DNA of 64,000 bases from Asterionella formosa (Eukaryota): NCBI GenBank assembly GCA_002256025.1, contig NKIB01009067.1:1-64000 (forward strand), given 5' to 3'. The notes under the pieces were generated by a model. The model was not told the origin of the DNA and searched no databases. It was given only the letters and a program-made list of their open reading frames with translations. Made by a program: the position numbers and the translations under genes. Of this stretch, positions 1 to 64,000 are shown piece by piece (position 1 is the stretch's first letter; every line of letters starts with the position of its first letter).

Positions 1-525
1 TACCGTGTAATAATGGGACTGTTATTAGTGTGGCAAACGATGATGGGTTTTTTTTATGCTTGCTTTGGTACTCCGTACATACTCAATTAACTACGTTCTG
101 TTTCAAACTCGGCTCGGCCAGCATGTGAACATCGCTTCAAATGCGGGAAGATCCTTTACACGATTCTGGTACAAGGCACACGCTGATGTTCACGTATGTG
201 AGTAACAGTGGAGTAGTATCGGGTACCAGGTACCGTACGGTCAGTTCGAAGCATCCAATTATTCCAAAGAAGCAGGTCCCGCATCAGGCATCATGAACTG
301 CGTGAATGTGGTCAGACATGCATCGCTAGTATATGTTACGTGATAACTATTGGTACAGATGTATCTCTAGAATAGATGTACCAATGCTAGGCTAAAACAT
401 GACACCTAGCATGGACTCTTGACACCTAGTATTTGCCCTTCTCATCAAGACCCTTGTGAGTCCCCTTGGACTAGGAGCTAATATAGATACACTAATCATC
501 AAGCTCATAATTACCCAGAACCTAC

Positions 526-950
526 TTGTTGAATCCTGACAACCGTAGGGAAGATTTGACACACATTTTGGAAAACCAAGCACTGGTAACAAAGTTAATG
601 GACAATCCGAGAGAATACCATGCTGATGTTGACAGAAATTATTTATTGAAGCTTGGTATGGCACAAGCAATTGGCCTTCAAGGAGCTCCGGATCAGGCAT
701 TGCAAATGTACCAAGAAATGTTGCAACCTATCAAAGACAACAAACACAACATTTCAAACTCTAGACTATGCTAGAATGTATCCTTCATAGTGCCATGGAG
801 GAATCCAAGTATAAGAAAGGCAAGTACGGAGAAGCCATGACACGCTTGCAAAGGGCATGAACCAAGCAAGGATCCAGGAGGCAAAACTCATCTGGAGGCT
901 GGTCATTTACTCAAATTCATGTGGGCCTGTCAGGCACAATTAGGCAATCC
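526..950 (+). pseudogene. Degenerate TPR-repeat protein fragment
   Basis: TPR-like helices (MAQAIGLQGAPDQALQMYQEML; KGKYGEAMTRLQRA) are broken by stops and frameshifts. The fragment ends where repeat family A starts. Confidence 0.4.
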
Positions 951-958
951 AAGTGACA

Positions 959-3900
959 CGGCAATTCCCACTCCAGCTATTGTCTTGCCATTTGGGTACT
1001 TCTAAGTAATTTTTAGTCTCTAAGTAATTTCTTAAGTAATTTTTATTGAAGGGCAATATGGGGCACATCGAATTTTTCGGCAATAAAATTGCCGATTTTA
1101 GCATGAGCGCCAGAATAACGGTAATATGCATAGAGATGGTACAACAAGCGTAAAACATACGAGAATGATTGTAACATGCAACATCAATGAAAATTGAACA
1201 TGATGTTTGGAGCAACCAAAGTATGAAATGCGATGTAATAAATTGCATCAAATGAGAAAAAGAAAAAATTGTTTTGGGTTAGAAATGAAATGAAAAATTG
1301 GAGTTCCAATGGAGACATATGCATTATGAATCATTGTAGTACTTACACAGGCAACATTGACTTTCCATCACCGCACAATCGAAGACCGAAAGAAGAAGAA
1401 AAAAAGCTCAACCCAATTTAGATCTGCATCGTTATGTAGCCTAAATGGTCTTGTTGCTGAAACCATGCGTATCAATGTAGTAGCCTGACACCAGTAGCAG
1501 TATTTCTGCCACAGTCATTCCTCCGCCCACCAAACAAGCAACTCTGATCATTCCATTCTGAGCAAGTGTGATCGCCACGCTGCTCCAGCACTATTGACTC
1601 TCTCTAGCTGAGTATTCATGTAGCTTGTGATACGAACTCGTAGTAGAAATGTAGTAAAGCGCATTAGTACACGAAAAGTATTGCTTGGCGGCAATATTGA
1701 CATCGTAGTAAACAACGCACTATACAAATCAACTAATATGATCAACAACGGCACAATACCACATCTTCAATGAGAAGTCATTGATAAATGCATTGGTTCT
1801 TATGTAGATATATACAATCGAAACAAAACGACAGTGCGTAACGACAAACAACGATGGAAGCAATCAAGTCGGAAAGTCGATAAATACGATCTACAATCCA
1901 CATTCAGTGTTTCACTGTTCTTGTACTCACCGATCCACTCTAACAAGCGTAACACACAGCAGACTATCATGGGCTCAGTGTTTCACTGTTCTTGTACTCG
2001 CCGATCCGCTCTAACAAGGGTAACACACAGCAGACGATGGGCTCATAAGAAAGTCGAAAGTTTCTGTTGCAGGCCCAAATTGAGCAACGACAGGCAGGAT
2101 AGAGTGAGAATTATAGCTGTGAGGATGAAGTCGGGCAAACAGTACGTAAAATCAATGAATATGTGAACGATACAATTCAACATTCAGGTCTCGTAAAAAT
2201 AATACAGAGTCTACAGACATAATATTATAACTTGTTCAAAGTAAGCATTAAAGTATAGCTTAAACCAGGCATGGTTGTTTTTAGTACTACCACGTACGTA
2301 TGTAGACTAGATGACTGCCGGTACCGGTAGAATATCCGTTAAGCATCATTACATACATGACCGGAGCAAAACCTTGCCACCAACATCAGATGCATTGATA
2401 TCATTGTTTGTCCGACGAAATATGGACGATGCAACTACATGAATCCCTTGAGAAGACAAGCAATCCAACAACCAACTGCATCTGTTTGACAACAAATCGC
2501 TACTGGAGTCATCGCAGAACTGATTTCGCTTCAAACCGGTCATGATAGATGACAATCGGCATGGTGAAAGGTGAATTGCCGGATTCCCCTTTTCAGGAGA
2601 CAAAGAATAACGAGGTGAATTCTAGATATAAATCATTAAAATCTATATAGTAAATAAAATGGTTTCCTCAAGGTTGCGGTCCCGCAGTTACAAATTGCGA
2701 GTTCCATTTTTTCCCAAAATATTTTTATGATGAGTTGCATTTCAGTTGTACCGGACATAGGTCAGATATGAATAGGCTACATACAATATATTCCACATAC
2801 GAGTGTACCACAGGACGGAATCCATAATCCGTTCGTATGCCATACTTGATGTCGAAATCAACAGAACGACATCATAAATAATATTTAATATTTTTCATTT
2901 CTATCATATACATATATATATATTGTTCAAGGAGCATGGTGATATGGTACATAAAAGAAGAAGAAAAAAAGCTCAACCTAATTTAGACCTGCATTGTTAC
3001 GTCATGTAAATGGTCTGGTTGCTGCCATCATGCTCATTGCTGTAGTAGCCTGACACCAGTAGCAGTATTTCTGCCACAGTCATTCCTCCGCCCACCAAAC
3101 AAGCAACTCTGATCATTCCATTCTGAGCAAGTGTGATCGCCACGCTGCTCCAGCACTATTGACTCTCTCTAGCTGAGTATTCATGTAGCTTGTGATACGA
3201 ACTCGTAGTAGAAATGTAGTAAAGCGCAGTAGTACAAGAAAAGCATGATTGCTTGGCGGCAATATTGACACCATTGTCAACGACTATACAAATGAACAAT
3301 TACGATCAACAATGGCACAACCACATCTTCAATGAGTAGCATTGATAAATGCATTGGTTCTTATGTAGATATATACAATCGAAACAAAACGACAGTGCGT
3401 AACGACAAACAACGATGGAAGCGATCAAAACAAACCACGGAAGCAATCAAATCGGAAAGTCGATAAATACGATCTACAATCCACATTCAGTGATTCACCG
3501 TTGTACTTTCCGATCCGCTTCAACTAGCATAACAAGCAGCAGACGATGGGATCAAAGAAAGACGAACGTTGCCTATTGCAAGCCCGAATAGAGCAAAGGC
3601 GGCAGGCAAGATAGAGTGAGAACTATATTTGTGAGGACGAAATCGGGCAAACGGTACGTAAAATCAATGAATATGTGAACGATACAATTCAACATTCAGG
3701 TCTCGTAAAAATAATACAGAGTCTACAGACATAATATTATAATTTGTTCAAAGTAAGCGTTAAAGTATAGCTTAAACCAGGCATGGTTGTTTTTAGTACT
3801 ACCACGTACGTATGTAGGCTAGTAGATGACTGCCGGTACCGGTAGAATATCCGTTAAGCATCATTACATACATGACCGGAGCAAAACCTTGCCACCAACA

Positions 3901-4784
3901 TCAGATGCATTGATATCATCGTTTGTCCGACGAAATATGGACGATGCAACTACATGAATCCCTTGAGAAGACAAGCAATCCAACAACCAACTGCATCTGT
4001 TTGACAACAAATCGCTACTGGAGTCATCGCAGAACTGATTTCGCTTCAAACCGGTCATGATAGATGACAATCGGCATGGTGAAAGGTGAATTGCCGGATT
4101 CCCCTTTTCAGGAGACAAACAATAACGAGGTGAATTCTAAAAATCTATGTAGTTAATAAAATGGTTTCCTTAAGGTTGCGGTCCCGCAGTTACAAATTGC
4201 GAGTTTCATGTTCGTCCGACGAAAAATGGACGATGCGACTACATGAATGCCTCGAGAAGACAAGCAATCCAACAATCAACCGCATCGGTTAGGCAAAGAA
4301 TCGCTACTGGCGTCATCGCGGAACTGATTTCGCTTCAAACCGGTCATGATGGACGACGATTGGCATGGTGAAAGGTGAATTGCCGGAGTCCATTTTTCAG
4401 GAGACGATCGAAAGCGAGGTGAATCTAGATATAAAATATTTAAATCTGTATAGTATATAAAATGGTTTCCTTAAGTAGACCCCTTGCCGATTTCGGCAAT
4501 CCCAGGGCTGGAAAACCGAGGGGCAATTGGCGTCTGATGCCTTGCCAAAATGCAAACATATGAAAATACAAAATATATTTTAATGATGGGCAATATCGGA
4601 CCTTTGGCAATTTTCGAGGTGTAGATAGGAAATATACAAAATATATTTTATATGATGGGCAATAGTAGGCTGAAAATGACATGTATGCTAAATTTGTGGG
4701 CAGTAGTAGGTAAGCGAATGACGTGACGATAGCTAGAGCGGGAATTGCCTCAACAATACCTTTCTCGGCGGCTACTTGCCTCCG
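959..4784 (+). mobile_element. Non-autonomous element, family A, copy 1 (Helentron/Helitron2-like architecture)
   Basis: 25-bp inverted repeat at 960-984 vs 4725-4749 (22/25 match), followed by GC hairpin CGGCGGC-TACTT-GCCTCCG (4766-4784). Homologous copies at 25220-28660, 21973-22865 and 60300-60418. No coding capacity. Confidence 0.6.
1391..4470. repeat. ~1.5-kb tandem duplication inside family A, plus a partial third unit (~4210-4470)
   Basis: Units start AAGAAGAAGAAAAAAAGCTCAACC at ~1391 and ~2956. Near-identical 84-aa spurious ORFs at 2349-2603 and 3864-4118. Confidence 0.9.
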
Positions 4785-5622
4785 GCGCTGCAAGAAGGTC
4801 ACCCTACGAGTGCCATCCCAGTCAAGTACACATGTATGATATTGCAACAAACAAGACGGTACCACCACGGGCCAATGCCCCGACGGGTAGGGCAGACCGC
4901 GTACTGGTCAAGACCGGGGGGGCTGCACACAGGTTTTTAGTGAGTGAAAGTCTCACACTACCTCGCCCAGGTGAGAGGGGCAGGGTGCCTCACCGGACAC
5001 TAGGACATGATTGGATGATGGGGTGCCTCAAAAACATTCCTGAACACGTGAACTGGTGGGAGGAGTTCGAATCCTCCCATGATGCCCCCCAAGCACCCCA
5101 CATCGATGGGGCAGGCGGGCAAAAATTTTCTTCCTGGCGCCTTGGAACAGCCAAAAAAAATGAGGATACGGTACCAGGTAGGTAGCATGCATGTACCCGA
5201 GACTCTGAGTATACGGTCCTCGTACCTACCGGTATTTCAAGTACCGGTAGTGCTAAATGAGAGATTTAGCTTTTTTCTAAGTGAAATCCGTCTTTTGCCG
5301 CAACTCGGAACAAGGTCGTATGTAGCACAGCAGATCGAGTCTACCGGTATGATGTACTTGGTACCTGGTACCAGGTACCAGGTACTGTACCGATATGCAT
5401 GTGAAAACATGAGCTGCGAGCGATGCAATGTGAGCGATGATGCACAAGCAATAGCGCTAAAAAACAAAGATTATTCTTGTTCTATGTAGCTCCAAAAAAA
5501 AATCAAATTCTCAGGTAAATGCGAATCATTCGCAAATTACTTTGGCTCTCTTGCGTTCTCTACTCTCTGGTCTACCGCTTTCCTTCCTCTATCGCAGTGT
5601 TCCCTACCAAATTCGGTCTAGC

Positions 5623-7518
5623 ATGGCGCTTTCCCAATCTGTCCTTCATCGAGCCGAACAATGGGCAAAATGGGATCCAAACGAAACCACTGCAAACAAG
5701 CTCCAGGATATGTTACGTCGCGCAGACCCGGAACTAAAAGCGTTGTTTCCAGACAGCCGAATCGGATTTGGCACTGCGGGGTTACGATCGGAAATGAAGA
5801 TCGGTCCACTTGGTATGAATGATCTCGTCGTTGTTCAGACTGCTCAAGGGCTCGCAAAATACTGCCTCCTGCAGCATTCCACATCCACACCATTAGTCGT
5901 TATTGGATACGACCATCGAGCTAGACCAGAACTAAACATCTCGTCCTTATCATTTGCCATTCTATCGGCTATGGTGTTTAATCAAGCAGGAATGAAATGC
6001 GTTTTATTGGACGGCTTTGTTGCGACGCCCCTAGTTGCTTTTGCCACCACCAAACTCGAGGCTGCCCTCGGAATCATGATTACTGCATCGCACAATCCAA
6101 AAGATGATGCAGGATACAAGGTGTATTGGCGGGATGGAGTACAAATCAGACCGCCCGTTGACAAGGGAATGGCGTTGTCCATTCTACAAAACCTAGAGCC
6201 TTGGACGGACTACCGGGCGCTGATGCATCAGCGACGACGAGAATTTAAAGACTGCTGCTTAGGCCTGAGCACACAGAAGGATCAACTCGTAATGGATTAC
6301 TTTGACGCCATACAGGCATGTGGTCTTGTGAGTGGACAAGGCCAAACTGAATTTGTCGGTCGCGAGCCTCCAAAGTTTGCGTATACTGCCATGCATGGTG
6401 TCGGCACATGGTTTGCAACGCGCTCCTTTGAGTGCTTTGGCATTGCGCCCTTTCAGATTGTACCGACACAGTCACTTCCTGATCACACCTTCCCTACCGT
6501 TGCATTTCCAAATCCCGAAGAAAAGGGAGCACTTGACATTGCCAAAGCATTCGCCGAAGAAAACGAATGTGACATTGTACTTGCCAATGACCCTGACGCT
6601 GATCGACTGGCGCTCGCGGAACGTGATCGCGAAAGTGGTGAATGGACGGTCTTTACTGGAGATCAGATCGGTACGATGCTTGGGCACTGGCTTTGGAAGA
6701 CTCTCGGAGCGACGAGCGACAAGGTAAGGCATATCTGACCAAGTATACCTACCATTTTCAAAACACAACATGAACTCACTCTTCACACTATATTTTAGCC
6801 TGTTGCCATGTGTGCGTCAACTGTATCGTCGTCAATGCTAGCAGAAATTGCCAGAGTGGAAGGTTTCCACTTTGAAGACACTCTCACTGGGTTCAAATGG
6901 ATAGGAGCCAAGTCTTCGTGGCTCAATAATAATGGGTATCGAGCCATTTTTGGCTACGAAGAAGCCATCGGGTTTTGTTGTGGTGACGTTGTCTTTGATA
7001 AAGATGGAGTGAGCGCTTTAGGTGTCATTGCGGAGCTTGCGTGCTGCGTGTACCGACGGGGTCACTCCATGATCCAGCATATGCAGAGCCTGTACAACAC
7101 CTACGGGGAATTTGTCTGCAACAACGGATACTACTTTTTAACAGACGGTACTGTAGTATTGAAAATTTTGGACGACATACGAAAAGGTGGAAGTTATGTT
7201 TCTAGAGTTGGCAAATATGATGTTGAGTCTATTCGTGACCTCGGCGAGCCAGGATATGACTCTACCACTGTGGACAAGAAACCTAGATTGCCAACTTCCA
7301 GTAGTTCGCCCATGATGACATTGAGATTTAAAAATGGATGTGTCGCTCAGTTCCGAGCAAGTGGTACCGAACCCAAGTTCAAGTATTACATTGAAATGCG
7401 TGGAAAACCTGGGGTATCTAGAGCGGAAGTGACAAAGGAGTTGATGGTCATGTCCGATGTGATTCTCGAGGAACTTCTGAAGCCCAGCGAGAACGGCCTT
7501 TGGATCCGTTCCAAGTGA
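5623..7518 (+). CDS. PGM2: Phosphoglucomutase-2 / phosphopentomutase-like alpha-D-phosphohexomutase; exons 5623-6723, 6799-7518
   Basis: Motifs FGTAGLR, ITASHNP (catalytic Ser), DPDADR (metal binding), GYEEAIG and RASGTEPK. GT-AG intron 6724-6798 joins the frames. Confidence 0.93.
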
Positions 7519-7798
7519 AACAATGAATGATGTAGAGCTTCTACTTGCCATAATACTATAGAGCGATAGCAATAGAATGTTGACAACCATCAATGCTAAG
7601 AAGTAGTCGTAGTAGCAATGAACGCTAGCGATGTTCCTGAGTCTTGATCTCAAACAAGTCAATGTGCTACATGAAAAATGATTCACCCGGACTATGCGAT
7701 CTCTCGATCCGTTTGTGGGTGAATAAAAAAAAGGAATTCGTCTATAATGTGGATGGACAAAAGAACACAAACATTTTATAGAAGAAAACGTTAAGACT

Positions 7799-8731
<933 letters not shown>

Positions 8732-9282
8732 TTTGATAGAGATTGAATTAATGGAATTTTTTCAAAAGTGAAAATGTAACGATTTGGATGCCTGCTGTTT
8801 GTTTGTCCTGGGCAATGCCGCTGCGCAATTGTTGCGCAACGCGAGGATGTCGGTCGTTTTGGTGTGTGCAGGTCTGTATCCATGGGTGTGGCGTGCGTGC
8901 GCGCTTGGGAGGCAGGTGGGCGTTCACGTGGGAGGGCACCACCCCTCATCAAGTCTTGAGAACACGATCTGTCGACGAGCGAGGTGACGCGTTTTTGTTT
9001 GTGCATAAAAATTATATAGCTACTATCCGATGATACCTATTTCTACCTACCATAATTTAAGAGTGTGTACTGTACAGCTTCTATGTAGGTCGATCAAGGC
9101 AAGCAAAGGACCGGTATATATATGTGCGCCATGTTGACAATGATTGACATACACTGTACATATGTACGAATGCATCATTATTACCGTCATACATAAAAAT
9201 GTTTTCAAATCATGTACGTAGACTTACAAGCATCGCTGTAGTTTATCCCCTATTAGGTACCTTTACGGTACCAGGTACAGTA

Positions 9283-10809
9283 CCGTAATTGGTAAAATTA
9301 AACCCAAGTTGTATTTTCCTGTAGGCCTCTGATATGTGTCTACTGGGTCATTTTAATACTGGCACGGTATTGATCTGAAAATACTAGTGGAAGCACCGTC
9401 TTAAAAAAGTATTTGCCAGTAGAAAAATTAAACCCGGTTTAACTGGGCGTTTAACTTTTTGGTTTAAATAAACCATAACTGTACGCACGATCATCGTAGG
9501 AATATACACTGTACGAGTACATAAAATTAGCTATTACACTGTACTGGTACCACCTGGTACCTGGTACCGGTCGTACACACAAATTAAACCCCATCCTCAT
9601 TCATGTACTTGTACCATTTGGTACCTGTTACCTGGTACTCGGTATTTCGGTATGCAGCAGCGGTAAGGAGAGGAAGGTGTGACTGATGGGACACCAACAG
9701 CAGGTGAAGGAGGGAAGTATGAGCTGCCAGTTTGTTTTTGGAACTATATACTTGGGTTGTACTCCCAGCAGATCGAGATGCAATGTCACCTAGTTTTGAA
9801 ACTAAGGTGGATGACATCAGGCAGTCGACTCTTGTCTTGAAGGAGTTTTGACTCCTGACTACTAGTTATTGGTGGTAGCAGGAGTGACAAGTATGCAGAA
9901 TGATGATTGAGAGTCCAGAAATGCCTCAAATGTGGTGTTTGAAGAAGTTTTCAACAATTAACAAGTTGATGAACCAACAGAAATGATGCAGGATGCGTGT
10001 CAAAGAGGTAGGAGGGAGGAAGCAATTCTGTCAGTATTGTAGTCTTTCCGTTACACCAAAAACTATTTGTTCTTTGGTAGGAATGCAAAAAGTTGGAATT
10101 AGGTTCGTAAGGTGGCTGAAAATTTTACAAGGGTTGAGCAGGATATAGTAAGAATGGTAGAGTATTGTTGCTTGGCAAAGCGTTGTGTGGGATATGATGA
10201 CTGCCCTACTTTGAGCTGTGTCCTTTTCACTGCCACATTGCAAATTGACAAAATATATGAGGTATATATTCCAGATAGAACAATGCCACAGATTAGATTG
10301 CCAATCAATTGATATCTGCTGATCATCATGCTGGTGGTCATACACAGCTAGTATGTATTTAGGCTATTATTACACAGATGCATGATTTCATACTAATGTA
10401 GCTACATTACTTTTTTCACTATTTTTCATTAGCTATACTATAGTATTGATTGTTTTCACTTCATTTCGGGTATATGTATATTAGACATATACACACCTAC
10501 CAATATAGACTTGGTCCTTTATTTACTGTAATATAGTGCTATAGTATATGTACTCGTGGTGACTCCATATTAAGTACCAGGTACTCTAAATACATAAAAT
10601 GGTCTATTCCCGCATACACGTACCCTGGTACGGTACCTGTACCCTGGTAACCAGTCATTTGCTGGCGCCGGTACCAGTACTAGGTACTGGCACCTGGTAC
10701 CAGAACCGGTATTGTTGCTAGCTTTGTGCACTGTACTCTAGTACTAGTAAACTACTAGTGCTAGCTTCGACTACGGGTTTAACTGGGAGTTTAATTTTTT
10801 ACGACTACG
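9283..10809. mobile_element. Degenerate TIR element (pogo/Tc1-mariner-like ends)
   Basis: Left end TA|CCGTAATTGGTAAAATTAAACCC resembles the reverse complement of the right end (CGTAGTCGTAAAAAATTAAACTCCC). The AAATTAAACCC motif is reiterated at ~9425 and ~9581. Confidence 0.35.
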
Positions 10810-10987
10810 TTCCCGGTATGTGGTTGCGGATAGTTTTTACCACACCAGGCAAGAAACTAATTTACTTGCACCTATGTGTACTGTACATATAAAAACGTGA
10901 ATATTGTCCATGTAAAATAAGATATGTACTGCGCCGGTAGACGTGATGATGGCATTGTTGGGTGAATGATAGCATGATGTTGATGTG

Positions 10988-11370
10988 TGTTAAAAGGTCT
11001 CGTACTCCTTCCTGTCTGACAGGTTTCCTCTAACGTAGGACTTACCTGTTGTACCACTAGTATTGTTATCTTCTTCCTGCTGCTAGCCTTCGAGCCAGTT
11101 TTCGCTATTGACCTTACTCTGTCAATTCTCACTGTTTCTTAATTACAAGCTTAAATTAAAACTAAGTTTCAATCCCATTCATCACACTTCGAGAACCTGT
11201 TCTTCGTGTTCCCTTTTCGTTGATGTAAACCTTCTTCTGATTGATCTAAGACATCAATCTTATTAGCAAGAAGCTTCTTGACTTGGCAACGCACCATTTG
11301 ATTCATTGGACTATAGTCGAGTCCACAGTCCTTGTGACTCATTATAGCCATTGATACTATATTCTTGACA
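10988..11370 (-). repeat. Copia 3' LTR
   Basis: Direct repeat of 13242-13627, preceded on the minus strand by the PPT. Confidence 0.92.
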
Positions 11371-13241
11371 TCCTCCTCATTACCATGTTCAAGAAGTTCT
11401 AAAATTGTCTGCTCAGTACAGGTCCAGATAACCTTGTAAAAATCTGCTCTTTGACATTCTTCGTCAAACTGTCTGCTGGATTGTTTTCTGATCTTGTTAG
11501 AAAAACAATATGCAACTCACCCTCATCCATCATGTTTTTGACATTATGAAACTTAATATCAATATGTTTTTTCTTGTTCCGAGCTGTTGATTCTTCGCTG
11601 TGAATATTGCACCTGTATTATCCTCACGTAAAATGCTTGGCAGGATCATATTTTTATCACCTGTCACTTCGATGAGTAACATTGCAATAAATTTGATCTC
11701 TTGAGCACATTGCGACATCGCAACATATTCTGCTTCTGTGCTTGACAGCGTAACGGATGAATGGCCCTTTGATTGCCAACTGATCAACGCACCACCAATC
11801 AATGGTAACCAGGAAACCCGTAGTACTTTTCCGGCTTACCTTCGCTATTAGTGACCCAGTCACTATCAACATAAGCAATAACCCGTAATTCCTTAGGTTC
11901 TCGAATCTTGAGAACTCTGTCCAATTTGCTTGATAAGAATCCAAAAACTCGTGAAACTCCATCCCAGTGCTGTTCTTTGCCTGGACAGCTTAAGAAATAC
12001 AAAGATAATTCACATACTGCATTGGCACACCAGTCCAGGGAATCTTTCTTAGTAGACCATAATAATTTCCCAACAATCTTGTGATATTCCGCCTCCATAA
12101 TAGTTTCTCCATTATTGGCTCCTAACGTTTTTCCTGGTGCTCCTGGTGTCACACAAGACTTTATCTTCTTACCAGTAAGCATCTCATATTCCAGTAGCAT
12201 TTCAGTACGAAATTTATTCAGCTGTACTTCCCAGTATTCTTCAAATTTTTCGTGCTTGCATATGTATTCCACACCTAAGTGTTTTTGTTGGGGACCTTGT
12301 TCTGTGATATTAAAATCTTCCTTGATCATATTTTTCATGTAGTTGACTGAATTCCTGGTACCACATATAATTCCATCATCCACGTATTTGCCAATAGCCC
12401 TTCAATTTGTCCATCATTGTTACGGTAGATAAACAACATTGGGTCTATTTCGCTTTTCGTTATGCCTGTCTTGCTGGTGACACATTTCGCAAATGTCTTG
12501 GACCAGCATCTTGGAGCTTGTACGATTCCATACATAGCCTTAATTAGTTTGCAGATATGTGTATTCTGGTCAATCCCTGTCAATCCTTCTGGGGGCTCAA
12601 TATAAATGTCTTCGTCGATGTCAGCATTTAAAAATGCTGTTTCAACGTCGATTGCTTCTGCTATCCAACCGTAGTACATAGTAACAGCCAGTACGGTTTT
12701 TATTGTAGCATCACTTGCAACAGGAGCAAATGTCTCAATAGAATCAACTCCTGGGATCTGTTCATATCCCTATACAACCAACCGTGCCTAGTATACTGTC
12801 TTGCCTGTTAGTATCACGTCTTGTCTTATGAGCTTGCTTGTTCATGTCATTTCTCTTAACAATTTTCTACACTCCTCTTGCTTGGAAGTTTTCAAATTCT
12901 TTTTCTATAGCTTTCATCCACTCTTTGCGATCAGGTCTTGCCATCGCCTCATCATAACTATTTGGTAAACCCTGCGTCTTCCTTTGGATGTGTTTCTCAT
13001 CGGCATCCGACAACACAATCATATCGCCCTTTAGGTCTTTCTCTCCTCTACTAGGTAGTTCGTCACTATTAAGTATTCCTTGAAAGTTCTTGTAGCACGC
13101 GTATGCGAAAAAATTCGCTTTCCACATGTGCCATTTAGCAGCTTGCCCATTGAACGTTGGCAAGCAACCTCACTGACTTGTCTTTGTCACTTCCCATCAT
13201 TCCTGAGTAGCCTGTGGCCTTCAAAGCTCTGCTTTAAAGTG

Positions 13242-13627
13242 TGTTAAAAGGTCTCGTACTCCTTCCCTTCTGACTGTTTTCCTCTTACGTAGGACTTACC
13301 TGTTGTACCACTAGTATTTTTATCTTCTTTCTGCTGCTACTAGCCTTCATGCCAGTTTTTGCTATTGACCTTACTCTGTCAATTCTCACTGTTGCTTAAT
13401 TATAAGCTTAAACCAAAACTAAGTTTCAATCCCATTCATCGCACTTCGAGAACCTGTTCTTCGTGTTACCTTTTCGTTGATGTAAAAAACCTTCTTCTAA
13501 TTGATCTAAGACATCAATCTTGTTAGCAAGCTCCTTGACATGGGAACGCACCATTTGATTCATTGGACTATAGTCGAGTCCACAGTCCTTGAGACTCATT
13601 TTAGCCATTGATGCTATATTCTTGACA
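13242..13627 (-). repeat. Copia 5' LTR
   Basis: Direct repeat of 10988-11370; begins TGTCAAG on the minus strand. Confidence 0.92.
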
Positions 13628-13841
13628 GATGTGTTCATTCATATACAGGTACCAGGTACCAGGTACCGGAAAACATTCGTTCACTCAAAATTGACGAAAC
13701 ACACCGTCGCGAGTCATCATGGACCATGCCGGTAAACTGACTATTACTAGGACTACTACATGGAGGAGTAATCTTGTCGCTTCCGCTACCGGTACTCAAA
13801 CATGTCCAATAGTAATAAAAGCGCAAGAAAAAGTTACAACT

Positions 13842-14180
13842 ATGCAAAGGTCGGATGTACTACACGCAAACACGCCGCCTTTCCGATTATTTGCTTCGCC
13901 ACAATCATCCCTGTCCGTTGTCAACTGTCAAGGAACGCAGCAGAACAACAACAAAAACGACTACTTTAGTAGAAATGATGGCTCATGTGATGCATGCTTG
14001 TATACCGGCGTTGCTACATGTGTTGGACTGACCTGTTATATGTGGAAAATGGCGCTCTTGGATCTCCCAGAAAAGGGTAGTATGCAATTTACAAAGCAAG
14101 TACGGAACCAAAAGACATTTCTGTTACTGTTTGGAGGAGGATGGGCTGCTGCAGGGATCTATCGTATATATCTGGGATAA
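13842..14180 (+). CDS. Small membrane protein with CxxC and two hydrophobic helices (DUF4536/DMAC1-like); start uncertain
   Basis: SCDACLYTGVATCVGLTCYM...FLLLFGGGWAAAGIYRIYLG pattern; convergent with DPY-30. Confidence 0.5.
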   Translation: MQRSDVLHANTPPFRLFASPQSSLSVVNCQGTQQNNNKNDYFSRNDGSCDACLYTGVATCVGLTCYMWKMALLDLPEKGSMQFTKQVRNQKTFLLLFGGGWAAAGIYRIYLG

Positions 14181-14331
14181 GTGAGACAAGATTTGTCATC
14201 TTGTTCATTACTATTATGAGCACCAAGGTTGCAGACATGTGCTCGTTTTTAATAATTTATTTAATATTGAGTTTTCTTTTCACGTCTTCCTTAAACACGC
14301 ATCGATTCCCCCTATCAATTCGCTAGAGAGT

Positions 14332-14902
14332 TCAACGAGGCATTCCTGGCTGGGGAATACCCATTTGCATCTGCTGAGATGGCATGTTCGACGGAGGCGC
14401 TGACCCAACTCGCTGGGGATCATGCTGAACAAGGTATCGGGCAAGCCATTCAATAGGGTTCGATGGGCGCTCCTTAACAAGCTCAGACATGCCTTAAAAT
14501 GCGTGTAAAGAAAATTGTGAGTGGAACGCTAACTTTTACAAGCAAAGCACTGACCATAATAGCATTACCTTCCAACAAAATGGGAACAACCGTCTGGTCG
14601 AGATACGCGCGAATTGGCATGGATTTAAGACTTTGATTGGCAGCAGCCTGCTGTGCCATTTGGGAGGGATCTGGGGGTTGTGGAACATGCTGCTGCATAG
14701 AATGATGAGACATGCTACCACCAACCATGCCTTGCTGCTGCCCATGCATTTGCTGCTGTTGAGCGGCAGGAGTTCGTTGTTGCATCAACGCTTGAAGCTG
14801 TTGTTGTTGCTGTTGCTGCTGTTGTTGTTGGAGCTGTTGCTGCTGTTGCTGTTGTTGGTGCTGCTGCTGCTGTTGCATTTGCATGAGCTGATTAGGATCC
14901 AT
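14332..14902 (-). CDS. DPY30: DPY-30 homolog (COMPASS subunit) with polyQ N-terminus; exons 14902-14569, 14492-14332
   Basis: MPIRAYLDQTVVPILLEG|MSELVKERPSNPIEWLARYL Dpy-30 motif spans GT-AG intron 14568-14493. Confidence 0.92.
14798..14878 (-). repeat. CAG/CAA trinucleotide repeat encoding polyQ
   Basis: Seen directly as TGC/TGT runs on the plus strand. Confidence 0.9.
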
Positions 14903-16109
14903 GGTCGTGGAAGGGTGGAACGATGGAAGGAAGGAGGGAATATAGTGGAAATCGAATGCAACAGAGGCAAGTTAATTCTAGTGAAGAGACTACCGGTAGA
15001 TTTGTTTGCCAATGCAAGCAGCACGTCTTTTACCGGCGGGGAACGTAGAGGGCTACCTGACTACGGTACTCGAAGGGGTCAGTTTACTGAACTCCTCCGT
15101 AAACAGGACAAGAAGCAAGGATTTTCTGTTATTGGCGCGCCAAACTGGGTCGGATCATTGACTGTCCATCCACAGTATCTTATATACAGGATCAGGGTAC
15201 CAGGTACGTGGTCGCAGGTTCTGGTACTGGTACCCTCGTACCAGCAAGTTGGGGTCATTTTGCTGAAATTGATGACGTGACGCAGGACAGGCAGTTAATT
15301 AAATAAAAAACGTCATCAATTCACTCTTTAAAATTGTCTGTATGTATGGTGATCACCACTTAATGATGTACTAGGTTTTATGCTAATTTTATTCTTCAAA
15401 ACAGGGAAATGTCAAGAAAACACAACAATGACCGGCGCAATAGAGGGGCGGCCTGAAGCAAAAGTAAGCAAGTCTTGCTTACTTTGCTTTATTCTCTCCA
15501 AACACAAAATCATTCTCCTTTTCCGGCCAAAGTGATGAAAACAACCTATCTTAATCAGCAGTTTTCAAAGCCATTGGGATTGGAAATTCGTAACTGCCAG
15601 CATCATCATAGCAATGACCCAATATAACTATTATTAACAACCAGTAGTTATTTACAGTATGTATGTATGTTACGTATGTATTTATAATATGCACTTTACA
15701 CTATATCGACTGTCAACTAATGAAGGTAAAAGCATATCAGTCCTGATGTCATGTATACCGGATTCTTGTTTCCGGCTAGGCTGATTTCAGTCTAATAGAC
15801 TGGATTAAGTCTGGGTTTTCAATCCCTTGCCCCTAGCTCAATTCAACGGATATTTTATTTCTGAAAAGTAAATCTAAATCTATAGAACTGTATGATTCTG
15901 GAGGTATGAATGGAAATAAGGTTATATAGGTTAAAAAAATTTCAGATAAATGAGAAATCTGCCTGCCAAAAAAATCTCAAAAATATATATGCAGGATGGC
16001 GCGAAAACAAAAATTGACAATGGGCAAAGGTGCCGTCGTTTCATGCCTTACCAAGTATTTTCACCAATCTCTGTGGGACTGAAATCATGTATTCCATTTC
16101 TAGCATCCT

Positions 16110-16720
16110 CACAAATTGTGATACTGTACAAACTGATCAACAAGGGTTACAGTGATGCCTTGGATCTCGTTGTTTATTCTTCCAGATGGGGGAATGGAAA
16201 AGGCGGGTTGATTATTGTTTGCTTCTGTTTGCAGATTCGAGGTGGTTGTCAGTTGAAATTCCAGATGGAGCAAAAAGTTGTAATTCATTGGACCCAAACC
16301 TCATTCAGCAACAGCTCTTTGGTTTGCATTGATATGGGCAAAGGATTCATCACAAGCTTTCGACATCAGATCAACAATGTCATCCTTTTCAACAACAACT
16401 GCAGCACAGCGGCCGCCTTTCCTTTTGGGTGAGTAATTCTCTCCTGGATTTCGTGAGGGCCATTTTAAATGACCCATTTGTTCTGGACTGTCTCCAACTT
16501 ACCAGTATGATATGGCACCCCACTGATGCAGACGTTCCATTTCGTTGCAGTTATGTTGATGTATTGCAGGAACAGTAGCTAGTAGGTCGAATCTGCTAGC
16601 ATTGCCATCAAGGATAAGAAAGGGTGGGACTCCATCGGTTCAGTCGAAGACTCCAATTCTGTCAACAATCTTTAGCAACTCCGCAGTGATGCTTGCACTT
16701 TCGGAGCAGCAGCAAAAGTT
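16110..16720 (-). pseudogene. Degenerate pogo-like (DDE_1) transposase remnant
   Basis: Fragments CSESASITAELL...GVFD, PFLILDGNASRFDL, KWNVCISGVPY, VGDSPEQ.GSFKMALT and ESFAHINANQRAVAE*GLGPMN resemble stramenopile pogo transposases. Many frameshifts. Confidence 0.65.
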
Positions 16721-16992
16721 ACTGAACAACAAACAGATGAAATAACCCCAAGAATTGACAAGAAACTCATGGTGAAAGACCAAAATGCACCCAACAGCAT
16801 CATTAAATTGTATAAAGCTTTTGACACTGTCCACACATCCAAATCAGATCCAAACAGACCGTTTCTGTCCCACCATCATACCTATGCAGTACATACTGAA
16901 CATTAAACAGATGAAAGATAAACAGCACCAAGGAGTGGGGAGACAAAGAAAATCCTTTACCCAATCAACACTTATGATCCAATTGTTCTCTG

Positions 16993-17185
16993 GCTGACAT
17001 GAACAGTTCAGTCAATGAGAATTAATCCAAGATCAACCTTCCACAAAATGTTTTATCCTTACTTCTGCACAAGGAAGTGACTACTCGACCAAAATCCCAA
17101 CACCCGACCTTATTGGCCATGAAGCGCAATGAAGACCAACCGAGAAATAGACTATTTTTAAGAATACGCTATAAAAATGATTACA
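16993..17185 (+). repeat. Dispersed repeat F, copy 1 (AC-rich, possibly a LINE 3' tail)
   Basis: Aligns by eye with 47391-47583 (shared AAGTGACTAC, CCTTATT-GGCCATG, AGAATACGCTATA-AAATGATTA). Confidence 0.7.
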
Positions 17186-17479
17186 TCCAAGCTGAATCTA
17201 TATAGGTAAAGCCCTCTCCTGCCATATGTCTAGTCTTTCAATGGTCACAACCGCTTCCTAGCAGGACTTACTAGATGTGTGGGGAATGGCTTAGTGGTTC
17301 TTGGTACACCTTCTGTGGTGGCGGGTTTGATTCCTGCCTTTTCCATGTATGTAGTCCATGCATAGGGTTCCGGGGTTGTGTGGCTGACAAAAATACAGGT
17401 CCCGTTGTACTGTGCCATATGGAAGACACCATCATTTAGTAAGAGTTCGACTGTAAAAGTGTTTCACACTACAAACAAA

Positions 17480-17720
17480 GATACCATTGTAAAAATACCA
17501 ACTGCAGCCAAAACCACTTTGTTTGCAACCAATCAGAAATTTCCCCTAATAAAAAATTGTTGGGGAGCTACTATGGATGGACTGAAACTGACCCTGCAAC
17601 AAGCTAGAATGAAATACAGCTGAACAATTCTACAATGGGTGGACTCATGAACAATAGATGGCAAAGTTGTTCCTTTTTCGCCTGATGGAAACATCCATTG
17701 CTCAGACAGCAACATTTACA
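17480..17720 (+). pseudogene. Degenerate PIF/Harbinger-group (DDE_Tnp_4) transposase remnant
   Basis: CWGATMDGLKLTLQQA, EQFYNGWTH and LFLFSPDG fragments around the first catalytic Asp. Confidence 0.6.
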
Positions 17721-18111
17721 TACTTTTATCCTTGTGCACCAAGGACTCAAGCAGCATCACATCTACATTGTGGCCAATCAAACCACAACAAGAACAAACT
17801 AAGATTACATGTGTTTCTTGCATCTTGTTTTGTCACCAGTGATATAATATGTTCCTAGCTTTCAAAATTTGCTTACCATCAATCCCAACCTGGAAGTATG
17901 TGAAGCAAATTCATTGAGACAACCAATTTTCCTCCAAGTATTCAATTGAGTGATCAATAATTGACTGAATAAATCATGTTCCATTAGAAATATAATTAAC
18001 TCTAAAATGTGACAGCATAAAGTCAAGCATGGGAAACGACATGTACACAGGCTGTAGGTTAAAGGAAAAATTGTATACATATAATGACCTTTGCCATGCA
18101 AAGAATATTGT

Positions 18112-20100
18112 CTAACGATCCCGTAAAATCCAAGTTTCATCCAGAACAGCTCCAGACTCGGTGTCATTGTCAGCTCCTGCTCTGACAAATTCCCAGTGCA
18201 TGGCACTTGCATTCACGACTGTAATGCGGCCATATCCAAATTCAAGAGGAAGGAAAGTGACAGTCCAGTCCTGTTCGTACAAGGTTGCGTTCACGTCCAA
18301 ATGGGCACCTGCACTTCCAACAGTAATGTGAGTGGGACCTCCGTTGTGACAAGTGGAATGGTAGAGACCATCGCAGGACCGTAAGTACGCATGGTAGTGA
18401 CCTGCCAACATCAAATCAACGTTATAAAGGTAAAGCAGTTCTTCAAACTCAAACCTCATCCCAATTCCAACAGCAATATTATCCCATTGAGTTTCGCTCT
18501 CGTACATTGGACGATGAGACTCAACCACAACCCAAGGCGTCAACGTTCTGTTGACGGCCTCCAAGTCGGCTCGTAACCACTCATACTGTGGCGAACCTTC
18601 AGTTAAATTATGCTCAGAGGATATCATTATTGTGTGAACACTAGCATAGTCATGGGAGTACCAAAAGACGCCGTTGGAGTTATTGGATGCTGGCATAGTA
18701 AATCTTTGGTTGGTGGGAACACCACATTCTCCACCAGAATCATTGTAAAAGTTTCCCCATTCCGGCATGAAGCCATGGTCATCCTCGACCCCGCTGGGAT
18801 CTCTCATAGTCCCACCTGTGATGTGATCGTACTCATGATTCCCAACACCAATCATAAGAGGAACTCTAGTGCTGAAGGATTGCAACATACGGAACCAATC
18901 ATCCCAAATATGAGCAGCTCCACGAGCATAGCTCAAATCTCCAAAGTGGTGCACGGCTCGAATACCTTCTTCGCGTGCTGCCATGGCAGAAGTCCACAGT
19001 CCGCCGTCACCCCATCCAACGCTGGGGCAACCTTGGTCACCATAAACAAGATATGAAAATGGGTCGGTACTACCAATGGCTGTAGCAGACCGAAAGGAAA
19101 ACACATCACTCCAGACAATTCCTTGACCTGACGCTAGACCAACCTTGTAGTCGTAGGTTGTATCCAAATTTAAACCAGTCAATCTCACGACATGAAGGTA
19201 TCCAGGGGGCTGGAATTTTCCCACTTCTTCTACATTAGCTGGTCCTTCACACAATGCATCCACAGTGTAAGTATGAGATGTTCCAGTTACTTTTGTAGAA
19301 GTTGAGTTCAATCCATACAAGGCCACTGGAGTACCTTCTTCACCAGTGACGAATTGCAAGACCATTTCGGAAGGAATACTTGAGTAGGCCAGGTGAATCG
19401 AATGTGGCGTTCGAGGTGCTGCTGGCATGTGAATGGTGGGTGACGTCGCCAGTAGTTCCAGCAGATTATTGTGTTGGTCATGAGCGAACAAGCGAAACTG
19501 GCAAGTGGCTGCTCGAAAGACAGGAAACTCCGGCAGATACCATGCCTCCTCCTTGTTCCCCCCGTGCTTTCGACTCGTTGCTCGTACCTGTAACATTGTT
19601 GCTGCCTCTTGTAACTGAGCGGAATCGGCTGGGCAATACAGAGCTAAAATGTCATGGTCTTGCATAATAGGATCCCCCCACGGAGTGGAGCCCCGCGTCC
19701 AGGAAAGCTCTAGCGGCTCTCTGAGCCCAACTTGTTGCCGGTCCACGGAAATTACCGGCGCTTCCTTCCAAATAATGCTCCTCCTCAGATGTGCTGGGTT
19801 CGTATTTGTTCTGGCGTTTTTGAGTATTTGATAGAGTGGGTTCTCCAGAGCATTGATATAGAATCCTGTCTCGTGATTTATAATGGACAAGAGCGTGGGG
19901 GTAGTGTGCTTGGGAGGCGAACAAGGCGCTGCTTCTCGAGTTGGTACGCCGCGAAATGATGACGATGATAGGAATAGTAAGGCCGCTGTGACTGCCACTG
20001 CTGCCCTCGACACAAGCAGAACACGACGCCCCTCCTGACTGTCGTCCGCGAGGCGCTCGTAGCTGCCACCTTCACTGCGAGTACAACGAAATAGTATCAT
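18112..20100 (-). CDS. Purple acid phosphatase (FN3-like plus metallophosphoesterase domains) with N-terminal membrane anchor; intronless
   Basis: All five PAP blocks present: GDQG, GDLSY, GNHE, VESH, GHYH. First ATG at 20100. Confidence 0.93.
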   Translation of the reverse strand: MILFRCTRSEGGSYERLADDSQEGRRVLLVSRAAVAVTAALLFLSSSSFRGVPTREAAPCSPPKHTTPTLLSIINHETGFYINALENPLYQILKNARTNTNPAHLRRSIIWKEAPVISVDRQQVGLREPLELSWTRGSTPWGDPIMQDHDILALYCPADSAQLQEAATMLQVRATSRKHGGNKEEAWYLPEFPVFRAATCQFRLFAHDQHNNLLELLATSPTIHMPAAPRTPHSIHLAYSSIPSEMVLQFVTGEEGTPVALYGLNSTSTKVTGTSHTYTVDALCEGPANVEEVGKFQPPGYLHVVRLTGLNLDTTYDYKVGLASGQGIVWSDVFSFRSATAIGSTDPFSYLVYGDQGCPSVGWGDGGLWTSAMAAREEGIRAVHHFGDLSYARGAAHIWDDWFRMLQSFSTRVPLMIGVGNHEYDHITGGTMRDPSGVEDDHGFMPEWGNFYNDSGGECGVPTNQRFTMPASNNSNGVFWYSHDYASVHTIMISSEHNLTEGSPQYEWLRADLEAVNRTLTPWVVVESHRPMYESETQWDNIAVGIGMRFEFEELLYLYNVDLMLAGHYHAYLRSCDGLYHSTCHNGGPTHITVGSAGAHLDVNATLYEQDWTVTFLPLEFGYGRITVVNASAMHWEFVRAGADNDTESGAVLDETWILRDR

Positions 20101-20470
20101 GGTTACGGAAATACAATGCAACACTGTAGTCTGTAGTATAAACGAGGGACTCTTGACTCTTTATGTATGTGGAGAAAGGAAATGCCCCACAAGAACGAAA
20201 GTACAATGCTGGAAGATGTGACAAGAACGCCTCGAGTGCCTTCTTATTTGTGGGGAATAAACAGAGTATGAAATTATTCTGGTAAACTACTGGTATACCC
20301 CGCTACTTACTCCCAATGTATTTACCGGTATAGGTACCGTTAGAATTGCCATGCAAATCGCTCGACCATTGTCTTCATCATCATTTTGGATGCTAAAAAA
20401 AAATAACACATACACCGGGCACGACTGAAATTGAGAGTTTCGCGGCTGCAAAGCGGTACTTCTACTCTAT

Positions 20471-20905
20471 GTAGCGCTCACGGATGTCGCGAAATCAGTA
20501 TTTTCTTGGTTGACCGAAAACCCGGAAAATGTTTGAATTTCATAAAGATAAATCTCGTGTTATCAAAATGACAATGGTGATCGCCGTTTTCTTCCTAGAT
20601 AATAGTAATTCATTATCCCCTTTTTCGGATATGCTCAATCATATCATTGCTTAGAGCGTGAGCTATTGTAATGGCTGGTAGACGACTTGTGTGTAGTGAA
20701 ATCCATAATTTTATATATTTAGCATAATGACTCGATTTGGTTGAGTCAAAGCACAAGAAACCACTAGGGAAATGTATTGGCAATATATCAGCAATACATC
20801 CAACCAGGAACTCTCCAAATGCAGTAAGAATTGATAGCTGCTCAGCACTCCATTGGACGAAATATTTCTGATGGTTGGCAGCAAAGATGGTTGCTATCAT
20901 TTTAC
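20471..20905 (-). mobile_element. Family B right end (inverted copy)
   Basis: Reverse complement of 26870-27189 and of ~26385-26480. Starts GTAGCGCTCACGGATGTCG. Confidence 0.8.
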
Positions 20906-20944
20906 AAATGGTTGAAGAGGTGCGTGGATGATGGGTAGGGAAAA

Positions 20945-21003
20945 GGGGGGGGGGGGGGGGGGTGGGGGGGGCCCGGGGGGGGGGCCCGGGGGGGGGGGGT
21001 GGG
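20945..21003 (+). repeat. Poly-G tract (runs of about 18, 8, 10 and 12 G)
   Basis: Seen directly. Confidence 0.9.
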
Positions 21004-21972
21004 CCGTCCGGGGGTTTTGGACACAGGAGGGGGAACATAAGGGGCAGGATCAAACCGGAGGTGTTTGCAAGCGGGGAGGGCGAGCGCAGGGGTGGCTGAG
21101 GAGGGGTTGGAAAGGGGGGCAGTAGGACAGGAGAATAAATGTCCCTGCCAAGGGGTGCGTCAGGTCCCAGAAATGGCCATGTATTTGTTTATCCACGCAC
21201 GCCTTGAGTTTTTCGGTTTCGGCTGCATTGTGGGAGCGATGGTCGGCCTTGCAGCGGCACCTGGTGACACAGTCTCCTTTCCTGTGTTAGGAAACACACA
21301 TAGGTTTTCCCCAGCGAGTTATTAACAGGAGATCGTGCTTTTGCGCGAACCTCGCCAAGCAATGCGGCCCCTGGCGGCTTGGTAGGCCTTGTAGATGGAA
21401 TGCAGAGCCGGGTCGACCGCAGGGTTGTTGCATCCGACCACGACTTGTGGCCGCCATGCAGGGGTGTCAAGGTTGGGGGAAGAGGGGGGGGGAGACAGTG
21501 GGTGATGTGAGGTGAAGACATCGCTGTGGAGGGAAGCGGCAATGCTAGTGGGGGCAGGGCCGGGCTCTCAGTCAAGGGTGCTGGGGGAGAGTGGAGCAAG
21601 GAAGAGGGGAGGTGAGGAGCATTTAGGTGGATGGATTCGTACATGGAGTCATGGATTCTTAGTTCCATGAAATCAGGAAGAACCGCAATTGTCTGCAAAT
21701 AAAAACCATCATATTCCTATGATGCATCATAGGATTGCTTATGATCATCTGATCATAATTTTTCGTTGTATCATCTAATAGTTTTGATAAATGCCCTCAT
21801 AATTTAGAACGTAACCCTTTTGATTATGTATTTTTAATTATTATGTATTGTTTCTATTGGATTCCTTTATATAAATTTCTTTGTAAGATAATGTACCAGC
21901 TAAAGTAATGTGGTTCGGTTCATCATCCTCTCCAGTCCTCCCTCCGATTCTTGCAACAATGACAAAACAGCC

Positions 21973-22865
21973 ATCCACATTCAGTGTTTCAATGTTCTTG
22001 TACTCACCGATCCGCTCTAACAAGCGTAACACACAGCATACGATGGGCTCATAAGAAAGTCGAAAGTTTCTGTTGCAGGCCCAAATTGAGCAACGACAGG
22101 CAGGATAGAGTGAGAACTATATTTGTGAGGACGAAATCGGGCAAACGGTACGTAAAATCAATGAATATGTGAACGATACAATTCAACATTCAGGTCTCGT
22201 AAAAATAATACAGAGTCTACAGACATAATATTATAACTTGTTCAAAGTAAGCATTAAAGTATAGCTTAAACCATGCATGGTTGTTTTTAGTACTACCACG
22301 TACGTATGTAGACTACTAGATGACTGCTGGTACCGGTAGAATATCCGTTAAGCATCATTACATACATGACCGGAGCAAAACCTTGCCACCAACATCAGAT
22401 GCATTGATATCATCGTTCGTCCGACGAAATATGGACGATGCAACTACATGAATCCCTTGAGAAGACAAGCAATCCAACAACCAACTGCATCTGTTTGACA
22501 ACAAATCGCTACTGGAGTCATCGCAGAACTGATTTCGCTTCAAACCGGTCATGATAGATGACAATCGGCATGGTGAAAGGTGAATTGCCTGAGTCCCCTT
22601 TTCAGGAGACAAAGAATAACGAGGTGAATTCTAGATATAAATCATTAAAATCTATATAGTAAATAAAATGGTTTCCTTAAGGTTGGTCCTGCAGTTACAA
22701 ATTGCGAGTTCCATTTTTTCCCAAAATATTTTTATGATGAGTTGCATTTCAGTTTTACCGGACACTTCGACATTTACGTAGTTCAGATATGAATAGGCTA
22801 CATACAATATATTCTATCATATACATATATATATTTTGTTCAAGGAGAATGGTGATATGGTACAT
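21973..22865 (+). repeat. Internal fragment of family A
   Basis: Near-identical to ~1896-2952; same spurious 84-aa ORF at 22358-22612. Confidence 0.9.
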
Positions 22866-23229
22866 TACCTGTAACCTGGTACCAGGTGTATACCAGGGGC
22901 AACTCACCACGAAGTACTAGGCGATAGAATACGAAAATGATCACGTGACTACGACTTATAGCTGTGCAAATGATGCTTTTGCTTTGGCTGTTACTATCAC
23001 TCTAGCATGTTATAGGCGATAGAATACGAAAATGATCACGTGACTCAACAAATACCGCCCTGTGTTACCACGAGGTACCAGGTACCTCCTGCATCTACAT
23101 GCTGATATACTGGGTAGTACGGTACTACATCAACTGGTACATGCATAGGAGCATCATCGGAAACACTGCAGCTTTGGTTTTATTACCATAAGTTTCAGAT
23201 TTTAAAAACATAGGGGGAGAGGAAGAGAA

Positions 23230-23880
23230 TCATGCAAGTAACATGGGTAGACCACATAAGGACTCCCCACAAATGCTCATACTACTGGACATCAATGTCC
23301 TTGACTCTGCCCATTGACCACCCACCATTTACACTGATGGAACCTGATGAAGTTCCCCCTGGGCAGGCACTAATATAAGTAGCAGCCCCCTTACTTATAC
23401 TGTGCATGCTGATGTTGTTTGATTCAATACCTTATTCAAATAGCTGTCCTTCCTTTGCTTCTGCTTTAAAATAGATGAAAATCTCTTAAATTAATTGTGA
23501 CCAGGGAATAAGCAACTATTTCCTTTAACAACATAATTAAATCTTCCCTAGTATACACGACCAAGATAAAACATAGGATAAACTACCCACTCAATTGGAT
23601 TTGCATAAATATGTCTGGAATATTTTGATTGAGTCGCTCCCTTTCTGATCTGTCTTAGTGTTTGCAAAGTATTTATGCAGAGCATCATCAGTCCACTCCA
23701 TATGTGACAAGCAGATTTGGCTTGTGCTATTGACCCTGCAAATCAAATTCCAAGTAAAGGCCATGAATAGGTTACCCCAAATACCATCACCAGTTCCTAA
23801 CTCAATGAACCAAGTAGGGGAATGGCTTAATTGGTTAGCACACCTCATGAGGTATGTACCTAACGTAGTTGAGCACACAA
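23230..23880 (-). pseudogene. Crypton (CryptonS-like) tyrosine recombinase remnant
   Basis: FTWNLICRVNSTSQICLSHMEWTDDAL..YFANTKTDQKG, RHIYANP, MHSISKGAATYISACPGG and GGWSMGRVKDI correspond to decayed R, HxxR and W catalytic segments. Stops and frameshifts present. Confidence 0.75.
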
Positions 23881-24040
23881 CATCTGAAAGTTACACTCTT
23901 TTGAGATACTTTTCACAGTTCTCTCTGCTCCTATCTTACTGCTAACATTTATTTTTGATTCCATTATTATTCAGAAGCACAGCAAGCACGGCACATTGAT
24001 AGAAATGTAGTCAAGTCTGAATAGATTGACAAGAAAAATT

Positions 24041-25033
24041 TTAACAAAGGAGACGTAATAAAGTCAACTCGGAGCAATGAGGACAACGGACATTATCATC
24101 TCGATTTGCAACAATGTATCCAGCTTTCAATAGGCTCAAGTTCAAATTGAACAGATCAATCTCATGTTTCCAATCAACTACACGTCCATTGACAACAGTA
24201 CCAGGAAATCCCATTTGCGATCGATAATGCACTTCAACAAGAATTTGCATTGGCGCTGAAAAGAGATCAGCAGAAGATAATATGGAGTCAAAAGCATCAA
24301 ACTCAAAGCCTTCAATATCCATTTTGAGCAAGTCAATTTGCTTGTGACTGTGCCTTTCCGCAAGCTGGTCAAGAGTATAAAAGTTTTTGTCAGAAGATGT
24401 TCCCAAACATTCGTAGTGGAAAAATAGACGATTCGAAGGTGGAACTTTGAATCTGCTTCGATCTCCAGTACAATCGAATGTGTGGACTTCGCAAGATGTC
24501 GACTTCAGTACACCAAGCTCGAAGCTCCAATCATTGTTGCTGCCAATGCTGTACACTACACAGGGTGAACGCAGAGTGTTCAAACCACATACAATCTTGC
24601 TGGTATCACTCCCACATTCGCCTCCCACACATGTTGGGTTGCAATCGACGGCTGTATGAAAGGGGCGAAAGCGATTGTGATTGTGCTTTGTCTGAGGATC
24701 CAAGGTAATTTGTTCCCTATCCCATGCTGTTTGCTTGACAAGACTGTCGTATTTGCTCAACATTTCCGTTTCAGATAACTTGATAGAGGCTAAGAACGGA
24801 TTACGCTTACAAATAGCTCCCTCAAGATTGTATTTTCCTTGGAGCCCGCTATCGGCAGGAACCATCCCATTCATCAATGAATCTTTGATTTGCATCGCTC
24901 TTGGGTCGTTAAGAGCTTGTAATCCATCCCAAGTAGTTTCGGTACCATTGCTTCCCTTGGTAGCGATTAGTACGACGACGCTGATGGCCCAAACAAGAGC
25001 GAGAAACCCTGCTTTCTTTGCTCGGCCGATCAT
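24041..25033 (-). CDS. METTL24/FkbM-like SAM-dependent methyltransferase (Methyltransf_22-like), type II membrane anchor; paralog 1
   Basis: CVVYSIGSNNDWSFE, CEVHTFDCT, IDLLKMDIEGFEF, QILVEVH, CPHCSELTL. Intact and intronless; the MIG start is shared with the paralog. Confidence 0.88.
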   Translation of the reverse strand: MIGRAKKAGFLALVWAISVVVLIATKGSNGTETTWDGLQALNDPRAMQIKDSLMNGMVPADSGLQGKYNLEGAICKRNPFLASIKLSETEMLSKYDSLVKQTAWDREQITLDPQTKHNHNRFRPFHTAVDCNPTCVGGECGSDTSKIVCGLNTLRSPCVVYSIGSNNDWSFELGVLKSTSCEVHTFDCTGDRSRFKVPPSNRLFFHYECLGTSSDKNFYTLDQLAERHSHKQIDLLKMDIEGFEFDAFDSILSSADLFSAPMQILVEVHYRSQMGFPGTVVNGRVVDWKHEIDLFNLNLSLLKAGYIVANRDDNVRCPHCSELTLLRLLC

Positions 25034-25219
25034 GAGATCCTGCATGTACAAGAGCGAGAACTCCTACTTGCTTTGCTAGGCCAATAGCTGACCCTGGTCC
25101 TACAAATGACCTTAATTTTTAACGACCATCAGTTGATGGATTATTTCTGGTCATCGTGAGCTAATTTATGTACTGGAGTGCCGGTACCGGTACTATAGCT
25201 AATATTGATGATGTGTACC

Positions 25220-28200
25220 AGCAATTCCCGCTCCAGTTATCGTCTCGCCATCGGGGTACTGGGCGCGCTCTGATGATAAAAAATTATTATATCATGTGTG
25301 TATTATAACACAAATTATTCTGGTGATCTGCTACATAATTTCGTCCTTCCGCTCTGATAATAGAGATATTTTAGATTACTTCTCTGACATTATATATATT
25401 CTTAACTTTAATTTTCAACAGTTAACTTTTCATATCGATGCATCCTCTTGTATGCTATGCCGCCTCTTATTCATTATATGCATGAGTTCTATATATTCAT
25501 CATCGTCGGTCAAAAATGACGATGGCAATCGCTGTTTTCTTCCTAGATAATAATAATTCATTATCCCCTTTTTCGGATATGCTCAATCATACCATTGCTT
25601 AGAGTGTGAGCTTTTGTAATGGCTGGTAGTTGACTTGTGTGTAGTGAAATCCATAAGAATTTATATATTTATCGTGATGACTCGATTCAGTTGAGTCAAA
25701 GGACGAGAAAACTACTAGGGAAATGTATAGGCAAGTAATATATTTACCGGTTAAATCGCTTTGCTATATAATCATCATTTATCTAGTCTAAGAATTGAAG
25801 ATGGTTCATTTGTTACTGGGATGCCAAGTCTATTCACTTGTCATGTGTCGTACAACCCAGCCAGTGGGTTTGCAGCCACCATTCTTATCACTGTACTACT
25901 AGGGAGGAGTCTCTGTTTTTATATTGGGCAATGCCATGACGCAACAATCATTCAAGAGTCGGCTGACTGTCTCAAAAGGAGCCGCAAGGTGGAATCGAGC
26001 ACAAGATCTTTGTACTTCATTGTTGGTTTCTTGGTTCTTTGGTGGAGGTTTCTTCAAGTGAGGAGACACTGCTGGCTGTGCTTTGTTGCTTGATTGCCTT
26101 GTGATTGTCATTTGTTCTACAATGACAACTTGTTAGAGAAAGTTTCTAGCCTAGCGGTTGGTTCATTCATCTCATTCTGATCATTTCGTTTGTGCTTGTC
26201 CCCACCTTGAGCTTTTATGTTCCTTGGCTTGCTTGGTCATTGCTTCTGCAAAGATTAAAGAGTAATTGGCCCTATTGGCTCTATTATCTTCGTATGCATA
26301 ATCTTGTTGTATCCATAATGCTTTTTTAAAAAAACACCGTATAGAACAAGAGAGAAAACTACGGGCGATTTTCGATAAAGCAATTGCCAACCATCAGAAA
26401 TATTTCGTCCAATGGACGAGTGCTGAGCAGCTATCAATTCTTACTGCATTTGGAGAGTTCCTGGTTGGATGTATTGCTGATTATTGTTTGTTGGGTGCGC
26501 ACCATTTGCACAACTGGATCTTAATTTCGCATCCCTTGCTACCAGTGGAGTACAAATCTTTGGTTCAAAATGGATGTTAGGAAATATGGACATACAAGAT
26601 ACACACGGTGAGTGGGTCAAAGTATAAGGAAAGAAAAAGAAAGAAGCAAGCCACGTCCACAGTGAAGGTTACGTGGATGGATAAGTAGGTATATATACAT
26701 AGTTAACATGAGTTCTGCTCATTCTTTACTAATTATCGGGTTTACATCGATAAAGCCTCCCCTGTAGACTGTCTTCTTTCCATTGTTGCCTTACAGACAC
26801 AATGGAATACAGTCCGAACTTTTGGATTGAACATGATTAGTAAAGAAAGAGGCGGCATTTATAATCTATATATATTGCCAATAAATTTCCCTAGTGGTTT
26901 CTCGTCCTTTGACTCAACCGAATCGAGTCATTACGCTTATTATATAAAATTATGGATTTCACTAGTACACACAAGTCGTCTACCAGCCATTACAATAGCT
27001 CACGCTCTAAGCAATGATATGATTGAGCATATCCCAAAAAGGATAATGAATTACTAATATCTAGGAAGAAAACGGCGATCGCCATTGTCATTTTGATAAC
27101 ACGAGATATATCATAATGAAATTCAAACAGTTTCCGGGTTTTCGGCCCACCAAAAAAATATATGATTTCTCGACATCCGTGAGCACTACACTTCTAAGTA
27201 ATTTTCAGGCTCTAAGTAATATCTTATGTAATTTTTATTTAGGGGCAATATGCGGCACATCGAATTTTTCGGCAATAAAAATGTCGATTTTAGCATGACA
27301 GCCAGAATCACGGTAATATACATAGAACCGGCAAAACAAGAATTAAACACTCGAGAATGATTGTAACATGCAATATCAATGAAAATTGAACATGATGTTT
27401 GGAGCAACCAAAGTATATTATCCAATTTAATATGTAGCATCAAATGAGAAATAAAAAAATATTGTTTTGGGTTGGAAATACAGTAAAAAATAGGAGTTTC
27501 AGTGGAGACATTTGCATTGTAGCACTTACACTGGCAACAATGACTTTTCCATCACACCATTGAAAAGAGAAATGAAACAGATAAGAAGAAAAAAGCTGAA
27601 CCCAATTCAGATCTGCATCGTGATGTAGTGTAGATGATCTGGTTGCTGCAACCATAAACATCGCTGTTGTAGCCTGACAAAAGTTGCAGTCCTTCCGCCC
27701 ACAGTCGTTCCTCCCTCCAACAAACAACCCTGATCATCATTCCATGATTCCAATACATTCTGATTGATTATGATCGCGAGGCTGCTCCAGCACTATCGAC
27801 TCCCTCTAGCTGAATACTTAGCTTGTGATACGAACTCGTAGTAGAAATGTAGCAAAGCGCGTAAGTACAAAAAAGCATTGCTTGGCGGCAATATTGACAT
27901 CATTGCCAAAAACTATACAAATCAACAAATATGATCAACAAGCAACGGCACAATAAATCTTCAAAGAGGATTTATTCTTGATAAGTACATTGGTTCTTAT
28001 GTAGATAGATACAATCGAATCAAAACGACAGTGTGGAACGACAGCCAAGCAACAACGGAAGCGATCAAAACAGACCATGGAAGCAATCAAGCAAATCGGA
28101 AATTCATAAATAGGATCTACAATCCACATTCAGTGTTTCACTGTTGTACTCACCGATCCGCTTCAACTAGCATAACAAGCAGAAGACGATGGGATCAAAT

Positions 28201-28660
28201 AAAGGCAAACGTTGCCTGTTGCAAGCCCGAATAGAGCAATGGCAGGCAGAATAGAGTGAGAATTATAGTTTTGAGGACGAAATCGGGCATATGTAAAATC
28301 AGTCAATATGTGAACGATATAAAATCTGTTGAGTTTTTAAAATGGTTTCTTTAAGTAGACCCCTTGCCGATTTCGGCAATCCCAGGGTTGGAAACCGAGG
28401 GGCAGTTGGCGTAAATTGTCTTGCCGAAATGCGAACATACGAAATCTATAAAGTATATTTTAATGATAGTCAATATTGGACCTTTGGCAAGATTTTATGT
28501 GAATATAGAAAATATTCGAAATTTATTTTATATGATGGGCTATAGTAAGCTAAAAATGACATTTATGCTGTATTTGTGGGCAGTAGGTAAGCGAATCGCG
28601 TGACGATCGCTAGTTTGTGAATTGCCTCAACAAAACTCTTCTCGGTGGCTACTTGCTTGC
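25220..28660 (+). mobile_element. Family A copy 2, interrupted by family B at 25261-27189
   Basis: 25221-25260 matches 961-1000 and resumes at 27193 (TCTAAGTAATT). 3' inverted repeat at 28602-28626, followed by the shared tail to ~28656. Confidence 0.8.
25261..27189 (+). mobile_element. Family B non-autonomous PIF/Harbinger-group (PHIS) element with 3-bp TSD ACT
   Basis: ACT at 25258-25260 and 27190-27192; the empty site is visible at 998-1000. Ends are GGGCGCGCTC...GAGCACTAC. A sibling at 58984 carries a transposase N-terminus. Confidence 0.8.
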
Positions 28661-30527
28661 CTTCTCGTATACATGTGTACTCGCAGGCAAGAGACCACCT
28701 CGGGCGTATCTTGTCTTCAGTATTACTTTTTATGACTAAATAGTGCACCAGGTACCGGTAACGGATGGTACATGCATACCACTACCGGTTTACTGGTAGT
28801 CTGCTCTGCACTATATATAACTCAGTACCACGTAGAAACTGTAAGCTACAGCTATTTTACTTTATCTTCCGACTAAAAATATGTATGTAAGTATTACAAC
28901 GATCAAAACTTGATGCAAGTGCAAAGTTTATGTTAGATGATGTCCTCTGCTATACTAAATGTATTAAGGAATCAGTTTTGACTCAGTGTATGGAGTCATG
29001 TAGATAAAAAATTCCTAAGTCACTAAGATTGCTTCAGAGCGGTGGCTTACAGTGCATTTTTTTATGTGCATATGCATATATTTTCCACTACACTGTGTGT
29101 ATTCTTACTCCTTTATACCACAATAATTTTTTCTTATTACTTCACGTTTTATTCCTTTGCAGACCAGTATTATCGTCAGAGAATACTTCTTATTCACACC
29201 CTGAATTTTAGGTCAAACCGACACGTATAAAATGGTTGGTACAAAATATACACACGAGAATGACTTCTATCTCGGGCGGACCACACCCATCCATACCTAA
29301 AACAGAAAGTACTGATAATACGTTGCAGGGCGGAGCAGATGACAAAAGATATTGTAACTATAGTATACACACAATATGTAAATTACGACTCACTATCACA
29401 TCATTTCAACCTCAACCAAATGATAGAATGTAGATGAAATGAATAGCTAGCTATTATTAGTGTCAGTACTACTTGTTCTGTTGAAAATTGTTGACAACAT
29501 TCAACAATGGCGTGATTCTTCGGTTGGCTGCTTGAACCAAATTAATTCCCTTGTTCATTTCAATAACTACTAGTAGCAATTCATTAGCATCAAAATTTCA
29601 AAATCAGAGTTTCGATGTTAACATTGTAGACTTTAGTAGTAGATTTATCCATACTGCTAGCTAGTTTGAATAATCTTGCACATTGTGAGTTTAGCTTCAT
29701 GGACTCCTTGCATCGCTCATGAAGCCTCAATGATAGGCTTATGGAGCGAGTTCAATCATCTCGTAAATCTATCAAAGAATCAGGTTATTTGTGTGATTTT
29801 TTAACTACCCGACCTTCTTTATCAGTTTGCAACAAATGGTTGACCCTCAGTGACAAATTTACATGATATGGTGATAGCAATCCAGAAAGCTTGATTCAGT
29901 TCAACAATCAAAAATGCGCCAGAGTTTAAAAACTTGAAGTCGGTAATTAATAGACAAACACATTCTAAGGGGGTTTTCTAGCAATAAGAACAGGTTGGTT
30001 TATCGATGATAGCAGCTGGTAATCGATTGGGCTTGAATTGGCGACGAAAACGAAGAAGTATGACTTTGTACTAGGCATGGATGGTAAACAGAATAAATCA
30101 GACGACTTCATAATCAAACGAACATTTTCATGGCTGTCATGATATCTAGTCATCAACTCTCTATTTTAAAATCACATCAACACATGCAACGAGCTGTTAG
30201 AATAGTGGTCGCATTACCAACATGCAGCTAGTATCACAATATATTTTCAACCCAAAATTCACTTGCAATGTTGCTGCATACTAGCTAGTATTTCAGAGAT
30301 TGACAAGACAGCATCACTTCGGTTGATTTCTGTGACAAGCGATCGTCGCTTCATACAAATGAGCACAACCTTAGCTGGTAATGACAAAGGTGAGCCGAGC
30401 AAACTGTAGACCGATCTTATGGTTACGCAATATTTAATGACAAGGACAACGAAAAGTTAATCCTGACAAGATTCTACAACACTGGTACGTACTGACATGT
30501 ATGTATGTGCATCCATCAGGTACCAGG

Positions 30528-30752
30528 AGAGCGATCCTGCATATCGATACTACAGATGTATGCAGGGTTAGGGTTAGGGTTAGGGTTATATCAAATACAT
30601 CAGAACTCAATTATGAGAGAACTTGACTAAAAACCATTGTAAACTTTGGTGTCAACTTAGGAAACGAGTAGTACAGAAGGGTTAATTAATAAGCTCATTT
30701 ATTCAACAAATAATAACACCTCTAGTTAGATTACCTCTAGTTAGATACTTCA
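30528..30752 (+). repeat. Gypsy 5' LTR (AG..CA, first base mutated)
   Basis: Aligns with 42459-42623 from GAGCGATC to TCTAGTTAGATACTTCA. Confidence 0.85.
30564..30587 (+). repeat. Telomere-like (AGGGTT)4 repeat inside the LTR
   Basis: Seen directly. Confidence 0.9.
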
Positions 30753-30791
30753 CTTTGAATTCAAAAAGAGTCCAATAAGAACAAAACAATC

Positions 30792-33700
30792 ATGGCAATA
30801 TATTCAAGGTTTCCTGTCATCCCTTTGATCAAAGATTACAATGTATTGACTATCAAGACTACTAAGACATTCAGAGTTGCTTTGATCAGTGGAAGGTTTG
30901 AATCATTTGATCAAGATATGATTGATGGAAGCTCTGTGGAAGCATTGTTGATTGGAGTGAATCAATTTCGTGACATGGCTAACACATGTGCCTTTAGCCC
31001 TGCAGATACCTTTTCTTACTTTGAAAGGTGTTTGACCGACATTACCTTATCGGATTGGTTAAATGTGGAAGTACACCCAGAAGATCAATACTACGATAGT
31101 TTCGATGAAGCAATGGTTTTATGGTTAGATGATCATTTACCAAATGAGAGTTTTCAATGTCAATGACAATGGATGCTACACTACTACTTATCTAAAACCC
31201 TTTTCTATGTTGGTAATGGATTTCGGAGCTTGTATTAAAACTTTGAACAAGCTACTTCAACTAATGCCTCATCCAGCAGATTAAAACGGATTGTCAAAAG
31301 AAGATATGCGGATTATTATCATCCGTTCTATGCCTGATGAGTGGCAACAAGAGTTTGAATTGAATCATGCTAAATCTCCAGACCAATCAATTCGCTCGGT
31401 TCTCGCTAAATTCGAGAGTCAACAGTCGTTTAAGGACCGAAACAAGCACCTTCCCAAGAACAGTTTTCAAATAATCACGCAAAATCGTCTTTGTATTGCT
31501 GAAGGCAATCGTGTGATGCGTCAAGAAAACGAGCGTGTCAGTCGTCAATTTTACAACAATGATTTTACTCCAAGTGGTCGTGGAAGAGCGCTTGCTATTG
31601 TCAACGCAGCCGGTCATGCATGGGATCGTCAGGCGACTGTTCGTCATCAAGCTCTACAAGCCAGTCGTACGTACCATGATTATCGTGGTCCTTGCCCGGT
31701 ACATCCTGAAGGTACCTGGTAAACAAACTTGGGGCAATTGTTTTCAGAATCCTCGTACTCAAGGTGGTCGAGCAGGTTGCATGGCTGGTCGTCACAAAGA
31801 ACATGGCCATTCTAGTTTCGGTTGACAAGGACATTTTGGTGGTCACGGAGATGGCTCACACAGCAATCCTACGGAAAGCTACCATACTGACACCCCTAAC
31901 CCTGTGCCTGTTCCACTTACTCATATGTTAAATGCATGGGGTCATAATACTCATTCATCCGGTTGGGGTACCATGCCACATGCCGATCTCAACGAGAATA
32001 CATCTGCCCAAGAAATTTCAGTGGTCACAAACCCTCCTGCCGGTCAGCTAGTGACTTTTGTCCCTACTACACAACAGCAGATTGCTGATCACCATCACAG
32101 AGGTTTGTGCGAAAATAGCGATGCTATTCATAATGACTCATTGAGTATATCTCACATTTGTCATCACCTGAACAATATTGTTTATATACAGGTTGAATAC
32201 ACTATGAATACCGCTGTTGCTGTAACACGGGACATATATAAATGCATCGATGGACATGACGTTCCACATACATATCAGGGCCCAATTCCGGTTTCCTGTT
32301 TTACTTTTAAGGATATATTAACGTCAATTGATCTGATTCCGATGTCTCTTTTAGCGCCACGATTGGTGGATGCTACGCCTATGCATAAAATACTACGAGT
32401 ATGATTTGATAGTGGATGATCCTTATCCTTAATACATGAACAGGTTATGCCTCAAGGTATTTCTTTGTCTAACAAGACTTCCCAATTAATACATACCATA
32501 GTTGGTACTTATTCATCTCATGCCAGTGTTATTTTATATGACCTCATTCTACCTGAATTTTATCGATCTGCTTGTGTTTTACAACAAAAGTGTCAAGTTT
32601 TTAATGGTCTATGCACATTTGATGCTATTTTAGGACGTGATTTCCTTCGTCAAGTTGGTTTAACCATTGATTTCGTAAATAACACCATGTCCTGGAAGGA
32701 TATGACTGTTTCTATGCATTTTCTCACATTCTTTGATGATGGAGAACGTTTTCGTGATGTATTATTATTGTATTTTGATGCACCTCTGATTGTGGAATCT
32801 GCATATGCACTGGAAATTAAAGCTACTGAATACAATTACGTGAATATTGATACAGTTGTAGATCAACAGATGCATTTGACAACAATGCAACAATCAAGTT
32901 TCCAAATAAATTGGTTAAATATCAAACATTATTTGATGGAAAATTAAAAGGTTATCCTCAAAAACAGGTACATTTGGAATTTTCATCAAATGCCATCCCT
33001 TGTCATCAACGGGCATATCCTGTCGCTCATTTTCATTTAGAAGTTTTCAAAACCGAATTACAACGGTCGTGTGATATTGGAGTCATACAAAAATGTGGTG
33101 CTTCTAAATAGGCGTCGCCCACTTTTATTATTCCTCAAAAGGATGGAAGTGTCAGATTGGTGTCAGATTTTCGTGAACTCAATAAAGTCATCAATCGCAA
33201 TATATACCCTTTACCTTGAATGCAAAATATTCTCACTCAAAGTGCAAGATATCTATTTTCACCAAATTGGATGTTTCTATGCAATACTATACTTTCTCAT
33301 TAGATGTAGAGAGTCAAATTTTGTGCCTTATTTTCACTCTATTTGGTTTATATAAATAGTTACGTCTCCCTATCGGTGAGAAGCAATCATCTGATATTGC
33401 ACAAGAAACTATGGAACAGATTCTTAGTGATTTAGATGATGTGGAAGTTTATATTGATGATGTGGATTGTTTTTCAATGAATTTTCCGGATCACCTTCAT
33501 TTATTGGACACTATTTACATCGTTTACAGGCAAATGGTTTTACAATTTATCCATTTTAGTGTGAATGGGCAGTCCAAGAGACAGATTGGTTAGGCTATTG
33601 GTGAACTCCTAATGGACTGAAACCTTGGTCTAAAAAGGACCGAGCATTGATTAATATGTCTTCACCTACCAATCTTAAACAAGTCAGATCATTCCTTGGT

Positions 33701-34750
33701 GCTATTACGTACTATCGAGACATGTTTCCTAGACAATCTCATGTTCTTGGACCACTTACGGATTTAATTGGAACTGGCCCATTTGTCTGGTTTCCTATAC
33801 ATCAAAAAGCTTTTGAAGAAATGAAAGCATTGTTAGTTGCAGATATACTCATGCGTTATCCTGATCATAATTTTACTTTTCATATTTTTACTGATGCCTC
33901 TGATTATCAATTAGGGTCGGTCATTATGCAAAATGATCTCCCAGTTGCTTATTATTCTCGCAAATTATCTGCTGCTCAAAAGAATTATACTACATTGAAA
34001 AAGAATTACTTTCTGTGGTAGAAACTTTCAAAGAATTTCACTCTATGTTATTGGATGCAGTTCTACATGTTCACACTGATCATCGAAATCTTTTTATAAT
34101 ACTTTACACACTCAATGTGTTCTACGGTGGAGACTTTATATTGAAGAATATCATCCTACTTTTCACTACGTGAAAGGAACTGACAATGCTATTGAAGATT
34201 CCATCTCTCGCCTCCCGATGCTTGAGTCTTTGGTGGGGGATGATATTGGACCGAATTCTCCAACATCAATATCCATTTCTACCTTTTCAATTGAGTTAGA
34301 TGATGAACCTTTGCTTACCTGTTTCCTCAATCATTCAATCTTGACAGACAATATTCAATTTCCTCTGGATTATAATTTAATACATGATAGACAATTGCTG
34401 GATATACAATTGATTGTCAATCAACAAACACATCCGTTAAAATTTCCCTCTATCAATTTTCATGATATATTTTTAATATGTTTTGTGAATAATCCAGGAG
34501 ATACTTGGCGCATTGCTATTCCTACATAATTATTGGATCCTATTATTAATTGGTATCATCAGATGTTAGCTCATGTTTGTATGACAAGATTAAATGCTAC
34601 AATTGCTATACAATCCTACATTAAAAGCAAGAGTGGCACATGTCGTAAGCATATGTGAAGCATGTCAACGAACAAAATTAACTGGTACTGGTTTTGGTGA
34701 ACCTCCACCCAGGAATGCATTGTTATTGCCATGGTCAGATGTCGCAGAAG
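30792..34750 (+). pseudogene. Gypsy gag-pol remnant: gag, protease, RT, RNase H, integrase N-terminus
   Basis: SMPDEWQ (gag), FDSG and ILGRDFL (PR), [12 protein letters not shown] and YIDD (RT), FTDASDYQLG (RH), WYH..L.H...CEACQRTK (IN zinc finger). Many stops. Confidence 0.93.
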
Positions 34751-35399
34751 TGTTGGGTATATATAAAATGCAAAGCATGGATCTAACTTAGAAGTTTAGG
34801 GATGATTCTATTTAGTAATAGGACTAGTGATATATAACAGTTGTCATTAGATAGGAATATTATTAGTTTTCTTATAATCTAACCAGCTCATCCAAGGCAG
34901 ACTTAATAGATGCAAATATGAATCTTTGTGCTTTGTGCTTCGGGGTGTTCATGGCTTATCATTCTATATGAAATCATTTTCGATTTTTGAGTCCAGCTTT
35001 TTGTCATCACTGGAAATACACCGTTTTCTTCTTTGGTCAGTCTGTAAGATGCATAAGCAGCAAAGGAGAGTGAATTGCCCCATAATTGTTGTCTGTAGAG
35101 ATTCCGTTCAAAAGTCTATGCCAAGTAGGTACATAAATATGCCGTGAAATTCAGGATATTTCCCTTCTGTATGATTCATGTTACACATCAGCAATTTCTT
35201 CCCAATTATTGCCTTGGCCATTTATTAACCCAGCCGATTTATGGCGAAAACGAGTGAGTTGTTGTTTCATACTTTTTTTTATGCTTCATCAATAGGAATT
35301 CCTTTAGAACTTGCCTAAGCAATGTAACATGCTGATTTCATGTTACAACTGGGTCTCCCATGCAACCTAGCAACTGATGTATCAATGGAGTTAGATTCT

Positions 35400-36514
35400 A
35401 GATGTCCCTTTGGGTGGTGCCTCCAGTAAAATCAGGGCAATAAAACCAGGATAACAACCCTTATTGCAACGAGCTAGAGACCAGTGGATGGCGCTCCTCA
35501 ATTGAATAGCTCAACAAGGTCAGAGTTAATTGGGCTAGCATCCGCCCTCCAGTTTCTTCAGGAATTTACAACATTCCTCTAGAAGATTGAGACAGAGTCA
35601 AAACTGACATTGGCAAGATTGAAGTACCTCTCGTGGACACTCCCCCCAGGGAGGCCTCCAGCAAATGCGGACATCTTAGCATTCCTTGCCCGCTTGATCC
35701 GCTGTCTGAGCTGCAAGGTGCATACAAGATTGGTAAAATCGCACCAAGATCGCTCCGGTACAACAAGGTTGTAAATTGCGGTGGCTTTGAATTTTAAAGC
35801 TGACGAGCTGGCCCGGAATTTCTAAAACAGTTTCCGACTACACCTAAAGGGCGACCCTCAGTAAATTCAGTGCATTTTCCATGGATGCAGGCAATTCTAC
35901 TAGGGAATGGTGTAAGAATTTTCACAGTTTCACAGGTCAAGCAATTTGGGAACACTTCAAAGGTGCACAGCCAGTACCAACTCTATTTTCGGACCAAACA
36001 CAAATTAAGTGCGAGAAGTCATAATAGACAGGAATATCTGCAGCATCCACTTCCCAAAAAACCCCATAGGACAATTATAACCAAATATATTCACGGTTGG
36101 ATCCTCCCAATAACAGGCGACTGCTGAAAGTATATTCATAGTGGTGATCCATTGTGCCCTCCTGACTGTTCTGTGACAGAGACAAATGAACACTTGCTTC
36201 TTTGCAAACACAAAAAAATAAAATATAGCAGAACAAATCCCTTCACTAGTATAATGCGGTCCACAATGGGGAACTACAAAGTGGGAAAAAATATCTCTCG
36301 AGTTTGGCTAGATTATCTGTCTCATCCTCTTAAAAACCTGGGCCAACCATTTAATCTTTGTCGCACCCTGCACTACGCAGAGGATCAAATCAATTCTTCA
36401 AAAGCAATCAGACATCAAGAGCATCTGGGATTTAAGCAAACGCCAAGAGGAGGGTATCTGACAAAACAATGGTGTAATGTGTCAGCCAGAGAATTGTATT
36501 GTGAGTCGTGGTGA
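35400..36514 (+). pseudogene. Non-LTR retrotransposon 3' fragment (RNase H plus zinc knuckle; Ambal-like)
   Basis: FGWC...PVDGAPQLNSSTRSELIGLASAL (RNase H); KYIHGWILP; CPPDCSVTETNEHLLLC. Confidence 0.6.
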
Positions 36515-37349
36515 TTGGGTAAAGGATTTTCTTTGTGTCCCCACTCCTTGGCTGGTGCTGTTTCTCTGTTAATTACTTTCTTTAGATTGGTTGGTCAGCT
36601 AGCATGAGTTTCTTGTCAATTCTTGTGGTTCTTTTATCTGCTTGTAGTGAATTGTATACTGTGTAGGTACGGTTCGACCGAAACGGTCTGTTTGGATCTG
36701 ATTTGGATGCTTGGACATCCCCTTGTATTCACAACGACGATTTTATACCCAATCTTTTCGTTTCAGTTTGCCATGATTGGTTGTCTTGGACGATTCCGAT
36801 TCTTTGTTTGGTGGTATGTTTGGACATGTATTGTTTCAATTTATTCCTCATAATAGGGATTGTTGCTACACTAAAATGTCCTTCCTAGTCGTTTTCGTGA
36901 CACTGCAAGAACTCAGTGCCAATTTCTTACGATCGATTGGACAAATCATAAAAGTCCTTGTTGTGAAGGACGCTTGGCCTAACAACAGACGCATTGTGGT
37001 AAGGGCCCCTGACTGTCCTATTCCTTCTCAACCGTGAATGTAAATTCAACTAGATTTGTTCACTCCGACCATGTGAGCAGCTTTATGCATTCATTGTCGG
37101 AGCATTGTGCACTTGGCTGTGTCGTGAGCAGAAAGACGCCATTCTTCCACCATGCAACCAGTTTTGTTGTTAATATAATGAGTTGCAATAATGATAACTG
37201 CTGTTGATCCCTCCTAAAAAGTCGTTTCCGTTGTTGCTGTTAGAGATAAAAATGGTGTCTTTGTTAATTAATTCAATTACATGAAATAAATTAAATTTAT
37301 AAAATTAGTGTTACTTAATGCTGTATCTGCAGCGATGTACACAGTTACA

Positions 37350-38545
37350 CATTTTGGAGCAACTAATAATGAGTTGCTGAAAGCAACATTCCACCTGGAT
37401 GTTGGAGATACAAAAATTGGGCTGAGAAACACTTTTCTAATTCTTGCATCTCTGTTAAACCCTGCCCATAAGCATTGATAAAGGAATGAATCGCAAAAGC
37501 GGTCTTGTCCAGTCTTTGTTCGGAATATCTGTGCCATAAAGTGTCATTAGCGCTTCACAAGCCTTGGTGTAATCCTCTTTTTTAGTGTGAATAGTAGTAG
37601 CAAACACCAATGGAAAGGTGTCAGACAACCCATGTATTTTTGACCAACTTACTTGAATGGGAATCTCCTGATCTTTAGTATGAATGCGAATTTTTGAGCG
37701 ATATGTTTTGCTAGCTCCACTCGATTTTCCACTACCATTGTTCTATACAATACTCCCACCATTACCATGGAAGAAATCACGAATGGTGCCCATGGTAAGG
37801 ATAAAACTGGTTATTTGGTGTTTTCGAAAATATCCAGGGGCGGGGAGTGTGCAGATGAAGCATCCCATGAAGGTAGTCCTTGGTTACTGCACCTTTGTGC
37901 ACAAAGCGTCTGATTAGTTAAGTTTCAATTGAGTCCAGGATGTTGCCCTGCCTTCTCGTGGTTGGATCAAGCAACTTGGATGTTTCTGGAGCAATGATTT
38001 GAACTGCCAGTGCTTCCTTGAGAATAGCCTTGAATGGTGGTGCTGTTTTATCATTTTGCCAGGAGGGCTTTATATTAAGTTTTGTCTGTTATCTATTGAA
38101 ACATTGCTTGAGAGCAATATTGAGTGATGTTTGATACAGATCAAGGGTCAATGAGTACTGTTCCTTTCCAAAATGGAAATTCTTGGTATACCTCAGTGTA
38201 TGTTGGGCACATGCTCAATGGGGAGAACCATTATGTGTAGTCCTGCAACATCTGTCCTATGATAAGCAGGCAACCAGTACAAACCACCGGTAGGATTATC
38301 GCAACACTTCACCCTCTCTGGGTGGGTAAAATCTTGTCTGGAAAATGTCGAAAATTTCCCATGCAACAAGGTATGTTGCTTATTTGTGATCATTAATTTG
38401 TGTGGTATCCTTTGATAGCACTAATTACAACAATAGGTCCAGTATTCTCCCCATCTTCTGTTTGATAGGAGAATTAGTGAGTTGAGGTGCTCAATTGTTT
38501 CGATCTTTTTACCAGTCAATAATTCATCCTGACGATTTGCAGTTT
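37350..38545 (-). pseudogene. Possible Crypton (CryptonF/NDC10-II-like) tyrosine recombinase remnant
   Basis: Scattered fragments TANRQDEL, EDGENTGPIVVISAIKG, MGNFRH, CCDNPTGGLYWL..YHRTDVAG, TTRRQGNILD and FLSPIFVSP occur in the expected order. Heavily decayed. Confidence 0.4.
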
Positions 38546-38874
38546 AAGATAAATAAATATATGATACAAAAGTATTTGCAGTAGTCCTCATATTGTATGT
38601 CTGTTCTGTACTAGCAATTATGGTAATTTCAAGTAATGTATCATTATCATCACACTATGGTAATCGATGTGCATTTATCGAGTCTATGGACCAAATGCAC
38701 AATGGTACAGGTAGTCTACTACCTAATGGTAGTCCAGATATGATGATTTGCTTGGTTTCTTGTTCAGAAGCAATAAAAGTAGAATTGAAAATATATTATT
38801 AGAAAGATTACCACCCATTTTTTATAATAATGGCTAAATGAATTTGAATTTACAGTAGTCAAGTGGCGGCAAAC

Positions 38875-39855
38875 TTAACAGAAGAGACGTAATAAAGTCA
38901 ACTCAGTGCAATGAGGGCAATCGACATTGTCGTCACGATTTGCAACAATGTATCCAGCTTTCAAAAGGCTCAAGTTCAAATTGAACATATCAATCTCATG
39001 CTTCCAATCAACTTGATACCCATTGACAACACTTCCAGGAAATCCCATTTGAGTTTGATAATGCACTTCAACAAGGATTTGCATTGGTGTTGAAACCAAA
39101 TCAGTGGACGATAATATGGAATCAAAAGCGTCAAACTCATAGCCTTCAATATCCATTTTGAACAGGTCAATTTGCCTATGACCATGCTTTGCCGCGAGCT
39201 GGCCAAGAGTATAAAAGTTCTTGTCAGAAGATGTACCCAAACATTCGTAATGGAAAAATAGACGATCAGAAGGTGGAACATTGAATCTGCTTTGATCTCC
39301 AGTACAGTCGAATGTATGGATTTCGCAAGACGTCTTCCTCAGCATGTCAAGCTCGAATTGCCATAGATTATTGCCACCAATGCTGTATACTACGCAGGGT
39401 TCACGAAGAGTCTCCATGCCACAAATAATCTTGCCGGTATCACTCCCACATTCGCCTCCAACACATGTTGGGTTGCAATCGACAGCTTTGTGAAATGGAC
39501 GAAAACGGTTATGGTCGTAATTCGTTTGAGGATCCACAGAAATTTGTTCTCTATCCCATGCAGTTGCCAGAACAAGACTTTCGTATCTGGTTATCATTTC
39601 TTTTTCAGATTCTTTGATAGAGGCAAGGAAAGGATTTCGCTTGCAAATAGATGCCTCAAGGTCGGAATTTACAAGTCCGCTTTCGGCAGTAACCATCCCA
39701 GTCGTTGACAAATCTTTGATTTGTATAGATCGTGGGTCGGTCATCAGTCGTCGCCTGGTATATTTAGGGCCATTACTTTCCTCAATAACGGAGAGCAAGA
39801 CGAAGCTGGCTCCAACCAGAGCGAGAATACCTGCACACGCTGTTTTGCCGATCAT
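38875..39855 (-). CDS. METTL24/FkbM-like SAM-dependent methyltransferase; paralog 2, located inside the Gypsy element
   Basis: Intact ORF highly similar to 24041-25033 (CVVYSIGGNN, IDLFKMDIEGYEF, QILVEVH, CPHCTELTL). Confidence 0.88.
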   Translation of the reverse strand: MIGKTACAGILALVGASFVLLSVIEESNGPKYTRRRLMTDPRSIQIKDLSTTGMVTAESGLVNSDLEASICKRNPFLASIKESEKEMITRYESLVLATAWDREQISVDPQTNYDHNRFRPFHKAVDCNPTCVGGECGSDTGKIICGMETLREPCVVYSIGGNNLWQFELDMLRKTSCEIHTFDCTGDQSRFNVPPSDRLFFHYECLGTSSDKNFYTLGQLAAKHGHRQIDLFKMDIEGYEFDAFDSILSSTDLVSTPMQILVEVHYQTQMGFPGSVVNGYQVDWKHEIDMFNLNLSLLKAGYIVANRDDNVDCPHCTELTLLRLFC

Positions 39856-41757
39856 GATATATCCTAAAGAATTTTGATCTGAAGGCAACCGGTAAATTTA
39901 TGATCAATAAGATATTCAGTTGAAATGACAATTACGAAGTTGAGGTTGTGTGTTGAACAGTATGTATTACCGGTATATGAAGTCTCCCCTATGTCTATTA
40001 TTTCTTGCTGTCGCTCAATTGAGAGATTGAAAAGCCTGCGTCATTGTTAGGGTTAGCATGGATGTCGAATCCTGACGATACGCATGGATCGATACTTCAC
40101 AAACCTATATAGAAAACGTCATCAAAAAGGAAGGAATTAAGCAAGAGTATTTAGGCCGGTGTGTTGTGTATCATGTTTAATGCCAATATAATATTAGTAT
40201 TCTCTATGCGTGCACATTCTATGTGCCAGGTAGACTCCCTGGTACCCCATACCAGGTGCCTCATTGTTGGTAAGAGCCGTCTTTTACCACAACTTCCTGG
40301 CACCCGGAAGCAAATTTGATTGAATTATGACACCCGGGTTGGTGTGTCGTTATGTATTGCCACTCTACCGGTACCTGGTACTCCAACCTGCAAGTTGCGG
40401 TAATTTTGCTATATCTATTTCCACGTACGACTTCGTAACGGCAATACTGATTCCAATTTCAAATCATTAATACGTGTGTCCCTTTTTGATATCCGCTTAA
40501 TAAACCAACCTGACCGGCTTGTTGTTCCCATATATATTTAGCTTTAATCTGATTTAGCCTAAAAATTGAGACCAATCTGTTTAGCTAATTCTGCCATTTG
40601 CTTCTCATTCATTTTACTTAAAGTAGGACCGTTTTGCTTAAAGTAGGGTCACATTAAAAATTTTACTATTGTTTCATGTCGCTATTATGTAGAATGCACA
40701 CTTTTTGGCCAAGTTTAAAGGCGAGTTTAGAAATCACTTTTATAGTACTACAGTGGCAATCATCAAAACTCGTAGTATAGCGGCTACAGTCACTTCCGGG
40801 TACCGATAGTCAATAATAGAGTCTTTTCACGGCACCCCTTCACCGTGACAAAAGTGTTGACAAAACCGGCAACACAGACCGAATCAGTCCAGTGAAACCA
40901 ACACAGAAATTGGCGGCATGACCAGACTCAAAAGAGAACGAAAGCAAAGCATGCACATCAAAATTGGATCGACTAACAGCGATGAATACGAAAAAGCGCA
41001 TTGGCGGTGAATCAAAAGCAAAACAAAGACACAACGACTACAGCAGAGCACAATAAGACAGTAACGGAGTTCATGGTCACCGCATCCAACGACATGGATG
41101 CCGAAGCGGCATCAAAGAAGGAAACCAGAGACAAAAGACGAAAACAACACACAATTCAATTCACTCCAAATGCAAAGAAGACTACAACTACATCTGTGGA
41201 GATCAAGACCGACATGAATGACAAACATAAGAAAGTATGGAACACCCAAGAGAGACACAAACAACTCACTAAAACAAGAGCCCAAATCAAGGACAAGAGT
41301 ACACCAGCATCAGAAGAAGCAGACAACGACCAATCAAAAGAGGAGAGCCACTACAACAGCAAACAGGTGGACAACAGAGCACACTTTCCAGGACTACAAT
41401 CAAGGGCCACCAATAAAATTTTGGAAGCAGAAACCGAGCGATATATTAACAATCAAATGAAGCAGGAGACCATTAGAACGCCACACCAACCAAATGATTG
41501 CAGGTAAAAGCAACAAAGACACCAAAAATGTCAATGAAAGAATACAATTTTTGCATGAAAGTGTCCGAAAATGCATAAACCGTCAGTCACCAGGGGAGTT
41601 TGCGATCAATTCTGCAATGCGAAGTTTTTATTCGCGTAAAGAACAAGCAGCGTATTTTTGTAGCACTGAAAGCATGTCTATAGTAAACTGTCAAATGACC
41701 TTATCAAGATTCCATAGAAATATGGACCACGAGAATTAGTGCTTACATGAAAATCAC

Positions 41758-42036
41758 TACAAAATTGACGAAGAGGAATTTGTTGCATCTTGAAATGTTG
41801 TACCCTCTCCAAGAATACTGTCGCTCAAGTTTTTTCATCTATTTCTACAAAACATAGAAAACCTTATCTAGTCGAAGTTACCAAGCTAATCACCACTGAC
41901 TCAACACTGTCTCGTTTCTGGTCATATCTTCAAAACTGAACAAACGACGACCAAAAACAACTTCCAGCGCCGATTTCAACTTTTTGTTGTCAATACTAGT
42001 GAAAAAAATGTATTATTGAACGATATTCTCGTCTAT
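41758..42036 (+). repeat. Family D terminal segment, copy 1
   Basis: Near-identical to 45000-45278 and similar to the reverse complement of 56600-56884. Abuts the resumed Gypsy integrase. Confidence 0.85.
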
Positions 42037-42044
42037 AAAATATT

Positions 42045-42425
42045 GTGGATACATGTTTTGCAGCTGCATCATATGCAGATCGAACTAATATTCATAGTAT
42101 ATTACGTATTTCACCAGCAGGCGCATGGGTTTTTCAACGTGATATGATATTAAATATTCCTTTGATTACAGATTTACAATTAATACATCAACGTCGACAG
42201 GTTATAATCAACGAACGCATACGTCGCGTTAATTTCCGTCGTCGATCTTATGATTACAAAGTGGGTGATGAGATTTTAATACTTTTGGATAATCCTACTA
42301 CTTTGGATGATCGTGTACGAGGTCCTCATACTATTTATTCAAGTACATACCAATGGTACAGATACTTTTCAACGCACTATGCATATTACAGAAAAAATTA
42401 ATATTCGTCGTATCAAACCTTTTCA
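42045..42425 (+). pseudogene. Gypsy integrase C-terminal remnant
   Basis: RTNIHSILRISP..WVFQRDMILNIP...DYKVGDEIL...GPH and INIRRIKPF, upstream of the PPT. Confidence 0.85.
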
Positions 42426-42458
42426 TAAGTAAAAGGTTTTCCCTCAAGTGTGGGAGAG

Positions 42459-42623
42459 TGAGCGATCTTGCACATCGATACAGATGTATACAGGGTTATG
42501 GTTATATCAGAACCCGACTAACATCTATTGTAGACTTTGATGTCAACTTGGGAAACAAGTTGTATTTAAGACTAATTAGCTCATATATTCAACAAATACT
42601 ACTACTTCTAGTTAGATACTTCA
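42459..42623 (+). repeat. Gypsy 3' LTR (TG..CA)
   Basis: Follows the PPT; followed by the CCAGG TSD. Confidence 0.88.
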
Positions 42624-42814
42624 CCAGGTACCAGGTACCAGTAATTATATTATATGTATATGATAATATGTATATGATAACATAAATAACAGGACAATTG
42701 GTATTAAATTATCTGGCTGAGTGCGGCCAGAGTTAGATATTCTTTATTGGGTTGAGTAGAATGCATTGAAAAATACATTACCTACCAATATAATATAATA
42801 TTTGATAATGTTAT

Positions 42815-43213
42815 TTATTGACTACAAACAAAGAGGTATTCAATTCCATAGTAGTGGTACTTATAATTGTTACTACTATTCTGCTCGTCTGAAGCAAGCG
42901 TTGCGCCTAATGCGCGATCGCTTACTTCTGTACACTCAAGTTGTGCGGCATACAGATGATCACGAAAATAATCGAGAAGAATGGGCGACTTGTGATTTAG
43001 ACCACGAGTAATGAACTGTGCGGCAATCTGATCAATCTTGATCTTAATCCAGACCTCATCCTCCAAAATGGATTCGAAGTATTCAGGTAAAGGAGAAGTA
43101 TTGTGCCAAGGAACGACTTTCTTGATTTCGGAAGGCTTCCGGGCATGGTCGAGAACTGATTTATTGGAGACCCTGTCGTACACATTGACCAACGCTTTGG
43201 CCTTCGTGTACAT
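42815..43213 (-). CDS. Hypothetical protein or gene fragment (132 aa)
   Basis: ATG-initiated ORF with protein-like composition; no recognised motif. Confidence 0.25.
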   Translation of the reverse strand: MYTKAKALVNVYDRVSNKSVLDHARKPSEIKKVVPWHNTSPLPEYFESILEDEVWIKIKIDQIAAQFITRGLNHKSPILLDYFRDHLYAAQLECTEVSDRALGATLASDEQNSSNNYKYHYYGIEYLFVCSQ

Positions 43214-44999
43214 CTAAGCTGCGAAATACGCCACTTTTCAATATTTGTTCTACCTAGGAGTGTTAATTATGTGGTACTTCACATGAATTAATGCTACTCT
43301 TCCCGTAGAAAAGGCTAATTCATTTACGACATGCATCTTCCTTTGGTACCGGCTATGATACATACTACCAGTACCAGGTACTTGGTACCTTGGGTCTTTT
43401 GACGCTGCACTCAGACATACTAACAAATAGCTATACTTTATGGTACCACCAGGTACTCCTGGTTGGTAAGAACCAGGTCGTCGTTACAAGTGTGAGACTG
43501 TAGGTTCGCCCCACCAGTATTTCCGTCTTCCCCTTCTTGTTACTACAATAGGAATTATGCTGTTTGTACTGTGAAACTGTACTCATTTCTACGTGCGTAC
43601 TGTGGAACTGTAGGTGGCTTTGCCCTACCAGCATTCCCATATTCCCCTTGTTACAATAGAATATGGATTTCGTACTGTGAATATATTAAGAGTAACCATT
43701 GGCTGTGTCCTCTCCTTCTTGTCATATTTGTTTTAGGTCACACTTGTACTAGCATCAGAATTTGTCCCGACAAAGTAAGACTGCGCCAGGTTTTTTCGTG
43801 TAGATTGTAGGTTCTGTTGGTACAAAGATGAAGTCATGGCTGCACCAGGATTTTTTGCCCCCTCTGAATTCATAAAGACAACATTTAACCACCACCGTGC
43901 ACAATATGTTTTCAACATGGGGACGACCCTTATAACCAGCATTCCCGTTCTAGCTTTTCAGCGCCTCACCGTTAACAAGTCCTTCATCAGCCAAGAACTC
44001 ACATATTGTTTGTTGCAACAACAGAAGGTGGAATGATGCAACATTGAGATCGTGAGCAATCAATGCTTTTAAGGTAAGATTTATTTGCTTACTATTTTTG
44101 CTATCATATCACCAAGTGAAGGATAACTCATACTGAGAATGCTGTTGTTTTCAAAATTCATTTTACATTTGAACAGGCCTTTTCAGAAAAGCAGTTTTCT
44201 TTGGAAAGCATGAGTGATAGAAGGCAGGTGAAATGATACAAATGGAGATCCGCAATGGAGTCCTTTCAAGGTAAGCTCAATCTTCAGTTTTTGTCATTGT
44301 ATCAGCAAAGCGAGTGATAAAACACATAGTTCTGTTATTGTTGTCTACATTTATTTTACATTTTAGCCGTCCATGTCACAACAGGAGCATTCTTTTGAAC
44401 GCATTAGTGAGCTGTGGTGCTGCCTGGTTGTTGCCGGTTTGTTGTTTCAATTTGACTGCCCAGATGAACAGTTGAATACTACGACATGTGTGTGTTGCTT
44501 TCTACTGTTGCTAGTTCTAACATATGAATTACTGACACACTGTTGTTATGTAAATCGTTGCAGGTCAATGAAGAAGTCATTTCAAGGACAAGGTGGAAAC
44601 CAGTGTGTGATGCATTCATGTTGCAAATTCGTACAATGATGCCTGTTCAAGAATGAATAATTTTTCCCTTCTGAATGAACGGCTTCTCTTCGTCTTGCAA
44701 TGTCCTTACAAATGTCTCATAATGCATGCCTTCTCAAAACTTAAGATTCCTTTCTGATAGAACTGTTTTGTTTGATTGCATATCGAGATATGTTTCCCAT
44801 GTAATGTGAAATACCGGTAGTTGAATTAGGAATCAACATTATTTGATAGTACTTTTAACTTACATAAACAAATTTAATAGATTACGTGAACTATAGTATA
44901 GAATTACGTGAACAAAATTTTAAGGCAATGTGAACTAAATTACAGAATTAATTGAAGTATTTCAAATAATTTCGTGAAGGTGATCACATAATATAGTGA

Positions 45000-45278
45000 T
45001 ACAAAATTGACGTAGAGGCATTTCTTGCATCTTGAGATGCTGTGCCCTCTCTGAGAATACTGTCGCTCAAGTTTTCTCATCTATTTCTACAAAACATAGA
45101 AAACCTTACCTTATCAAGCTAATTACCGCGGACTCACTACTGTCTTGTTTCTGGTCATATCTTCAAAACTGAACAAACGACGACCAAAAACAACTTCCAG
45201 CGCCGATTTCAACTTTTTGTTGTCAATACTAGTAAAAAAAATGTATTATTGAACGATAATCTCGTCTATGTTAGTCTA
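45000..45278 (+). repeat. Family D terminal segment, copy 2 (ends CTCGTCTATGTTAGTCTA)
   Basis: Aligns with 41758-42036. Confidence 0.85.
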
Positions 45279-46139
45279 CATACACGTGTGAAAAATAGGA
45301 ATTGTTCATTGTCAATATTCGTGAAGATACTATTCAAATCAATAATTTCGTCATGGTCAAGATGGAGTTGCTGTCTCATTGACCCCATACCACAGGCAGC
45401 TGTACAAAGACAGATTCAAGAAAGAAAGGAAGTACCCAGTAGTATGTATGCCAAGCATATATAGTCTGTAACGCTATATATAAGGAATGTACAAAGTACA
45501 AACAAGGTTTGTTGTATGTATGATGTGTTCCATGTCGAAAATGTAAGTACATCTGATACATTATGCATCTGATTTCTTGACAAAATGTACAATCTTCAAT
45601 AAACTAAGTAAAAAGAGTTTTTTTTAGCTAGGAAAAGTTTCTATAATTGATAGAAATTAATATTGATTTGCTACAAATTTAGTCAAAAGAGTAATCCCGA
45701 GTTCCCCCATCTAACTCATTATGCATTTTCGGAAACTTTTATGCAAAAAGTGTAATGGACTGCAACAACTTACCATTCATGCAACCCAATTGGTAAGTGA
45801 GTAGAAAAGGATTCTAGCAATGAGAGGATCTCATTTATCCTGAACTGTTGAACCCAACTCTGTATGCTTTGGCAAACCATTTGAAACAATGGTGGTCGCC
45901 TGGCAGTTGCCGTTCTTGCAACTAAACTGCTAGGAGGGAGCAAAGAATAGTTGTTCTTGTTCCTTAATGGGGACTGAGTAACCCCAGAAACACCAATTTG
46001 AGAAACAGCAGAGACATCCATCCTAATATCCTCATCTTTGCTGGCAAACTCATCAGCACCAGTGTCATCTTCATTTTTTCCCTCCTCCCCCCCTTTCTTC
46101 TGGTTGAGTCTATTGTTGTTTTTGTCGGTGACAGTGATG

Positions 46140-46396
46140 TTCGAGCAGCCTTGGTGAGGAAGGGAAGCCCTCCCTGGATGGTCTCCTTTGACTGGGAGAA
46201 GATGAAGACACGGTCGAAATCTAAAAGCGATGACAATCAATGTATTGAGGAGGTTGATTGGTATGTAACGATATGCATAACTATTTCGGTAAGAGCAAGC
46301 CATTTCGAGTATGAGCAGCCTAGCAAGTCTTGACATATTCCGGGCAAATTTTTTGTAGTCATTCATGCTTCTATATAATGCACTGTTATTTATAAC
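46140..46396 (+). repeat. Dispersed repeat E, copy 1
   Basis: Aligns with ~59610-59890 (AGGGAAGCCCTCCCTGG...GGTCGAAATCTAAAAGCGATGAC...TATTTATAAC). Confidence 0.85.
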
Positions 46397-47390
46397 TTTA
46401 AAAAATGTGTTGTGAGAGTGACTGGTGATGGGAAATTAAGATATTATATACTGGTATTAGTCTATCTAAAAGTAGATGAAGAGTTTGATGTTAACAGTCA
46501 GAAGGTAAATCATATATACCAGTACAATTGTGATCAAGGAAGGGTTTGCATTGCTTCTTGAAGGAATTGTCATGAATCATATTCAATATATTCATAATGT
46601 ATATCCTGAATAACACACTTTTTTCCACCAAATACAAAGGCGAGTTTCCGAAAGACCTACAGTACTACAGCGCTGATCACAGAATTTGGTGGTATTCAAG
46701 CTACAGGGACCTCCGGGTCCCAATAGCCAATGATGAAACTAAAAATGACGGAAGGCGCTATCCAAGCAGCCAACCAAGCAAAGAAGGAACAAGTCATTCA
46801 TGTGGGCCAGAACCATAAGATAGGAATGAAATCCGATAGAAAGAGAATGCAGAAAGACGAGGAGGGGATGGAAAAGCAGACAAAGCTTATTGCAGGAGCA
46901 GTGAAAGCGGTGATTGGATGGATGTTGATTTGGCGTTTGACACAAACACTACAGTTGTGGAATTCATGGCAATGATGGTATTAACACAACGCAAACAGAA
47001 GAAGAACCAGGCAAAGGCAGCAATACAAGAAAAGAAAAAGGAGAATGTTTACCCCTTTTTGACTACAGTGAGCGCTATTACAGTGCAAAAAGCAAGAAGA
47101 ATGCAAGAATGACGATGTGCTAAACATTGACGAGAACAAAGAAGAAGACAGAGAAATAAAGGAGTGACTGATGAAGAAATTGCACCAGAGCTGAATGTGC
47201 TGCTCAAAGCAATAAATTTTTGAGATCACGAAGACAATGAAGCCAATGAAGAAAATGAGAAGAGAAAGACAAAAGCAATGAGTTGGAAGCCCTGGAATCA
47301 CCAATTGTCATGGATACTTCAAATTGAACCAACAGAAGTGGGTCAAAATGGAAATCTTTAACCCAATCCACACTCACCATCCAATTCTTA

Positions 47391-47583
47391 GGCTGACATG
47401 ATAAATGCAGTCACAGAGAACTGAACCAAGAACAAAGCTACCACAAATCTTTCTAAATTACTTCCACACAAAGAAGTGACTACCACCCAAACCTTTCCAC
47501 CATCCCACCTTATTTGGGGCCATGGAGTGCAATGACAGCAACTCTAGAAATAGAATAGTAAGAATACGCTATAGAAATGATTA
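47391..47583 (+). repeat. Dispersed repeat F, copy 2
   Basis: Aligns with 16993-17185. Confidence 0.7.
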
Positions 47584-47643
47584 ATACTTATCCTGAATAA
47601 TACAATTTCTTATTATATAAAAATAATAATAATAAGATGAATA

Positions 47644-47760
47644 TTGAAACTCATGTATGTTGGGACACCATCATCAGACATTATGACAAAGATCTTCTTG
47701 CAGGGACTACAAGAACATTTTCAAGGTCACAGCATGGGAACAACAGATGTTGCGGAAGAG
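47644..47760 (+). pseudogene. Copia RNase H C-terminal scrap
   Basis: LKLMYVGTPSSDIMTK resembles the Copia YVxT...ADIxTK motif. Confidence 0.35.
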
Positions 47761-48017
47761 AAAGCTGAAATGGATAAAGAAGGTAGACTGCTCGAGAAAC
47801 GCAACACACAGCAATGGTCTGGGTACCAGCTTGTAAATGTTTCTGAATTTTTTAAGACGAGAAACATATTCAATCACAAATGTACGAACGTGTATAGCTA
47901 GCTCCTTGACTACTATTTTGCATCCTTTTTTCATGTACTGAGTTATTGCCTTCGTAGCAACTGATTGGATGCCATTTTTTCTCCTAACCTAAAAGTATCG
48001 ACGTTGTACGGCATAGC

Positions 48018-49013
48018 CTACTCAAGGATTTCCGTACAGAAGAACGCGCTGGTCGGATCCACGGTTCTCAAATCCAGCTTAATTCCTTGACCCTGCGTCG
48101 CTGACATGTAGGCACTCAAAAAGTAAACTGCATTTTTACTCGGCTTTTTCTCTTTTCCAAGAAGTTCTGGTTTCGCGCTTTGAATTGCCCCCAGAACAGT
48201 TTGCATATTCAACATCAATTTTTCGTGTCCAAAACTAGCCTTGCCTACTGCAAGGTGTACAGTTCCCTCCTTGTCTGTCCTATAAAGCAGCTGTCCTGCC
48301 AATTGGTCTTTCAAAACTTTGGGCAATTCCTCTGGCCTATTCACCAACGTCCCAACCTTGGCATTGGGCATGAGTCCACGTGGTCCTAACACGCGTGCCA
48401 ACTTTTTCGTCAAGTATCCAGACATTTCTTGCGATGCCATGGCTCTGTCAAAGTCCAGAGGAATGTCCCCACTCACCAACCGATCTACCAATTCTTCTCC
48501 ACCGGCATGCTTTGCTCCGTCTTCGAGTGCTACCTTACAAATGTTGGGGTCGGAAGAAAAGACAACACATCTGACAATTTTGCCAGAACCAAAGGGAAGG
48601 GAAACAGCCCCTCGCAAGGCTTGACCTGGCTTGCGTGGATCAAGATTTAGATTCAAGGCGAGTTCGACAGTTTCGTCTTGATTTCGGTAGGGACCATCGT
48701 CCTATGTGCGAGTAAATAATGTAGGTATTGTTTTTGATGAGTTGGAAAGTGAATTCATGGCGCCCGGGCACATTGTTGCGCATACGTGTTCTTTCTGCAT
48801 AAAACGTACCTTGATTTTGCCCTGTCTGGCTCGTTCTTCCTTGTTTCTTTCCCATTTTTTAGCTCGCTTAATCAGTCGTTCTTCTGTTCCCTTAAGTACT
48901 TCCTTGAGAGCATCGATAATCGGAAATACGGGCGTTGGCTTTGGATGCGCTCGTGTGACATAATGTCTGAGCTGCCTCGTTCGTTGCAGCAGTAGAGAAG
49001 AAGAAGATAACAT
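48018..49013 (-). CDS. MRPL1: Organellar (probably mitochondrial) ribosomal protein uL1; exons 49013-48810, 48701-48018
   Basis: DETVELALNLNLDPRKPGQALRGAVSLPFG, LARVLGPRGLMPNAKVGT, SATQGQG. Ser/Arg-rich presequence; GT-AG intron 48809-48702. Confidence 0.92.
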
Positions 49014-49984
49014 TCTTGATGGTAGGAAAGTTTATGATCACGAAAAACGTATTCGCATGTGATGGAAATAAGTTAGACACTATTTTGAGTTAGTTGCAAT
49101 GCAAATGAAGGGGAAACAAAACAGTGATGGCCGCTTCAATGCATCATGGTTAATTATCGTTAACTGTCAAAATAGAGCAAGGAAGAGGAATCATATGCGG
49201 CTGGCCGCATGTGATGAAGTAGAGGATGCCAGATACCGGTACCCTACATAGTACCAGTACCAGTAACCGGTACCAGGAAGGTCCGGTAAATGAGATATTT
49301 AGCTTAACCTTTTCTTAAGTGTTTTACCTGACCTTCCCAGGGTACCATGTTACTCTCCCTACCTGGTGCCTGGTACCAGGTACCAGACACAGGTACCAGC
49401 ACGCCATAGGAGGCCAGTAAGCATGAGAAATGGCAAATTTACGATGAACAACCACATCATACCTAGGCACATGTAGGTACTCCTACGTAATAGTTAGTAT
49501 GGTACTATACACATCATTATTATTAGCCACTGCGAGTGTCCGAGCATCATTTTCGTTGATAGGTAATATCGTACGGTTAATCAGAAACAGGTCATGAGCT
49601 TTCATGCTCCGTCTGGTCAAGGCAAAACCATCAATAAAAATCTTGGATGTGCACTTCATCGTCGTGGACCAGCACCTGAAACATGCATCATAGCATATAC
49701 CGATAGCGGTATCGCTTTAGTATACCGCCGGTGACGCATATACCGGTATTTGTTCATTACCATTTAAACTATTGCCCTCACATCAAATGCCATATGTAGC
49801 GAAATGTTGCTTTTATTTCATGTTATTACGGTAAGCAGGTACTGGTAGTAACAGGCAGTCAAAACAGAGGGAGAAGAAGGCAAAGGATGAATGGATGCAT
49901 TCTTGACAACTAATAATCTGGTGTGAAACGTTTTGTCTGGATGAAACACGAAATTCATACAATAGCCACTATACATTTACTATC

Positions 49985-52534
49985 ATGTTGAGACGAGTAG
50001 TAGCAGTATGCAACGTTGCAGTCTATCAGAAGTCTTCTTCACGAATAGGGCGACGACTATCTTTTAGTAATACGAGGTGCCTCCAATCAAGAACCGTACA
50101 ATCGTTTCATATAGCTCCTGCCTTTAGCACCATTCGATACTTTTCTTTGCATGGTTTGATAGCCAATCCATCAACAATAGCAACAGAAACAGCAGCAGCA
50201 GCAGCAGCAACAACAACAACAACAACAACATGCGACAAGCACAGTCTTAAAAATTCGAGTGACCAGACAGCACAAAACAAAATCGTTTCTGACAAGCCGC
50301 TTGTTGCTACAGCATCGTCCGTCGTCATAGATGACTTAGTTCGTCAAAAACAGCATCAACGGCATGAGAACAACCTCTTTCTATTATTCCCAAACATTGA
50401 TGATGCTCGCAAAATTGTTCATGAAATGTGTCGTGTCGTCCCTAAGAAAGATTGGGATTCATTTCACGAGTCAGTGGCAAGGATGCTTACGAACTCTGAA
50501 AAAGTAAACAAGTTGGTACCATTCAAAGGAACAGATTTTATTTTACCCAAGTCGATACCCAAATGGGTCCGTAAGAATATAGTAACTCTTCTTGAAAATC
50601 GAAATCAAGAATCGAGAAAATACATTGAACAACCAGTTAAGAAAACAGAAATTGAGGAAACTATACAACTGTTGATGAGAGCACGAGAAGCATCCACGAA
50701 ACAACCATTATTTTGGAGCCGGGCGCAACGAGTTAAAATTCTAAAGAAAATCAAAATTCCAAACACCAAGAATGATGACGACGATGGAGACGATATTCAC
50801 CCATCAGAGGGAGATGACGAAAGTGATGACGAAGAATCATCCCATAGGAAGGAGCAGGGACAAAATATGCCAGAGCTCCATGATAAAAAGACGAAAACAG
50901 AAAAGAGGTGGGATGCCCAGAAACTTGCCTATCATTTGAAAAATAATTTACCCCCCGAGCAACTCGAAAACACAGCACAAATCTTTAAGCATTTAGTGGA
51001 TTGGTATACGGTTACATGCCTGGAGCAGCTTTTGCGAGACTATGGGAAATTGAACTTTCCTCGGGTGGCGAAGGAAATGGCCCGTTTCTTCTACTACTTG
51101 ATGGATGAGGATGACAACGAGGAGGAGTTTGAACGTCTTATTAATAAGGAACAGCTTTATTCAGATATTGAAGGTGAACCTGTCGAACTGACAGCAATAG
51201 AATTGACGAGCCACGCTGACGTGTTAATGAAATGTCGCGAAGCCACCGTTAAATCTGGTCTTACTTGGGCATTGCCAGGTCCTCATATAACTGCCGAAGA
51301 ACTAGTGGAGTCACGGAAGAGACACGCAGAGAAGCAGGAAAAAGCAAGAACCGTGCATGCCACCAAGGATGAAGCTACCAACAGAAAGGAGGCAATGGAA
51401 ATCGTTCAACACCTTGCATTGAATTTATCAGTTCAAGAATTCGAGGATGTTCTACATCAAATTCAGTGTTTCGACCCAAAGTCACCAAAGGCTAAAAAAG
51501 CAAATGTACGGTTTTTGGGGCAACATTTGGCAGTCGCGGCTACAACTCATGTTCATTTGGTTGCGAAAGAAGTCGCTGCATTTTTCTACCTGAAAGTTGA
51601 TGAACAATTCATCAATCGATATGAAAATCTTAGGCACGCCAAGGAGCAATTTGACGCTGACATGGAGCCAATTGTAGACAGCCTCTATAAGGTTCAGGCG
51701 GTGTTTTTCCAGCTCGATAACCGGCTCAAGTTCGAGGACATGGACGATCAGGTCGATGTGATGATCAAACCAATAAAAATCTCGCCCAACAATTCTTACA
51801 GACCACGCATTTATCACATAGTCATGGATGCCATTATGACGACACAGGAACCAGTTCTTGTTCCCGGAAGTGATCGGATGGTTTTTGTAGATAACCTTCC
51901 CATCGATATGACAGAGCTTCAACTACGAAAACTCTACAGTCGATGCGGTCCTGTCGAGTCTGTGATGATTTTCAACCAGCGCCCCGACCTAGATCCTGGT
52001 GAACTGACGCCCGAACAAATTTTGGATGCTCAAAAGAAAATTCGGACTAACCTGCAAAATTATGAAAGCAAGTACTTTGAACGAGCGAGAACTCCAGTTT
52101 ATGCGGTCATCACGTTTGAATCTGCTGAAGGCTATAATGTTTGTATAGATCCGAATCTTTGCCTTTTTGGTATAATTATTGAAAGGCATGCTGTTCGCTC
52201 TTGCCGAGCATCTAATTTGACCAAACTTTTTATTGAGAACATTCCGTTTTCTTGGACTTCTCGTGATCTCGAACACGAGATTAACGGATGTCTTAACCCA
52301 ATGCTAAAGGTGTACCTTGATCTTGGTGTGAATACACGAAAGTTTGGAACAAGTTGCGAAATCAACTTTCCTTCGTTTGAAGTGACTTTTGAAAGCCACC
52401 GAATTCTTAATGAGAAACTAAAGTTGACAAGCAGAGGTAAATCGAAGACTGTCCAAGAGCCAGTGACCATCAACTTCTGGAAAAACCCACGCGACGCCAA
52501 GAAATATTGGACAAGACAATTAGGATTCTTCTGA
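49985..52534 (+). CDS. 849-aa RRM-domain protein with probable mitochondrial presequence
   Basis: Long intact ORF. RNP2 VFVDNLP, YAVITFES and a second LFIENIP; Arg/Ser-rich N-terminus. Confidence 0.85.
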   Translation: MLRRVVAVCNVAVYQKSSSRIGRRLSFSNTRCLQSRTVQSFHIAPAFSTIRYFSLHGLIANPSTIATETAAAAAATTTTTTTCDKHSLKNSSDQTAQNKIVSDKPLVATASSVVIDDLVRQKQHQRHENNLFLLFPNIDDARKIVHEMCRVVPKKDWDSFHESVARMLTNSEKVNKLVPFKGTDFILPKSIPKWVRKNIVTLLENRNQESRKYIEQPVKKTEIEETIQLLMRAREASTKQPLFWSRAQRVKILKKIKIPNTKNDDDDGDDIHPSEGDDESDDEESSHRKEQGQNMPELHDKKTKTEKRWDAQKLAYHLKNNLPPEQLENTAQIFKHLVDWYTVTCLEQLLRDYGKLNFPRVAKEMARFFYYLMDEDDNEEEFERLINKEQLYSDIEGEPVELTAIELTSHADVLMKCREATVKSGLTWALPGPHITAEELVESRKRHAEKQEKARTVHATKDEATNRKEAMEIVQHLALNLSVQEFEDVLHQIQCFDPKSPKAKKANVRFLGQHLAVAATTHVHLVAKEVAAFFYLKVDEQFINRYENLRHAKEQFDADMEPIVDSLYKVQAVFFQLDNRLKFEDMDDQVDVMIKPIKISPNNSYRPRIYHIVMDAIMTTQEPVLVPGSDRMVFVDNLPIDMTELQLRKLYSRCGPVESVMIFNQRPDLDPGELTPEQILDAQKKIRTNLQNYESKYFERARTPVYAVITFESAEGYNVCIDPNLCLFGIIIERHAVRSCRASNLTKLFIENIPFSWTSRDLEHEINGCLNPMLKVYLDLGVNTRKFGTSCEINFPSFEVTFESHRILNEKLKLTSRGKSKTVQEPVTINFWKNPRDAKKYWTRQLGFF

Positions 52535-52577
52535 TATGCTATAAGAAGTTCGTCATGTATCACTTAGAATTAACCCC

Positions 52578-53625
52578 TTATAGGAAGTATGGTACCAACT
52601 GTGCTCGCTCTTCGCCCTTTGGTCCATAAACGGATTGTTCTGTATCATGGAAGAATATAAACTTTTGAGCAATTGCCCCTTCGGCACCCTCCGTTACAAC
52701 TCCTTCACCTCCAATTTCTAGGATGGCCGCAACATTTCCACATCGATAACAATAATTAGGGGCACTCCAAACGGTCACCAACGACTTGTCAAAGTGATAC
52801 TTCCGTCCTTCCATGACCAACTGATGAGCTCTAGCAATCAAGTTGAGTGAATTAACATGATGAAATTCATCTGTCACGCGCTTTCCAAAAAGATATCCCG
52901 CACCTCGTGGGCTCATTTGCCAAGCACCTGTGATGTCTTCCGGATCCGACCACACTAAATCGCAGAACGCTCCCTCGTGCGGGATTTCTTGGTTCCGATC
53001 AATGGCTCTGACTTGATCTAGTGTCCTGACATCGGGAGATAGTCCACCATGGACGCACAATACTTGCTCGTCGATCAACGCAGCGAGCCCGAAGCAATCA
53101 AAGCACTGCACACAATGTCTCCAGACGGATGCATTCCCGTATTTGCGGAGGCACTCGTCGTAGAAACCGTAGACTTGCGTAATTTGACGACTCTGTTTGG
53201 TAAGTTGTTAGCGTTGAGATGATTGCAAACGCGCTTAAATAAAGCCCCTGCCTAGCTCAGTGGATACTCACTTCGTGATTGCCCCGCAGCAGCGTGACAT
53301 GGCCGGGGTATTTCAACTTCAAGCAGAGCAACAGGCTCAGTGTTTCAACAGAATTATGACCCCGATCTACAAAATCTCCCAAGAAAACATAGGACGTCTG
53401 AGGCGGCCAGCCGCCTACCTTGAGAAGGTTCAAGAAATCAAAGAATTGGCCATGCAAGTCACCGACGACAGTGACCGGACTGGCAACCGGTTGGACATTG
53501 CTTTCCTCCATGAGAAGTTCCGAAACATAAGAACACAGTTGTTTGAGCGACCTTTCCGATACCAATTCGCCTGATTTCAGTGTTTCGATGCACTCCTCAA
53601 CATCGAGTGTGACCTTGAAGACCAT
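52578..53625 (-). CDS. PPP6C: Ser/Thr protein phosphatase catalytic subunit, PP6/SIT4-like; exons 53625-53272, 53192-52578
   Basis: [56 protein letters not shown]-terminal PYFL. PP6 versus PP4 assigned by eye. Confidence 0.88.
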
Positions 53626-54420
53626 TCTAATGAACAAAAGGCGAAACAAATGAAGTTGTATGAAGTTTCAAGGATAGTATGATGAGTGCTAGGTTATGCA
53701 CATAAAAGTTGAAGCGGATGTGAACATGCGAATGATGAACAAAGAGAATGATATGTAGTAATGTATTACCTTTATGTACCGTACCGGTATTACGGTACCA
53801 GGTAATGGTATTCGAAGATTTGAGACCGTTGGATCAGAATTTCGAAATTCCAGTTTGTGAGGTGCCAGAAAAAATGGAGACACACGGACACCTGCTGCGT
53901 GACCGGTACCATACATGTTCGGCCAAGCGAACTCCTTGCTCAATGAAGGAATTAATGATTACAATGTTATTCTCGCTTTCAGACTGTCGTAGTGCTCTCT
54001 GTCAATCCTAATTTCCTTTGACCTGCTGATAGACTTCTTGTTCTATTTAAGTGCTGGTGCATCTGATTCCGAGAAAGAAGCAAACATGTTTGAACAGGAA
54101 GACCCATTTTCAGATTGATATCATTAATGTGGATGGGCGTAATGGGTGAATATGCTGGTTTCGCATGAGGCGATAACATCTTTTCAATTATCCTGAACGG
54201 AACAAGATTCTCTTGAGATGGAATTTTGGAAGGGCATGGTGACCTGGTGCAACATCGTATTCTAGACTCGTTCTGGAAACGAGAACTCGTCGAATCGCCT
54301 TTGTGTCGATCTACTTTAATGAGTAACTGGTCCTTGTCGTAGCTTTCTATTAGTCTATGTATAGACGTGAATTTAAATTGCTCAATTTATTACATAAGCG
54401 GCAGCTATTTATTCTCTTGC

Positions 54421-56026
54421 CTACATTTTCTGTTCATATCCTTCGTTAAGCCACACCCACTTGTCACCTCGCTTTTCAACGGCAGTGCATCCCTTGCATA
54501 CTCTCCACAACGCCTCTGGAATCGGAGTCGGTTCGTACAAATACAGTTGAGGGAAATTCTCCTTGATGGCTTCTGTGGCAACCTCGGCATTATAGTGAGG
54601 AATAGAGGAGTCAAAATGGTGAGCCACATGAGTGGTTCCAATCTTGTGGTGCAAGAAGTCAATCAATCCCCAAGGATCAAGCTTGTCGTAAGGACGATCA
54701 ATGGTGTGCAATGCTCCCTTAACATAGGTGTGTTCATCATTGGAAAAGTGGGGAACATCGACATCAGTATGTTGCAGCCTGATGGACGACACGTGTTAGT
54801 AAAAAGATAACAGCAAAAAGGACGAAACAACGGAGAATCCAAGACACGTACCAGGTGTAAAGCACCAACCATGCATTGATGACAACCAAAGGACCCCCAT
54901 AGAGGGCCATCACTGGACCAAGCCCATTGCACGCAGTCCATGCGACAAGCCCTCCTACAACTGCAGCAATTCCAATATCGCTTTTGTAAACCTTTTCCTT
55001 CCAGTTTCCTGGAAACAATTCTTTCTTTGGCATGTCCGGAGTCGTCAAAGGGTTAGGGTAGAAATGATTGGTCATACCCCGCGCACTGCCACCAGTAGCA
55101 CCAATCAGCAAGTACGCAGGCCACCCAACGACCAAATGTAAAAACGCCTGAAGTCCACCCCAAGCCTTGATTCCATAGTCTTTACCCAACGCCGCAACAA
55201 TCGATTCACGAAGACCATACGCTCCTTCTCCCTTGGTCTCGATTGCCTCTGGCACATGCGTTTCCCCCAGTTCCATATTGTTGGTGTACTGATGGTGAAC
55301 CGCATGAGACCGTTGCCAGGAGTAGTACGGGACCAACATGATGGAATGAATGATAAATCCAACAGCGTCTTGCAACGCCTTATTCTTCGAGAATGCTCCA
55401 TGTCCACACTCGTGTGCCAATACCCAAAGTCCCATAGCGACTGTCCCCGTAACTGCCGAGTAAGCAGCCCACAAAGGCCATGTCAAAGGACTGGCAGGGT
55501 TGGCGATGGGGAGTAACCCGACTCCAAATGCTGTGCAAGCAGCCGTTCCCAATAAGCTAACAGAAAGGTATCCCAAGGATTTGAATGTGTCTATTTCATA
55601 GCATTTATCCGGAATTACACCGCGAATCTCCGAGGCTTGGGGGAAGTCTTCCGCTCTCCAAGAAAGCGCCTTTCCATTGAGTCCCTGTTGAATGTGTTGT
55701 TTGAACAATGATGTGAGCGCGATACTGTGTGTTGAATACGCGTATAGTTGCGTTGCAGGATGCTCCATAGGACACACGATGAGATCCGATGGTATACGTA
55801 CGGAGAAAGCTATTCCGTCCAGATCAACAGTCATAGCACCGATTTGTTCGTCTCCAGAGGGCTTTGGGGAACCTGTCTTTCGGGAAATGCCGATGGAACC
55901 CGTCCCAACGGCCACGGCGCGAAGGGGGCGAACCATGGTAGATCTCATCGAAGGCATTGACTGAAAGGCAACCGCTGTAGGCGCTGCGGCACCCAGGAGA
56001 AAGGCGGCAGCAGTGAATCGGCTCAT
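54421..56026 (-). CDS. FAD6: Plastid-targeted delta-12/omega-6 fatty acid desaturase; exons 56026-55802, 55684-54852, 54778-54421
   Basis: His boxes HECGH, HAVHH and HVAHH. Signal peptide ending AVA-F plus transit peptide; two GT-AG introns. Confidence 0.9.
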
Positions 56027-56471
56027 GCTGTGTACAATGAAAAGAATTAATGGAAAGTGAGTGCGTGGAATTCTTTGGCTTTTGTCCAGAAGAGGTGACG
56101 ATTACATTGTTCAATGACACTCCGTACATTTCATGACAGGGACAGAATCCGAGAAAAACGTCGGCACTTCTTTTGTTGACAAATTCTTATTGGGTGGGTG
56201 GTCCTATTTCTCACCCCGATTTCCCGTGCATACCGGTTCTTGAGTTGACCACGTATGACTACTGCCAGTACCAGGTACCATAAGTTTACCATTTGTTTTG
56301 TTCCTCCGCCGCTCGTCGGTACCAGGTACCAGGTACCGGCACCTGGAGTACCTGGTACCACTCATCTTTTCGTCGTTGGCGGGAAAAAATCTTCGCCTTC
56401 CTGCGTCAGTGGATGTTTTATTACTGTTTATAACCGCCATGTTCAAGGTGTCTCGCTCCGTACGCACATCG

Positions 56472-57956
56472 GTGATAGGTTGCATTTGCTTCAGTTTTAC
56501 CGGACACTTCGACATTTACGTAGGTGAGATATGAACAAGCTACACACAATTAATTCTACATGTAAAACAGGACGGAATCCAGAATCCGTTTGTACGCCAT
56601 AGTCTAGCATAGATGAGGTAATCATTCAAAAATCATTTTTTTGTCCCAATATTGACAACAAAAATTTGAAATTGCTGCTAGAATTTGATTTCATCATCGC
56701 TTTCTCAGTTTTGAGGATACGAAAAAACGAGACATAGTTGAATCTGTGGTTAAAAACTTGATAACTTCTATTAGATATTTTTTCTATCTTTTGTACAAAT
56801 AGATGAGAAAACTTGAGCAATAGAAGTCTTGGAGAAGGTGCAACATCTCAAAATGCAAGAAAATACCTCAATTTATAATTTTGTGCTGAGTTTCCTCATT
56901 TACACACTAATTGTCTTGGTTCATAAAATGTCTATGGAATCTCGCTTGATTTGTTCATTTTGCCTTGTTTTAATTTAGACATAGTACATACAGGTATTTT
57001 GCAACAAGGTATGCAACAACACTGCTTGTTCGTTATGCTACTAGAATATTCGGATTGTGTTAAAAGTGATAAATTCCCATGACTGACGATTTGTGCATTT
57101 TCGGACACTTCTGTGCAAAAATTGTATTCTTTCGAGCAAAACATCCTATGCATCTGCATACTATAATCTCCATGTGTTGTATGGAACTACTCATTGAGTG
57201 AGAAGCGGCAATACAACAAACAGCATGCTACCTGCTGGTATATGGTATGGAATCTCCATTTGGATATACATATGTCAATACATAGAAAAATATGAAAACT
57301 GGAGGACCCGGTAACGAATGTTTTATGCACACTTATTCAGTTGACTCACTACCAATGACTCGTCTCATACCTAACGGACGAAGTGATTGGCTGACTTTCC
57401 ATTCCAAACTCTCTTTAGCAACTTTCTATAATGTGTAATTATCATTCATTAAAACCAAATCATGTTCTGATCATCGAAATCGTGTTCACCTACTACTAAT
57501 GGTAGCTAATGGTATTCAGCAACTGGAAGACGGTGCTTATTCGGTTCAACAATCAGCAATGGATCTCTAGTCGATTTTTTTTGTCAGCGAATTTCTAGTC
57601 ATATGAAATCACCAACTGGCTCATTAATCGTAAATAAAAGAGTCCTTTTGAAAATGTCAATGAACAATTAATTGATATTAATTAAATAGAAAATCAATTA
57701 AAATTTGGTTCGACCTACAGATTACTACCGCAGTGTAGCGTGTTGCGTACTGTGAAAGTGACAAAACTTTTTGTATCACCATTGTTCTGAATTGCGCTTC
57801 TAAAAATTACCTGAAAAATGCACCATCAGCGCCATCCCTTTTCATTGTCAATATTAGTGTTATCAAAATAATTCTTTTACGATTGTATGTGACTTGTTAA
57901 TATCTCACCTACATAAATGTCAAAGTATACGGTAAAACCGAAATGCCACTCATCAC
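56472..57956. mobile_element. Family C TIR element with ~80-bp imperfect terminal inverted repeats
   Basis: 56472-56550 matches the reverse complement of 57881-57956 (GTGAT...GTTTTACCG...GACATTTAYGTAGGTGAGATAT). The left end is also found inside family A at ~2728-2843 and ~22736-22815. No clear TSD. Confidence 0.7.
56600..56884 (-). repeat. Family D terminal segment, copy 3 (inverted, nested in C)
   Basis: Diverged reverse complement of 45000-45278; starts TAGTCTAGCATAGATGAG. Confidence 0.75.
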
Positions 57957-58983
57957 TTCTTGCCTTGCTCCCAATTCACTTTTAAGATACTGGTATGTAG
58001 TTACTATGTATGTAGCGGTATCCTTGATGGACACAGCGAGTTAGTGGTTGTTGGCTGCTTTGTCGATCCACATTGCACATTTGCTTTAGTAAGATACCAT
58101 TCCCGGCTGGTAATATCTTCACATGGACACAGGACAAGGCAATACATATAATGCACTCAAGTGAGTAATACCATTAGTATTTAAAATCGAAGGTGATAAT
58201 GATTACTCTCGAATACATATATTGGTACAACTGTTCCAGTGCGTAGTATGTAATATGGCAGACTAGGAGTTCTAACAGGTCGGTATACTAGCTATAATCT
58301 ACTAACAAAGTACCTGATACCACCGGCACCCTGGGAGGTCCGGTAGCGCACGTTCTATGCGCACCTTTCAGTTTCGATGCACTCCCAATGGATCGTCTCA
58401 TGCCTGCTGGACAAGATAGGCCAGCTTTGGATGAAATTAATATTCCTTACGTAATTTGGGAAAATGTTACTCTTATTGACTGATGAAGCTTTGCAGAATC
58501 AGTCATTGAACACGACTCAGATTTCCTGACTGATGAACGGGTTCAACAAGCAAACCGTCTTCTAGTAGCTTCTGAATCAACATAGGAATCCTACTTTAGC
58601 TTAGATGTTGCGATTTCTTTCTGTATAGAAAACGCTACAGTGTGGTCCTTGTGTGTGGCTGGAGAATCCTGCCATCATGCCGACTCCGCCTTGATCATGT
58701 CGAAAATAAGGAATTTCTCCATGGAAAATGAAAACGACGGTATGCTATTTGGTAAATATATCTAACACAACATAGACAATACAAGCGTAAAAAATTATTG
58801 TAATAACACTGATATCGACAACGAAAATTGAAGTCCTCCGATGAAGCATTGCTTCATGTAGTTTAGATGATGCACAATTCAAAATGACGAAGTCACCAAC
58901 AGATTTGACACTTTCACAATATGCAGCAGGCTACACTACTATGGTAATCAGTAGGTCAAACGAAACTTTTTTGATTCTCTATT

Positions 58984-59590
58984 GGGCGCGCTCTGATAAT
59001 AAAAAATTATTATATCATATGTGTATTATACCACAAATTATTCTGGTGATCTGCTACATAATATCGTCCTTGCGCTCTGATAATAGAGATATTTTAGATT
59101 ACTTTTCTGACATAGGATATATTTTTAACTTTAATTTTCAGCAGTTAAATTTTAATATTGATGCATCCTCTTGTAAGCTAGGCCGCCTCTTGTTCATTAT
59201 ATGCAGGAGTTCTATATATTCCTCATCGTCGGTCACTGACCATGTCGACTTTCATCTCATCTCCTGATGATGACGATGATGACATTGTGATCACATTGCT
59301 ACTGTTAGCAATGTGCTATCCACCAGTAAATAAGACGCCATCGTTCAGGGAAAGTTTGACTGTTGATGAGGTCAGAAGAAGAAGTGGCAAAATCCGTCGC
59401 CATGCACTACAGCATCCATTATCAAGTCCATTCTGGACTTTGTTCAACAGCAAGCATGATGATGCTCTGATTATCTTGTGTGGGTTTGACCATGCTTCTT
59501 TCGAGCTTCGACACCAGCTGTTCAAACCTTGTTTTTATTCCTTTACTCCCTGTAGGAAAAATACGAATTTCATTGTTAGAAATTCAACAC
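58984..59590 (+). mobile_element. Family B left end with truncated Harbinger-group transposase N-terminus (ORF from 59242)
   Basis: 58984-59233 matches 25261-25512. SPFWTLFNSKHDDALIILCGFDHASFE resembles the N-terminal segment of stramenopile DDE_Tnp_4 transposases. Confidence 0.7.
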
Positions 59591-59609
59591 TCTTGTTCAT
59601 GACAGTAAC

Positions 59610-59890
59610 GTTCAAGCAGCCATGGAGAGGAAGGGAAGCCCTCCCTGGCCGCTCTCCTTTGACCAGAAGAAGATGAAGACATGGTCGAAATCTGGTCGAA
59701 ATCTAAAAGCGATGACGATCAATGTATTGAGGAGGTTGATTGATATCTAACGATATGCAAATTGCATACCTATTTTGGCTGGAGCAAGCCATTTTGAGTA
59801 TGAGCAAGCAAGTCTTGAAATATTCCGCGAAATTCTATGTAGTCATTCATGCCTAAAGATCTTTTTATATAAAGCACTGCTATTTATAAC
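59610..59890 (+). repeat. Dispersed repeat E, copy 2
   Basis: Aligns with 46140-46396. Confidence 0.85.
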
Positions 59891-60299
59891 AGTAAAAAAT
59901 TTGTGTTTGTGTTGACCAAATTTGGTAAACCTGGTGTGTCGAATTGATTTCGATTAATTTATTTAGCTGCTAAATATTTAATTACAAAAACAGACTTTAT
60001 GTTCATGTCTATGTAACAAAAAAACACATATTTTCGAGAAAGCCGACCCTCACGTAGAAAATTGGTATATAGTCTACATAATCCGTGCTAAAATAAGCGT
60101 CTTGGCAATGAGGGTTCCGATAATCGATGCAACTATTTTCGGACGGAGGGAGTACAGTATCTGGTACCTACCTGGTACCAGTACTCTACTGCAACAACTT
60201 CTAGGACCAGTATACAGGATTGTTGCTCTGTGCCTCAAGGAGAGTGAGTACCTGGTACCAGGGACATCCAGAAAACGTGCTTGTCAAATTTTAATACAG

Positions 60300-60418
60300 A
60301 AAAATTCGATCTGCCCCATATTGCCCCTAAATAAAATTCCTTAAGATTTTATTTAGAGCCTACAAATTACTTAGAAGTACCCGAATGGCAAGACGATAGC
60401 TGGAGCGGGAATTGCCGA
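60300..60418 (-). repeat. Family A 5' terminus, inverted copy (with a degenerate re-duplication to ~60538)
   Basis: Reverse complement of 959-1078. Confidence 0.85.
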
Positions 60419-60778
60419 AAAATCCACTGTGCCCCTATATAGTTCTAAATAGAAATTACTTAGAGATACCAAAAATTACTTAAACACCCATAGTTCTCAT
60501 CGAAAAGCAAGACGATAGCTAGAAGGGTGTGGATTGCCGGTATACATAGTATACGTCAGCATGTACCGGTATTTCTGTTCCCAAGATTTGATGAAGTACC
60601 GGTAGTAGATTACCGGTAAGTACTACCGGCATACCGGTACTGTACATAGCTAGGATTCCTCGTACAACACGCACAGACTTACCTGGACTATCATCGTCGG
60701 GGATTGACTGAGGGTAACGCTGATTTTGATGAGCATAATACATTGCATCGCTCCGGTCGCTCTTCTCATTGACAAACA

Positions 60779-62149
60779 ATGGTTCGATCACGAGTGCGCT
60801 TGCATGTAGTAGCGGCAGGAATTGCACTGAGAAGTGTGGCAGCATCAGCGAGTACTGCGCTGAATTCACAACTAGTATCATCTGTTGACATGCTGCCGAC
60901 CATAGCCGGGGCGCCAGACAGTGAGGAAGAACCCAACGACTCGTATAAATCCAACCCTGATTGGTGGAGGGATCCATTTGCAGCTTTTGAAGATGAGGAG
61001 GATGATCTAGAAGAGAGACAAACGGGAGACGAGGAACAAAGTGACGGTGACACTGGAGACCTTGACGTATTGAAGGAAACCGGTGTAAAGCAAAACGACG
61101 ACGAAAAGGAAGTTCTCGTCGTGCCGGATATGGATGTAAAGGAACTTCTCCTCATACCGGATGTGAATATTATGAGCGCGCTACCATCCCGAGAAGATAG
61201 GGGCAAAGTCGACGGAAACGTTGATGGGAAGGACCAAGTAGCACCCGAAGATACGGCCCCCGACGTTGGCGGCAAACAGATTTATACAGAAAAAAAATTA
61301 GCTGATGGTTCCTTGGCTGCCCCTCTAGCATTCCTAATTCGCTCGCTACCGAAAGTCCAAGAAATTTTGGGCCATTCTCCGGTGGTGAAAGTTGTTGCAG
61401 CATTTGCAGTGGCGAAGGCACTCTATGAACCTGTCCTGAGCTTCAGCACTCAGATATCCAAGCCCGCGCACGAAGATACAAGCGATCCTCCCATTCGCGA
61501 ATTTATGGAATCGGAAATGGCAGAGGAGCAAGATGAAGACGTATCCCCAAGGAGAGTTCCAAGGCAAAGAACAACCCGATTGCTGCAAGAAGGCGGAGCA
61601 AAGCGTAACGAAATGAAATTCCGACCTTCGCGATGGTTTGAGAATATAATTGGGAAATCCAACGTTCACGAAAAGCTACCTTCAAGCAAGGAGCTTATGG
61701 AAAGGGTTCAAATGCTTGAGGTAGTTACAGAGTCCGCAGTATCCGACCGCGACATGATGGAGCGTGAATACGAGAAGGCCAGTTGGCAGGTACGCACTCT
61801 ATGCCTTGTGTATGCCCAATACGTTTCCTTCAAAAGAAAGTTCAATGACCAATCCCTCGTTCTCGTCCCCTTACTACTTCGACAGTTACAAGAGGCGCAA
61901 ACGGAACTATCAAGTCTCACATCCAGCACTCGGTACCTCAAGGCACAGTTGCGGGACAACGAAGCAGTTATGGACCGAGCCCTCAAGGCTGAACGTATTC
62001 GGGCAAAGGAAGAGTTGACCCGAATGAAGGATGCCATGTTGGTAGTCCTTGAACGTGAGAGAAAGGCCATGCGCACGGAGTTGATGAGACAAACGGCTGA
62101 ACTTAAAACACTTTTACAGGATGACCGAGCCACACATCCGGACGCGTAA
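60779..62149 (+). CDS. Hypothetical protein: hydrophobic N-terminal leader, acidic region, C-terminal coiled coil; probable intron 61790-61885
   Basis: Long ORF. A GTACGC...GACAG segment interrupts the heptad pattern YEKASWQ|LQEAQTEL. Confidence 0.75.
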   Translation: MVRSRVRLHVVAAGIALRSVAASASTALNSQLVSSVDMLPTIAGAPDSEEEPNDSYKSNPDWWRDPFAAFEDEEDDLEERQTGDEEQSDGDTGDLDVLKETGVKQNDDEKEVLVVPDMDVKELLLIPDVNIMSALPSREDRGKVDGNVDGKDQVAPEDTAPDVGGKQIYTEKKLADGSLAAPLAFLIRSLPKVQEILGHSPVVKVVAAFAVAKALYEPVLSFSTQISKPAHEDTSDPPIREFMESEMAEEQDEDVSPRRVPRQRTTRLLQEGGAKRNEMKFRPSRWFENIIGKSNVHEKLPSSKELMERVQMLEVVTESAVSDRDMMEREYEKASWQVRTLCLVYAQYVSFKRKFNDQSLVLVPLLLRQLQEAQTELSSLTSSTRYLKAQLRDNEAVMDRALKAERIRAKEELTRMKDAMLVVLERERKAMRTELMRQTAELKTLLQDDRATHPDA

Positions 62150-62237
62150 AAATGTCATCGTTAGGTGCAACAAGGAATGTTGTCTGCTAGAAGTTAAATG
62201 TATTAGATGCTACACAACCATCTCGAATTTGTAAATA

Positions 62238-63242
62238 TCATCGCGTTCCAATTTTGGCCTGTCGTAATGCACTGGGAGTCTCATCGTGCTCCGTACTCTC
62301 TGATTTTCGCTTCCTTGACTTGACCTGGTCTATTGTTGTCAATTGGAAAACCTTGCACTCCAAATCTACACCCCATGAGCAAGAAGACATACTTGAGAGC
62401 TCCTCTGATATATCTTTAACTTTCCAGTTGTGCTCGGAAGCCTTGCTTAAAAGCAATTTGTGCGAATCTTCACACCTTATTTGTAGGCAAAGGTAAACAG
62501 TTGTTTTTTTGTGGGCCATTAATCGCAGAGTAAAAAGAAGGGGCTCAACCAGTGATTGTGTGTATACCACATCCGTGCCCACTATTGTATCAAAGGAGTG
62601 CTCTTGGAGATTCCTTGGGAAGCGGGAAATATCATGATGAGGGGCAAGCCAATCCAGTTGCCTCGCCACGGCAAGATGTTTGTCTTTCTTTGTAGTCAAG
62701 ATACTTGCGTTTCTGATTACGTTTAACTCTAGATTACTCATAACATCACTGCACTCTGTTAATACGACTTTCTTTGCATACTTACTAACTGCCAGCACTA
62801 TCCCTAACATCCCACAGCCTGCGCCAACTTCCAGCACCTTACCAAGCTTCACTTTTCGTTCTAGTAGAAAAGTCAAAAGTAGATAAGAAGTCTCCCAAAC
62901 TATCTTACCTGTGTTGCTTTCATTTGATATTGATATATCCTGTCTAGCACTAATCACCAAATCCTGTTCAGATGACTTTATATGACAAGCCGAAAGTCGA
63001 TATCCAACGTGGGCAACGTTGGCAAGTTCAAAGAAAGCCAACGAGAGCGCATCAATTCCTCCTCCTGCTTGTTCCTGGGCTTTGACGACATCTTGAAATA
63101 TTAACGGCGAAGACTGGTTGCTCTGGTGGTCTGTCTCATGCTGTTTTGCCGACTTCGATTCATGCCCTGCCATTACTGTTTCTGGTGTGAGGGTTTTTCT
63201 TACTACACCATGGGGGAGGGAGAAATCAATTTTTTTTTTCAT
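62238..63242 (-). CDS. METTL21/EEF1AKMT-like protein lysine methyltransferase (Methyltransf_16); start uncertain
   Basis: TGKIVWETSYLL, VLEVGAGCG, LDW and GTDVVY motifs. Confidence 0.85.
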   Translation of the reverse strand: MKKKIDFSLPHGVVRKTLTPETVMAGHESKSAKQHETDHQSNQSSPLIFQDVVKAQEQAGGGIDALSLAFFELANVAHVGYRLSACHIKSSEQDLVISARQDISISNESNTGKIVWETSYLLLTFLLERKVKLGKVLEVGAGCGMLGIVLAVSKYAKKVVLTECSDVMSNLELNVIRNASILTTKKDKHLAVARQLDWLAPHHDISRFPRNLQEHSFDTIVGTDVVYTQSLVEPLLFTLRLMAHKKTTVYLCLQIRCEDSHKLLLSKASEHNWKVKDISEELSSMSSCSWGVDLECKVFQLTTIDQVKSRKRKSESTEHDETPSALRQAKIGTR

Positions 63243-64000
63243 GATCATAATTATCGTAATGAAAACCGGTGGTGGTAAATCTACATGTGCATAACATTTT
63301 GGATATGTAATGTATACCGGTATTCTCACATATATGTAGCTGCATCAAGAAGGGAATTACCGGTATACATGCATATATACCCCATAACATATGCTTAAAA
63401 TATACCGGTATATTACCGTTACAACAAGCAAAGCAAACTAGCAATGAAGGGCGGGGGGGTCCTTCTTTTGTATCATGCAACAACTACAGGTATCACTTTT
63501 CATTATAAACTGAAATACCGGTATCACTCATCCTCCACATTGAAAAATACATTTTACTTGTATCACCCAAAAGAATCATGGATATGCATTCAACTCCCGG
63601 TACATACAATGATGTATTTTTCCCTCCAGACTATTTTGATAGGTGTAACCAGTACTGACAACATGAAGGAAATCAATGATAGAATCTATAATTACAGGTA
63701 CTGGCGCCAGGTAGTTTGGTCTGCACCACAACGTATGTCTAAATACTAGACATCAATCAGAGAAGGTTTAATAAAATATGCATTTTACAGCCGTAAATAA
63801 AACAACAGCAAAAACCAACCAGTGCATACCGGTATACCTGGTACCAGGTACCGGTACCGGTAAGAAACAAATCAGCACGACAAACAAATCACATACAGGT
63901 AAACCTTTCAATTTATGAGAATACATTCAATTCATCGCTCGACGGGTAATATGTTCACCCTCTTCGCCAGTTTGTTCCCAATTCTGTTCCTGTTATTGGG

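What the first reader, a model, noticed from the sequence alone, without database searches (positions are those of the whole stretch)
30523..42628. Intact cellular-type methyltransferase gene enclosed within a TSD-bounded Gypsy retrotransposon
Seen: both LTRs, the PPT and a matching CCAGG TSD show that 30528-42623 is a single insertion. Its integrase breaks at ~34750 (LLPWSDVA) and resumes at ~42045 with the catalytic core missing. The ~7.3-kb replacement holds LINE and Crypton-like debris and a fully open METTL24/FkbM-like ORF (38875-39855), while all the surrounding TE sequence is riddled with stops. A diverged, equally intact paralog lies outside at 24041-25033. Inference: the gene was moved into the Gypsy after the Gypsy inserted (cargo of a DNA element, possibly family D whose terminus marks the right junction, or ectopic repair) and is kept by selection.
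Basis: partly seen in the sequence, partly recalled or inferred. Interest (0 to 1): 0.75.

Follow-up and report, generated by a model that had tools for sequence, protein, structure and literature searches.

The report
Expressed methyltransferase gene inside broken Gypsy
A working, transcribed diatom methyltransferase gene sits in a 7.2-kb block of ordinary low-copy DNA that replaces the integrase core of a decayed Gypsy retrotransposon; this kind of gene-in-retrotransposon arrangement is already known from plants, and how the block got there is still unresolved.

Summary
A Ty3/Gypsy element spans 30528-42623. Its LTRs are 225 and 165 nt, and CCAGG flanks both ends. Its pol runs collinearly to about 34854 and resumes at exactly 42037, with about 100 aa of integrase core missing.

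The 7,182-nt replacement is mostly low-copy DNA, unlike the highly repeated Gypsy and outer flanks. It holds an intact FkbM-type methyltransferase gene (38875-39855, minus strand). This gene keeps 72 of 73 family-conserved columns and has dN/dS of about 0.3 against the paralog at 24041-25045. It matches a polyA-RNA contig with no differences and is also covered in a lake metatranscriptome.

- **TSD:** the flanking (CAGGTAC)n motif is common, and other Gypsy copies seem to carry the same flanks, so the TSD proves little.
- **LTRs:** they differ by 16%, more than the element body suggests.
- **Debris:** "Crypton" debris was not found, and "LINE" debris is only a degenerate relic.

The right junction is the end of a 0.5-kb dispersed repeat (D), which points to a one-step, D-linked transfer rather than serial nesting. 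The main rival is two separate Gypsy fragments around native DNA. This is a new member of a known kind, of moderate-to-low interest.

The parts
30523..30527 (+). Left copy of the 5-bp flank CCAGG. It is part of a (CAGGTAC)n motif.
   Evidence: Sequence. Removing the element and one flank copy restores an in-phase (CAGGTAC)3.4. The motif is common in the window.
30528..30752 (+). 5' LTR, 225 nt. It carries a (GGGTTA)4 telomere-like expansion and a 15-nt duplication that the 3' LTR lacks.
   Evidence: Alignments: 165 aligned positions, 27 differences, K2P 0.186.
30753..34854 (+). Gypsy body: a gag-like region, then PR-RT-RNaseH and the integrase zinc finger, up to the start of the integrase core. 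It is broken by stops and frameshifts.
   Evidence: tblastn of 13 polyproteins. Pfam RT_RNaseH_2 at 3.5e-19, RT_RNaseH, and a weak Integrase_H2C2. Integrase HMM positions 1-113. Junction evidence. Stop counts.
34855..42036 (.). 7,182-nt replacement block, mostly low-copy DNA interspersed with small dispersed repeats.
   Evidence: Contig word depth in two DNA runs is far lower here than in the Gypsy and the outer flanks (table 2). No bounding repeats. No TE domains in Pfam.
35733..36510 (+). Degenerate retroelement relic (RNase-H tail followed by a Cys/His zinc-finger tail), with one frameshift and one stop. It is low-copy in the genome.
   Evidence: Frames. phmmer gave 21 hits, among them a 99%-identical 208-aa ORF that has R where the window has a stop. 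tblastn. No Pfam family.
38875..39855 (-). Intact FkbM/Methyltransf_22-type methyltransferase gene (326 aa) with an N-terminal hydrophobic anchor. The transcript spans at least 38855-39950.
   Evidence: Pfam. 239 homologs, and every organism name in the listing is a diatom. Conservation 72 of 73 columns. Environmental contig L001 is collinear with the window, including 95 nt upstream. RNA contigs.
40226..40390 (.). Cluster of GGTACC/CCAGG-type motifs 370-530 nt upstream of the methyltransferase ATG. The same kind of motif is seen upstream of other genes in the window.
40971..41703 (.). Second stretch covered by an RNA contig. It is A-rich, holds a 144-aa ORF at 41073-41507 (+) with no known relatives, and runs into repeat D.
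   Evidence: A 733-nt polyA-RNA contig with 0 differences and depth 775 (table 8). The protein atlas gave no usable hit.
41536..42036 (+). Copy of dispersed repeat D (about 0.5 kb). Its right end forms the right junction with the Gypsy.
   Evidence: blastn and alignment to 57133-56609 (73%) and 45000-45269 (90%; this copy is 5'-truncated). All three copies share the right-hand end. High depth.
42037..42458 (+). Gypsy integrase C-terminal part, followed by a short polypurine run (42450-42458).
   Evidence: tblastn. Integrase HMM positions 217-349. Other family copies continue with integrase sequence before 42037, seen as 19 loose ends in X1 and one in X2 (table 7).
42459..42623 (+). 3' LTR, 165 nt.
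42624..42628 (+). Right copy of CCAGG, followed by more of the (CAGGTAC)n motif.
24041..25045 (-). Intact paralog (334 aa) outside the element.
   Evidence: Nucleotide similarity (80%) is confined to the CDS. These are the only two loci of the family in the window.

Best explanation
One Gypsy copy inserted into a (CAGGTAC)n site. Later, about 0.3 kb of its integrase core was replaced in a single step by a 7.2-kb block of ordinary, mostly low-copy chromosomal DNA.

The block carried an already old FkbM-type methyltransferase gene with its own upstream region, in antisense to the Gypsy. This is now the only close copy of that gene lineage seen in the two DNA runs. It is transcribed and still looks constrained.

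The block ends on the right at the end of a full-length copy of the 0.5-kb repeat D, so I take the transfer to have been D-linked. The most likely route is a read-through transcript that began far upstream and ended at D's 3' end, then was reverse-transcribed into the Gypsy with a target deletion (5'-transduction type). Less likely, the block was copied in during break repair.

Shown: the anatomy, the junction positions, the low-copy nature of the block, RNA cover, and sequence conservation. Inferred: that there was one insertion, the order of events, and the route. The confidence of 0.5 is for 'one Gypsy, a later one-step block, a functional gene'. Within that, I put roughly 0.45 on D-linked retroposition, 0.35 on break repair or filler DNA, and 0.2 on other routes.
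For: - **Break points and orientation:** the 5' and 3' Gypsy parts have the same orientation. Their break points lie only about 100 aa apart in the integrase, with no overlap.
- **Flanks:** the 5-bp flanks match and restore an in-phase motif. Both outer flanks are highly repeated while the interior is not (table 2). In X1, the Gypsy bins read 473,017-1,347,353 and the flanks 202,980-593,437, against 911-1,695 in the nine low interior bins. X2 shows the same pattern.
- **Exact right junction:** other family copies continue with integrase sequence before 42037 (19 loose ends in X1, 1 in X2).
- **Repeat D:** it ends at 42036, as in 2 of 2 other copies. It starts at 41536, as in the full-length copy, and one other copy is 5'-truncated. 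An RNA contig covers 40971-41703, running from unique DNA into D.
- **Not a classical transposon:** the block has no bounding inverted or direct repeats and no TE domains.
- **Relic of an old family:** the retroelement relic inside the block is low-copy.
- **Gene age:** paralog dS of 0.47-0.53 exceeds the LTR K2P of 0.186. In the tree, P0007 groups with the paralog to the exclusion of this copy (support 100/99).
- **Gene function:** Pfam hits lie above the cut-offs. 72 of 73 conserved columns are kept. dN/dS is 0.30-0.35 overall and 0.22 in the domain. Since the split from L001, this lineage has 5 nonsynonymous of 10 changes against a neutral share of 0.78 (one-sided P=0.045).
- **RNA cover:** a 934-nt polyA-RNA contig has 0 differences. 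Four metatranscriptome contigs with 0-3 differences (and a fifth, overlapping one with 5) lie over 38932-39850. RNA depth over the Gypsy bins from 31004 to 35011 is zero, which argues against DNA carry-over. 10 RNA rows hold part of the gene stretch; only two of them were laid.
- **Independent sample:** an X2 contig starts at 34825, about 30 nt inside the Gypsy, and runs into the block with 1 difference.
Against: - **Weak TSD:** CAGGTACCAGG with up to 1 mismatch occurs 30 times against 0.68 expected. RNA contigs that diverge from the window elsewhere share 9 nt before the 5' LTR and 10-17 nt after the 3' LTR (tables 7-8). Matching flanks may therefore be a property of the whole family.
- **LTR divergence:** the LTRs differ at 27 of 165 aligned sites and by four indels. 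Positions where only this locus differs from the family look much sparser in the body, at a rough 1.5-2%, table 3. That table is truncated, and the tool says its counts are incomplete.
- **Unbridged junctions:** no contig bridges either Gypsy/block junction with at least 31 nt on both sides. X1 may be the sample the window was assembled from.
- **Repeat D is unclassified:** it has no poly(A), no simple-repeat tail, no Rfam or tRNA match and no TSD. In the two other copies the similarity may run 5-10 nt further than here.
- **Size and source:** a 6.7-kb 5' transduction would be unusually long (recalled knowledge). No source locus was seen.
- **Survival of the ORF is not decisive:** at 2% neutral divergence it would escape a stop with P=0.46.
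- **A variant with a stop:** one environmental variant (L001) carries a stop at codon 301.
Confidence: 0.5

Rival explanations
1. These are two unrelated Gypsy copies. One is truncated at its 3' side (30528-34854) and the other at its 5' side (42037-42623). They flank native chromosomal DNA, so the methyltransferase gene never moved. The identical CCAGG flanks only reflect the family's preference for (CAGGTAC)n sites.
For: - The motif is common (30 matches against 0.68 expected), and it lies next to LTR ends in RNA contigs from other loci (tables 7-8). None of those contigs' continuations is found in the window.
- The LTRs are only 84% identical, with four indels, while the element body lies within 7% of very many other copies (85,064 contigs laid at 93% or more in X1).
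- The interior looks like ordinary gene-neighbourhood DNA. It carries the same small repeats (D, and the repeat at 36480-36717) that sit beside other genes in the window.
- Recombination that reshuffles LTR-element flanks is documented in a diatom (PMC2806351, passages read).
Against: - It needs two insertions plus two inner truncations.
- The two fragments would have to share orientation and have break points that happen to lie about 100 aa apart without overlap.
- Both outer flanks are highly repeated while the DNA between is low-copy.
- The right break coincides with the end of a D copy, which suggests an insertion into an integrase rather than a random truncation.
Confidence: 0.22
2. The block was acquired by a progenitor element before this insertion, by retrovirus-like transduction or as a recombinant genome. 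The whole 12.1-kb chimera then integrated here with help from intact family members.
For: [quoted passage not shown]
- An integrase-less copy could be mobilised in trans by the very abundant family.
- A clean 5-bp flank is present.
Against: - The block is low-copy in both DNA runs, so there is no sign of further copies or of a progenitor.
- The gene is antisense and keeps its own upstream region, whereas transduced sequences are usually in sense (PMC7264820).
- The right junction is a repeat end, not a template-switch point.
- The size is more than twice the roughly 5-kb intact element implied.
Confidence: 0.08
3. Serial nested insertions built the block: LINE, Crypton, a DNA transposon and others. 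The methyltransferase was the cargo of one of them.
For: A degenerate retroelement relic lies at 35733-36510. Small dispersed repeats lie at 36480-36717, in parts of 38018-38518 and 40022-41023, and at D.
Against: - Nine of the fourteen interior bins (35012-42025) sit at the low, single-copy-like depth in both DNA runs.
- Neither the block nor the gene is bounded by terminal inverted or direct repeats. The one 16-nt repeat pair around the gene is within chance expectation (my estimate is about 6 chance 11-mer pairs in 7.4 kb).
- No transposase, recombinase or RT domain appears at E<=1.
- About 0.3 kb of integrase is missing, which plain insertions would not remove.
Confidence: 0.1
4. Assembly artefact: repeats of the Gypsy family caused a false join, so the block is not really between these two Gypsy parts.
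For: Both junctions lie at the edge of a very high-copy repeat. No contig bridges them with at least 31 nt on each side.
Against: - A contig from an independent study (X2) starts about 30 nt inside the Gypsy and continues 425 nt into the block with 1 difference.
- X1 and X2 contigs tile much of the block with 0-2 differences (one X2 piece also has a 3-letter gap).
- An X1 contig crosses from unique DNA 40 nt into D (table 8).
Confidence: 0.06

Closest known systems
[quoted passage not shown]
   Same: A cellular gene lies between the LTRs of an LTR retrotransposon and replaces part of the element's own coding region. It is present in one copy only, and the gene may still be functional.
   Different: Here the gene is complete, antisense, keeps its own upstream region and sits in 7.2 kb of mixed low-copy DNA. 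The right junction is the end of another repeat. There is no evidence that the chimera was ever mobilised. The host is a diatom.
Flank transduction by non-LTR retrotransposons (L1 3' transduction is cited in PMC7264820; 5' transduction from an upstream promoter is recalled, not read)
   Same: Unique flanking DNA is attached to a complete repeat copy, with an exact repeat 3' end at the junction, an undefined 5' junction and a target deletion. RNA from unique DNA running into the repeat is seen today.
   Different: D has no poly(A) tail and no recognised LINE partner. The 6.7 kb carried would be very long. There is no TSD and no source locus was found.
Diatom Ty3/Gypsy elements (GyDi; PMC2806351)
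   Same: The domain order is PR-RT-RH-IN. The best polyprotein matches that carry a name are from diatoms (Mayamaea pseudoterrestris, Nitzschia inconspicua, Amphora coffeaeformis), apart from one record labelled Flavobacteriales MAG.
   Different: This is a different family (RNase H part at most 66% identical to any hit among the full-length polyproteins). It is far more repeated than the neighbouring low-copy DNA in this genome and may be specific for (CAGGTAC)n sites.
Antisense additional ORFs between pol and the 3' LTR (Grande, RIRE2, Retand; PMC7264820)
   Same: An antisense ORF near the 3' end of the internal region, transcribed from its own promoter.
   Different: Those ORFs are present in all or most copies of a family and have no cellular homologs. 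This one is in a single copy and belongs to a large cellular gene family.

Membership tests
Ty3/Gypsy LTR retrotransposon | pol domain order PR-RT-RNaseH-IN | tested here: met
   13 of 13 polyproteins align collinearly. Pfam RT_RNaseH_2 at 3.5e-19 and RT_RNaseH at 1.9e-11. Integrase_H2C2 scores only 16.9 bits, below the cut-off of 25.5.
Ty3/Gypsy LTR retrotransposon | Two LTRs in direct orientation, with a short TSD | tested here: met
   LTRs of 225 and 165 nt, 84% identical over 165 aligned nt. CCAGG on both sides. The TSD motif is common, though.
Ty3/Gypsy LTR retrotransposon | Intact DDE integrase core (needed for autonomy) | tested here: not met
   Integrase HMM positions 114-216 of 350 are absent. 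This copy is a defective member.
Ty3/Gypsy LTR retrotransposon | Primer binding site next to the 5' LTR | not tested
   No tRNA genes in the window. Complementarity was not examined.
FkbM-type methyltransferase (Pfam Methyltransf_21 / Methyltransf_22) | Profile match above the curated cut-off | tested here: met
   Methyltransf_22 at 54.6 bits (cut-off 22.4) and Methyltransf_21 at 32.7 bits (cut-off 22.7).
FkbM-type methyltransferase (Pfam Methyltransf_21 / Methyltransf_22) | Family-conserved residues retained | tested here: met
   72 of 73 columns that are at least 90% conserved in 118 homologs are retained. The one exception is S141G.
FkbM-type methyltransferase (Pfam Methyltransf_21 / Methyltransf_22) | SAM-dependent methyl transfer and a known substrate | not testable with these tools
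   No solved relative by sequence at E<=1. No structure was predicted.
Retrovirus-like transduced gene in an LTR element (Bs1 type) | Captured sequence in sense, transcript-derived, and travelling with the element | tested here: not met
   The gene is antisense and its upstream 95 nt is conserved in L001. The block is low-copy.
Cargo of a DNA transposon (Pack-MULE, Helitron, Crypton) | Element termini (TIRs, or Helitron 5'-TC...CTRR-3' ends) bounding the cargo, or a transposase or recombinase | tested here: not met
   No inverted or direct repeat of at least 14 nt bounds the block or the gene. No such Pfam domain at E<=1 in six read-through frames. D ends in ...CTAT here.
Non-LTR retroposon (for repeat D) | Copies share the 3' end and vary at the 5' end | tested here: inconclusive
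   3 of 3 window copies share the right end. One is 5'-truncated (270 nt) and two start at the same point. Three copies are too few to decide.
Non-LTR retroposon (for repeat D) | Poly(A) or simple-repeat tail, and TSDs | tested here: not met
   No tail is visible in any of the 3 copies. No Rfam or tRNA match.
LINE (for the relic at 35733-36510) | Reverse transcriptase and endonuclease domains | tested here: not met
   No Pfam hit, and none in 13 relatives. Only an RNase-H-tail-like motif and a Cys/His tail remain, read by eye.

The most novel reading that the evidence does not exclude
A small retroposon (D) carried 6.7 kb of upstream chromosomal DNA into a Gypsy integrase by read-through transcription and reverse transcription. 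Because the methyltransferase gene lay antisense in that RNA, it arrived complete with its promoter and stayed functional. This would be RNA-mediated relocation of a whole, self-sufficient gene, and the only surviving copy of that gene lineage would now live inside a dead retrotransposon.
Probability: 0.2. Interest if true: 0.6.

Novelty: new member of a known kind. Interest (0 to 1): 0.35.

Why it matters
If the single-element reading holds, this is a clean diatom example of a complete, expressed cellular gene relocated into a retrotransposon. It shows that gene-order change in TE-rich diatom genomes can move whole working genes together with their promoters. It also warns that repeat masking could hide real genes: the exact protein was not among the listed database hits, whereas its paralog was. 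If the two-fragment reading holds, the locus is ordinary. In either case, the possible site preference of this very abundant Gypsy family for a promoter-type (CAGGTAC)n motif may be the more useful lead.

Tried and rejected
- **Whole genome:** none is held for this window, so family consensus, empty sites and a source locus could not be sought.
- **Earlier findings:** none for this genome.
- **Pfam on 92 stop-to-stop ORFs of the element:** 89 had no family.
- **Six-frame read-through Pfam on both outer flanks:** nothing found, so the flanking repeat stays unclassified and its continuity across the Gypsy is untested.
- **The 132-aa flank ORF at 42815-43213 (minus strand):** it had no longer relatives.
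- **Inverted integrase relic at 34960-35025:** a single tblastn match at E=1.4 was not supported by the 57-sequence integrase HMM, so I rejected it.
- **TSD around the gene:** a 16-nt direct repeat pair at 38526 and 40069 brackets the gene. I rejected it as a retrocopy TSD because no A-tail adjoins it and it is within chance expectation.
- **Inverted-repeat look-alike of D's end at 34818-34833:** seen by eye, but it lies inside Gypsy integrase sequence, so I rejected it.
- **A-rich ORF:** the protein atlas gave no usable hit.
- **Other searches with no result:** PDB by sequence, Rfam and tRNA.
- **Depths:** those are contig word depths, not copy numbers. I use them only as 'repeated versus low-copy'.
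- **Empty-site join:** none (30527 to 42629) was among the 15 joints shown. 38 joints were hidden and contigs of repeats are short, so this says nothing either way.
- **Literature:** searches found no report of a gene inside a diatom LTR element. The preprint 10.1101/2025.10.24.684338 has no occurrence of 'captur' or 'nested'. Two searches on 5' transduction failed on term format and were dropped.

Full report
**What the window is.** It is eukaryotic, at about 35-50% GC, and holds ordinary genes: phosphoglucomutase, purple acid phosphatase, an RRM protein, a fatty-acid desaturase and a lysine methyltransferase. The methyltransferase's homologs that carry an organism name are all from diatoms: Ditylum brightwellii, Epithemia clementina and a CCRYP-tagged protein. 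The runs that hold the locus are mostly labelled freshwater or lake samples. No whole genome is held, and no earlier notes exist for this genome.

**The Gypsy element.**
- The LTRs are 30528-30752 (225 nt) and 42459-42623 (165 nt).
- They align over 165 nt with 27 differences (15 transitions, 12 transversions; K2P 0.186). Four indels separate them, including a (GGGTTA)4 expansion and a 15-nt duplication in the 5' LTR.
- CCAGG lies on both sides. Removing the element and one CCAGG copy restores an in-phase (CAGGTAC)3.4. GGGAGAG abuts the 3' LTR.
- Thirteen of 13 full-length Gypsy polyproteins align collinearly from about 32320 to 34740-34800 and again from 42024-42045 to 42215-42429. They leave 104-131 residues unmatched.
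- Pfam sees RT_RNaseH_2, RT_RNaseH and a sub-threshold Integrase_H2C2. The other 89 of 92 ORFs have no family.
- A profile of 57 integrase segments matches positions 1-113 and 217-349 of 350. Positions 114-216 are nowhere in the interior on either strand.
- Along the tracked frames, pol has 15 in-frame stops per 1000 codons and 8 frame changes between the 9 tracked segments.

**The junctions.**
- On the right, 19 X1 contigs and one X2 contig that match from 42037 onward carry other sequence before it. Other family copies therefore continue there, and the break is exactly 42036|42037 (table 7).
- On the left, integrase similarity can be followed to about 34812 by alignment. By eye it extends to 'YITVVIR' at 34831-34851.
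- A contig from an independent study (X2) begins at 34825. For a 31-mer graph, that places the end of the shared sequence near 34854.
- The replacement is therefore 34855-42036, or 7,182 nt.

**What the replacement is.** Contig word depth is not copy number, as the tool states, but it separates repeated from low-copy DNA.

| Region | X1 depth | X2 depth |
|---|---|---|
| Gypsy bins | 473,017-1,347,353 | 160-956 |
| Outer flanks | 202,980-593,437 | 124-2,014 |
| 35012-36514, 37517-38017, 38519-40021, 41024-41524 | 911-1,695 | 0.9-9.0 |
| 36515-37516, 38018-38518, 40022-41023 | 14,585-49,134 | 21.8-79.8 |
| Repeat D bin | 378,674 | 406 |

(All, table 2.)

- The block is therefore mostly low-copy DNA peppered with small dispersed repeats, like the rest of the window. 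D copies also lie at 45000-45269 and 56609-57133, and the repeat at 36480-36717 has a copy at 16726-16999.
- Six read-through frames give no Pfam family at E<=1 except the methyltransferase. No Crypton-type recombinase and no LINE RT/EN domain is detectable.
- At 35733-36510 (+) there is a degenerate relic with an RNase-H-tail-like motif and a Cys/His tail, carrying one frameshift and one stop.
- An exhaustive phmmer search of 1.84 billion representatives gave 21 hits at E<=0.001, and 11 of these were checked against the window. One is a 99%-identical 208-aa ORF with R where the window has a stop. Several relatives show the same two motifs. None of 13 hits has a supporting Pfam family.
- No inverted or direct repeat bounds the block.

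**The gene.**
- The ORF at 38875-39855 (minus strand, 326 aa) hits Methyltransf_22 and Methyltransf_21 above their cut-offs.
- It has 239 relatives at E<=0.001 among 1,568 candidates.
- It keeps 72 of 73 columns that are at least 90% conserved in 118 homologs. The exception is S141G.
- The paralog at 24041-25045 is 73% identical in protein and 80% in DNA, with similarity confined to the CDS. These are the only two loci of the family in the window.
- Between the paralogs, dN is 0.15-0.17 and dS 0.44-0.53, giving a ratio of 0.30-0.35 overall and 0.22 in the domain.
- In a 32-row tree, this copy (with P0001) is sister to the paralog plus P0007 (support 100/99). The branch lengths since the split are about equal, at 0.22 and 0.23.
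- The lineage predates the LTR divergence and shows no speed-up.

**Close variants.**
- Environmental contig L001 (1,096 nt) is collinear with the window. It has 23 differences in 981 CDS positions and 3 in the 95 nt upstream.
- With the paralog as outgroup, this lineage has 5 synonymous and 5 nonsynonymous changes. The one-sided P is 0.045 against a neutral nonsynonymous share of 0.78.
- L001 itself has a stop at codon 301, within a cluster of three changes in 12 nt. This is either a real null variant or an assembly error.
- P0001 is intact and differs at 6 of 326 residues.

**RNA cover.**
- Of 24 listed runs, 20 hold part of 38600-40100, and 10 of those are RNA. I laid four runs.
- In the polyA library X6, a 934-nt contig covers 38912-39845 with 0 differences. 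The Gypsy bins from 31004 to 35011 have zero depth.
- In the lake metatranscriptome X10, four contigs with 0-3 differences (and a fifth, overlapping one with 5) lie over 38932-39850, and there is again no depth over those Gypsy bins.
- The Gypsy is vastly over-represented in DNA, so DNA carry-over cannot explain this pattern.
- Contigs do not give strand.
- A second contig, at 40971-41703 (depth 775, 0 differences), runs from unique A-rich DNA into D.

**Why the single-insertion argument is weaker than it looked.**
- CAGGTACCAGG with up to 1 mismatch occurs 30 times against 0.68 expected. CCAGG occurs 122 times against 80 expected.
- By position, many of the motif sites lie a few hundred bases upstream of ORFs. 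One such cluster is at 40226-40390, upstream of this gene.
- Three polyA-RNA contigs share 9 nt before the 5' LTR, or 10-17 nt after the 3' LTR, and then diverge. Their continuations are not in the window.
- The family may therefore always insert into this motif, in which case matching flanks are uninformative.
- The 16% LTR difference is larger than the sparse positions private to this locus in the body would suggest (table 3; incomplete by the tool's own note).
- On the other side, stop density in pol corresponds to roughly 10% decay. However, about half or more of the family depth shares some of the frameshift states (table 4). The age of this copy is thus uncertain, somewhere around 2-10%.

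**Weighing the readings.**
- For one element: the same orientation; break points about 100 aa apart without overlap; both outer flanks repeated around a low-copy interior; and a right break that coincides with a repeat end.
- For two fragments: the LTR discrepancy and the uninformative TSD.
- My estimates are about 0.7 for one element, 0.2 for two fragments, and under 0.1 for an artefact.

**Route.**
- D ends at the junction and starts at 41536, exactly where the other full-length copy starts. The third copy is 5'-truncated with the same right end. That pattern is retroposon-like.
- One event explains the exact D end, the undefined left junction, the missing 0.3 kb, the lack of a TSD and the ordinary nature of the carried DNA. 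In that event, a read-through RNA ending at D's 3' end is reverse-transcribed into the integrase.
- Against this route: D has no tail, no known partner, and no Rfam or tRNA match. The carried length would also be unusual (recalled).
- Copying-in during break repair is the next best route.
- Serial nesting and DNA-transposon cargo fit the low-copy interior and the lack of termini poorly.

**Context in print.**
- Gene capture by LTR retrotransposons is well known in plants: Bs1, 672 captured genes in rice and 1,343 in sorghum, many still functional. Captured sequences are usually in sense (PMC7264820; passages read).
- Diatom Gypsy (GyDi) elements, and TSD-based inference of recombination between LTR elements, are described in PMC2806351 (passages read).
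- My searches and a term check in one preprint found no diatom case of a gene inside an LTR element. These were keyword searches of an open-access subset only.
- An FkbM-domain gene is mentioned once as silicon-responsive in a diatom (PMC11151724; one passage read). The substrate of this family in diatoms is unknown to me.

**Verdict.** This is a real, interesting-looking but not unprecedented structure. The gene is very likely functional. The claims 'enclosed in one TSD-bounded Gypsy' and 'moved in afterwards' are plausible but not proven.

Noticed in passing
window-wide, e.g. 5357-5382, 9553-9634, 13646-13663, 22875-22886, 49362-49400, 56323-56355, 60171-60262, 63837-63848, 40226-40390: The motif CAGGTACCAGG, and its palindromic form CCTGGTACCAGG, is strongly enriched (30 matches with up to 1 mismatch against 0.68 expected). 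It often lies a few hundred bases upstream of ORF starts. It may be a promoter-region element of this diatom.
   Followed up: partly
30519-30527 and 42624-42640: PolyA-RNA contigs from other loci share the 9 nt before the 5' LTR, and the 10-17 nt after the 3' LTR, and then diverge. This very abundant Gypsy family may therefore integrate specifically into (CAGGTAC)n sites.
   Followed up: partly
30566-30589 (also 40048-40059): A telomere-like (GGGTTA)4 tract sits inside the 5' LTR, where the 3' LTR has only GGGTTATGG. A short TTAGGG-like stretch also lies upstream of the methyltransferase gene.
   Followed up: no
40971-41703: An A-rich stretch with a 144-aa ORF that has no known relatives is covered by a polyA-RNA contig at higher depth (775) than the methyltransferase contig (234). 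The contig continues into repeat D. It could be a non-coding RNA, a new gene, or a D-associated transcript.
   Followed up: partly
35885-36511: A database protein (P0241, 208 aa) is 99% identical to this frame but has R where the window has a stop (36125-36127), plus 2 further substitutions and one missing residue near its end. So the relic ORF is open in a close relative.
   Followed up: partly
L001:96-1076: An environmental variant of the methyltransferase (97.7% nt identity) carries a stop at codon 301 within a cluster of three changes in 12 nt. Its other differences form a mosaic of window-like and paralog-like states. It could be a null allele, a recombinant, or a chimeric contig.
   Followed up: partly
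31004-35011: The Gypsy family has enormous DNA contig depth but zero depth in both RNA runs across its coding region at 93% likeness or more, so it appears transcriptionally silent there. About half or more of the family depth shares this copy's single-base deletions at 33513, 33993 and 34092, suggesting that a defective lineage was amplified.
   Followed up: no
25513-25742 and 26867-27094: An inverted repeat pair (87% identical, about 230 nt arms, 1.1 kb apart) lies just upstream of the paralog. Further copies of its arms lie at 20565-20788. It may be a non-autonomous DNA element.
   Followed up: no
28656-30522 and 42629-44000: Both outer flanks of the Gypsy are highly repeated in the DNA runs. 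They have no Pfam domain in any frame, and the 132-aa ORF at 42815-43213 (minus strand) has no relatives. This is an unclassified abundant repeat.
   Followed up: partly
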